DNA from: Chlamydiota bacterium
GTDB taxonomy: Bacteria > Chlamydiota > Chlamydiia > Chlamydiales > JAAKFR01
NCBI GenBank assembly: GCA_021772455.1
Contig: JAJFLY010000008.1
Span: 10,741 to 74,740, forward strand
Length of the DNA stretch: 64,000 bases
Direction of reading: 5' to 3'
Shown here: positions 1-64,000 of the stretch, one piece after another
Layout: the number at the start of each line of letters is the position of its first letter
Position numbering within the stretch: the stretch's first letter is position 1
Program-made: the position numbers and the translations under genes
Notes under the pieces: model-generated
The model's database searches: none
What the model was told of the DNA's origin: nothing
Seen by the model: only the letters and a program-made list of their open reading frames with translations

Positions 1-17041: not shown

Positions 17042-17580
17042 GATTTTATGCTAGAAGAGTTAAGAAAGTTTGTCCAGATGGCGAGCTGCTCATTGTTAGG
17101 GGCTTGCTGGGACTCTGGATATTGGAAAGTAACTGAGAAGACCCAGCCGCCAACGCATGAATTTAAGCCGATCCAGGCGCGGTACTCAGCGCGCCCTGCA
17201 GGATTGAGATAAGTGGCAATCAATATGGGGTGTTTGTCCCAAAAATCTTTGCTGATCTCTACTTTGGAGCACCCCATAAGTCCAAGTCTATGCAAAAGGG
17301 TCCCTTCTTCACTAAAGGTTGTGGGGCCTTGCTGGATAATATCGCCACTAAGACGGACAAAGAAAAATATGTCATCGACTTTATGGGTTTCGAGGAGCCT
17401 TTCGATCGCTCTCTCTTCTCCCCAAATGACACCGGCATACAAGTCGGGATTGGGACCCATCACAAATGTACTCGGAATCTGTGGTTCAACACTCAGCTTA
17501 TCTGGAAAGGGAGGGAGAAGCTCTCTTCCAAAAATAGCAGGATTAACGCACAGGCAAACCAGGAATAATTTCTTCCACAT
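17038..17580 (-). CDS. secreted hypothetical protein (180 aa)
   Basis: Signal peptide MWKKLFLVCLCVNPAIFG. It sits in the minus-strand operon with a 4-nt overlap to the PRTase gene. No motif recognised. Confidence 0.55.
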   Translation of the reverse strand: MWKKLFLVCLCVNPAIFGRELLPPFPDKLSVEPQIPSTFVMGPNPDLYAGVIWGEERAIERLLETHKVDDIFFFVRLSGDIIQQGPTTFSEEGTLLHRLGLMGCSKVEISKDFWDKHPILIATYLNPAGRAEYRAWIGLNSCVGGWVFSVTFQYPESQQAPNNEQLAIWTNFLNSSSIKS

Positions 17581-19132
17581 AAGCCCACTTAAAATCTACC
17601 TGTCCCAGATCGTTCACGGAAAGGCCCTGAATTTTCGGGGACTTTAAATGTTTTGAATGCACCATATATAGTGGTATAACCGGCATCTCTTCTAAAATCA
17701 AGAGTTCTGCTTGTTTTAAGTGTTCAAGGCGCAAAATGGGGTCGGCTTCCTGGTCGGCAAGATCGAGTAGCTGCTGGTAGTGTTTGCTCTCCCACTGGGG
17801 GCTATTATATCGATGTGTTTTGTCCTTAAAAAACTCGAGTGTGTAGACGGGATCATGAAATTGACAGTACCAGATGCATCCACCAATTTGAAACTGTCTC
17901 TCACCTAAATTGGAGAAAAAGACGTTCCACTCAGAAGCTATAAGCTCGACCTTGATTCCAAAGGTCTTTTCCCAATTCTGTTGAATCGCTTCAGCTAATT
18001 TTTTTTGGCCAGGAATAGTGCTGTAGCTGTACTTGAGGATTGGAAATTCTTCGCGGGTGATGCAAAGTTCCTGCAGCCCTTGCTCAAAGAGCTTGCGAGA
18101 TTTTTGCTCATTGGAGTCAGGAGAGAGATCGCTTGAGCCTAAGGAGGATAAAGATAAAGGGACGATGCTTTTTGTCGGAGTTTCGCCATGTGCGACATGT
18201 TCAGCAATGACCTCACGGTTTAACGCAACAGAAAGAGCTCTACGAATCTTTGAGGAGTTGAGGGGGAATTTTTCAGTGTTCAGACTGATCCAATAAACCC
18301 CGGAGATGGGTCGGGTGTTGAATTCAGAAGAGCTGGAGATTTTATCGAGTGTATCATGGGGAATGGTTGAGAATGGATGGCCAACCCAATCAATCTCTCC
18401 TTTTTCGTACATAAGAACGACTGTATTAGGATCGTTTACAAATGTGGTTTGAATGGTTTGGAGATGAACAGCGTCTGCATCCCAATATTGGGTGTTTTTC
18501 TCAAGGACGAGTTGTTTGTCATGCTCCCATTTTGTGACGGTAAAGGGTCCATTGAACACTTGAGGATTTTCAGAGTCATCGTAGAGGGGAGAAAAAAGAG
18601 AGCTTGAAATGAGATTGAGAAAATAGGGGGTTGGATGCTCAAGATCGACGATTAGGGTTTTGTTATCGACCGCTTGAATGCCCACTTCATCGAGAGAGAC
18701 CTCACCACACTTGGCTTTTTTGGCATTTTTAATGGAGTAGAAAAGGTCGGCGCGCAAGCAGTTGGATCCTTTAGCGATGGCAGCCTTCCAGGTTCTCTCA
18801 AAGTGAAAAGCGGTCACCTCTTCCCCGTTTGTCCAAACCATAGGACGTATGCGGAATGTATACCGTGTTTGCGAGTGAGAGATGTCTAGCTTTTCCGCTC
18901 CTGCCAGCTCGGGAATTCCTTCGGGCGTTAGACGCGTCAACCCTTCAAAAAGGGCCTTTTGGAAGTTGCGGCACATCGCGTCAATTCCCGTATGTGGATG
19001 GAGGGAGGTGAGATCTGCTTGATTATTTATACGTAGTATTTGTGAAGAGGACATCTGTTTTTCCACATTGTTTTGTTGGTTTTGACACCCACTCAGAGCA
19101 ATTAGTATAATCAGTAGCCATTTATTTTTCAT
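17543..19132 (-). CDS. oppA: peptide/oligopeptide ABC transporter substrate-binding lipoprotein (OppA-like, 529 aa)
   Basis: I trimmed the start to the ATG at 19132, 5 nt after the upstream stop. This gives MKNKWLLIILIALSGC (lipobox LSGC). The rest has family-5 SBP length and composition and is paralogous to the C-terminal half of the upstream ORF. Confidence 0.85.
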   Translation of the reverse strand: MKNKWLLIILIALSGCQNQQNNVEKQMSSSQILRINNQADLTSLHPHTGIDAMCRNFQKALFEGLTRLTPEGIPELAGAEKLDISHSQTRYTFRIRPMVWTNGEEVTAFHFERTWKAAIAKGSNCLRADLFYSIKNAKKAKCGEVSLDEVGIQAVDNKTLIVDLEHPTPYFLNLISSSLFSPLYDDSENPQVFNGPFTVTKWEHDKQLVLEKNTQYWDADAVHLQTIQTTFVNDPNTVVLMYEKGEIDWVGHPFSTIPHDTLDKISSSSEFNTRPISGVYWISLNTEKFPLNSSKIRRALSVALNREVIAEHVAHGETPTKSIVPLSLSSLGSSDLSPDSNEQKSRKLFEQGLQELCITREEFPILKYSYSTIPGQKKLAEAIQQNWEKTFGIKVELIASEWNVFFSNLGERQFQIGGCIWYCQFHDPVYTLEFFKDKTHRYNSPQWESKHYQQLLDLADQEADPILRLEHLKQAELLILEEMPVIPLYMVHSKHLKSPKIQGLSVNDLGQVDFKWAYVEEIIPGLPVR

Positions 19133-22100
19133 CTCTATCCTTTTTAGTGTTTTCAAGATAGGCGGCACGGATGTCGATTTGATTGGAGTTCGAAAGGACA
19201 TATCCTTTTAGCCGCGGATTTTTTACATAGCGGAATTTTTGATAGAACAGTGGAATAACTGGCATTTCATCTAGAAGAATTTGTTCGGCTTGATCGAGAA
19301 GAGCATGACAGGCTTTATGATCTTCAGCTTGCTTGGCTTTTTCGACTAAGCGCGCATACTTGAAATTTTTCCAGCTTGTGATACGCAGGGTATGTTCTCG
19401 ATAGACGATTAGGTCATAAAAATAGCAGGGATGGTCGTGTCTGGGATACCAAACAAGCCCTCCAACCATAAAATCGCCCCGATGAAGCGATTCAAAATAT
19501 TCATTCCAATTGCGTCGCTCATAGATAACTTTTACTCCTAGAGCCTCTTCCCATTGTCTCCCAATCTCACGGCTAATGGATTCCTGTACTTCGATTTCAC
19601 TGTGGGTGAAGACAATTGGGGGAAGTCTATTCGCTGATAAACCTAGATCTTCCAGTCCCTTTTTAAAATAGAATTGAGCCAGTTTAGGATCATTATCTGG
19701 GAAGTTGCGGAGCGGAGCTGGAGAAGAAGAATTAGCAAACCCATAAGCTGGAGTATCAACACTATTTAGGATTTGGTCGATTAAATGTTTTCGATTCAAA
19801 GAGTATGCGAATGCTTTGCGCATATTGAGACTTTGAAAGGGGAGGTGGTCGTGATTGAGTTGTAGCCAGAAAAGGCCGAAATGTTTGTCATCGACCTCTA
19901 ACAAGTTCTTCTTTTTCAAATTTGGAATTAGAGGAGGGTGGATTTTTGTTAACGGATCGCCTAGCCAATCGAGTTCCCCGCATGAGAACAAATCAAAAGC
20001 GGTTTTTTCGTTTTCAATAACACTCAGTTGGATACGGTCAAGTTTTACAGAAGGCGTATCCCAGTAGTTTGGGTTTTTTATCAGCTGAAGTTCGTCATTT
20101 AACTTCCATTTGTCGAGTTTGAAAGGGCCGTTGCAGACATATGTCTCGCCGCTATGGTAGGCCCACCCGGGATGTTTTTGATCTATCTCCCGGCAAAGGG
20201 GTGAGTAGACCCAGCTTGCTGATAATGAAAGGAATGTAGAGAAGGGGTGCTCAAGCTCCACAGAAAGCGTTAGGTTATCGATGGCTCGAATTCCCACTTG
20301 ATTCATCGGGAGCTCTCCCTTTTTTACCGCTTCTGCGTTTTTGATAGGAAAAAAGAGAAGGGAGTAGGGAAAACGGAAGTCGGGTTCTAGGATTTTTTTC
20401 CACGCATACTCAAAATCATAGGCAGAGAGAGGGGCTCCGTTAGACCAGCTGCTTGCGCGTAGATGAAAGCGATAGGTTTTTCTGTCTTCCGAAAGGGTGT
20501 ACGATTCTGCAATCGCTGGTTCGATTTCTCCCGTTTGGGCGATGCGCATGAGCCCTTCATAGAGCATGCAAATGACCACTCCGGAGTTTCGATCTGAACC
20601 CATGCGAGGATCTAGCGATTGGGCAGCTCTTGGAAGGTGGAGGTGGAGGACTTGGAGGTTTTGCTTCTTTTCCAGCCACGATGAAATCGTGGTGTCGATT
20701 AAATGGGTACAATGATCAGCTTGCTCTCGAGTTGGTTTGAGGTAGAGGCAGCAAAAATAATGGAATCGATCGACTTCAATTGAAGAGACTGCGAGTTGAA
20801 GAGTATCGGTTTCCAAAGGTATCAGAACTTCGGTCAGTTTCTCCTTGAGCTCGGGGTGGGTCGATTTAATGACGATTGCAAGAGCGTCATGACGGGCATC
20901 TATTTTTTTAAGACATTCATCTTGTTTAGGAAGGGGAACCTTAAGCATCTCTAAAAAAAGCGAGCAGAGCATTTTTCCTTTGTCAGGAGCAATATAGGTT
21001 TGCATCACCGAAGGGGTGAGTGAGTAGAAAAGATTTTCCAATAAAAAGGCATTTTCTTTTCCCTGCGGTCCGAGCTCTTCTTTGATCGCTTCTAGCTGCT
21101 CATTTTGTTTGAAAAGAAAGCCTCCATTATAATCGCGGAAGGTGCCTACCATCATTTCGAGGGATTTTACGACATATTGACGCGCCTTCACAAGGTCTAC
21201 AGAGTGGTTTTTTCGAAGAAAAAGCTGGTTTTCGATTTCAAGGGTGAAGACATGCGCCTCCTTGACGTATTTCTTGCGAAGCAAGCCCACATTAGCGATC
21301 CGCTCGGGAATAAAATGGACGTTAGGGGGTAGGAAACGGCTGAGTTTAGTTAAGTTGCGGCTATTTTTTGTAAGAACCCTCAAAAGAATGATGTTGAAAC
21401 GGAGTAAATCATTCTGCTGGTCTTGAAATGAGATGAACGCCTGCGGGAGATCGCGCACGTAGCGAAGCTCCTGGCTTAGGTTAATGATGTTCCGGATCAG
21501 CTCTTCTTCATTGCGTGGGATAAAAAGGGAGGGGGAGAGGTACTCGATGCTGTTTTTTAATTCACCCGGTAGCTTTTGTTTTAACTTCTTGATTTCATCA
21601 AGGGTGAAATCACCCCCTTTAGTCTTTTCAATCTCCAGATAGATAGTGAGTAGGCGATTTTCTTCATTTCTGTTGGAGTAATAGGAGTCTTGAGGCGCCT
21701 TTACTTGCTCTGGAATAAGTTGTTGAATCGCTTTTAGGATGTGACGGAGCTCAAAAGATTCGTAATCCTGCAAGGAATTGAGACAGATCGCGATTCCAAG
21801 CACTTTTTTTAAGCCAAAAGGGTAGTGCAGATGCGTGTGCATGAGCTTCAGATAAAGGTGGCGGCTGTGGGGGAAGAGTTTAGAATCTTTTTCGACGGCT
21901 TTTTGAAAGAGGTAGTGGGCGTAAATGATTCGGCATAAATGACGATGATCTCTGATTTGGCGAAAATCTTTTCGGCAATGAGCTAAAAAGTGTTGGATTT
22001 CGCGAAAGATATCGTCGGAGAACCGTTTCGGGTAGCGGCGAATCAGTTCTACTGCTGAATCGTGGATGTAGGAAGTGTAACCCTCCTGCGAAAGGCGTTT

Positions 22101-22562
22101 CATTTCCAGAATATGCTTGGCATGCCCTGAAGTTAGAGCCCCCAGCTTGATCTCTTGAGCGAGTCCTGGAAGACGCTTTTGGACAGCTTGAAGTGTCTTT
22201 TCATCGGGTACGTGAACGAGCAATTCAATAAAAAATAGAGGGGTTTTCCAATAGGGGAGTTTGAAGTCTAAATTTCTGGATGAAAGTAGCTTAAGTTGTT
22301 TATTGGGGACGAGCCAGTTTGTCGACATTTCTTCTACAAAAAGCATAGTTTTCCGGCTCCACTCAGAGGAGCAGAGAAGATAGAGAGAGAAAGCCCCGGG
22401 AGCAACGTTTACTTGCTTCCACTTTACCAGAGGGAGTTTTTTTGCGAGGTCTTCTTGGGTTGCAAGTTCCCGCCCAAAAACCTTGTTTGCAACTTTAAGC
22501 AAACTCTGTTTGTGCTTTTGTAAGTGATCGCTATCTGAAGAGGTTGCTTCCTCTTGGAGCAT
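19122..22562 (-). CDS. fusion protein: uncharacterised ~635-aa N-terminal domain plus OppA-type solute-binding domain (1,146 aa, no signal peptide)
   Basis: The N-terminal half is collinear with the 623-aa ORF at 45899-47770 (e.g. RNEEELIRNIINLSQELRYVRDLPQAFISF vs QNEEMVMRNIVTLSHQLKFVGDLPQVMIDF; FRKNHSVDLVKARQ vs FRKNHSVDLYKARK). The C-terminal half (from ~LHLHLPRAAQSLDPRMGSD) is a family-5 SBP. The N-terminus MLQEEATSSDSDHLQKHK is polar. Confidence 0.8.
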   Translation of the reverse strand: MLQEEATSSDSDHLQKHKQSLLKVANKVFGRELATQEDLAKKLPLVKWKQVNVAPGAFSLYLLCSSEWSRKTMLFVEEMSTNWLVPNKQLKLLSSRNLDFKLPYWKTPLFFIELLVHVPDEKTLQAVQKRLPGLAQEIKLGALTSGHAKHILEMKRLSQEGYTSYIHDSAVELIRRYPKRFSDDIFREIQHFLAHCRKDFRQIRDHRHLCRIIYAHYLFQKAVEKDSKLFPHSRHLYLKLMHTHLHYPFGLKKVLGIAICLNSLQDYESFELRHILKAIQQLIPEQVKAPQDSYYSNRNEENRLLTIYLEIEKTKGGDFTLDEIKKLKQKLPGELKNSIEYLSPSLFIPRNEEELIRNIINLSQELRYVRDLPQAFISFQDQQNDLLRFNIILLRVLTKNSRNLTKLSRFLPPNVHFIPERIANVGLLRKKYVKEAHVFTLEIENQLFLRKNHSVDLVKARQYVVKSLEMMVGTFRDYNGGFLFKQNEQLEAIKEELGPQGKENAFLLENLFYSLTPSVMQTYIAPDKGKMLCSLFLEMLKVPLPKQDECLKKIDARHDALAIVIKSTHPELKEKLTEVLIPLETDTLQLAVSSIEVDRFHYFCCLYLKPTREQADHCTHLIDTTISSWLEKKQNLQVLHLHLPRAAQSLDPRMGSDRNSGVVICMLYEGLMRIAQTGEIEPAIAESYTLSEDRKTYRFHLRASSWSNGAPLSAYDFEYAWKKILEPDFRFPYSLLFFPIKNAEAVKKGELPMNQVGIRAIDNLTLSVELEHPFSTFLSLSASWVYSPLCREIDQKHPGWAYHSGETYVCNGPFKLDKWKLNDELQLIKNPNYWDTPSVKLDRIQLSVIENEKTAFDLFSCGELDWLGDPLTKIHPPLIPNLKKKNLLEVDDKHFGLFWLQLNHDHLPFQSLNMRKAFAYSLNRKHLIDQILNSVDTPAYGFANSSSPAPLRNFPDNDPKLAQFYFKKGLEDLGLSANRLPPIVFTHSEIEVQESISREIGRQWEEALGVKVIYERRNWNEYFESLHRGDFMVGGLVWYPRHDHPCYFYDLIVYREHTLRITSWKNFKYARLVEKAKQAEDHKACHALLDQAEQILLDEMPVIPLFYQKFRYVKNPRLKGYVLSNSNQIDIRAAYLENTKKDRDEK

Positions 22563-22709
22563 TTTGTACCGCCTTTGCGGGAAGTATTGGGGTTTACAGT
22601 TTTTAAATCAAATTTTAATCAAAATTTGACGCGTTTGTAAAATAGTTTGCTGTAAAACTCAATCGTATTAAAATAGATTCAAAATATCTTATGAAGTATC
22701 ATATAATAT

Positions 22710-25700
22710 ATGGGTGGAGAAAAAAAATGGTATAAAGAAGCGATTATCTACGAGCTGCACGTCAAGTGTTTTAGCGATAGCTCGGGAGATGGGTTTGGGG
22801 ATTTCAAAGGGTTAACCCAAAAACTCGACTACTTGCAAGACCTCGGAGTGACAGCGATTTGGCTTCTCCCATTTTACCCCTCTCCTTTAAAAGATGATGG
22901 GTACGATATCGCTGATTACACAGACGTTCACCCACAGTATGGTAGGCTGCAAGATTTTAAGACGTTTTTAAATGAAGCGCATCGTCGCGGTCTGAAGGTG
23001 ATCACCGAGCTTGTAATCAACCACACTTCCGATCAACACCCCTGGTTTCAAAAAGCACGTCATGCAGAAAAAGAATCGAAGCTGCGCGATTTTTATGTTT
23101 GGAACGATTCACCCGAAAAGTACAAAGATGCGCGGATCATTTTCCAAGATTTTGAGAGCTCAAATTGGACATGGGATCCGATTGCAAAAAGTTATTATTG
23201 GCACCGATTTTATTCCCATCAGCCCGATTTGAATTTTGAAAACCCCGCTGTCCACGAAGCGATTTTTCAGAAGCTGAGCTTCTGGCTGAAAATGGGTGTC
23301 GATGGGGTGCGTCTTGATGCTGTGCCCTATTTGTATGAGAGCGAGGGGACCATCTGCGAAAATCTTCCTCAGACCCACGCCTTTTTAAAGAAATTGCGCA
23401 CCTACATCGATGAGAATTTTGAAGACCGTATGCTTTTGGCGGAGGCAAATCAATGGCCAGAAGATGCGGCAAAATATTTCGGGTCCGGCGATGAGTGTCA
23501 TATGGCTTTTCACTTTCCAGTGATGCCGCGCCTCTTCATGTCGATCCATTTGGAAGATTCGCTCCCAATTATCGAGATCATGGGACAAACCCCCCAAATC
23601 CCTACTAATTGTCAGTGGGCTCTTTTCTTGCGCAATCACGATGAATTAACGCTTGAGATGGTGACCGATGAGGAGCGCGATTACATGTTTCGTGTCTATG
23701 CGCACGATCCACAAGCGCGGGTCAATCTTGGAATTCGCCGTAGGCTCGCCCCGCTTTTAAAAAATGACCGTCGCAAGATCGAATTGATGAATACGCTGCT
23801 CTTCTCGCTTACTGGAACGCCTGTCCTCTATTATGGTGATGAGCTTGGGATGGGGGACAATATCTATCTTGGAGACCGTGACGGGGTGCGTACACCGATG
23901 CAGTGGAGCAATGACCGCAACGCCGGTTTTTCCCGTGCCAATCCGCAGCAGCTCTACCTCCCGCCCATTATCGACCCTGAATACCACTACGAAACATTGA
24001 ATGTCGAGGCTCAACTCAACAATCCCTACTCGCTTTTGTGGTGGACAAAGCAACTCGTTGCGCTGAGAAAGCGGTACAAAGCATTTAGCTACGGAACAAC
24101 GGAGTTTTTGATTCCTGAAAACCGGAAAACTTTGGTCTTTTTTCGAGAGTGTGAAGACGAGCTGTTGATGGTTATCGCAAACCTCTCTAGATTCCCTCAG
24201 TACGTAGAATTAGATTTAAAGAAATACGATGGCTACAGTCTTGTCGAAATGTTCTCAGGACAGAGCTTTCCAAATATCGGGGAGCTGCCCTACTTTTTGA
24301 CACTGGGCCCTTACGGCTACTACTGGTTTTCTCTAAAAAAGGAGCCTGAAGTGAGTGAGCTTGCCTTGGCTGTTAGAGAAAAAGAGCAGCAGATTATAGA
24401 GTTTACCCATAAGATCGAGCTCAGCGAGATTTTCCAAACTTCTATGCACCGCACTCTTGTGGGTATTTTGAGCAAGTATTTAGCCAAACGGGCGTGGTTT
24501 CAACCCTATCTTTCTCAGCTCGATCGGACAAAAACGCGCATTGTCGATCATCTCCACCTCTCAAAATGGGACCTTCATCTTGTAATGCTTGAAATCATGC
24601 TTATGAACGGGGTTATCCATAAAATTCCTCTTTTTGTTCGCCTTGACAAGAGAGGAATTCAGACACGTCCAGAGTTTGTGATCGCACAGTTTGAAAATGG
24701 TGTGCTGTACGAGGATTCAGAGATCACGGAAGTGCTCGATGACATTATCTGCAACAAACGCAGGTTCTGCTCTGATAAGGGAGAAATGCGTGGTGTGAAT
24801 CTGACAGCGGATCGAGATTCTGTCCTTTTAGAAAATGAATCAATGGATCAGCACCGCGAAAAGGAGGGGGTCATTTTACCTCTCAAAAATGGGGTGTTAA
24901 AGGCTTTTACGATGGTCGAAGAGGGGCTGAAGCTCGATGTCGAGATGCGTCTCTTTCTCACCCAGAAAACCGATTTTCGCGCGTTTATCCCTCTTCGGGG
25001 ATATATTGAGTATTCGACCCATGCACGTACAACGGTCGCTTTAGTTGAGGAAATTGCAGCTCATAGAACGGAGTTTAATGCGAAAGAGCTGGCTGTAGAG
25101 GCTGCTGATCGCTTTTTACTTCGCATGGAAGCAAACCCCCATGACATCGCGGTGCCGAAAGACTCTCTTTTAACTTTAGCAATGGGAACACTCGAAGAGG
25201 ATGTTCATACCCTTTTGGAGGAGCAACTCGAGGTCTCCCGCCTTCTAGGAGAGACGACGGCCCATTTCCATCAGGCAATGTGCTCCTCTCAAATCGACCC
25301 CGATTTTGCCTCGATCCCTTTTACCCTCTTTTATCAACGCTCTTTATACCAGAATATGCGCCGCAAAATTCTTGAAGCTGTCGAACATAAAGATCTTGGG
25401 AAGGAATATGAAGAGCGCTTGCTAAAGCTATTGCAGAATCTTCCCCATGAAAAGCTAAATGCCGAGAGGATCCGGTGCCACGGAAATTTTGTCCTTGAGA
25501 ACCTCCACTATACGGGAAAAAAGTATCTGATCGGGAATTTCGAGGGCAAGCAAGATGCGACCTACAACCAAAGGCGCTATAAACGCTCTGCCCTTGACGA
25601 TTGCGCCTCTATGATTCTCTCCTTCTCAGAGGCTGGATTTGAAGCTATCGACCGATTGAGACAGCGGGGTACGCTTCGTGACGACCAGATCGAGCTTGTA

Positions 25701-25925
25701 AATAAGTGGGCGCAGGTGTGGTCGATATGGGTTAGTGCTTCATTTTTAAGAGCTTATTTCCACACTCTCGGTCAAGCCTCTTTTCTTCCTAAGGATACGA
25801 AAGAAATAGATTTTCTTCTCGGGATCTTTTTGATAGAACAGTGTGTTGATAAGGTTGCAACCTCTAAAGGGAACGCGCCTATTTCAGCGCTGCTGCATTG
25901 GCTTCCGATTTATGAATCTTTCTGA
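22710..25925 (+). CDS. treS: trehalose synthase fused to a maltokinase-like (Pep2/Mak) domain (1,071 aa)
   Basis: GH13/TreS motifs WYKEAIIYELHV, GVDGVRLDAVPYL (nucleophile), LLAEANQWP (acid/base), FLRNHDELTLE. The C-terminal ~480 aa align by eye with mycobacterial maltokinase around RCHGNFVLEN...LIGNFEG. Confidence 0.9.
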   Translation: MGGEKKWYKEAIIYELHVKCFSDSSGDGFGDFKGLTQKLDYLQDLGVTAIWLLPFYPSPLKDDGYDIADYTDVHPQYGRLQDFKTFLNEAHRRGLKVITELVINHTSDQHPWFQKARHAEKESKLRDFYVWNDSPEKYKDARIIFQDFESSNWTWDPIAKSYYWHRFYSHQPDLNFENPAVHEAIFQKLSFWLKMGVDGVRLDAVPYLYESEGTICENLPQTHAFLKKLRTYIDENFEDRMLLAEANQWPEDAAKYFGSGDECHMAFHFPVMPRLFMSIHLEDSLPIIEIMGQTPQIPTNCQWALFLRNHDELTLEMVTDEERDYMFRVYAHDPQARVNLGIRRRLAPLLKNDRRKIELMNTLLFSLTGTPVLYYGDELGMGDNIYLGDRDGVRTPMQWSNDRNAGFSRANPQQLYLPPIIDPEYHYETLNVEAQLNNPYSLLWWTKQLVALRKRYKAFSYGTTEFLIPENRKTLVFFRECEDELLMVIANLSRFPQYVELDLKKYDGYSLVEMFSGQSFPNIGELPYFLTLGPYGYYWFSLKKEPEVSELALAVREKEQQIIEFTHKIELSEIFQTSMHRTLVGILSKYLAKRAWFQPYLSQLDRTKTRIVDHLHLSKWDLHLVMLEIMLMNGVIHKIPLFVRLDKRGIQTRPEFVIAQFENGVLYEDSEITEVLDDIICNKRRFCSDKGEMRGVNLTADRDSVLLENESMDQHREKEGVILPLKNGVLKAFTMVEEGLKLDVEMRLFLTQKTDFRAFIPLRGYIEYSTHARTTVALVEEIAAHRTEFNAKELAVEAADRFLLRMEANPHDIAVPKDSLLTLAMGTLEEDVHTLLEEQLEVSRLLGETTAHFHQAMCSSQIDPDFASIPFTLFYQRSLYQNMRRKILEAVEHKDLGKEYEERLLKLLQNLPHEKLNAERIRCHGNFVLENLHYTGKKYLIGNFEGKQDATYNQRRYKRSALDDCASMILSFSEAGFEAIDRLRQRGTLRDDQIELVNKWAQVWSIWVSASFLRAYFHTLGQASFLPKDTKEIDFLLGIFLIEQCVDKVATSKGNAPISALLHWLPIYESF

Positions 25926-28275
25926 AATACCAACATCTGTCTATCGCTTTCAGCTAAACGGTGATTTTCCCCTAAAAAAAGCGATTCAATATCTCCCCTA
26001 TCTTAAAGATTTAGGTGTGGAGGGGGTCTATTGCTCTCCCTTTTATGATGCTTTTAGCCCACACGGATATGATGTCACCGATCCGAACAAACTCAATCCT
26101 CAAATCGGAACTCCCGAAGAGTTTGAAACGTTTTGTAAAACGCTTAAAAAACTAGGACTCAAGCAAATCCTCGATGTCGTTCCCAACCACATGGGTTTCA
26201 AGGGAGGCAAAAATAAATGGTGGCAAGATGTTCTCGAAAAGGGCCCAGGCTCTCAGTATGCCCACTTTTTTGATATCAATTGGAATCCTGAGAAACACGA
26301 GCTGCAAAACCGCGTCTTGCTCCCCATCTTAGGGACAAGTTTTGGTGAGGCTTTAGACACGAACGCCATTCAGCTCCACCATGAAAATGGACGTCATTGG
26401 TATACATATGGCGATTACATCCTTCCAGTGGCCCCTAATACCGATTCAAAATTGGATAAACAACACTATCGCCTAGCCTATTGGAAGGTGGCGAGTCACG
26501 AGATTAACTACCGCAGATTTTTTAACATCTCTGAGCTTGTTGCAATTCGGATTGAAGACGAAGATGTTTTAGAAGCGCACCACAAGTGGCTTTTCGAGCT
26601 CATAGAAAAAGGCTATGTTCAGGGCTTAAGGATCGATCATCCCGATGGCCTTTACGATCCGGTTACCTATTTTGATCGTTTGCGCGCCCGTTATCCAATC
26701 TACACTGTTGTCGAAAAAATTCTCGATCGAGAAGAAGATCTGCCCGAGAATTGGAAGGTAGAGGGGACGGTCGGCTATGAATATGTAAACGTATTAAACG
26801 GTCTTTTTATCGACCAAAGCCACGAGCGCGATTTGGATGCAATTTATCAAGAATTTATCAGAGAGGCTCTCGATTTTGATGAAATTGTCTATCAATCGAA
26901 AAAGCTTTTTGCCGAGTATGAAATGGTGAGCGAAGTGGAAGCGCTTGGATTTCTTCTCGACCGCCTCTCGGAAAAGAGTCCTTATTACCGCGACTTTACC
27001 CGTTACGATTTAACCAAAGCCCTATCTGAGGTGATCGCGTGTTTCCCGGTTTATCGCACTTATATTGCCCCTGGAGGGAAAGTCAGTACACGCGATTCCA
27101 AATACCTCACAGTTGCCATTGAAAAAGCGAAAATGCGCGCCACCGATCTCGACCCCTCGATTTTCGATTTTCTCGATAAGTTATTGCATCTGAAGTTGGG
27201 AGATGAAGAATTTGTTTTAAAATTCCAGCAGCTCACCGCCCCGCTTATGGCAAAAGGGGTAGAAGATACCGCATTTTATCGTTACAACCGCTTTATCGCC
27301 CTCAATGAAGTGGGAGGAGATCCCACCCATTTTGGGTATTCGGTCAGCGATTTCCACCGATTTAATCAAGAGAAACTGAAAAAATGGCCCTTGGGTTTCC
27401 TCGCATCCTCCACACACGACACCAAGAGAAGTGAAGATGTGCGGTATCGCCTCGATGTTTTGAGTGAGATTCCTAAAGCATGGCACAAAGAGGTTGTAAA
27501 ATGGAGTGCATCTGTAAAAAGTAAGGGCGTCTCAAAAAACACCCAATATTTGATTTTTCAGCTCCTTGTAGGCGTATGGCCGTGTGAAAAAGAGCGTCTT
27601 TGGGAAGTTGTGTTAAAATCGATCCGTGAGGCGAAGTTAGAGACAAATTGGATCTTTCCTGACCTCGCATACGAAAAGAAGGTGCGCAAATTTCTTTTTG
27701 AGCTGCTCGAAAACGCAAATATTCTCTTTTTCGTGCAGCAGATAGAGCATTTTGGCGCGCTTAATAGCTTATCAGCGACGGCCATAAAACTCGCTTCATG
27801 CGGAGTTGTCGATATCTATCAGGGGAATGAACTACTCAACTACCAACTTGTCGACCCCGATAACCGCACTCCCGTCGATTTTGAATGGCGTGAAAAAGAG
27901 TTAATGGCGATTAAAAAGGGTGACACCTCCAACTTGAGTCGGTTAAAAGGGTTTTTGCATTGGAAGGGGCTTCATTTCCGCCACGACCACCCCGCCCTTT
28001 TTCTGGAAGGTGATTACATACCTTTAGAAGTGAAGGGACAAAAAAATAAGCACTTAATCGCCTTTATGCGCATGCATGGAAAAGAGGCCTTGATCGTCTT
28101 AGCTGGGCGCTTTTTTGCCTCCCTCGAAGATGATTGGGAAGATACGGAGGTTGTCATCCCGAAAGACTACACATGGACCGAAATTTTTACGGATACGAAG
28201 ATCACAAATTTCTTAGTTTCCGATATTTTTAAGCAACTACCTGTTGGGTATATTTATGGAAAAAGTAGCAGCTGA
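25912..28275 (+). CDS. treY: malto-oligosyltrehalose synthase (787 aa)
   Basis: I trimmed the start to the ATG at 25912, which overlaps the treS stop by 14 nt. GH13 motifs DVVPNHMG, GLRIDHPDGL, VVEKIL; FLASSTHDTKRSEDVR is typical of TreY. Confidence 0.9.
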   Translation: MNLSEIPTSVYRFQLNGDFPLKKAIQYLPYLKDLGVEGVYCSPFYDAFSPHGYDVTDPNKLNPQIGTPEEFETFCKTLKKLGLKQILDVVPNHMGFKGGKNKWWQDVLEKGPGSQYAHFFDINWNPEKHELQNRVLLPILGTSFGEALDTNAIQLHHENGRHWYTYGDYILPVAPNTDSKLDKQHYRLAYWKVASHEINYRRFFNISELVAIRIEDEDVLEAHHKWLFELIEKGYVQGLRIDHPDGLYDPVTYFDRLRARYPIYTVVEKILDREEDLPENWKVEGTVGYEYVNVLNGLFIDQSHERDLDAIYQEFIREALDFDEIVYQSKKLFAEYEMVSEVEALGFLLDRLSEKSPYYRDFTRYDLTKALSEVIACFPVYRTYIAPGGKVSTRDSKYLTVAIEKAKMRATDLDPSIFDFLDKLLHLKLGDEEFVLKFQQLTAPLMAKGVEDTAFYRYNRFIALNEVGGDPTHFGYSVSDFHRFNQEKLKKWPLGFLASSTHDTKRSEDVRYRLDVLSEIPKAWHKEVVKWSASVKSKGVSKNTQYLIFQLLVGVWPCEKERLWEVVLKSIREAKLETNWIFPDLAYEKKVRKFLFELLENANILFFVQQIEHFGALNSLSATAIKLASCGVVDIYQGNELLNYQLVDPDNRTPVDFEWREKELMAIKKGDTSNLSRLKGFLHWKGLHFRHDHPALFLEGDYIPLEVKGQKNKHLIAFMRMHGKEALIVLAGRFFASLEDDWEDTEVVIPKDYTWTEIFTDTKITNFLVSDIFKQLPVGYIYGKSSS

Positions 28276-30028
28276 AAAAACATGGCAACTAGGACTTGGA
28301 GCCAACTTCGACAAAAATGGGAACACGACCTTTAAGGTTTGGGCTCCTTATCGCTCTTCTTTGCAATTGAAAGTGGTTGGAAAAGAGACCTATTCGATGA
28401 AGCGCGATCGAGATGGATTCCATACATTCCAAACCGATCAAGTCGTTCCTGGAGACCAGTATTATTATATAACGATTCACGACCGGGCAAGACCTGACCC
28501 AGTATCAAGATCTTTGCCCCACGGTGTTCATGGCCCCACAGAAGTAATCGATCCCCACGCCTTTACTTGGGATGATCAAGAGTGGAAGGGGATTGCCATA
28601 CGTGATGCGATTCTCTACGAAATGCATGTTGGCGTCTACACTCCCGAGGGTACTTTTGATGCAGCAATCGGCAAACTCCCGTATTTGAAAGATTTAGGGA
28701 TCAATTGCATCGAGATTATGCCCCTTGCCCAATTCCCGGGCCGTTTTAATTGGGGATACGATGGAGCCTCTCTCTACGCACCTTTTGGCGGGTACGGAGG
28801 AGCTGAAGGATTTAGGCGTTTTGTCAATGCATGCCATAAAGCAGAAATTGCTGTCTGTTTAGATGTTGTTTACAATCATCTTGGTCCCGAAGGAAACCAC
28901 CTACAAGAATTTGGTCCCTATTTTAGCCATATCTACCACACTCCATGGGGTAAAGGCTTTAATTATGATGGCATGAATAACGGCACAGTTCGTGAGTATG
29001 TGATTAACAACGCCCTTTACTGGATGCACGAGTATCATGTCGATATGCTGCGTCTCGATGCCGTTCATGGGATTTATGATATCAGCGCTATACCCATGCT
29101 GCAGGAATTAACCCAAGCCGTCCAAGAAGCTTCCACGAATTTAGGACGCAAGCTCCACGTTATCGCTGAAACGGGTCTCAATGATACACGGGCGATTCGC
29201 ACCAAAGAGTATGGTGGGATGGATCTGTGTGCCATTTGGAACGATGATTTTCATCACACAGCTCACGTCGCACTCACCGGGGAAAAGACGACCTATTACA
29301 GCGATTACAACGGCCTTCTTGACTTGGCCACTACCCTTTCAAAAGGTTTTGTCTACGATGGAAAATTCTCCGAATTTAGAAAATGTCGCCACGGCAACTC
29401 AGCTGCAGATATCCCTTTCGAGAAGTTGATCGTCTTTCTTCAAAACCACGACCAGACAGGAAATCGTCCCATGGGCGATCGCCTTTCGACACTTGTAAGC
29501 AAAAATAGACTGAAAGTAACAGCCTGCATGACCTTGTTATCTCCCTCGGTTCCCATGTTGTTCATGGGTGAAGAGTATGGAGAGACCGCTCCCTTTGAAT
29601 ACTTTGTTGATTATGAGAATGAAGCGTTGATGAACTCCATTTTCCAAGGGCGCAAACACGAGTTTCATTGTGACGATATGCCCTATCCAGGTGAAGAGTC
29701 TTTCAATAATTCCCAATTGACGTGGAAGGAAGATAGCGAGATGCTTACGCTCTATAAGACCCTCATCAACATCCGTAAGAACAACCGCCCAAAAGAAGGC
29801 ATTACGGGCGTAGACATCCACGTTTATAGCTCAGAGGAAGAGGAGTGGGTTGCTTGGGAGTATCCGACAGAAAAAGGGGAGTGGCTCGGAGTTTTTCTCT
29901 ATCTCGGTTCTGAAAAATTGGCTTTTTGCCCACCTTTTCAAAAAGCAAAGGGAGAGATTCTCCTGGCAACTCAAAAAACGGATCAAGGGCAGTTATGTCC
30001 AGATACGTGTTTAGTTATAGGGTCATAG
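28256..30028 (+). CDS. treZ: malto-oligosyltrehalose trehalohydrolase (590 aa)
   Basis: The ATG at 28256 overlaps the treY stop by 20 nt. GH13 motifs DVVYNHLGPEGN, MLRLDAVHGI, VIAETGLND, FLQNHDQTGNR. Confidence 0.9.
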   Translation: MEKVAAEKTWQLGLGANFDKNGNTTFKVWAPYRSSLQLKVVGKETYSMKRDRDGFHTFQTDQVVPGDQYYYITIHDRARPDPVSRSLPHGVHGPTEVIDPHAFTWDDQEWKGIAIRDAILYEMHVGVYTPEGTFDAAIGKLPYLKDLGINCIEIMPLAQFPGRFNWGYDGASLYAPFGGYGGAEGFRRFVNACHKAEIAVCLDVVYNHLGPEGNHLQEFGPYFSHIYHTPWGKGFNYDGMNNGTVREYVINNALYWMHEYHVDMLRLDAVHGIYDISAIPMLQELTQAVQEASTNLGRKLHVIAETGLNDTRAIRTKEYGGMDLCAIWNDDFHHTAHVALTGEKTTYYSDYNGLLDLATTLSKGFVYDGKFSEFRKCRHGNSAADIPFEKLIVFLQNHDQTGNRPMGDRLSTLVSKNRLKVTACMTLLSPSVPMLFMGEEYGETAPFEYFVDYENEALMNSIFQGRKHEFHCDDMPYPGEESFNNSQLTWKEDSEMLTLYKTLINIRKNNRPKEGITGVDIHVYSSEEEEWVAWEYPTEKGEWLGVFLYLGSEKLAFCPPFQKAKGEILLATQKTDQGQLCPDTCLVIGS

Positions 30029-30593
30029 CAAGGTTAAACATCACATGGGCAGCTATTGGAGCAGATAGATCCTTCCGAGTTTCTCTCAAGATACCAAAAG
30101 CTACACCGAGTGTAGTTGTCAAGCTGAGTAGAACAAAATTGGTTAGAGAAGATTGAAAAGGTGATAAATGCATCGCCCCGAATATGAGTGCCACAAGAGC
30201 AATACGGGCGATTTTTTTTATTCTTGAGGGATGCTCTCCCTGACAGAGTTCAATTTTGTCGTTTAAAAGTCCACGGAACATGATTTCTTCTAAAACAGGA
30301 GCTCCTATTACGACATAGCCCCGCCATAAACCTCTCCAAGCGAAATCCATTAATGGGTGAGCATTTTGAAATACATTGAAGATTTGAATAGTCTCTTGTG
30401 AGATTGAAAACCAAGAGTAGTGTGTCTGCAATGTATGGAAAACAGCTCCAGCGGCTAGAAAAAGACCGATTCCTACAATAATACCAATCGCAACATTCTT
30501 AGCCCTAGCGCATCCTTCGCTCGGAAACCAATTATTAATCGGAAGCATATCATGAAATGCTTCTTCAAATACTCCTTGATAGGCTGACGTCAT
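30015..30593 (-). CDS. CPBP (CAAX) family intramembrane glutamic endopeptidase (192 aa)
   Basis: Motifs EEIMFRG, FGAMH, HVMFN within a polytopic membrane protein. Confidence 0.75.
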   Translation of the reverse strand: MTSAYQGVFEEAFHDMLPINNWFPSEGCARAKNVAIGIIVGIGLFLAAGAVFHTLQTHYSWFSISQETIQIFNVFQNAHPLMDFAWRGLWRGYVVIGAPVLEEIMFRGLLNDKIELCQGEHPSRIKKIARIALVALIFGAMHLSPFQSSLTNFVLLSLTTTLGVAFGILRETRKDLSAPIAAHVMFNLAMTL

Positions 30594-31399
30594 AATACTA
30601 CCTCATTATTTTCAAATGAGCCAAACTTCTTGAAGGGGATGGGAGCGGTAATGGTAAGCCGCTTACCAGTGAACGGGTGGGTAAACGAAATCCTGTGAGC
30701 ATGCAAACAGAGACGCTCCTTATGAAGTGAGCCGTAGCGCTTGTCACCCATCACCGGATATCCCGCTTCCATGCACTGGACACGGATTTGGTGTTTCTTT
30801 CCGGTTTCGAGGCGGAGGCGCAGGTAGGTGAATTTCTTAGTGCGGCGGATTACTTTATAATGGGTAATGGCGAGCTTCCCAAGTTCGGGGGTTGTCACCT
30901 CAACATCGTAGTTTTCCTTCTCGCGCAGATAACTCTCCCAAGTCCCACTCTGATCAGGAATATTTCCCTCAACAATCGCTAGATATTCACGCTCTAGCTC
31001 ATGTTTTTCAAACATCTCGTCAAACCGCTCTTGGGATTGGACGCCACGTGCAAAGATGAGAGTGCCCGAAGTATCTTGATCGATCCGATGGACAGGGAGT
31101 GCTGAATACCCCTCGCGAAGAAGAGAGAGGGCGCTTGGAAGGTCGTTTTCGGCAGGAACGCTTAAGAGACCCGATGGCTTATCGATAACTATGAGATAGC
31201 GATCTTCGTAAAGGATGGGGATGCTTTCAACGATCTTATCTTTTTTGCCTATTGTAATTTCTTGATCGGGAGTAAGAAGTTCGTTTGCTTTGGTTGTAAC
31301 AGCTCCATCTACTGCGACACGCCCCCACTTAATCCAGCTAAGCAGAGTGCGGCGCGAACTGTCAGGATATTTAGCCTGCAGGGTTTGGATTAGATTCAT
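30590..31399 (-). CDS. RluA-family 23S rRNA pseudouridine synthase with an S4 domain (269 aa)
   Basis: Catalytic HRIDQDTSGTLIFA and an N-terminal S4-like LLSWIKWGRVAVDG. I trimmed the start to the ATG at 31399, which forms an ATGA overlap with the upstream stop. Confidence 0.85.
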   Translation of the reverse strand: MNLIQTLQAKYPDSSRRTLLSWIKWGRVAVDGAVTTKANELLTPDQEITIGKKDKIVESIPILYEDRYLIVIDKPSGLLSVPAENDLPSALSLLREGYSALPVHRIDQDTSGTLIFARGVQSQERFDEMFEKHELEREYLAIVEGNIPDQSGTWESYLREKENYDVEVTTPELGKLAITHYKVIRRTKKFTYLRLRLETGKKHQIRVQCMEAGYPVMGDKRYGSLHKERLCLHAHRISFTHPFTGKRLTITAPIPFKKFGSFENNEVVL

Positions 31400-31746
31400 A
31401 TGCGGCGACTCGGGGAAGCTAGGGACCAAAGGAACCAGTTAATGAGCGCGACAATCATGGCAAAAAGAATCGCCCAACCGAAATTGTCGACTGTAAACCC
31501 GGGCACAATGGCGCTTACGAGATAGACGAGTAGGCCCATGATCACAAAAGAGAAAAGACCGAGAGTGAGAATATTGATCGGAAGGGTTAGAATGAAGATA
31601 ATAGGGCGCAAAATCGCGTTGACTATCCCTAAAATGATTGCTACAACGATGCTCGTTGTGAAACTGTGCATCTGAATGCCAGGGAGAATAAATCCTGTCA
31701 CCCAAACAGCGATCGTATTAATCAAAATTGCGAGTAAAATGGCCAT
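31396..31746 (-). CDS. phage-holin-4 / YvlD (DUF360) family membrane protein (116 aa)
   Basis: Signature GIVNAILRPIIFILTLPINILTLGLFSFVI and 3-4 TM segments. Confidence 0.75.
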   Translation of the reverse strand: MAILLAILINTIAVWVTGFILPGIQMHSFTTSIVVAIILGIVNAILRPIIFILTLPINILTLGLFSFVIMGLLVYLVSAIVPGFTVDNFGWAILFAMIVALINWFLWSLASPSRRI

Positions 31747-32275
31747 AGTTCTTGTCGTGATTGTTTTTTGTTATTTAAGTATAGCAATTGTGGGGTTTTC
31801 TTTACACTATGGAATTTCCCCTATGCCCTCCTCGCTCAAAGCAAAAACTGCCATCCTCTCATTATTCCCAGAAAATCTACAAAATATTTTTGAATTGGGC
31901 TCTGGATGGGGGAATCTGATTTTCCCTCTGGCAAAACGGTTTCCTGCAGCCCAGATTCAAGCATTTGAAGGTTCGCATCTTCCTTGGGCTTTTTCCTGGG
32001 GATTTCAAAAAATTACCCGCTTTCCCAACTTGACGATTAAAAGAAAAAATTTTTACCAAGTCTCGCTTAAAGAGGCAGACATCGTGGTCTGTTATCTCTA
32101 TCCGGGGGCGATGAAGCGTTTAAAAGGGAAGTTTCTAAAAGAATTAAAGCCGGGCACGCTTGTGGTTTCAAACACTTTTGCGATACCCGGCTGGATCCCA
32201 GAAAAAGTCGTAAGAGTTAACGATTTCTGGCGTTCTCACGTTTATCTATACAGCGTGCCTCTTAGCAACAGCTGA
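31739..32275 (+). CDS. membrane-anchored class I SAM-dependent methyltransferase-like protein (178 aa)
   Basis: I trimmed the start to the ATG at 31739. There is an N-terminal TM helix, SAM motif I FELGSGWGNL and VVCYLYPG (motif II-like). Confidence 0.55.
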   Translation: MAIVLVVIVFCYLSIAIVGFSLHYGISPMPSSLKAKTAILSLFPENLQNIFELGSGWGNLIFPLAKRFPAAQIQAFEGSHLPWAFSWGFQKITRFPNLTIKRKNFYQVSLKEADIVVCYLYPGAMKRLKGKFLKELKPGTLVVSNTFAIPGWIPEKVVRVNDFWRSHVYLYSVPLSNS

Positions 32276-32800
32276 GATTGCCAAGCTGGCTAAGAACCAG
32301 GCGATGACAAAATCGGCGATCTCCACCCCAACAAAGCTGGGGGAAAAACCCCACCATACCCAGTTTGGTAGAGCGCTTACAATGCCCATGGCAAGTCCCA
32401 AGACTGTCACGAACCAAACGCCTTTGCAATACCCAGGAGCTCTTGTAAGTAAAAGCAAGTAGGTGACCAAAAATGCACCTATCGCCTGGATGATAAAGGC
32501 GTATACATAAGGAGCTGGTGAGTTGTAATCAAAGCCATCGCGTCGAATAGAAGCAAAGATTACAGGTCCTTTTTTTGTTTTTTCGGCACTGATCTCCATA
32601 TCTTCATCTTTGCACATGCCCGGTAAAACATAGATTCCGTTTTCGGTCGTATTTTCCATCATGACAGAGCTCACTGCCGCGTCATCATGAAAGGTGTTCA
32701 TCGTTTCACAATGCCATGGAATGAACATCCATGAGACCATCATCCAAACAAAGACAATGACTGCACCAGTAAGAGTTCCTAAAAATAGTGATTTTCCCAT
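32246..32800 (-). CDS. integral membrane protein (184 aa)
   Basis: An N-terminal TM helix plus three C-terminal TM helices. No motif recognised. Confidence 0.5.
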   Translation of the reverse strand: MGKSLFLGTLTGAVIVFVWMMVSWMFIPWHCETMNTFHDDAAVSSVMMENTTENGIYVLPGMCKDEDMEISAEKTKKGPVIFASIRRDGFDYNSPAPYVYAFIIQAIGAFLVTYLLLLTRAPGYCKGVWFVTVLGLAMGIVSALPNWVWWGFSPSFVGVEIADFVIAWFLASLAISAVAKRHAV

Positions 32801-32823
32801 AAGCCTCCGGTATTTCGGTTTTC

Positions 32824-32852
32824 AAAAAAAAATACCATAGGGGCCTATTTGG
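32824..32852 (-). terminator. possible intrinsic terminator after adk
   Basis: On the minus strand, a weak GC hairpin (CCAAATAGGCCCCTATGG) is followed by TA + T9, about 33 nt after the adk stop. Confidence 0.35.
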
Positions 32853-32884
32853 TGTACACCAGATCTAGTAGATATTGGGCTTGT

Positions 32885-33586
32885 CTACTTTAGCATCGCA
32901 TCTAGCTGTTTGACGGTTTCTTCCTTAGAAACAGCTCCATCAATCAGGATGAGCGAACCTTTGGCCTGATAGTGGGCCTTGACCGGCTCTGTTTGTTTGT
33001 GGAAGACCTTCAGGCGGTCGAGAACAACCTCTTTGGTGTCATCCTTCCTTTGGATCAATTTACCTCCACAACGGTCGCAAATCCCTTCCTGCTTTGGAGG
33101 GCTGGCCACCATATGGTAAGGAGCACCACAATCCTCGCAGACGATACGACCAGATAGCCGCTCAACAATCACCTCATCGGAGACCTCGAGGCTGATTGCG
33201 ATTACACGTCCCTTTAGTCTGGAATCGAGAGCCTCAGCTTGGGGAATGGTGCGGGGGAAGCCGTCTAGAATATAACCAGCTTGGCAGTCGGGGGCTTTGA
33301 TCCGCTCAAAAAGCATATCTAAGACGACCTCGTCAGGGACGAGCTGCCCTTTGTCCATGTAGCTTTTGGCTTTTTGGCCGACGGGAGTTTCATTGCGTAA
33401 ATTTTCGCGGAAAAGATCGCCTGTGGAGATTTGAGGGATTCCCATTTTCTCACTTAAGCGGACCGCCTGGGTCCCTTTTCCAGCTCCAGGGGCGCCTAAC
33501 ATAATCAATACGGTTTGTGGATCTTCAGCTGGTTTCATGGCAAATAGTGGCAGGGCTAAAAGTGTTATCAGGGCAAAAAATTTCAT
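32885..33586 (-). CDS. adk: adenylate kinase with an N-terminal signal-peptide-like extension (233 aa)
   Basis: P-loop GAPGAGKGTQA and a Zn-lid Cys4 (CEDCGAPYH...CDRCGG). The first 16 residues, MKFFALITLLALPLFA, are hydrophobic. A GAGGAAGAGAG Shine-Dalgarno-like element lies ~9 nt upstream of this ATG. Confidence 0.9.
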   Translation of the reverse strand: MKFFALITLLALPLFAMKPAEDPQTVLIMLGAPGAGKGTQAVRLSEKMGIPQISTGDLFRENLRNETPVGQKAKSYMDKGQLVPDEVVLDMLFERIKAPDCQAGYILDGFPRTIPQAEALDSRLKGRVIAISLEVSDEVIVERLSGRIVCEDCGAPYHMVASPPKQEGICDRCGGKLIQRKDDTKEVVLDRLKVFHKQTEPVKAHYQAKGSLILIDGAVSKEETVKQLDAMLK

Positions 33587-33640
33587 CTACACTAACTCTC
33601 TTCCTCTATAAAGAAAAGGATTATGCCATATTTTTGAGGC

Positions 33641-34294
33641 TTATGCAATCACTGGGATGATGAGATTAGTTACTTGTAGAGAGTGTTCGTGGAATCCAGC
33701 TTCATAGAGATCGCGGGCAATCCCTTGCAGTGTCTCTGTTCTGACAGTAACATCTCTCAATTGAACGATCTCATCGATTCTCCGCAAGGCGCCAGCTAAA
33801 TGAAATGCTTTATCAAAAACCGGAGACTGAGGGCGCTTAGAGCGTTCCGCTCTTTCATACTCTTTATTTCCTAGATCCGCTAATTCGCAACACGCTTTCT
33901 CTCTTGCATCTTCTGAATCTTGAAGCAATAATGGATCTAGTATCGAATCAAATTTTAATTTTTGCTCTAAATGAAATCTTCTTTTTTCTACTATATCTGA
34001 CAAGGCTCGCCATTGCCTACAAACGGCCTTTGTTGATTTTAAATCATTACGAGGAAGATGAAGGAGCACGTTATGAATAATTTCGAGAGGAAGTACTTGA
34101 TTCTCTAGATTAAATTTTGTTTGTTCCACCGCAGTCCATAACTTATAAAAAGCGGCCTCTGCAGGTTTTAAATCCTCGTGCGGAAGATAAAGGAGTACTT
34201 TTTTAAAAATTTCGGGAGGGAGCTGATTTTTTATCAGACTTTCCTCGCTTGAAAATTGAGGAAGCTCACCACCTCTGTTTGTTACTGCGCTCAT
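33641..34294 (-). CDS. eukaryote-like protein with two tandem F-box motifs (218 aa)
   Basis: I trimmed the ORF-track TTG extension to the ATG at 34294. LPPEIFKKVLLYLPHEDLKPAEAAFYKLW and LPLEIIHNVLLHLPRNDLKSTKAVCRQWRAL match the F-box consensus LPxEIlxxIlxxLxxxDLxxxxxVCKxW. Confidence 0.7.
   Translation of the reverse strand: MSAVTNRGGELPQFSSEESLIKNQLPPEIFKKVLLYLPHEDLKPAEAAFYKLWTAVEQTKFNLENQVLPLEIIHNVLLHLPRNDLKSTKAVCRQWRALSDIVEKRRFHLEQKLKFDSILDPLLLQDSEDAREKACCELADLGNKEYERAERSKRPQSPVFDKAFHLAGALRRIDEIVQLRDVTVRTETLQGIARDLYEAGFHEHSLQVTNLIIPVIA
33962..34222 (-). repeat. tandem duplication (~43-aa period) of the F-box module at protein level
   Basis: Residues 25-67 and 68-111 of the trimmed protein align position by position (LPxEI..VLL.LP..DLK...A...W......K/R.F.LE). 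Confidence 0.6.
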
Positions 34295-34748
34295 ATTATT
34301 ACTAATGGTTATTAAACAACCAATTATATCAATTTTTCGTAAGTCACACAATAACAAACGTTTATATGACAATTTAAAATAAATACTAGTAGTGGGATTG
34401 TTGAAGAATAGCTCTATTCTCCCCTTTTGGCTGCTTTTTGCCCAATTTGAACGATCGCTCGCTCGCCGTATGGGAAATACTGTCTTCGCTCGCGATCGTC
34501 CAACTCGAACAAAAATCACCAAAAGCTCTATTTTTACGCTCTCAAGGATCGATCTTCCTAAGATTATAACACATGCACAGTAGAGTGAATTGAAGTGAGT
34601 TTTTGAGCCAACTCCGATACCGCACTCGTCTATTGGATACTGAATTTCTGGATCGGGGCGCTTAAGATAAGTTTGACATCTGCCGTCTCCGGTGTTAATA
34701 CAATCGCTTTCATAACTCCTGTTCTAACACACTGGTTTGATATACGAA

Positions 34749-35828
34749 ATGAGCGGATATAAATTTTCACAAATTCTTTTGATCGAGTTAATTGCAATTT
34801 TTCTGGGAATTGCTTTTGGAATCATTCCAGCCTTGATGGGGCTGATCACTAACCCAAATTTTCACGCCCTTTTGATCGAAGATGTGCGTATGTTGTTTGT
34901 CCCCTTTATCTTTGCAGCCATTATTTGTGCTGCTGTGACGGGGAGAGGGCCAATCTTTTTTTTCTTAGGCATGGGGGCGACGTGTTGTGCGCTTGCGTTG
35001 ATTGGTGCAACGGCAATCTCTCTTAAAGATAGCTTTGTCCTGCTTTTTATCGCGCAAATTTTGCTCGGAGGGGGAGTGGGGAGTCTCTTAACGATTTTAA
35101 GTCGTTGGGTGTTTACCCTCTTTCCTAAGCGTAGTTTTAGTGCGATGCTCTTTTTGTGGGCTGGCGTGAGCTTTGGGATGCTTCTTTCGGGTCTTCTGAT
35201 CGATTTTACCTTGATTTTACACAAGTGGTGGCTTGCTCCCTTGCTTGTGCTAGGCGCGCTTTTCGTTCTTCTTCTGCTTCTGGAACTTCTGGTTGATTTA
35301 CCTCATGTACCTAAAAGGAAGGAGGCTTTAAAAGGCTCGATTTTTCTCTTTTTGATTCCTGCAGTTCTCTATGGCTACTTGATGTCGAATCTTGGGGTTT
35401 GGCACTACGATTTGATGTTGATGCGCTTTGATCTCTTATTCTTCAGCTTTTGGACTGTGATTACAGTCGCACGTTTCTTAATCGGCCTCTTTTTTCCTCT
35501 ACTCTCGCCCATTATTTGGTACTGCGCATTTGCAGTAGTGATTGTGATTGCACCGCTGATTTTACCCCTTAGCACGTTTTTCTTAGCATTCGCGCTCGCA
35601 GCTCTTTTTCCGATTAATCTTGCATGGACGCAAAAACGTTTCGGTGGGGGGGCTGGGCTTGTGATTGCGTGTTATTTATTGGGTATTGCACTTGGACAGC
35701 CCTACAAGCTCGATCCTCTCGTGATTGTGAGTGGAGGGGCTCTTTTATTTTTCTTCCATCTGTTTACGGGTATTGCGTTTCCAGCAAAGAAGAAGGAACA
35801 CACCGATCACAATAAAACCGGCAGCTGA
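34749..35828 (+). CDS. polytopic membrane protein, transporter-like (~359 aa, ~10-12 TM)
   Basis: Hydrophobic throughout. I used the ATG at 34749 (the ORF track starts at TTG 34737). No diagnostic MFS motif was seen. Confidence 0.55.
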   Translation: MSGYKFSQILLIELIAIFLGIAFGIIPALMGLITNPNFHALLIEDVRMLFVPFIFAAIICAAVTGRGPIFFFLGMGATCCALALIGATAISLKDSFVLLFIAQILLGGGVGSLLTILSRWVFTLFPKRSFSAMLFLWAGVSFGMLLSGLLIDFTLILHKWWLAPLLVLGALFVLLLLLELLVDLPHVPKRKEALKGSIFLFLIPAVLYGYLMSNLGVWHYDLMLMRFDLLFFSFWTVITVARFLIGLFFPLLSPIIWYCAFAVVIVIAPLILPLSTFFLAFALAALFPINLAWTQKRFGGGAGLVIACYLLGIALGQPYKLDPLVIVSGGALLFFFHLFTGIAFPAKKKEHTDHNKTGS

Positions 35829-36176
35829 GAGCATGGGAATGGTGATCATTCCGAGGCCGATATAATATTTTTCTGAACAACTTGGACCCGCTCCGCAAAT
35901 GTCGATCGGATTCCAGCCTGGGATCTCCTGAATGGCGATCTGGTAGAGAGCTACCACAAGGCCGATGATTATCTGCGGTAGTACGTAGCGGGTGATGTCA
36001 AAGAAGCTTTTATAAGCTGCGATTCCGAGGATGATGACTAAGGGAAAAAGACAAATCCGTTGAAACCAGCACATGTGACACGGTTCTAGGTGGCGAATTT
36101 CGCTGAAATATAAGCTCACGAGCGTGCCGATTGAAGCGAGTAGCCATGCAATATAGAGTTCTAAACTTCGTGCCAT
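35745..36176 (-). CDS. dsbB: disulfide bond formation protein B (DsbB/BdbC family, 143 aa)
   Basis: Four TM helices, a CxxC in the first loop (CHMCWFQR) and a second Cys pair (ICGAGPSC). Confidence 0.75.
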   Translation of the reverse strand: MARSLELYIAWLLASIGTLVSLYFSEIRHLEPCHMCWFQRICLFPLVIILGIAAYKSFFDITRYVLPQIIIGLVVALYQIAIQEIPGWNPIDICGAGPSCSEKYYIGLGMITIPMLSAAGFIVIGVFLLLCWKRNTRKQMEEK

Positions 36177-36847
36177 TAATATACCCCTTCGTGCTCGAGA
36201 ACTTCTTGGATCAATTTGGAAAGTCCATCTACTGTGAGCTCTTTAACTTCGATTCCGTTTACATACACTGTAGGTGTTGAGATCACTCCCCCCATTACTT
36301 TCGCGCCATACTCGGTGTTCTTCTTGATTTGGACGCGGTACTTCTCCATATCGATACATCTGGTGAGCTTATCGATCTTGATGGCAGGAGAGGTTTTCTT
36401 AGCAAACTCTCCAAGCTCAGCAGATGTTGCCCAATCGGTATGTTCGTCAGGTTGGTGTTCGTAAATGTAGTCGAAGTAATTTAAAAACATCTCACTGTTT
36501 GGATAGTCAGGGTCGGCATTGTAGACGCACAGAAGGGCAACGGCAGCTGGCATCGATCCAGGTAAAAATGAGACGGGAATAACGGTGTAGGTTACCTTGT
36601 TTGTATCGATGAACTCTTTTTTGATCGTTGGAAAAACCATATCATTATAATCGCGACAATTGGAGCACTTTGGTTCCTCGAAAACGACAATATGGACGCG
36701 GGCTTTTGGATAGCCGATTGTGGGTTGTCCTTCTGTATCGAGTTCAATTGCGGGAGGGAGCTCTGTTGAGCATAGATAATAAATTGTTCCACAAGCAATA
36801 ACAAGTAACGCAAAAGTAAAAACAACCAACGATTTAATATGACGCAT
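36176..36847 (-). CDS. DsbA-like thioredoxin-fold thiol:disulfide oxidoreductase, membrane-anchored/secreted (223 aa)
   Basis: N-terminal hydrophobic anchor and a CxxC active site (EEPKCSNCRDY). Its stop abuts the dsbB start. Confidence 0.75.
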   Translation of the reverse strand: MRHIKSLVVFTFALLVIACGTIYYLCSTELPPAIELDTEGQPTIGYPKARVHIVVFEEPKCSNCRDYNDMVFPTIKKEFIDTNKVTYTVIPVSFLPGSMPAAVALLCVYNADPDYPNSEMFLNYFDYIYEHQPDEHTDWATSAELGEFAKKTSPAIKIDKLTRCIDMEKYRVQIKKNTEYGAKVMGGVISTPTVYVNGIEVKELTVDGLSKLIQEVLEHEGVY

Positions 36848-36955
36848 AAATACTCCTGATAAATTAGATTATATATAAATCTATATTTTATTTAGAGAAT
36901 AGTTTTGTTAAGGGTTTGTTTGGTTTTATCTGTTTGAATTTTAGTAGATTAAATT

Positions 36956-37327
36956 CTATTCAGGAGGTTTTTGGCGGCGCTGGCGACGCTTCTTTTGCTT
37001 ACGCAGCTTCTCCAACTTCTTCTCTTTAGGGGATTTTGTTCCAAATTGTTCTTTCTCAAGAAGTTCGCATAACTGCCTGCGGGCAAAGAAGCGGTTGAGC
37101 TCTCTAGAGCGCTCTTTACCGCACTTGACCTCGATGCCAGTGGGGAGGTGTTTTAGGTAGACACACGAGGCTGTTTTGTTGACTTTTTGTCCTCCAGGTC
37201 CGCTTCCGAGGACAAATTTTTCGATGAGATCTGCGTCTTGGATGCAGAGACGTTCCATCCGCCTCTGCAGCTCTTCGATTTTTTCCTTACCTACCGTACC
37301 CATAATATTTCCTAGAGAGGGAGTCAT
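36956..37327 (-). CDS. GGQ-motif RF-1-domain protein (ArfB-like peptidyl-tRNA hydrolase, 123 aa)
   Basis: [16 protein letters not shown] and a strongly basic C-terminal tail, [20 protein letters not shown]. An alternative ATG exists at 37303. Confidence 0.7.
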
Positions 37328-37865
37328 ATAAAGAGGCTATATTGCCTGAATGCCCATTCTCCCTTTGTATCATATAGTGAGTTTCAAAGTCGTGGGCAAT
37401 ATGCCACCTCGCATTTGGAGGGAAATACCCTTGGCTGATTGCCTTTTCGACAAGAGCGGCGACTGCGCACGCATTTTCGTGCTCGATCCGCTCAACAGAT
37501 TCGACATAGTCATTTTTGGAGATCTGACGGTTTTCAGCAAGCCAATCGAGACGCTCAAAGCGTTTTTCGGCTATTGCATTGTGGAGTTCAAAAAAGATCG
37601 AACGGATGACCTCTCCATGGGGACGGGGGACATTTGCATTAATGACAATCGCTCGGTCGTCTCCGACCCACATCGCAGGGCTTTTGCTGTGGAAACGGGC
37701 CCAATGAATGGAAATAGGACCCTCGGCTTCCACATCGGAAATCAATTTTTTCCCTTCGGGAAAATGGTAAATGGTATCCAGCGCCGATTTAAGCTCAGGG
37801 GCGCAACGTGGATAGGCATAGAGCGAGCTCAATAATAAAAGAGGTATCAGTAAATACTTTTTCAT
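37287..37865 (-). CDS. secreted hypothetical protein (192 aa)
   Basis: Signal peptide [17 protein letters not shown]. It lies in the operon between tkt and the GGQ protein. No motif recognised. Confidence 0.55.
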
Positions 37866-37907
37866 ATTCCCACAGTCGTTTGAGTTTAAAGACTATGGGA
37901 GTATCTC

Positions 37908-39980
37908 TTATTTGTATGTGACTTGCAACAAGTCTTTTGCTTCTTTTACAAGATTTTCTGGGGTGAAGCCATATTTTTTTAAGAGCTCTTTTAGCGGAGC
38001 AGAGGCTCCAAATGTATGCATGCCGATCGAGCGTCCTTGTAATCCGACATAGCGCTCCCATCCAAAAGTCGAGGCTTGTTCGACAGAGATGCGGGCGGTG
38101 ACGTTTGGTGGTAATACTGAGTTGCGGTAGTTCTCATCTTGTTTTTCAAAGAGTTCCCAAGAGGGCATACTGACGACACGGCATTTGACCCCTTCTTTTG
38201 TGAGCTCCTCATAGGCGTTTAGGCATAAAGAGACCTCACTTCCTGTTCCGATGAAAATGAGTTCGGGCGTTCCTTCGCAATCGGCAAGGACATAAGCTCC
38301 TTTATGGAGTCCTTCGGCGGAGCCATATTTAGTGCGGTCGAGAGTGGGGACGTTTTGGCGCGTCAGAACCATGACCACTGGCTCATGCTTTTGTTCTGCG
38401 ATGTGTTTCCACGCTTCAAGGACTTCATTTGCATCGCACGGGCGGATGGTTGTCAAACCTGGAATGGCGCGCAGCGAGGCGAGCTGTTCGACAGGTTGGT
38501 GTGTGGGTCCATCTTCTCCCACTCCAATCGAGTCGTGGGTAAATAGGTAGACAACAGGAATTTCCATAAGGGCGCTTAAACGGATCGAAGGGCGGCAGTA
38601 GTCACTAAAGATGAAAAAGCCGGCTCCAAAGGGGCGCACTTTTGAAAGAGAGAGGCCGTTTAGGATAGAGGCCATTGCATGTTCCCGAATTCCAAAATGG
38701 AAGTTGCGTCCATTGTAACTTCCTGGCTCAAAATCGCCCGCACCCTCAAATTTCAGATGGGTTTTCGTCGATGGAGCCAAATCAGCGGCGCCTCCCATGA
38801 GCCATGGGTAGTTCTTGGCGAGCACATTCAATACTTCTCCGTTTGAGGTGCGTGTCGCCATCCCAACAGGGTCTGCTGGATACGGTTTAAAATCTTGGTC
38901 AAATCCATCTGGAAGTTGTCGATGTTGCATCTTATAGAGGTGGTCAGCGAGCTCTGGGTATTCTTGCTTATAGCGATCGAATTGTTCCATCCACCCTTCT
39001 CTTAATGTACGCCCCCGTTTTCCAATTCCCTTATTAAAGGTCTCTTGGACCTCATCGGGAACTAAAAACTTGGCATCTTCAGGCCATCCATAATTTTTCT
39101 TCGTGAGGCGAATTTCCTCTTCTCCAAGTGGCTCACCATGGGCGGCGCTTGTCCCTTGTTTATGGGGAGAGCCCCAGCCAATATGACTATCGACGATAAT
39201 GAAGGTGGGGCGGTCGCTTGTTTTATGAAATGTTTCAAAAGCCTCAGAGAGTAAATGGAGATCGTTTGCATCTCCCACTCGCAGAACATTCCAGCCGTAT
39301 CCAAGGAATCTTGAGGCGATATCCTCTGTAAAAGCGAGATCGGTGCTCCCTTCGATGGTGATGTGGTTGTTATCGTAAATCCAGCAGAGGTTTGAAAGCT
39401 TGAGGTGGCCTGCAATAGAGGCGGCCTCGGAGCTCACCCCTTCCATCATATCTCCATCGCCACAAATCGCATAAACGTTGTAATCGATCATATCAAATCC
39501 AGGACGGTTGAAGTAAGAGCTCATCCAGCGGCTTCCAATTGCCATCCCGACGCTGTTTGAAACCCCTTGGCCAAGTGGTCCAGTTGTCGTTTCGATTCCT
39601 GAGGTCCAACGGTATTCTGGATGGCCAGGACATTTACTCTCAAGCTGGCGGAATTTTTTAATGTCATCGAGTGTTACAGAGGGCTCACCAACAGATTCGT
39701 ATTTTTCGTTTACCGCTTGGACGCCTGTGAGGTGGAGAAGGGAGTAGAGGAGCATCGATGCATGCCCATTTGAAAGGACAAAACGGTCTCGGTTCGGCCA
39801 AATACAATCTTTTGGATCAAATCGTAAATAGCGCTGCCATAGACAGTAGGCGACGGGAGCGAGCGCCATCGGGGTTCCAGGGTGGCCAGAATTTGCAGCT
39901 TGAACCGCATCCATGGCAAGTGTCCGGATCGTATTGATAGCCAGAATGTCTTCTTCGTTTGTATCTTTTGATTCGCTCAT
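37908..39980 (-). CDS. tkt: transketolase (690 aa)
   Basis: SGHPGTPMALAP, the thiamine-diphosphate motif GDGDMMEGVSSEA, THDSIGVGEDGPTHQP. Confidence 0.95.
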   Translation of the reverse strand: MSESKDTNEEDILAINTIRTLAMDAVQAANSGHPGTPMALAPVAYCLWQRYLRFDPKDCIWPNRDRFVLSNGHASMLLYSLLHLTGVQAVNEKYESVGEPSVTLDDIKKFRQLESKCPGHPEYRWTSGIETTTGPLGQGVSNSVGMAIGSRWMSSYFNRPGFDMIDYNVYAICGDGDMMEGVSSEAASIAGHLKLSNLCWIYDNNHITIEGSTDLAFTEDIASRFLGYGWNVLRVGDANDLHLLSEAFETFHKTSDRPTFIIVDSHIGWGSPHKQGTSAAHGEPLGEEEIRLTKKNYGWPEDAKFLVPDEVQETFNKGIGKRGRTLREGWMEQFDRYKQEYPELADHLYKMQHRQLPDGFDQDFKPYPADPVGMATRTSNGEVLNVLAKNYPWLMGGAADLAPSTKTHLKFEGAGDFEPGSYNGRNFHFGIREHAMASILNGLSLSKVRPFGAGFFIFSDYCRPSIRLSALMEIPVVYLFTHDSIGVGEDGPTHQPVEQLASLRAIPGLTTIRPCDANEVLEAWKHIAEQKHEPVVMVLTRQNVPTLDRTKYGSAEGLHKGAYVLADCEGTPELIFIGTGSEVSLCLNAYEELTKEGVKCRVVSMPSWELFEKQDENYRNSVLPPNVTARISVEQASTFGWERYVGLQGRSIGMHTFGASAPLKELLKKYGFTPENLVKEAKDLLQVTYK

Positions 39981-39998
39981 AATCTTTCCCTTAATAAT

Positions 39999-40313
39999 TT
40001 AATCTTTTGCACCAAAGCCGAGTATCAAGCAGGCTCTTTCGCCATAAACAAAACCCATAAGAGCGAGTATTGCATAGATTACACCAAAAAATTGGTAGTA
40101 AGCACGTAATATGTTGCGATTTGCAAATACGACGCAAAAAGCTAGGGCTCCCGAGACAACGTGTAGTGTGTTGAGCCAAATGTTGACATGGAAGACATCT
40201 GCAAGACGTTCCTCAACAATGAGATTGGGAACAAATCCTGCTATTCCAATTAGCAGAAAGACGATCCCAATAATATAGGCAAATGGTCGCACTTTATTTT
40301 TCCTTTTAACCAA
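39999..40313 (-). CDS. small membrane protein (104 aa, 3 TM)
   Basis: Three hydrophobic helices. It has its own upstream AT-rich spacer. Confidence 0.5.
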   Translation of the reverse strand: MVKRKNKVRPFAYIIGIVFLLIGIAGFVPNLIVEERLADVFHVNIWLNTLHVVSGALAFCVVFANRNILRAYYQFFGVIYAILALMGFVYGERACLILGFGAKD

Positions 40314-40358
40314 TCATAATGAATAAATAAAAATTTTTATATTAATATTTTGGGAATG

Positions 40359-40364
40359 TATAAT
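40359..40364 (+). promoter_or_regulatory. candidate -10 element (TATAAT, preceded by TG) for the SDR/VKOR-like operon
   Basis: aaTGTATAATaaa lies 37 nt upstream of the ATG at 40401, with a good RBS AGGAGCGGAG just before the ATG. No convincing -35 element. Confidence 0.3.
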
Positions 40365-40400
40365 AAAATGAATGAAAATGCGGATTAACTAGGAGCGGAG

Positions 40401-41477
40401 ATGTCGACCGAAAAGCAAGTAGTTGTTGTAACAGGAAGCAGTGGACGGATAGGCACACGGATAATTGAAAGCTTAGGCGAAGAATTTCAACCGGTTGGAT
40501 TAGATTTTGTCGGAATCACATCTCATATACCTTCTATGGAATTTGTCTATGTCGATCTCTCATCGGATGAAAGTGTTGAGTGCGCCTTTGATCGCATTCG
40601 CAAGGCTTATGGGAATCGAATTGCATCGATTATTCATCTTGCCGCTTTCTATAGCTTTGAAGGGACACATCTCGAGCTTTATGATGCGATCACAGTTGAA
40701 GGGACGCGTCGAGTGCTACGAGAAGCGAAAAAATTCGAGGTTGGCCAGTTTATCTTTACTAGTACGATGCTCGTGCATGAACCAAGTGAGAGGGGAGTGA
40801 TCCAAAACGAAGATTCTCCGATTCGCGGAAAATGGCACTATCCCGCATCAAAGGTGCGCACCGAGAAGGTGATTCGCGAAGAGCACGGAGATATTCCCTA
40901 TGTGATCATCCGTATCGCAGGGTGTTATGATGACACGTGTAACTGCGTGCCGATCTCACAACACATCTCTCGCATCTACGAAAAGCAGTTAGCCAGTCTC
41001 GTCTTTCCGGGCAACTCATCGAACGGCGTCCCCTATACCCACTTTGAGGATTTAAGCGATCTCCTCTTACTTTTGATCCATAAGCGCAAAGAGGTTCCTA
41101 AAGAGCTTGTCCTGCTATGCTGCGAAGAAGATTCCATCACCTATCGCGAACTCCAAACAGCATTTGGACATCTGATTCACGACTCAAAAAAATGGCCGAT
41201 GTGGTGGATTCCAAAGCCGATTGCAAAAATGGGCGCGTGGGTACAAAACCATACACCCTTTATGGCAAAGCCCTTTATTAAGCCCTGGATGGTCGATCTT
41301 GCCGATGATAACTATCAATTTACAATGGAAAGGGCAAAAAAAGTTCTTGGCTGGTCACCTAAACGCTCTTTACGTAAGACCATGCCAAAATTAATAGAAA
41401 ACATGAAAGCCGATCCCATTGCGTGGTATAAGCGGCACAACATCCCTGTTCCTCACTCTCTAAGGAGAAAAAAATGA
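40401..41477 (+). CDS. NAD-dependent epimerase/dehydratase family protein (extended SDR, 358 aa), paralog 2
   Basis: VTGSSGRIG, YPASKVR (YxxxK). It is collinear with 2793-3887. Confidence 0.8.
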   Translation: MSTEKQVVVVTGSSGRIGTRIIESLGEEFQPVGLDFVGITSHIPSMEFVYVDLSSDESVECAFDRIRKAYGNRIASIIHLAAFYSFEGTHLELYDAITVEGTRRVLREAKKFEVGQFIFTSTMLVHEPSERGVIQNEDSPIRGKWHYPASKVRTEKVIREEHGDIPYVIIRIAGCYDDTCNCVPISQHISRIYEKQLASLVFPGNSSNGVPYTHFEDLSDLLLLLIHKRKEVPKELVLLCCEEDSITYRELQTAFGHLIHDSKKWPMWWIPKPIAKMGAWVQNHTPFMAKPFIKPWMVDLADDNYQFTMERAKKVLGWSPKRSLRKTMPKLIENMKADPIAWYKRHNIPVPHSLRRKK

Positions 41478-42808
41478 CCCAAATAAGTGCAGAAGAACGC
41501 TGCAAAATCGAATGCGAATTCCACAATAAGATGATCTGGACCCGTTTTGGGATGATCGTTCTCGGCCTCTGGCTCCTCATGAGTCCCGAGTCTTTTGGGT
41601 ATATCCACGCTCCGCTCCGCTATAGTGACTGGATTTCAGGAGGCTTACTCATCCTTTTTGGCTTCATGTCGATGAAGAGAAACTGGTGTGGCTGGATCTG
41701 GGGAGGGTGTCTTGTCGGAATCTGGCTCCAGTTTGCTCCACTTGCATTCTGGGCACAAGAATCGGTCATTTATGTAAACGATACACTGATCGGCGTCCTT
41801 GCGATCGCCTTTTGCGTCCTCGTTCCTCTGCGTCCTCAGCAGTTTGATATCGGCCCGCAAATTCCACCAGGCTGGACCTATAACCCTTCAGCGTGGTCGC
41901 AGCGGATCCCCGTTATTTTCTTCGCCATTGTGGGGTGGTTTCTTGCCCGTTATATGGCTGCTTTTCAGCTCCACTACATCGACTACGTGTGGGATCCATT
42001 TTTCGGGATGGGAACCGAAAAAGTGATCACCTCCCTGATCTCGAAAGAATTTCCTGTGCCCGACGCCGGCCTTGGCGCGATGGCCTACTCGTTAGAAGCG
42101 ATTATGGGAGCTAAAGGGGGTGTACGTCGTTGGCATACAATGCCTTGGATTGTCGTCGTATTCGGAATTCTCGTTGTTCCACTTGGTTTTATCAGTATTA
42201 CCCTCGTGATGCTCCAGCCGATTGCTGTTGGCGCGTGGTGTGGTCTTTGCTTGATTATTGCGGCCTGTATGTTGGTTATGCTTGCCCTAACCGTCGATGA
42301 AGTATTGGCCGTTTGCCAATATTTACACCGCGTGCGGCGCGAGAAAAAGAAATTTTGGCGTATATTCTTCAGAGGTTCAGAGTATAGCGAAGATAGTGTT
42401 GACACTAGAGCCCCAACGTTTAACCAATCGCCCTGGAAGATCATTAAAGGAATGTTCTGGGGTGTGCGCATCCAATGGAATCTTCTGATTACAGCGCTTA
42501 TCGGAGCATGGTTGCTCTTTGCGAACAACATCATCGGATTTCATGGAGTTTTGGCTGATAATACCGACGTCTGTGGAGCGTTGATCGTCGTCTTTTCGAT
42601 CATCTCCTTGGCAGAAGTTATTCGTCCGGTCAGATTTGTGAATATGCTCGTGGCGCTGTGGTTTGGAATTTCGGTTTTTGTTCTACCGGGAGCAACACCA
42701 TTTTTGATGTGGCACGCCGTGATTGTCGCTGTTGTGGTGATTATGCTCTCAATTTTCCGTGGTCGGATCAAAGAGAAGTATGGCAACTGGGACCGAAAAA
42801 TCTTCTAA
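41474..42808 (+). CDS. polytopic membrane protein with a VKOR-like core flanked by SPW-repeat-like segments (444 aa)
   Basis: A 4-nt overlap with the SDR gene. The core FPVPDAGLGAMAYSLEAIMG...GAWCGLCLIIAACML resembles the VKOR helix bundle with its CxxC. WLLMSPESFGY is an SPW-like motif. Confidence 0.5.
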   Translation: MTQISAEERCKIECEFHNKMIWTRFGMIVLGLWLLMSPESFGYIHAPLRYSDWISGGLLILFGFMSMKRNWCGWIWGGCLVGIWLQFAPLAFWAQESVIYVNDTLIGVLAIAFCVLVPLRPQQFDIGPQIPPGWTYNPSAWSQRIPVIFFAIVGWFLARYMAAFQLHYIDYVWDPFFGMGTEKVITSLISKEFPVPDAGLGAMAYSLEAIMGAKGGVRRWHTMPWIVVVFGILVVPLGFISITLVMLQPIAVGAWCGLCLIIAACMLVMLALTVDEVLAVCQYLHRVRREKKKFWRIFFRGSEYSEDSVDTRAPTFNQSPWKIIKGMFWGVRIQWNLLITALIGAWLLFANNIIGFHGVLADNTDVCGALIVVFSIISLAEVIRPVRFVNMLVALWFGISVFVLPGATPFLMWHAVIVAVVVIMLSIFRGRIKEKYGNWDRKIF

Positions 42809-42963
42809 TAGGCGGATTGACGCAATTTACTAATATATGGCTACTAATTCAGCATGTTCTCTGACAATAAAAAAAATAACATGGTGTAAGCAGTTATTTA
42901 GTTGAAGTTATTTCTATTATATTGTATAATATCCCTACTTTTATTTACTAAATGGTGTGATTT

Positions 42964-43359
42964 ATGGCGGCAATTACAGGTCCAGGAGATGCGGAAAGAG
43001 GGCAGCAATTTTTAATACAAAAAGAAGCCAATCCTAAGTCTACAGAGATTAAAATTTTTAACTATCTCCTTTCTGAAGCTGAAAATGGGAATGTAAGCGT
43101 TTATAGCGAACTCGCAGCTTGTTATGCACTTGGAGTAGGTGTTGAGCCTTCTCGTCGATCGGCAAAGCACTACTTTAAGCTTGCGGCTGCGAATAAAGAT
43201 TCTAGTGCCATGTGTATCATCGGCTATTGTTATTTGAATGGAGAGGGTGAGGTTGAGCAAGACCCTAAAAAGGGAATAAAAATCCTAAAGAAAGCTGCAG
43301 CTCTGGGGCATTCTGTAGCACAAGATCTCCTCAATACGGCTAGATCCGATCAGCTATAA
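42964..43359 (+). CDS. Sel1-like repeat (SLR/TPR) protein (131 aa)
   Basis: Two to three SLR units (LAACYALGVGVEPSRRSAKHYFKLAA; IIGYCYLNGEGEVEQDPKKGIKILKKAAALGHSVAQ). Confidence 0.75.
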   Translation: MAAITGPGDAERGQQFLIQKEANPKSTEIKIFNYLLSEAENGNVSVYSELAACYALGVGVEPSRRSAKHYFKLAAANKDSSAMCIIGYCYLNGEGEVEQDPKKGIKILKKAAALGHSVAQDLLNTARSDQL

Positions 43360-44461
43360 TGTCTTCTCGATATTGTGCCATTATCTCAACCATAAAATGT
43401 AAATTATGAATCGTTGCAAGCGTCAAGCACGTCACCTCACGCGCCTTAAATAGGTGGTGCAAGTAGGCAAGGGTGTGGGTTTGGCAGGTTGGGCATGTGC
43501 ACCCTGTTTCAATCGGCTCAAAACAGGTCGCGTACTTGCTCTGATTAATTTTTACCCCTCCAGTTTTAGTGAGCAGCATGCCATGGCGCGCTGCGCGTGT
43601 CGGGTAGGAGCTATCAAAGGTATCGATTCCAAGTGGTACGAGTTCTTGGATCGAGGGGAGATCACCGATGCCGAGCAGGTGATTGGGTTTCTCTTCGGGC
43701 AAAAATGGGCGAGTATAGGCGATGAGTTCACGCAGCTCTTTTTTATTTTTCCCTACACTTCCTCCGATCGCAAACCCATCAAAAGGGAGCTTAGTGAGCG
43801 TTTCACAGCTAAGTTTACGCAGTTCTTGTGAGATCCCTCCATGAATGACGGCATACATTCCTTGGTTCTGGGGGTTGGCTAGGTGGGTCTCGAGTGAGCG
43901 CATCTCCCAACGGTGTGTGCGGGCGAGCGATTTTTTTAGATCGTCATCTTGGATGTGGTAGGGAGGAAGCTCATCGAGAGGGATAATGATATCGGCGCCC
44001 AAGTCTTTTTGTGCTTGAACGGAAGATTCGGGGGTGAGCACGATTTTCTGTCCGTCGCGGTACGAGCGGAAGGTAACACCCTCTTCGTTAATTTTTAATA
44101 CACACCCATCCCCCTTTTTTTTGCCGCGGCTTTTGAGCTCATCATGGACAGAGCCATAGGCGAGGCTGAAAACTTGAAAGCCTCCGGAATCGGTAATCAG
44201 GGGTTGTTTCCGTTTGATGAATTTATGGAGCCCGCCTGCTTGTTTTACGATATCTGTTCCAGGCTGGAGGAGGAGGTGGTAGGTGTTGCAAAACATGAGC
44301 TGCAAACCGAGTTCATCGGCAAGCTCGTTATTCAACGCTTTTAAGGTGCCATTGGTGCCGACGGCGACAAAATTGGGTGTGTCGATGATGCCGTGGGGTG
44401 TATGGATTCGACCGACTCGGGCATGCGATTTTTTTGATTTGTGTAGAATTTCAAACTTCAT
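43340..44461 (-). CDS. tgt: tRNA-guanine transglycosylase (queuine/preQ1 tRNA-ribosyltransferase, 373 aa)
   Basis: ITDSGGFQVFSL, GIDTFDSSYPTR, Zn site CTCPTCQTHTLAYLHHL. Confidence 0.9.
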   Translation of the reverse strand: MKFEILHKSKKSHARVGRIHTPHGIIDTPNFVAVGTNGTLKALNNELADELGLQLMFCNTYHLLLQPGTDIVKQAGGLHKFIKRKQPLITDSGGFQVFSLAYGSVHDELKSRGKKKGDGCVLKINEEGVTFRSYRDGQKIVLTPESSVQAQKDLGADIIIPLDELPPYHIQDDDLKKSLARTHRWEMRSLETHLANPQNQGMYAVIHGGISQELRKLSCETLTKLPFDGFAIGGSVGKNKKELRELIAYTRPFLPEEKPNHLLGIGDLPSIQELVPLGIDTFDSSYPTRAARHGMLLTKTGGVKINQSKYATCFEPIETGCTCPTCQTHTLAYLHHLFKAREVTCLTLATIHNLHFMVEIMAQYREDIIADRI

Positions 44462-45155
44462 GGGGTATCACTCGCTTAGAAAAATAGATAAATGGTGAGG
44501 AGAGTAGGATTACAATCCCTTTGACCACCAGGCTGAACAAAATAATATGGCCGATGTTTTGTACAAGGCCGTAGAGTCCGAGAAAGGAGAAGAGGAGCGT
44601 GTCGAGTGTTTGTGAGAGAATTAGAGCGAGGGTAGTGCGACCAGTTAAATATTTTCCGCCTGTTTTTTTATGCAAAAAGCCGAAAAAGGCGAGATCAAAG
44701 AATTGGACAACAAGAAAAGAGAATAAAGAGGCAAGCATCAAGCGTGGCATCGGGTTAAGAAGAAAAGTAAAGTGGGAGTGGGCCAAGTCGTGGGAATTGG
44801 GAGCGTAGGCGAGTTGGATTTGAGAGAGCAAAACAAAGCTTATTGAGATAAAAAGTGAGATCCAAACTGTTCGATTTGCTGTTTTACGCCCAAAAAATTC
44901 TTGAATTAAATTCAAACCTAGAAGATACCCTACACCCAGAGCATCGCTCGATGTGACGCTTAAGCCAAAAAGAGTGATTTGTTTAAGTACAAAGAGATTC
45001 ATGGTAACTGCCAAGAGCGCAAGCCATGCAATCATAAGCTCTTTGCCGAAACGTAATGCAAATAGGGTAAGCCCGCAAATCGTTGTGACATGGAGCGCAA
45101 GGATCAAGGAATTCATGGAAAGCAGTATGCCACAAAAAAAGAAAACGCTCATCAT
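44451..45155 (-). CDS. yhhQ: queuosine-precursor transporter (YhhQ / VUT, DUF165 family, 234 aa)
   Basis: LASLFSFLVVQFFDLAFFGFLHKKTGGKYLTGRTTLALILSQTLDTLLFSFLGLYG matches the family core. An 11-nt overlap with the tgt start. An alternative ATG exists at 45116. Confidence 0.75.
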   Translation of the reverse strand: MMSVFFFCGILLSMNSLILALHVTTICGLTLFALRFGKELMIAWLALLAVTMNLFVLKQITLFGLSVTSSDALGVGYLLGLNLIQEFFGRKTANRTVWISLFISISFVLLSQIQLAYAPNSHDLAHSHFTFLLNPMPRLMLASLFSFLVVQFFDLAFFGFLHKKTGGKYLTGRTTLALILSQTLDTLLFSFLGLYGLVQNIGHIILFSLVVKGIVILLSSPFIYFSKRVIPHEV

Positions 45156-45909
45156 GAAATTTGGGGGAGCTGCTACAAAGACTCCCGAGTGTTTTTCCTC
45201 TCTGGCCCAGTTGATTCTTGAAAGAAAAAATGAATATCCACAAATTGTGGCTGTGGTAAGCGCGATGGGAGGGATGACCGATCACCTGATCTCCCTTGCC
45301 AAGCAGGTCAATCCCACACCGCCACACCGTGAATACGATATGCTTGTGAGTGCCGGTGAGAGGATCAGCATCTCACTTTTGGCGATGGCTCTAGCTGCCC
45401 AAGGGGGGCAAGCTGTCAGCTTTACCGGGAGTCAATCTGGAATTTTAACCACTGATGAGCACTCAGAGGCGCGGATTATTGAGGTGCGCCCAAACCGTCT
45501 TCATCCACACCTTGAATCTGGAAAAATTGTGATTGTGGCGGGTTTTCAAGGGGTGAGTAAGAGTAAAGAAATTACTACACTTGGACGTGGGGGGTCCGAT
45601 ACCTCAGCTGTTGCCCTTGGTATTGCCCTTAGAGCAGAGAAGGTCGAATTTTATAAGGATGTGAAGGGGATTTTTTCCAATGATCCGATTCACGATCCAG
45701 AAGCTTTCTTTTTTCAACAGTTAACATATGAGGAAGCATTGGATGTTGTTGAGAAAAGTGGGGGGAGAGTCATTCATCCGCGCGCCTTGAAATTGGCACA
45801 AAAAAATACCCTTCCTTTACATGTACGCTCTTTTCAGAATTTAGAAGGAGAGGGAACTTTAATCTCAGCCATGAATCTACAATCCGTGGGAACTTTTTAT
45901 GAAGAGTGA
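45115..45909 (+). CDS. lysC: aspartokinase catalytic (amino-acid-kinase) domain only, no ACT domains (~261-265 aa)
   Basis: KFGGAA, VVSAMGGMTDHL, SAGERISISLLAMAL, VAGFQGV, TTLGRGGSDTSAVALG, YKDVKGIFSNDP. I trimmed the ORF-track start at 44953 (ATG at 45115 or 45127). The protein ends ~10 residues after the kinase fold. Confidence 0.8.
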   Translation: MESSMPQKKKTLIMKFGGAATKTPECFSSLAQLILERKNEYPQIVAVVSAMGGMTDHLISLAKQVNPTPPHREYDMLVSAGERISISLLAMALAAQGGQAVSFTGSQSGILTTDEHSEARIIEVRPNRLHPHLESGKIVIVAGFQGVSKSKEITTLGRGGSDTSAVALGIALRAEKVEFYKDVKGIFSNDPIHDPEAFFFQQLTYEEALDVVEKSGGRVIHPRALKLAQKNTLPLHVRSFQNLEGEGTLISAMNLQSVGTFYEE

Positions 45910-47770
45910 GTTTCCCCGTATCGCTATCGACATGGAAAATGAACCGAACTTTTGTGTCGATGGTGTCAATAGGATTATGCACCACCTTGTTCCGCCTAGT
46001 TTTTTTCAGGATGAAGAGGGAAGCGCCCTTTTTGCAGCCCAACTTCCAATAATAAATTGGACGCCTCTCTCAGAGCCCCCCTTTGATATCTCGTTTTTTA
46101 TCTGTTGCCGCTTTCGTCCTAATGCCTATCGCTTCTTCCATGAGATGGTGAGCCGCTGGCTTATTCCTGGAAAACGGCTAAATTCCCTTGTGCAGTTTGC
46201 GACCGATTTCTCTTTTCCAGAGCTCAGTTCTCAGAAATATATCGGGGGTGAGGTGATGGTGCGGATCGAAAATACTCATGAACTTGAAACACTTAAACGA
46301 AATTTATCGATCGTGGAAAGTGAAATCCGCCTGGGTGTTGAATCGTACTACCAAGCGTGCCGTATTTTGGAAATTAAAGGGTTAAGCACAGATGAAAAAA
46401 CGGCACTAATCCAGGAGAGTATCGTCCCCCTTGTTCACCGCCGTCCCCAGGATTTTGATTACGATATCCTCTCTGAGATGCAACACTTTCTTGTGATGTG
46501 TAAAGAAGGCTTTAAAGCCGAGCGTACCTATCGCCATATGAGCCGTATTATTTGCGTCCACTACCTATTTAGGCGCGCTCTTAAGCTCTCTCTCGAATCC
46601 TTTCCCGATCGACGCTATATCAGTGTTAAGCTTGTGCGGGCGAAGCTCTTTGAGAAGCGTTCTGTATTGGGAATTGCAATTGGATTAAGCTATATCCATG
46701 ATAATGAGCTATTTGAAATTCGTCATATTTTAAGTGGGATTCAAGCTATTCTCCCAAAGGCAAAAAAAGTGACCGGCTCATTTTTTCAAAATAAGGGGCG
46801 CTCAGATCCTATTTGCACATTCTACTTGGAAATTGAATTAGAGGGGGGATTTACCCTTGATGAGCAGAGGCTTTTAAAAGATGCGCTTCCCTCAGAGTTA
46901 AAAAACCGATTTGAGAAACGGCTTAGTCCTGTCTTCATGCCTCAAAACGAAGAAATGGTGATGCGCAATATTGTGACATTGAGCCATCAGTTAAAATTTG
47001 TGGGTGATTTACCTCAAGTGATGATCGACTTTAATCAACAAATGGAAGAACACCTGGAATTTTTGGTTATTCTCGCCCGGGTTGCCAAAGAGGGGAGTCC
47101 TTCAATTCATGACCACTTCAAAAATAAGCCCACCTATCTTGAATTTGTTCACGATCGGAAAAAAAATGTAGGGATGTTGCGGAAAAAATATCCCAAAGAA
47201 GCAAGTGTCTTTCGCTTAAGGATTCGCAAGCAGCCATTTTTTCGGAAAAATCACTCTGTTGATCTCTATAAAGCAAGGAAAGAGATTGCCTTGGAGCTTA
47301 CTCGTCTAATTGGAGAATTTAGAGATTACAATGGAGGGACAATTTCAAAGGAGACGGAGCTATTTGATCATTTGATCGAAAGTATGGGAAAATTAGCAAA
47401 AGAGAACGCCTTCTTACTTGAGAATTACTTTTATGCGTTAACCCCACCCATCTTGAGAAGTGTCCTTCCCCCTGAGCCAATTGAAAAACTTTTTTTAATG
47501 ATTCTAGAAGAAGAGCTGGATGAAGACCAGCCCTATGCGATACGGATTCAAGAGGATTCAAATTATTTATATGCATTAATTACCTCTGTAGACGACCATT
47601 TCCATAAAACCCTCCCTCTAGAGGATTATGGGGCGAAGATCGCAACTTGTCTCGTGCCTCAGAACGATTTTTCCAGCTTCGGGCTAATTCTACGCTCACC
47701 TACAACCCAGGAGTCACTGACTCTGCGCCTCTCTATTGAAGAGATGATGTCCACTCAATTAAAAAATTAA
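45899..47770 (+). CDS. uncharacterised 623-aa protein, paralog of the N-terminal domain of 19122-22562
   Basis: Full-length collinearity with residues ~1-635 of the OppA-fusion ORF. Its start overlaps the aspartokinase stop by 11 nt. No signal peptide or TM. Confidence 0.75.
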   Translation: MKSEFPRIAIDMENEPNFCVDGVNRIMHHLVPPSFFQDEEGSALFAAQLPIINWTPLSEPPFDISFFICCRFRPNAYRFFHEMVSRWLIPGKRLNSLVQFATDFSFPELSSQKYIGGEVMVRIENTHELETLKRNLSIVESEIRLGVESYYQACRILEIKGLSTDEKTALIQESIVPLVHRRPQDFDYDILSEMQHFLVMCKEGFKAERTYRHMSRIICVHYLFRRALKLSLESFPDRRYISVKLVRAKLFEKRSVLGIAIGLSYIHDNELFEIRHILSGIQAILPKAKKVTGSFFQNKGRSDPICTFYLEIELEGGFTLDEQRLLKDALPSELKNRFEKRLSPVFMPQNEEMVMRNIVTLSHQLKFVGDLPQVMIDFNQQMEEHLEFLVILARVAKEGSPSIHDHFKNKPTYLEFVHDRKKNVGMLRKKYPKEASVFRLRIRKQPFFRKNHSVDLYKARKEIALELTRLIGEFRDYNGGTISKETELFDHLIESMGKLAKENAFLLENYFYALTPPILRSVLPPEPIEKLFLMILEEELDEDQPYAIRIQEDSNYLYALITSVDDHFHKTLPLEDYGAKIATCLVPQNDFSSFGLILRSPTTQESLTLRLSIEEMMSTQLKN

Positions 47771-47837
47771 TTATTATTCAAAATTAAACAAAGAAATGGT
47801 AAAATTGTTTATGAATAATACATAAAAGGGGGTAATT

Positions 47838-48089
47838 ATGTCAGGTTTAAGAGATTGTGCTCAAGCTATACGAAAGAGCGGTTTTGAGTGCTCAACGAGC
47901 AAGATTGCTGGAGTTGGGGCGGCTCTGACAGGGCTCTGTATGGTGGCATTGGCGATTATTCTGGCAGCAGGAACGCAAGGTGCTGGGCAAATGTACTTTA
48001 TGGCTGCTTTCTCAGCCGCAGGATCAATTTTACCATTCGCTTTAGCTGCTCATTTATTCTGTGATCACGAGGGGGAAGCTAATGGCTAG
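47838..48089 (+). CDS. small Inc-like two-TM protein (83 aa), tandem copy 1
   Basis: RBS AAGGGGG, then two Gly/Ala-rich hydrophobic helices (IAGVGAALTGLCMVALAIILAAG / MYFMAAFSAAGSILPFALAAHLF). Confidence 0.6.
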   Translation: MSGLRDCAQAIRKSGFECSTSKIAGVGAALTGLCMVALAIILAAGTQGAGQMYFMAAFSAAGSILPFALAAHLFCDHEGEANG

Positions 48090-48378
48090 TAGTTTGTCTG
48101 GAGTTCTTTCATCTGGTGACTGTGAACTGACAACTAATAAGGTTGTTGGAGCGGCATCACTTGCAACAGGAGTTTCGACGATGGCTTTAGGGGCAATTGC
48201 TGGATCGGGCGTGTTTGGCGGCGGCGATATGTATTACGTTGCGGGTGGGCTTGTTGTCGGTTCGGTAATTTCATTTTTTGTAGCGGCTCATCAACTATCT
48301 TCTTGTTGTAAAAAAGATGATTCTAGCGATTACCTACTAGCTGCGATGAAAACCCAGCAAGAGTTGAGGGATCCCTAG
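48082..48378 (+). CDS. small Inc-like two-TM protein (98 aa), tandem copy 2
   Basis: The ATG at 48082 overlaps the upstream stop (ATGGCTAG). It aligns with copy 1 (VVGAASLATGVSTMALGAIAGSG / MYYVAGGLVVGSVISFFVAAHQL). Confidence 0.6.
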   Translation: MASSLSGVLSSGDCELTTNKVVGAASLATGVSTMALGAIAGSGVFGGGDMYYVAGGLVVGSVISFFVAAHQLSSCCKKDDSSDYLLAAMKTQQELRDP

Positions 48379-48380
48379 AA

Positions 48381-48689
48381 ATGCTGCAATCTCTTAAAAA
48401 TTGTCACTGTTTAAACACTATTCGGCCATACATCACAAATGATACCTGTGCATTTGCGGCAACTGTAACGGCTATTGCTTTGCTGTCTTTAGCCTTTCTT
48501 CTAAATGGGAGTGTTTATAATGGAAGTTTTTGGCGCCTCCAATCAGGAGGTATTCTTTGGACAGGAAAATTTACTGGTCACCTGCTAGTAGACCTTTCTT
48601 TTTTCAGCGGCATTGCCACAGCCGCTCTCGCCAGTGCGTTGCTTTTGTGTCCAAATAGATGTATTTCTATTCGGCAACGGTGCTTCTAA
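48381..48689 (+). CDS. small two-TM membrane protein (102 aa), third gene of the array
   Basis: It starts 2 nt after the upstream stop and has two hydrophobic helices (FAATVTAIALLSLAFLL / LSFFSGIATAALASALLL). Confidence 0.55.
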   Translation: MLQSLKNCHCLNTIRPYITNDTCAFAATVTAIALLSLAFLLNGSVYNGSFWRLQSGGILWTGKFTGHLLVDLSFFSGIATAALASALLLCPNRCISIRQRCF

Positions 48690-48781
48690 GCGACTAAATT
48701 TCAGAGCTGCTTTTTTTGTTGATGTTTCGGGGCGGTTCCGGTATTCTTTCCATCTAATATTGAGAGTGAATTTTGAGGAAT

Positions 48782-49117
48782 ATGGCAGACCGAAATAACC
48801 GCCCTAGGTACTACAACGGCCCGATTCCAACTACACGCCACATCTCGCAGGTTCTTCCAAGTCTCCTTAGAAATATTGGAAGAAAATTCCAAGATCGCCC
48901 CGATTTGGTTTTAGCTTCTTGGCCAGATGTAGTTGGACAAAAACTCGCTCCTATGACACAAGCGCTTTCTTTCAGCGATGGCTTTTTGGTTGTGAAAGTC
49001 AATAACTCAACTCTCTATAGTCTACTGACTCAAAACGATAAACCTAGATTAATTAAAAACTTAAGAGATAAATTCCCCCAAACGATGATCAAATCGATCG
49101 TCTTTCAATTGGGCTAA
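48782..49117 (+). CDS. DUF721 (DciA-like) protein (111 aa)
   Basis: ISQVLPSLLRNIG...LASWPDVVGQKLAPMTQALSFSDGFLVVKVNNSTLYSLL...RLIKNL is the typical DUF721 pattern. It lies directly upstream of gyrB. Confidence 0.7.
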   Translation: MADRNNRPRYYNGPIPTTRHISQVLPSLLRNIGRKFQDRPDLVLASWPDVVGQKLAPMTQALSFSDGFLVVKVNNSTLYSLLTQNDKPRLIKNLRDKFPQTMIKSIVFQLG

Positions 49118-51613
<2,496 letters not shown>

Positions 51614-51623
51614 GAATTCACTC

Positions 51624-54125
51624 ATGTCATTTAGAGAAAATGAAATCATTATAAACCGCAATCTCGAAGATGAGATGAAAGAGAGCTACTTACGCTACTC
51701 GATGTCAGTGATTATCTCGCGAGCGTTGCCTGATGTGCGTGATGGTCTCAAGCCTTCTCAGCGCCGTATTTTATTTGCTATGCGCCAGTTGAACCTTTCT
51801 CCTGGCGGAAAGCATAGAAAATGTGCGAAAATTTGTGGGGATACATCTGGAGATTACCATCCACACGGTGAATCGGTGATTTATCCGACGCTTGTACGGA
51901 TGGCTCAACACTGGTCGATGCGCTATCGCCTCGTCGATGGGCAGGGAAACTTTGGTTCGGTTGATGGCGATCCTCCTGCTGCGATGCGGTATACGGAAGC
52001 GCGTTTGACGGCCAGCTCTGTTCAACTCATGGAAGATCTCGACAAAGACACAGTGGACATGGTGCCCAACTATGACGAAACGCGAGTAGAGCCTACGGTT
52101 TTTCCATCGAAGTTTCCCAATCTTCTGTGCAACGGTTCCACCGGTATCGCTGTGGGTATGGCCACAAATATTCCAACCCACAACCTTGGTGAGCTCATTG
52201 ATGCGACACTTTTGGTTTTGGAAAACAAAGATGTTACGATCGAAGAGATCATGCAGGTGATGCCAGGTCCTGACTTTCCAACAGGGGGGCTCATTTGTGG
52301 TTTCAAGGGAATCTACGACGCCTATCACACTGGGCGTGGGCGGTTGATTTGCCGCGGATTGGTTCATACAGAAGATAATCCCGATCAAGTGAACCGTGAG
52401 CGCGTTGTGATCGATGAGATTCCTTACAATGTCAATAAGTCCCGTTTAGTCGAACAGATTGCAGATCTTGTTAACAACAAAGTTGTGACGGCAATCAGCG
52501 ATGTGCGCGATGAGTCTGATAAAGATGGAATGCGCATTGTCATCGAACTTAAGCGAAATGAAATTCCCGATGTGGTAATCAATCAGCTCTACAAATATAC
52601 CGACATGCAGGTCACATTCGGGTGCAATATGCTTGCGCTCGACAAAAACTTGCCACGCACGATGACAATCAAGCAAATGATTGTCGCGTGGACCCACCAT
52701 CGTATCGAAGTAATCCGTCGCCGTACCCGTTTTGAGCTTAATAAAGCCGAAGCCCGTGCCCACATTCTAGAAGGGTATTTGAAAGCGATCGAGCATCTCG
52801 ATGAAGTTGTAAAAATTATTCGTGGATGTGCCAATCGTGACGAAGCTCGTGAGGAGTTAATCGCGCGCTTCCAATTCTCTGAGCGTCAAACAAATGCTGT
52901 TCTCGACCTCCGTCTTTATCAATTAACAGGCCTCGAGCAAGACAAGATCAACGGTGAGTACGAAGAACTTCTCAAGAAAATTGAGTATCTCCGTTCTGTT
53001 TTGGCAAGTGAGCAGCTTGTTCGTGGAATTATTTCTGAAGAGCTTCTCTCAATTAAAAAATCGAATCCTTCTCCACGCATGACGCAGATCGTCCAGGCAG
53101 AAGGGGATTTTAATATGGAAGATCTCATTGCCGATGAGCCAGTGATTATTACGATTTCTGAAGATGATTACGTCAAAAGAATGCCGATCGATACATTCCG
53201 TGAGCAGAAGCGGGGAGGCCAAGGTGTTGCTGGCTTCGATATGAAGCGAGAGACTGATGCTCTTAAAAGCGTCTACGCGGCCTCTACTCATGACCACCTT
53301 CTGATCTATACGAATTTTGGGCGTTGTTATTGGTTGAAAGTGTGGCAGCTTCCTGAAGGAGAGAGGCGCTCTAAAGGTAAGGCTTTGATCAACTTCCTTG
53401 AGGGGATCCAGGAAGGTGAGCGGATTGCCACTATTTTGCGAACCAAAAAATTTGAAGCAGACCGTTATGTCTTGATGTCGACGAAAAATGGAATTGTAAA
53501 GAAGACAGATCTTTCGAACTTCAGCAATCCTCGCCGCAAGGGAATTCGTGCGATCGAGATCGATGAAAACGATGAACTCATTGCCGCCCGCTTGGTAGGG
53601 GGAGATCAACAAGTGATGCTCTTTACTCATGAAGGTATGGCGGTGCGCTTCGAGCATGGAAAAGTACGTGCAATGGGACGTACAGCTCGTGGTGTAAAAG
53701 GGGTGAGTTTGCGTAACGAGAACGACCGCGTAGTTGGATGTGAGGTGATTTCTAGCGAAGAAGATACCATTCTTGTTGTGTGTGAGAAAGGATTTGGAAA
53801 GCGTTCCTTTGTTGGAGATTTCCGTCAGACAAACCGGGGTGGTAAAGGGGTGCGTTCCATCATCACAAGCGAGCGGAATGGAAATGTTCTGGGAGCTGTT
53901 TCCGTTTCCAATGACGACGGTCTTCTAATGATGTCTGTTCAAGGGCAAACTGTGCGCATTAGCATGAAAGATCTCCGCATATTGGGACGGGCAACACAAG
54001 GAGTGAAGCTTCTTAACTTGAAGAAAGGCGATACCCTCATCGCAGTCGAAAAGCTTGAGGGTGTTGAAAAAGAAGATCTTGAGGATGTTGTAGAAGAGGA
54101 GACTACGGATGCAGCAGATCAATAA
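51624..54125 (+). CDS. gyrA: DNA gyrase subunit A (833 aa)
   Basis: YLRYSMSVIISRALPDVRDGLKPSQRRIL, the active-site Tyr context AAMRYTEARL, and C-terminal beta-pinwheel repeats with GRxxxGV motifs. Confidence 0.97.
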   Translation: MSFRENEIIINRNLEDEMKESYLRYSMSVIISRALPDVRDGLKPSQRRILFAMRQLNLSPGGKHRKCAKICGDTSGDYHPHGESVIYPTLVRMAQHWSMRYRLVDGQGNFGSVDGDPPAAMRYTEARLTASSVQLMEDLDKDTVDMVPNYDETRVEPTVFPSKFPNLLCNGSTGIAVGMATNIPTHNLGELIDATLLVLENKDVTIEEIMQVMPGPDFPTGGLICGFKGIYDAYHTGRGRLICRGLVHTEDNPDQVNRERVVIDEIPYNVNKSRLVEQIADLVNNKVVTAISDVRDESDKDGMRIVIELKRNEIPDVVINQLYKYTDMQVTFGCNMLALDKNLPRTMTIKQMIVAWTHHRIEVIRRRTRFELNKAEARAHILEGYLKAIEHLDEVVKIIRGCANRDEAREELIARFQFSERQTNAVLDLRLYQLTGLEQDKINGEYEELLKKIEYLRSVLASEQLVRGIISEELLSIKKSNPSPRMTQIVQAEGDFNMEDLIADEPVIITISEDDYVKRMPIDTFREQKRGGQGVAGFDMKRETDALKSVYAASTHDHLLIYTNFGRCYWLKVWQLPEGERRSKGKALINFLEGIQEGERIATILRTKKFEADRYVLMSTKNGIVKKTDLSNFSNPRRKGIRAIEIDENDELIAARLVGGDQQVMLFTHEGMAVRFEHGKVRAMGRTARGVKGVSLRNENDRVVGCEVISSEEDTILVVCEKGFGKRSFVGDFRQTNRGGKGVRSIITSERNGNVLGAVSVSNDDGLLMMSVQGQTVRISMKDLRILGRATQGVKLLNLKKGDTLIAVEKLEGVEKEDLEDVVEEETTDAADQ

Positions 54126-54780
54126 GCCCTACGAAGGGTTATTTATAACTGTTGAGGGTGGAGAAGGATCTGGAAAAACTTCCATTTGTGAACAGCTTAG
54201 CTTAACTCTTAATGCCCGTGGCTACGAAGTGATTTTAACGCGCGAGCCGGGAGGCTCTCCACTTTCTGAGGTGCTCCGCGATATCTTGTTGAACCCCGAA
54301 AAACAGTATAGTATTGGCGAACGGGCTGAGCTTCTCCTTTTTTTAGCAGCCCGTGCCCAGCACATTGAAGAGCAAATTTTACCAGCTCTACGTCACGGCA
54401 AGGTCGTGATTTGCGATCGTTATAACGACTCTTCGATCGCCTATCAAGGATGCGCACGCCATTTAGGTAAGAGTTACGTTGAGCAACTTTGTCATCTTGC
54501 GACAGAAGATTTAGCCGAGCCTAACTGCACTCTTTTTCTTGATCTCGATCCGACCATTGGGATGGAGCGGGTTAAGAACTTGCGAGGAGACCAGTTTGAT
54601 CGACTCGAGCAGGAGAAATTACAATTTCACCAAGAGGTGCGCCAAGGGTATCTCCATTTAGCTGATGAACACCACGACCGGATAGAGGTGATCGATGCCT
54701 CTTTATCACTTGAGGAGGTAGTTGGATCGTGCTTAAAAGCATTGGAACCCCACCTCACTTTGAAACCTGTTCATGAATAG
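54109..54780 (+). CDS. tmk: thymidylate kinase (223 aa)
   Basis: P-loop VEGGEGSGKTS, TREPGG, DRY. It overlaps the gyrA stop by 17 nt. Confidence 0.9.
   Translation: MQQINKPYEGLFITVEGGEGSGKTSICEQLSLTLNARGYEVILTREPGGSPLSEVLRDILLNPEKQYSIGERAELLLFLAARAQHIEEQILPALRHGKVVICDRYNDSSIAYQGCARHLGKSYVEQLCHLATEDLAEPNCTLFLDLDPTIGMERVKNLRGDQFDRLEQEKLQFHQEVRQGYLHLADEHHDRIEVIDASLSLEEVVGSCLKALEPHLTLKPVHE

Positions 54781-64000: not shown

Follow-up and report, generated by a model that had tools for sequence, protein, structure and literature searches.

Synthesis of DAP and lysine, and with it that of the peptidoglycan required for chlamydial division, begins with aspartate kinase. In canonical aspartate kinases, an ACT region of ~160 aa and two modules lies directly C-terminal to the catalytic domain, and in the alpha2beta2 enzymes the beta subunit is a separate protein. 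ACT-like modules are usually non-catalytic, and fusions of aspartate kinase with downstream enzymes are known. As intracellular bacteria, chlamydiae draw on peptide import as their chief source of nitrogen and amino acids, and the SBP_bac_5 domains of solute-binding proteins (SBPs) are normally extracytoplasmic.

The regulatory N-terminus of the large glutamate dehydrogenase L-GDH180 has a ββαββα topology, termed ‘ACT*’, and the same variant was noted in aspartate kinases (Lazaro 2021, PMC8175468). For this N-terminal segment, a role as a metabolic sensor in control of an enzyme of amino-acid metabolism has been proposed (PMC8175468). SgrR and DsvR are known cases of SBP_bac_5 domains that act as sensors in the cytoplasm (PMC13060122). 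In the OppA of S. enterica, Asp419 is the anchor that binds the N-terminal amine of the peptide (PMC5736914).

Here we describe a chlamydial gene that fuses an array of predicted ACT-like modules to a leaderless OppA-type SBP, and we link the family of its N-terminal domain (N-domain) to aspartate kinase. What is new, as judged from gene and domain order, is that stand-alone members of the family adjoin an ACT-less kinase and that natural fusions between the two exist. Our literature search found no account of the N-domain family or of an ACT-less chlamydial aspartate kinase.

Results

The window analyzed here is a stretch of 64,000 nucleotides from a Chlamydiota bacterium (GCA_021772455.1, JAJFLY010000008.1:10741-74740). 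The fusion gene occupies positions 19122-22562 on the minus strand, begins with an ATG and encodes 1,146 aa. The ORF call, translation, Pfam and alignments all confirm the two halves reported in a preliminary description of this DNA: the N-domain (residues 1-635; 20658-22562) and an OppA-type SBP_bac_5 half (residues 636-1146; 19125-20657). This architecture is kept in at least 23 diverged SBP-fused relatives, which are at 27-53% identity and have a common junction, ‘...W..K...Q.LRI...SLDPRIG’.

We considered whether two genes had been run together, either through a sequencing or assembly frameshift or because a stop codon was lost. Many of the relatives come from MAG assemblies, some gene calls are truncated (P0047 has 881 aa versus 987 aa for P0398), and the call in locus L085 is split. 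However, the junction is in frame in at least 23 members of different assemblies, down to 27-30% identity, and is without a leader in every case. No frameshift was found between the halves, a possibility that the preliminary description had raised, and on the strength of the conserved junction we rejected an artefact or pseudogene as scarcely credible. These comparisons argue that the fusion is real and old. In neighbor-joining point trees the SBP fusions form one clade of 21-23 members, and strict monophyly is recovered in 31 of 100 bootstraps, or in 4 of 100 on a shorter region. Given this low recovery, a firm single origin was not upheld, and we treat the SBP fusion as having arisen once or a few times.

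The gene downstream of the fusion encodes an OppA lipoprotein (17543-19132, minus strand; MKNKWLLIILIALSGC) with a signal peptide and an LSGC lipobox. Its ATG is at 19132-19130 and the stop codon of the fusion is at 19124-19122, an overlap of 11 nt in a different frame, rather than the 5-nt spacing given previously. This arrangement indicates that the fusion is translationally coupled to the lipoprotein oppA. The terminal gene of the apparent operon belongs to the phosphoribosyltransferase (PRTase) family by Pfam (16403-17041, minus strand), and the order fusion, SBP, PRTase is found again in the relative locus L085. In L083 the fused gene is followed by oppA alone and in L081 and L086 its neighbors are unrelated genes; beyond close relatives, there is no conserved neighborhood. 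A consensus scan found a promoter-like TTTACA-18-TAAAAT ~50 nt 5' of the fusion ATG (22612-22641, minus strand), which matches the consensus at 10 of 12 positions, although such sites are no commoner in the region than expected by chance. The Rfam search matched no riboswitch or other RNA (e.g. a lysine riboswitch) 5' of the fusion or the kinase gene, and no Rfam family or tRNA was matched anywhere in the window. The oppD and oppF genes lie at 61756-63677, ~40 kb from the fusion and its adjoining lipoprotein oppA, and no oppBC turned up in the window ORFs that were run against Pfam.

In the Pfam scan, the only match on the fusion is SBP_bac_5 (PF00496), at residues 679-1053, with a score of 210.9 bits (gathering cut-off 32.4). 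The downstream OppA is 31% identical to residues 637-1137 (E 3e-82), so the C-terminal ~510 aa are indeed an OppA-type SBP paralogous to its neighbor, as had been claimed. The SBP half resembles the cluster-C SBPs OppA, DppE and MppA: its residues 4-501 are collinear over the full length with residues 22-524 of B. subtilis OppA (8are, E 1.7e-98), and it also matches DppE (E 3.3e-76) and MppA (E about 2e-50). Unlike these proteins, the fusion has neither signal peptide nor lipobox, and its SBP is joined to a 635-aa domain of cytoplasmic type. A Kyte-Doolittle scan, with the window's own OppA lipoprotein as the positive control, detected no signal peptide, lipobox or TM-like segment at the N-terminus of the fusion or at the junction, where the SBP half starts. 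The same scan found a hydrophobic leader, lipobox or TM segment in none of 22 fused members (the fusion and 21 relatives). The missing leader noted in the preliminary description thus extends to the relatives, and because there is no export signal the protein is most likely cytoplasmic.

A further difference from OppA and MppA is seen at the position of the amine anchor. Arg1041 (19440-19442, minus strand) falls in the column of Asp419 of enterobacterial OppA, where WYPRHDHP of the fusion aligns with WCADYNEP of Y. pestis OppA (2z23) and WVGDYNEP of MppA. This column has Gln in the neighboring lipoprotein OppA and W, H, K, Y or F in the other fusions; Asp was found in no fused relative. Because the Asp419-type anchor is replaced, the ligand of the SBP half may not be an ordinary peptide.

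The N-domain has a stand-alone paralog of 623 aa in the window (45899-47770, plus strand), whose gene call is identical in an independent assembly. Residues 39-631 of the fusion align with residues 45-622 of the paralog at 37% identity (E 5e-115), and the alignment includes the identical blocks quoted in the preliminary description. No Pfam, NCBIfam or PADLOC model matched the N-domain or the 623-aa paralog, and a PDB sequence search with the family profile also came back empty. No named family could thus be assigned to this half, in keeping with the earlier statement that it has no nameable motif. No HTH or SgrR_N family was matched in the fusion by Pfam or NCBIfam. When 50 members and the HMM consensus were searched against Pfam at E up to 10, the result was noise plus one faint GDH2_N match, with no match to an ACT family; among the Pfam GDH N-terminal models, that faint match was to PF23147 (E 0.0028), in 1 of 50 members, and the consensus had none.

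The family comprises 1,009 clusters at 50% identity and matches 504 genome stretches. Most matches are without an organism name, and those with one are nearly all Chlamydiota. Some are labelled Verrucomicrobia or Acidobacteria, which we take to be mis-binning. Apart from these labels, the survey agrees with the earlier proposal of a lineage-specific family.

Conservation is highest in a linker at residues 340-373 (21444-21545, minus strand) that contains PRNEEE and DLPQ, and in which N351, E353, D371 and P373 are invariant in the family alignment (A1). The same alignment has a conserved RDYNGG loop at residues 476-481 (21120-21137, minus strand) with R476, D477, Y478, G480 and G481 invariant. 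In a comparison of 240 stand-alone and 24 fused members, R476, D477, G480 and G481 show no exceptions in either lineage (frequency 1.0). The SBP-fused lineage retains 42 of the 53 positions that are at least 90% conserved, among them every invariant one.

AlphaFold2 (AF2) models of the N-domain (pLDDT 89) and of a 244-aa fragment (pLDDT 94.4), analyzed with DSSP, predict four ββαββα modules, all on the minus strand: module 1 at residues 43-156 (22095-22436), module 2 at 234-339 (21546-21863; within the fragment), module 3 at 374-474 (21141-21443), which bears the KKYVKEA and R..HSVDL.KAR motifs of alignment A1, and module 4 at 548-635 (20658-20921). In the models and the junction alignment, the last helix of module 4 continues directly into the first strand of the SBP. 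Module 1 is missing from the ‘short’ SBP fusions, which are most of them, and from some kinase fusions.

In Foldseek searches, the only PDB match that is significant by E-value is L-GDH180 (7jsr), with E 1.2e-8 and probability 1.0 for the 635-aa model and E 8.8e-4 and probability 0.99 for the fragment. TM-scores are low (0.13-0.31; TMq to 7jsr of 0.13 for the 635-aa model and 0.31 for the fragment). The tandem-ACT protein 2nyi was also matched, with probability 0.85-0.90. By these models the N-domain fold is predicted to be ACT-like, which gives substance to the small alpha/beta modules, ACT- or ferredoxin-like, that had been suggested from the sequence. The canonical ACT topology, βαββαβ, is absent, as all four predicted modules have the permuted ‘ACT*’ arrangement (PMC8175468). 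An internal repeat was not apparent from hhalign among the four modules (probability at most 1.1%). Compared with the ACT regions of 57 canonical aspartate kinases, alignment A1 and each module gave hhalign probabilities of no more than 0.6%, so descent of the N-domain from the canonical ACT pair is not detectable.

The start of the 623-aa paralog is overlapped by 11 nt by the stop of an aspartate kinase gene (45127-45909, plus strand; NCBIfam). Its product, 260 aa with a GRGGSD motif, consists of the catalytic domain only and is without ACT domains. NCBIfam aspartate-kinase models match it over profile positions 4-247 of about 407, and TIGR00657 reaches 254 bits (cut-off 208.7). The best 120 homologs of the kinase are all 249-307 aa long, with PF00696 alone. 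In 74 of 80 genomes an ACT-less kinase of ~260 aa is encoded directly before the stand-alone member, with a median gap of -2.5 nt between the kinase stop and the first ATG, an overlap in 43 of the 74, and a kinase tail of at most 39 aa; in the other six genomes the stand-alone member is away from any kinase gene.

In addition, there are at least 11 natural fusions of the kinase to the N-domain family, in three architectures (modules 1-4, 2-4 or 3-4). The family follows the catalytic domain directly, at the position of the ACT domains in canonical kinases, and module 1 is the module that adjoins the kinase in the full-length fusions. These data indicate that the aspartate kinase of these chlamydiae has lost its classical ACT domains, and a large unannotated protein family appears to have taken over control of the kinase. 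The SBP-fused gene is 23 kb from the kinase gene in the window, and the two are not adjacent in L081 or L083-L086 either.

Discussion

Comparison with described systems places the N-domain closest to the N-terminus of L-GDH180 (7jsr), which consists of ACT*1-3, a PAS domain and helical motifs. Both are predicted or known to contain tandem ββαββα modules with helical spacers, and L-GDH180 is the one PDB entry that the 635-aa model and the 244-aa fragment each match at E below 0.001. However, there is no sequence-level similarity, TM-scores are low and no PAS domain was recognized in the N-domain. The array also lacks a GDH catalytic domain, and instead occurs alone or fused to aspartate kinase or to an SBP.

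With the ACT region of canonical aspartate kinases, the family shares an ACT-like fold class and, in at least 11 fusions, its place directly after the catalytic domain. Like the beta subunit of alpha2beta2 aspartate kinases, it can also be separate, as the product of the next, overlapping gene. The family is larger, however, at about 300-620 aa and four modules versus ~160 aa and two modules, and it lacks a Pfam ACT match, with an hhalign probability below 1%. Finally, the fusion resembles SgrR and DsvR in having a leaderless C-terminal SBP_bac_5 sensing module in what would be a cytoplasmic regulator. It differs in that the partner is a predicted ACT-like array, not a DNA-binding domain, so the output would be protein-protein or allosteric and not transcriptional.

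We propose a model in which the family is the detached regulatory subunit of the kinase and the fusion is a paralog that works as a cytoplasmic sensor of a peptide or other ligand, probably on the kinase; we give this reading roughly even chances. The preliminary description suggested a generic sensor or regulator and did not have the link to the kinase, and it is the coupling and the repeated kinase fusions that turn this into a specific, testable one. Stand-alone members would be an enlarged regulatory subunit of the ACT-less enzyme of Chlamydiota, with four ACT-like ββαββα modules and, around the linker between modules 2 and 3 and the RDYNGG loop, a polar site of high conservation. One copy of the regulator would then have lost linkage to the kinase gene and gained a C-terminal OppA-type domain without an export signal. 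The resulting protein, most likely a cytoplasmic, oligomeric sensor, would close its SBP half on a peptide-like ligand, e.g. one brought in by Opp, the importer whose oppA is co-transcribed with the fusion. The ligand state would then be relayed by the ACT-like array through protein-protein contact, with the shared aspartate-kinase catalytic subunit, which feeds DAP, lysine and peptidoglycan synthesis, as the likeliest target.

Such a fusion would tie peptide import to biosynthesis, and would represent a new wiring of a periplasmic-type binding module into cytoplasmic allosteric control. Hundreds of ‘hypothetical proteins’ gain a concrete candidate function. The predicted fold is otherwise known solely from the regulatory arm of large glutamate dehydrogenases, itself little understood. 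The family may also be a tractable model for ACT*-type regulatory arrays.

Several observations speak against this proposal. The fused gene never adjoins a kinase gene, most SBP fusions are without module 1, and stand-alone members can themselves be found away from the kinase. TM-scores are low, and at the sequence level the family does not resemble canonical ACT domains, the kinase ACT region or the Pfam GDH N-terminal models. A domain that follows the kinase can be the next pathway enzyme, as in kinase-dehydrogenase fusions, and an active site could be built from the family's many invariant acidic and basic residues. Replacement of the Asp419-type anchor is a further point, as the ligand of the SBP half may be something other than an ordinary peptide.

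The separation from the kinase gene in all contexts examined, together with the loss of module 1, would be expected if the fusion acted independently of the kinase, its array either serving only to hold together the oligomers of a cytoplasmic protein that binds peptides, buffers them or acts as a chaperone, or regulating another partner. ACT-like modules make subunit contacts in L-GDH180 (PMC8175468), and chaperone-like activity has been reported for OppA. We regard this as unlikely: all invariant polar residues are kept in the fused lineage, which points to a conserved specific function rather than a mere scaffold, and no alternative output domain or conserved neighbor was found. The invariant charged and polar residues (N351, E353, D371, K434, E435, R450, R461, R476, D477 and Y478) are also dense enough to suggest that the family is an enzyme acting on the kinase product or in the same pathway, with channelling as the reason for the kinase link and the SBP delivering a peptide-like substrate. 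The kinase proteins P0473 and P0474 also carry semialdehyde-dehydrogenase Pfam domains. We find an enzyme improbable, given that the predicted fold points to ACT-like modules and to the regulatory part of L-GDH180, and not to a catalytic domain, and that the kinase has lost exactly its regulatory region, whose place the family exactly occupies.

Export by a non-Sec route such as type III secretion, which the preliminary description entertained, would make the fusion an alternative Opp receptor or a host effector, with the N-domain serving in secretion, chaperone binding or anchoring. The usual extracytoplasmic location of SBP_bac_5 domains and the co-transcription with a lipoprotein oppA fit this possibility, as do the eukaryote-like effectors encoded in this chlamydial genome, e.g. 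an F-box protein at 33641-34522, and type III signals are not recognizable from sequence. However, none of the 22 fused members has a signal peptide, lipobox or TM segment, N-domain paralogs are linked, by coupling or by fusion, to a metabolic enzyme of the cytoplasm, and SgrR and DsvR show that leaderless cytoplasmic SBP_bac_5 domains exist. We consider export more improbable still than an enzymatic role.

Within the proposed regulatory model, a more speculative version, which we hold to be as improbable as the enzyme, has interchangeable regulatory subunits acting on one ACT-less kinase. The SBP-fused subunit would sense cytoplasmic DAP-muropeptides or peptidoglycan precursors, imported or recycled via Opp, and would feed back on DAP synthesis at the first step toward DAP and peptidoglycan. 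Ligands of this kind may be without a free amine at the N-terminus, a feature that would agree with the missing Asp419 anchor.

The fusion gene and its operon

The ORF at window positions 19122-22562 on the minus strand translates into 1,146 aa in two parts, an N-terminal domain (N-domain, residues 1-635) and a solute-binding protein half (SBP half, residues 636-1146). The sole Pfam match in this fusion is SBP_bac_5 at residues 679-1053 (210.9 bits). NCBIfam assigns the C-terminal half to the OppA-type oligopeptide-binding proteins, and residues 637-1137 align with the adjoining OppA lipoprotein at 31% identity (E 3e-82), which bears out the preliminary description of this half as a family-5 SBP paralogous to its neighbor. 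The N-domain recurs, as that description also had it, in a stand-alone paralog of 623 aa (45899-47770, plus strand): residues 39-631 of the fusion align with residues 45-622 of the paralog at 37% identity (E 5e-115). Neither the N-domain nor the paralog has a match in Pfam, NCBIfam or PADLOC. The two-part ORF and its recurring domain are confirmed, and the interpretation placed on them, a sensor or regulator family recruited to peptide binding, is partly supported: its ACT-like modules and missing export signal hold, and the sensing role of the fusion stays tentative.

The OppA lipoprotein (MKNKWLLIILIALSGC) had been placed 5 nt downstream of the fusion; instead, its start ATG at 19132 (minus strand) overlaps the fusion stop codon by 11 nt, so that translation of the pair is coupled. 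A promoter-like site is found ~50 nt 5' of the fusion ATG. On the 3' side follow oppA, a 180-aa ORF without family and a gene of the phosphoribosyltransferase family; each overlaps the next, and together with the fusion they seem to make up a single operon. The 180-aa ORF (17038-17580, minus strand) lies between the other two and overlaps both; it is possibly lineage-specific or spurious, because that position is empty in the related locus L085. Converging on the operon's end is a giant 2,926-aa ORF with a TTG start (7666-16446, plus strand), whose single Pfam match is DUF3638 at residues 1922-2119. Divergent from the fusion are three alpha-amylase-family genes in succession (22710-30028, plus strand), and the same divergent pair stands beside the fusion's closest homolog in locus L084. 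The first of the three (1,071 aa) also contains a weak APH-type kinase region and could therefore be a TreS-maltokinase fusion from a GlgE-type pathway. Genes for oppD-/oppF-like ATPases (ABC_tran plus oligo_HPY) lie at the window edge (61756-63677, minus strand), ~40 kb from both SBP genes, and the genes for the permease are possibly located outside the window.

A predicted ACT-like fold for the N-domain

An AlphaFold2 model of the N-domain, built from a 50-sequence alignment, has a mean pLDDT of 89 and a pTM of 0.48, so that the modules are confidently predicted and their mutual arrangement is uncertain. DSSP assigns to this model four ββαββα units of identical topology (modules 1-4; residues 45-154, 236-337, 374-472 and 550-634), with predicted helical segments between modules 1 and 2 and between modules 3 and 4; a 244-residue fragment holding modules 2 and 3 reaches a pLDDT of 94.4. 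The top Foldseek match in the PDB is 7jsr, the 180-kDa large glutamate dehydrogenase (L-GDH180) of M. smegmatis, both for the full model (E 1.2e-8, probability 1.0, TM-score 0.13) and for the fragment (E 8.8e-4, probability 0.99, TM-score 0.31); these TM-scores are low, so the match is one of fold class and not a superposition. The only other matches below E 0.001, weaker than 7jsr and obtained with the 635-aa model, are African swine fever virus RNA polymerase chains (8q3b_C, E 5.8e-5; 8yqt_C, E 4.2e-4). Weaker matches include the tandem-ACT protein 2nyi (probability 0.85-0.90), PheRS-beta, the NikR C-domain and MHC-like platforms, in which an eight-stranded sheet carries helices on one face. 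The N-terminal segment of L-GDH180 consists of three 'ACT*' domains, a ββαββα permutation of the ACT fold that also occurs in aspartate kinases, and its proposed role is that of a metabolic sensor in allosteric regulation (PMC8175468). The model places the predicted N-domain in the ACT-like fold class, as the preliminary description had guessed from its small alpha/beta modules.

By sequence, the N-domain family remains an orphan. A PDB profile search with the family gave no match, GDH2_N matched faintly in one of 50 members and not at all with the family consensus, and no sequence similarity was detectable among modules 1-4 or between the family and the ACT region of canonical aspartate kinases. 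Conservation peaks in the linker between modules 2 and 3 and directly after module 3. The invariant residues (N351, E353, D371, P373, R461, R476, D477, G480, G481 and P517) lie in the motifs PRNEEE, DLPQ, K.AR and RDYNGG, and the SBP-fused lineage keeps 42 of the 53 highly conserved family positions, all invariant ones included. In the window's fusion the conserved core is kept apart from two near-invariant residues, 162 (Lys to Tyr, nt 22077-22079) and 452 (Asp to Asn, nt 21207-21209).

Reality and spread of the fusion

A search with residues 1-635 found 122 proteins, mostly unnamed, every named one coming from a Chlamydiota MAG. The majority stand alone, at 600-730 aa, under the label 'hypothetical protein'; ~16 end in a PF00496 domain. 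An exhaustive profile search yielded 1,009 clusters at 50% identity (695 below 1e-30), further SBP fusions of 1,095-1,173 aa among them. A scan of GTDB species-representative genomes found 504 stretches encoding a relative, from Parachlamydiaceae, Waddliaceae, Rhabdochlamydiaceae, Simkaniaceae and bins labelled Verrucomicrobia or Acidobacteria, which we take to be mis-assigned.

The last N-domain helix passes into the first SBP strand within ~10 residues in all 22 fused members examined ('...W..K...Q.LRI...SLDPRIG'), and none of the 22 has a hydrophobic leader, lipobox or transmembrane segment at the junction or N-terminus, in agreement with the leaderless start first described. With this junction kept leaderless throughout the 22, a frameshift or assembly artefact is effectively excluded, and the fusion is real. 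Fused members have a long architecture (~1,100-1,170 aa), as in the window, or a short one (~950-1,000 aa) without the first ~170 residues. All fall into one clade in neighbor-joining trees of the family core, with weak bootstrap support for strict monophyly (31 of 100; median MRCA clade 25 of 258 taxa), which suggests that the SBP fusion arose once or a few times.

The SBP half is a bona fide SBP_bac_5 domain whose export signal is missing. It aligns full length with B. subtilis OppA (8are, E 1.7e-98), followed by DppE (3.3e-76) and by MppA and enterobacterial OppAs (~1e-50), and on these alignments looks like an intact binding protein with no sign of a remnant. In Gram-negative OppAs, Asp419 (S. 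enterica numbering) hydrogen-bonds the N-terminal amine of the peptide (PMC5736914). The fusion has Arg1041 at this position (WYPRHDHP vs WCADYNEP), other fusions have W, H, K, Y, F, L or V, and the neighboring exported OppA has Gln, so that this entire chlamydial group lacks the canonical anchor of the peptide N-terminus; the loss of this anchor does not predict the ligand of the SBP half. Chlamydial OppABCDF is reported to take up oligopeptides as well as peptides derived from peptidoglycan (Singh 2020, cited in PMC9928106).

Coupling of the family to an ACT-less aspartate kinase

Directly 5' of the 623-aa paralog lies a 260-aa aspartate kinase (45127-45909, plus strand; NCBIfam) that consists of the catalytic domain only, with no ACT domains, and whose stop overlaps the paralog ATG by 11 nt. 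NCBIfam aspartate-kinase models cover profile positions 4-247 of ~407, with TIGR00657 above its cut-off, and the C-terminus ('...GTLISAMNLQSVGTFYEE') falls at about the point where canonical enzymes run on into ACT domains. This ACT-less form is the rule among the 120 closest (chlamydial) homologs, all of which are 249-307 aa with PF00696 only, some annotated 'aspartate kinase [Chlamydiales]'. More distant, non-chlamydial kinases from the same kind of search carry additional Pfam domains, which we take from their accessions to be ACT families.

The coupling is family-wide. A kinase gene lies directly 5' of the stand-alone member in 74 of 80 genome loci; the kinase extends past the catalytic alignment by a median of 12 aa and by no more than 39 aa, and the median distance from kinase stop to first in-frame ATG is -2.5 nt (the genes overlap at 43 loci, and the gap is 100 nt or less at 66). 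In at least 11 distinct natural proteins the catalytic domain is fused straight to the family, in three architectures: with modules 1-4 (825-899 aa, one annotated 'Aspartokinase [Chlamydiae bacterium]'), with modules 2-4 (747-755 aa) or with modules 3-4 (553-568 aa). The family thus sits at exactly the position of the canonical allosteric ACT pair, either in cis or encoded by the overlapping gene that follows. Our literature search found no paper on this arrangement, and this unannotated Chlamydiota family with its link to the kinase is the most valuable outcome of the analysis.

The gene order tgt, transporter, kinase, paralog, DUF721, gyrB, gyrA also occurs in three other loci (L034, L039, L061). 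The window's tgt (tRNA-guanine transglycosylase) adjoins a queuosine-precursor transporter (Vut_1/TIGR00697; 43340-45155, minus strand), a pair that suggests queuosine salvage.

Proposed role of the fusion

The stand-alone family probably acts as a trans-acting regulatory subunit of the kinase. For the fusion, we tentatively propose, at somewhat below even chances, that the SBP half acts as the sensor for a peptide-like ligand and that the ACT-like array passes the ligand state on, with the catalytic subunit of the same kinase as the most plausible receiver; the 1,146-aa protein would stay in the cytoplasm. The explanation as a whole has about an even chance of being right. For the N-domain, the closest ACT-type allosteric module is the ACT* array of L-GDH180, and the ACT pair or beta subunit of aspartate kinase may be a functional analogue of the family. 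Leaderless cytoplasmic SBP_bac_5 domains are known sensor modules in SgrR and DsvR (PMC13060122), and SgrR would resemble the fusion in having its SBP-type sensor inside the cell. By analogy, the fusion would work like an ACT-type allosteric module combined with an intracellular SBP-type sensor; it lies outside the Pfam ACT, GDH N-terminal and SgrR families because their membership tests came out negative.

Three observations count against signalling from fusion to kinase: the SBP-fused gene never adjoins a kinase gene in the contexts examined, most SBP fusions are without module 1, and six of the 80 stand-alone genes lie away from a kinase (L001, L002, L025, L041, L049 and L076). In the three of these six whose neighbors were examined (L001, L025, L076), the neighbors are unrelated: a branched-chain amino-acid transporter; a ribulose-phosphate epimerase and CofD; ribosomal protein S1. 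A less likely rival explanation is that the fusion is an oligomeric binder or chaperone, independent of the kinase; the separate location of the fused genes speaks for it, and the invariant family residues that the fused lineage retains speak against it. Less likely still, the N-domain could be an enzyme and not a regulator, a reading favored by the invariant charged and polar residues and opposed by the position of the family in place of the ACT pair. Export by type III secretion (T3S), raised in the preliminary description, is an unlikely further rival to a cytoplasmic fusion; the lack of a leader in the fused members counts against it, as do the precedents of intracellular SBP_bac_5 sensors.

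Other genes in the window

A eukaryote-type F-box protein of 293 aa (33641-34522, minus strand; E 5.6e-11) is likely a host-directed effector; F-box-type effectors are known from amoeba-associated chlamydiae. A 444-aa protein with SPW repeats and a vitamin K epoxide reductase (VKOR) domain (41474-42808, plus strand), together with a Thioredoxin_4 protein (36176-36847), suggests a disulfide-bond formation system.

Follow-up and report, generated by a model that had tools for sequence, protein, structure and literature searches.

The TreS-Mak architecture, in which a TreS domain is joined to a maltokinase (Mak) domain, is routinely read as a marker of the GlgE pathway, and maltose-1-phosphate is toxic without GlgE. 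In mycobacteria, the maltokinase Pep2 docks on the TreS β-sandwich, chiefly via its C-lobe (PMC6509496), and a scaffolding role has been proposed for Mak (PMC4171701). Mutagenesis of Mtb Mak showed that D339N, an Asp-to-Asn change at the DFE motif, abolishes activity (PMC4306142), that alanine mutants at D322 and the maltose contacts have <13% activity left (PMC4171701), and that mutations of the P-loop Ser and Asn and of K/Y/Y inactivate or strongly impair the enzyme (PMC4306142). The EQSNxS loop has a role in nucleotide positioning (PMC4306142, PMC4171701), and the Mg1 ligand in maltokinases is a Gln (Gln310 in Mvan Mak; PMC4306142). In Chlamydiae, the active TreS-Mak from Estrella proved toxic in E. 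coli, an effect that the authors blame on maltose-1-phosphate (PMC7935935), and Colpaert et al. left undecided whether the GlgE operon in this phylum is ancestral or laterally acquired.

We analyzed a 64-kb stretch of chlamydial DNA (hereafter the window) that encodes a protein with the TreS-Mak layout, and refer to its predicted pseudokinase half as psiMak. No earlier description of this TreS-psiMak was found in the literature searched.

22710..25925, + strand: treS-psiMak ORF, 1071 aa (ORF list; TIGR02456 896 bits, TIGR02457 115.7 bits)
22725..24338, + strand: TreS (GH13) half, residues 6-543 (TIGR02456; Pfam Alpha-amylase and Malt_amylase_C)
24435..25922, + strand: psiMak half, residues 576-1071, with cap, intermediate and C-lobe subdomains (TIGR02457 alignment, AF2, Foldseek)

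The TreS half scores above the cutoff of the TIGR02456 profile (896.3 bits vs 678.35) and matches the solved TreS 5x7u over residues 3-547 with 856 bits. In agreement with the initial annotation, which had described an intact GH13 catalytic triad, we located D203 (RLDAVPYL), E245 (AEANQ) and D311 (NHDELT), all three invariant in the homologue alignment. The profiles behave differently on psiMak: TIGR02457 aligns to residues 576-1051 with 115.7 bits, below its cutoff of 375.05, Pfam APH reaches 20.8 bits, short of its gathering score of 23.2, and a Pfam profile search of the window protein gave no match to Mak_N_cap. Neither Mak_N_cap nor APH appears in the precomputed Pfam annotations for the clade of homologues described below, the members of which carry NCBI names varying from “maltose alpha-D-glucosyltransferase” to “GlgB”; a 100% identical entry for the window protein is present in NCBI data. 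An Rfam search of the window found no RNA genes.

The AF2 model of the psiMak half has a pLDDT of 94.6 and a pTM of 0.93, and its best PDB matches in Foldseek are the Mak structures 4o7o, 4u94 and 5jy7 (E 1e-17 to 1e-20; TM (target) 0.73-0.78 over ~500 columns). The domain is thus confidently predicted to keep the three-subdomain Mak fold, with an N-terminal cap, an intermediate lobe and a helical C-lobe. In the full-length AF2 model (pTM 0.66), parts of the TreS half are of low confidence and the packing of TreS against psiMak is unplaced.

Three substitutions fall at the center of the kinase active site (alignments and site counts):

25485..25487, + strand: Asn926 (aat), at the site of the HGD catalytic base, Mtb Mak D322
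25536..25538, + strand: Asn943 (aat), at the site of the DFE Mg-binding Asp, Mtb Mak D339
25500..25502, + strand: Asn931 (aac), at the site of the Mg1-binding Gln of HGDxHLGQ

The first two had been proposed in the initial annotation from an alignment by eye, and a codon check as well as HMMER and MAFFT alignments agree on both. Using phmmer against the solved structures 4o7o, 5jy7 and 4u94, we found that rcHGNfvlen pairs with HGDLHLGQ and lligNFEG with LLIDFEGE, which puts Asn926 and Asn943 exactly at D322 and D339, and in MAFFT the register of both Asn was the same whether 22 or 119 homologues were aligned. The register set by eye was therefore correct against characterized maltokinases, and a misaligned motif was considered and rejected. 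The third residue had been described as a conserved Asn at +5 of the motif; this was mistaken, since the corresponding residue of maltokinases is the Mg1-binding Gln, which makes Asn931 a further substitution.

To place these changes, we counted residues in a 120-sequence MAFFT alignment, comparing 70 canonical TreS-Mak proteins with 49 clade members. The first Asp is present in 69/70 canonical proteins, while at this site 37 of the 49 clade members carry N, 3 carry H, 2 K and 2 D; the second (DFE) Asp is present in 70/70 vs 8/49, and both occur together in 0/49. This loss relative to canonical TreS-Mak is far beyond chance. The residues found in the clade include N, H, K, R, S, G and Q at the first site and N, H, T and G at the second. 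The Mg1 Gln is kept by 68/70 canonical proteins and is N in 34/49 and H in 11/49 clade members. Overall, the window protein keeps 3/8 nucleotide and Mg residues, compared with means of 1.7 in the clade and 7.8 in canonical proteins.

The degeneration extends to the nucleotide loop and the maltose pocket:

24825..24875, + strand: remnant of the EQSNxS nucleotide-positioning loop, residues ~706-722, LLENESMDQHREKEGVI, with Ser, Asn and Gln lost
24900..24902, + strand: Lys731 (VLKAF), phosphate-binding Lys of the AMLKV motif, retained (alignment, site counts)
25836..25880, + strand: degenerate maltose-pocket helix, residues 1043-1057, EQCVDKVATSKGNAP (alignment; contacts from PMC4171701)

The loop residues Q143, S144 and N145 are kept in 0/49 clade members vs 65-69/70 canonical proteins, the region being deleted in 14/49 and deleted or replaced in every one. 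In the pocket helix, Q, D, K and T take the place of Mtb K426, Y429, E430 and Y433, and R438 is missing; the C-terminal YE..YE...RP.W segment, already suspected of being degenerate, indeed reads EQCVDKVATSKGN-AP where the canonical form is EKAxYELxYELNNRPxW. When the maltose-pocket residues (Mtb W222, D322, H324, P344, S367, Y370, K426, Y429, E430, Y433 and R438; PMC4171701) were scored, the window protein kept 1/11, namely the S367 equivalent S971, with a mean of 1.9 in the clade and 10.7 in canonical proteins. The hinge GDAW motif is lost as well. Among the retained residues are Lys731 (K in 33/49 and R in 13/49 clade members), His854 of ELH, Asp964 of DVA and the ERRxKRS segment. R747 is clade-specific and conserved in 48/49, and E930, in the catalytic loop, is acidic in 41/49 (E 29, D 12). 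Because Lys731, His854, Asp964 and E930 remain in place, some ligand-binding site, residual or altered, could persist. The earlier call of a predicted pseudokinase is nonetheless strengthened by the inactivity of the matching Mtb Mak D339N mutant (PMC4306142), by the loss of the EQSNxS loop, the Mg1 Gln and 10/11 maltose contacts and by the failed Mak profiles. We predict from these features that psiMak is a pseudokinase, with a homologous fold, missing catalytic residues and purifying selection (see below), and that the fusion most likely combines a bifunctional TreS-Mak architecture with only one enzymatic activity.

Checking orthologs for Asp or Asn showed that the degenerate state is shared by ~49 homologues from uncultured Chlamydiales, none with both Asp. 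This clade was found by a homologue search with the full-length query. A word-index search restricted to the Mak half yielded distant canonical Mak only, at no more than 35% identity, suggesting an orphan Mak half, an idea discarded once the full-length query had recovered the clade. A scan of genome contigs with the single Mak half gave no matches; with a 5-sequence clade alignment as the query, 4 Chlamydiales MAG loci were recovered. Both halves place the clade members in a monophyletic group (NJ bootstrap 97/100 and 100/100) in a tree that left out the active Estrella and Waddlia TreS-Mak sequences. The best explanation of this distribution is that the inactivated state arose once, in the ancestor of an uncultured Chlamydiales lineage. 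Two single-base Asp-to-Asn changes, as first described, are therefore not the whole story: the state is clade-wide and old, and the degeneration reaches the remainder of the active site.

The gene is the first of a co-oriented treS-psiMak/treY/treZ cluster:

25912..28275, + strand: treY, malto-oligosyltrehalose synthase (TIGR02401 834.7 bits vs cutoff 498.65)
28256..30028, + strand: treZ, malto-oligosyltrehalose trehalohydrolase (TIGR02402 638 bits vs cutoff 538.8)

The likely ATG of treY at 25912 overlaps the treS-psiMak stop codon (ATGAATCTTTCTGA), and the likely ATG of treZ at 28256 overlaps the end of treY. This gene order is conserved in the related loci L002-L004, L008-L010 and L012, and malQ lies upstream of the cluster in L010 and L011, which are basal clade members. 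Some clade loci have lost treY and treZ and still retain the psiMak domain. A profile scan of the 47 window ORFs of at least 150 aa found neither GlgE nor GlgB, in line with the initial remark that no glgE lies nearby, which holds for the 64-kb window; likewise, no glgE-like gene was found within 10 kb in 11 related loci. Outside these stretches, a second and active treS-mak may exist in the genome together with glgE.

Based on these results, we consider it about 80% probable that the protein consists of an intact TreS and a selected, kinase-dead Mak-fold domain, probably structural or regulatory, the activity of which was lost together with the GlgE route. Clade-wide retention of a folded, full-length and selected psiMak suggests that the domain acts in a non-enzymatic way and that the maltose-1-phosphate pathway has been lost. 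Loss of the kinase would be expected once the GlgE route had been abandoned, because maltose-1-phosphate is toxic without GlgE; and retention under purifying selection in turn suggests that the dead domain does something non-catalytic.

That selection argues against a functionless, decaying remnant that has merely not yet been deleted. Such a remnant would account for the faster evolution of the domain, the Mak halves being 0.33 identical in the clade vs 0.49 in canonical proteins at a TreS identity of 0.7-0.8, and for ω values ~4-fold above those of the TreS half (0.014-0.07 in the pairs L006/L007 and L008/L009). Yet ω for psiMak, estimated from these two closest pairs as window-versus-relative pairs are saturated (dS undefined), is 0.16-0.27 for L006 vs L007 (dS 0.5-0.74) and 0.07-0.10 for L008 vs L009, far under 1. 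Moreover, the domain is full length and stop-free in ~49 lineages spanning 51-75% identity, 41 of its positions are at least 90% conserved in the clade, its fold is confidently predicted, and it is kept even where treY and treZ are gone, so that we regard mere decay as very improbable. A recent pseudogene is rejected on the same grounds, by the lack of stops, an ω of 0.07-0.27 and clade-wide retention; the 10 translated loci (9 relatives and the window) contain no internal stops, and use both AAT and AAC codons at the Asn sites. Each Asn codon in the window is a single base away from gat, as would be the case if sequencing or assembly errors, or mutations private to one strain, had altered a normal TreS-Mak, but the chance of this is practically negligible given that the same state recurs in dozens of independent assemblies alongside many other motif losses.

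Two further explanations grant the domain a function of another kind, and purifying selection agrees with either. Some sequence-predicted pseudokinases later proved catalytic via non-canonical means, and psiMak might still phosphorylate maltose or a new substrate from a non-canonical site, for instance with E930 as a relocated base and the metal on Asn or His. The conserved acidic residue at 930, the retained Lys731 and the survival of the DFE Asp in 8 clade members and of the HGD Asp in 2 would fit. We nevertheless hold this to be improbable: D339N by itself kills Mtb Mak activity (PMC4306142), the γ-phosphate loop has gone together with the Mg1 ligand and the maltose pocket, residues at both Asp sites vary within the clade, unlike a catalytic residue, and a Glu equivalent to E930 also occurs in active-type Chloroflexus sequences, there beside the Asp. 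Alternatively, psiMak could be a sensor of a nucleotide, maltose, trehalose, maltose-1-phosphate or a glucan, allosterically setting the activity or direction of TreS, e.g., between developmental stages. In mycobacteria the ATP site of Pep2 adjoins the TreS interface (PMC6509496), in the active Estrella fusion ATP inhibits TreS (PMC7935935), and Lys731, His854, Asp964, the ERRxKRS segment and the clade-conserved R747 and E930 could serve such a site; with the nucleotide loop deleted or replaced in all clade members, and the GDAW hinge and 10/11 maltose contacts gone, we think a sensor unlikely, if a good deal easier to envisage than a surviving kinase.

For the kinase-dead Mak-fold domain that we favor, a structural role is most likely by analogy with the mycobacterial TreS:Pep2 complex, in which Mak/Pep2 plays such a part; the active Estrella TreS-Mak forms a dimer, which fits this view. 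Purifying selection, the confident Mak fold and clade-wide conservation all agree with the structural or regulatory scaffold suggested in the initial annotation, the role itself being something that we only infer. In this model, the TreS half would interconvert maltose and trehalose, while psiMak, descended from a maltokinase, would have kept the whole Mak fold and lost maltose phosphorylation; it may dock on the TreS C-terminal β-sandwich and mediate TreS oligomerization or stability. Judging from the pathway context, TreY and TreZ would produce trehalose from glycogen or malto-oligosaccharides, TreS would turn trehalose back into maltose, and MalQ, adjacent in basal clade members, would return maltose to glucans and glucose.

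The clade indicates that the TreS-Mak architecture can outlast its kinase, and where this architecture persists without it, the pathways reconstructed for environmental chlamydiae would be mistaken. A widely inherited but inactive Mak, in lineages where no glgE lies close by, is the sort of relic that an “ancestral, then lost” scenario predicts, so that the ancestral-versus-lateral question becomes testable by phylogeny. More speculatively, and in our view with the odds against it, the dead maltokinase could be a fossil of an ancestral TreS-Mak/GlgE route in a broad range of uncultured Chlamydiae, re-purposed after glgE loss as a regulatory module (a sensor or assembly switch) that sets TreS trehalose synthesis against consumption in the developmental cycle; if true, a metabolic pseudokinase in bacteria would have acquired a regulatory function. 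To our knowledge, bacterial fusions of a metabolic enzyme with a pseudokinase of small-molecule kinase descent have rarely been described. TreS-psiMak would also provide a natural experiment on the non-catalytic contribution of the Mak domain to TreS and, with the kinase selectively killed, the domain kept and maltose-1-phosphate toxic, an example of safe pathway dismantling.

Among known systems, the Estrella TreS-Mak (PMC7935935) resembles the window protein in its phylum, its N-terminal GH13 TreS and C-terminal Mak fold and its length (~1070-1115 aa). It phosphorylates maltose with ATP, GTP or UTP, whereas in the window protein the catalytic Asp pair is missing, as are the EQS loop and the maltose pocket. 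The Estrella gene belongs to a glgE-treSmak-glgB2 operon (PMC7935935), whereas the window gene adjoins treY and treZ with no glgE nearby. Stand-alone TreS proteins (5x7u, 3zo9 and 4lxf) align end to end with the N-terminal 545 residues (745-856 bits) with a conserved triad, but have no C-terminal Mak-fold domain. Mycobacterial Mak/Pep2 (4o7o, 4u94, 5jy7) gives the best structural matches to the predicted psiMak model over cap, intermediate lobe and C-lobe, and mycobacterial TreS and Mak associate physically (PMC6509496), as the two halves do through the window fusion; however, they are separate, catalytically active polypeptides, Mak shares 16-18% sequence identity with psiMak, and none of the Mak residues required in mutagenesis (D322, D339, S144, N145, H324, Y370, Y429, E430, Y433 and R438) survives in the window protein, each being replaced or deleted. 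Integrin-linked kinase (ILK), with which Li et al. compared Mak itself (PMC4171701), offers a parallel in its kinase fold under selection, defunct active site and presumed role in protein-protein assembly; ILK is a eukaryotic signaling protein kinase, whereas psiMak is a relative of ELK/APH-type sugar kinases, fused to a metabolic enzyme as its putative scaffold.

The treS-psiMak gene, which joins a trehalose synthase (TreS) half to a maltokinase-like (Mak) half, occupies a single ORF of the window:

22710..25925, forward strand, treS-psiMak, 1071 aa

The TreS half (residues 6-543) scores 896.3 bits against TIGR02456, above the cutoff of 678.35, contains the Pfam domains Alpha-amylase and Malt_amylase_C, and is matched over residues 3-547 by the solved TreS 5x7u with 856 bits. 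The GH13 catalytic triad, which the initial annotation had described as retained, is indeed present as D203 (RLDAVPYL), E245 (AEANQ) and D311 (NHDELT), and all three residues are invariant in an alignment of 72 homologues. The protein is a member of the TreS family and is predicted to work like TreS. Residues 576-1051 reach 115.7 bits against TIGR02457 ("putative maltokinase"), below the cutoff of 375; on this half the Pfam APH match remains under the gathering score, and the Pfam scan of the window protein gave no match to Mak_N_cap.

Codons 926 (25485-25487) and 943 (25536-25538) both read aat. Using phmmer against PDB sequences, we found that RCHGNFVLEN...LIGNFEG pairs with HGDLHLGQ...LIDFEGE of the M. 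tuberculosis, M. smegmatis and M. vanbaalenii maltokinases, and MAFFT returned the same register whether 22 or 119 homologues were included. This pairing with solved maltokinases places Asn926 and Asn943 at D322 (catalytic base) and D339 (Mg ligand) of M. tuberculosis maltokinase (Mtb Mak), such that the replacement of both catalytic Asp by Asn, previously proposed from an alignment by eye, is borne out by comparison with characterized enzymes. A companion claim, that the Asn five positions after the base is "kept," did not hold: maltokinases have Gln there, the Mg1 ligand (PMC4306142), and Asn931 is therefore a further substitution. The original observation is real and was correctly read, and its scope is larger than was stated.

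We scored the rest of the active site at the EQSNxS loop, the AMLKV Lys, HGD, the Mg1 Gln, DFE and the eleven maltose contacts W222, D322, H324, P344, S367, Y370, K426, Y429, E430, Y433 and R438 (PMC4306142; PMC4171701). The window protein retains 1 of the 11 maltose contacts and 3 of 8 nucleotide/Mg residues, with Lys731, His854 (ELH motif) and Asp964 (DVA motif) still present. In Mtb Mak, D339N abolishes activity, as does mutation of the P-loop Asn, while mutation of the P-loop Ser greatly reduces it (PMC4306142), and alanine mutants of D322, H324, S367, Y370, Y429, E430, Y433 and R438 have <13% activity left (PMC4171701). By every available sequence criterion, catalysis and substrate binding by the Mak half are predicted to be disabled. 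The half is homologous to Mak but fails on the catalytic features that define the family, so it should not be annotated as a maltokinase; it qualifies as a pseudokinase domain. We also observed an acidic position four residues past the former catalytic base, Glu930 (25497-25499), which is E in 29/49 and D in 12/49 clade members (motif HGNxxL[ED]N) and mostly Gly in canonical Mak.

A full-length homologue search retrieved an identical NCBI protein (P0023) and about 49 proteins of 51-75% identity, which, where named, belong to Chlamydiales, Chlamydiae or Chlamydiia MAGs. Assemblies that carry clade members include ERZ25039522 (contig_6795) and ERZ25039495 (contig_27032) from ENA, GCA_942490925.1, GCA_020831465.1 and GCA_021772335.1. 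Precomputed Mak_N_cap or APH matches are absent from all of these about 49 clade proteins, whereas the next-best matches outside the clade (Chloroflexus, Desulfobaccales, Binatia, Gemmatales and others) have them. In a joint alignment, the clade displays HGN[YF]xL[ED]N...NFEG, and canonical TreS-Mak proteins HGDxHLGQ...DFEGEP...YELxYELNNRPxW. The first site, that of the catalytic base, is N in 37/49 clade members (H 3/49, K 2/49, D 2/49), the second, that of the Mg ligand, is N in 33/49 (D 8/49, H 6/49), and both Asp together occur in 0/49. The clade is monophyletic relative to 69 canonical TreS-Mak proteins, with NJ bootstrap values of 97/100 for the TreS half and 100/100 for the Mak half. 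As read from these sequences, loss of the Asp pair is a trait of the clade rather than a single mutation. Three clade members (P0029, P0033 and P0041) bear the NCBI name "1,4-alpha-glucan branching enzyme GlgB," an apparent misannotation.

The window GyrB is 88-75% identical to that of Chlamydiales MAGs, and the named taxa that come closest, Candidatus Protochlamydia phocaeensis and Parachlamydiaceae MAGs, reach only 70-72% identity. Genomes with a closer GyrB also carry psiMak, a co-occurrence that fits vertical inheritance within an uncultured lineage. Given that no clade member from the full-length search bears a UniRef source tag, cultured chlamydiae may lack psiMak, and this absence may be why it was overlooked. 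Open-access full text on maltokinase or TreS with pseudokinase or inactivity yielded no account of an inactive Mak domain, and the chlamydial glycogen paper (PMC7935935) and a 2024 review deal with active TreS-Mak only.

Loss of the Asp pair, judged by motif, is not confined to the chlamydial clade. Reading the two sites by pattern in the 150 best representatives from a psiMak profile search, we found 112 D/D proteins, 17 outside the pattern and ~20 in which at least one Asp is replaced; of the N/N proteins, three are TreS-Mak fragments that lie nearer to canonical Mak than they do to the chlamydial clade. Such losses outside the clade suggest that dead Mak domains arose more than once. Five metagenomic proteins outside the clade (P0230, P0239, P0271, P0083 and P0015), also nearer to canonical Mak, have Asn at one or both Asp positions, which suggests independent inactivations.

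The fold and sequence of psiMak are under selection. Residues 551-1071, modeled with AlphaFold2 from an 80-sequence alignment, reach a mean pLDDT of 94.6 and a pTM of 0.93; the top PDB matches of this model are the Mak structures 4o7o, 4u94 and 5jy7 (~500 columns, TM (target) 0.73-0.78), followed by glucosamine kinase and then APH enzymes. At TreS identities of 0.7-0.8, Mak-half identity is 0.33 in the clade versus 0.49 in canonical proteins, and at 0.8-0.9 it is 0.41 versus 0.55, showing that at equal TreS divergence the clade Mak half is less conserved than the canonical one, yet clearly constrained. Omega was computed for the two closest pairs of related loci with DNA:

Omega of the two halves of treS-psiMak
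L006 vs L007 (dS 0.5-0.74): psiMak half 0.16-0.27, TreS half 0.04-0.07
L008 vs L009: psiMak half 0.07-0.10, TreS half 0.014-0.034

No internal stops occur in the 10 translated genes (window plus 9 related loci), in which AAT and AAC are both found at each Asn site, indicating synonymous turnover with Asn retained. Within the clade, 41 positions of the Mak half are ≥90% conserved, most of which belong to the structural core common to real Mak (R920, R922, H924, G925, G936, F944, K958, R959, D964, S971, W1004, W1007), while some are clade-specific, such as R747 (Gly in canonical proteins). Conservation drops most at the P-loop, the hinge and the catalytic/DFE segments.

Downstream of treS-psiMak lie treY (TIGR02401, 834.7 bits) and then treZ (TIGR02402, 638 bits), whose overlaps suggest one translationally coupled unit:

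25912, likely ATG of treY, overlapping the treS-psiMak stop codon
28256, likely ATG of treZ, overlapping the end of treY

The order of two oppA-like genes, treS-psiMak, treY and treZ is repeated in five related loci (L002-L004, L008, L009), and L012 has treS-psiMak, treY and treZ with other upstream genes. In two basal clade members (L010, 7971-9944; L011, 3652-9959), malQ (GH77) stands immediately upstream of treS-psiMak; in L011 it is itself preceded by a glgA-like gene, and treY follows the fusion. These neighbors connect the cluster with the classical metabolism of glycogen and maltose. L001 (10001-15956) has treY and an intact fusion, with treZ missing beside it, and in L006 (10001-13174) and L007 (10001-13195) treS-psiMak has no adjoining treY or treZ, with the dead kinase half intact. 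No gene with GlgE features was found in the flanks of the related loci or among window ORFs of at least 150 aa, in agreement with the initial annotation.

Among other window genes, the OppA-like solute-binding protein (19122-22562, reverse strand, 1146 aa) has SBP_bac_5 limited to residues 679-1053, preceded by a ~680-residue N-terminal extension without Pfam match; a same-length oppA-like gene lies divergently upstream of treS-psiMak in L004 (4775-8215), L008 (6452-9892) and L009 (6451-9891). A giant ORF (7666-16446, forward strand, 2926 aa) has DUF3638 (residues 1922-2119) as its sole Pfam match and no recognized domains elsewhere. A 293-aa protein (33641-34522, reverse strand) carries a eukaryote-type F-box (Pfam F-box, E 5.6e-11), a domain that occurs in host-interacting effectors of amoeba-associated bacteria. 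A 444-aa protein (41474-42808, forward strand) has SPW repeats alongside a vitamin K epoxide reductase (VKOR) domain, and a thioredoxin-like protein is encoded ~4.6 kb upstream of it (36176-36847, reverse strand).

We propose that trehalose synthase would be the sole activity of the treS-psiMak product: TreY and TreZ would make trehalose from glycogen-derived chains, TreS would convert it back to maltose, and MalQ would recycle the maltose. The kinase would have been switched off as the GlgE route was given up, since without GlgE maltose-1-phosphate would be harmful. Expression of the Estrella TreS-Mak is toxic to E. coli, for which its authors blame maltose-1-phosphate (PMC7935935), and in mycobacteria GlgE inhibition is lethal for the same reason (PMC4663749).

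Retention of the Mak domain would reflect a structural dependence of TreS on it. Pep2 (Mak) of the M. smegmatis complex docks on the C-terminal beta-sandwich of TreS, mainly via its C-lobe (PMC6509496), Mak dimerization has been proposed to act as a scaffold (PMC4171701), and the Estrella TreS-Mak is a dimer (PMC7935935); by analogy, psiMak may play a structural role for TreS through putative docking. Our full-length AF2 model (pLDDT 82, pTM 0.66) does not resolve the inter-domain arrangement. The main alternative is that psiMak senses a ligand. A non-canonical kinase activity, in favor of which Lys731 is kept and residue 930 is a conserved acidic one, is unlikely. The finding corrects pathway inference for environmental chlamydiae, and psiMak is both a relic relevant to how the GlgE pathway of chlamydiae arose and a tractable example of a metabolic pseudokinase.

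According to Colpaert et al. (PMC7935935), just five chlamydial species have the GlgE pathway, and they belong to the Waddliaceae, Criblamydiaceae and Parachlamydiaceae. In these species treS-mak lies inside a glgE operon, and the Estrella enzyme is an active kinase, whereas the window gene, with no glgE nearby, belongs to a treY/treZ cluster.
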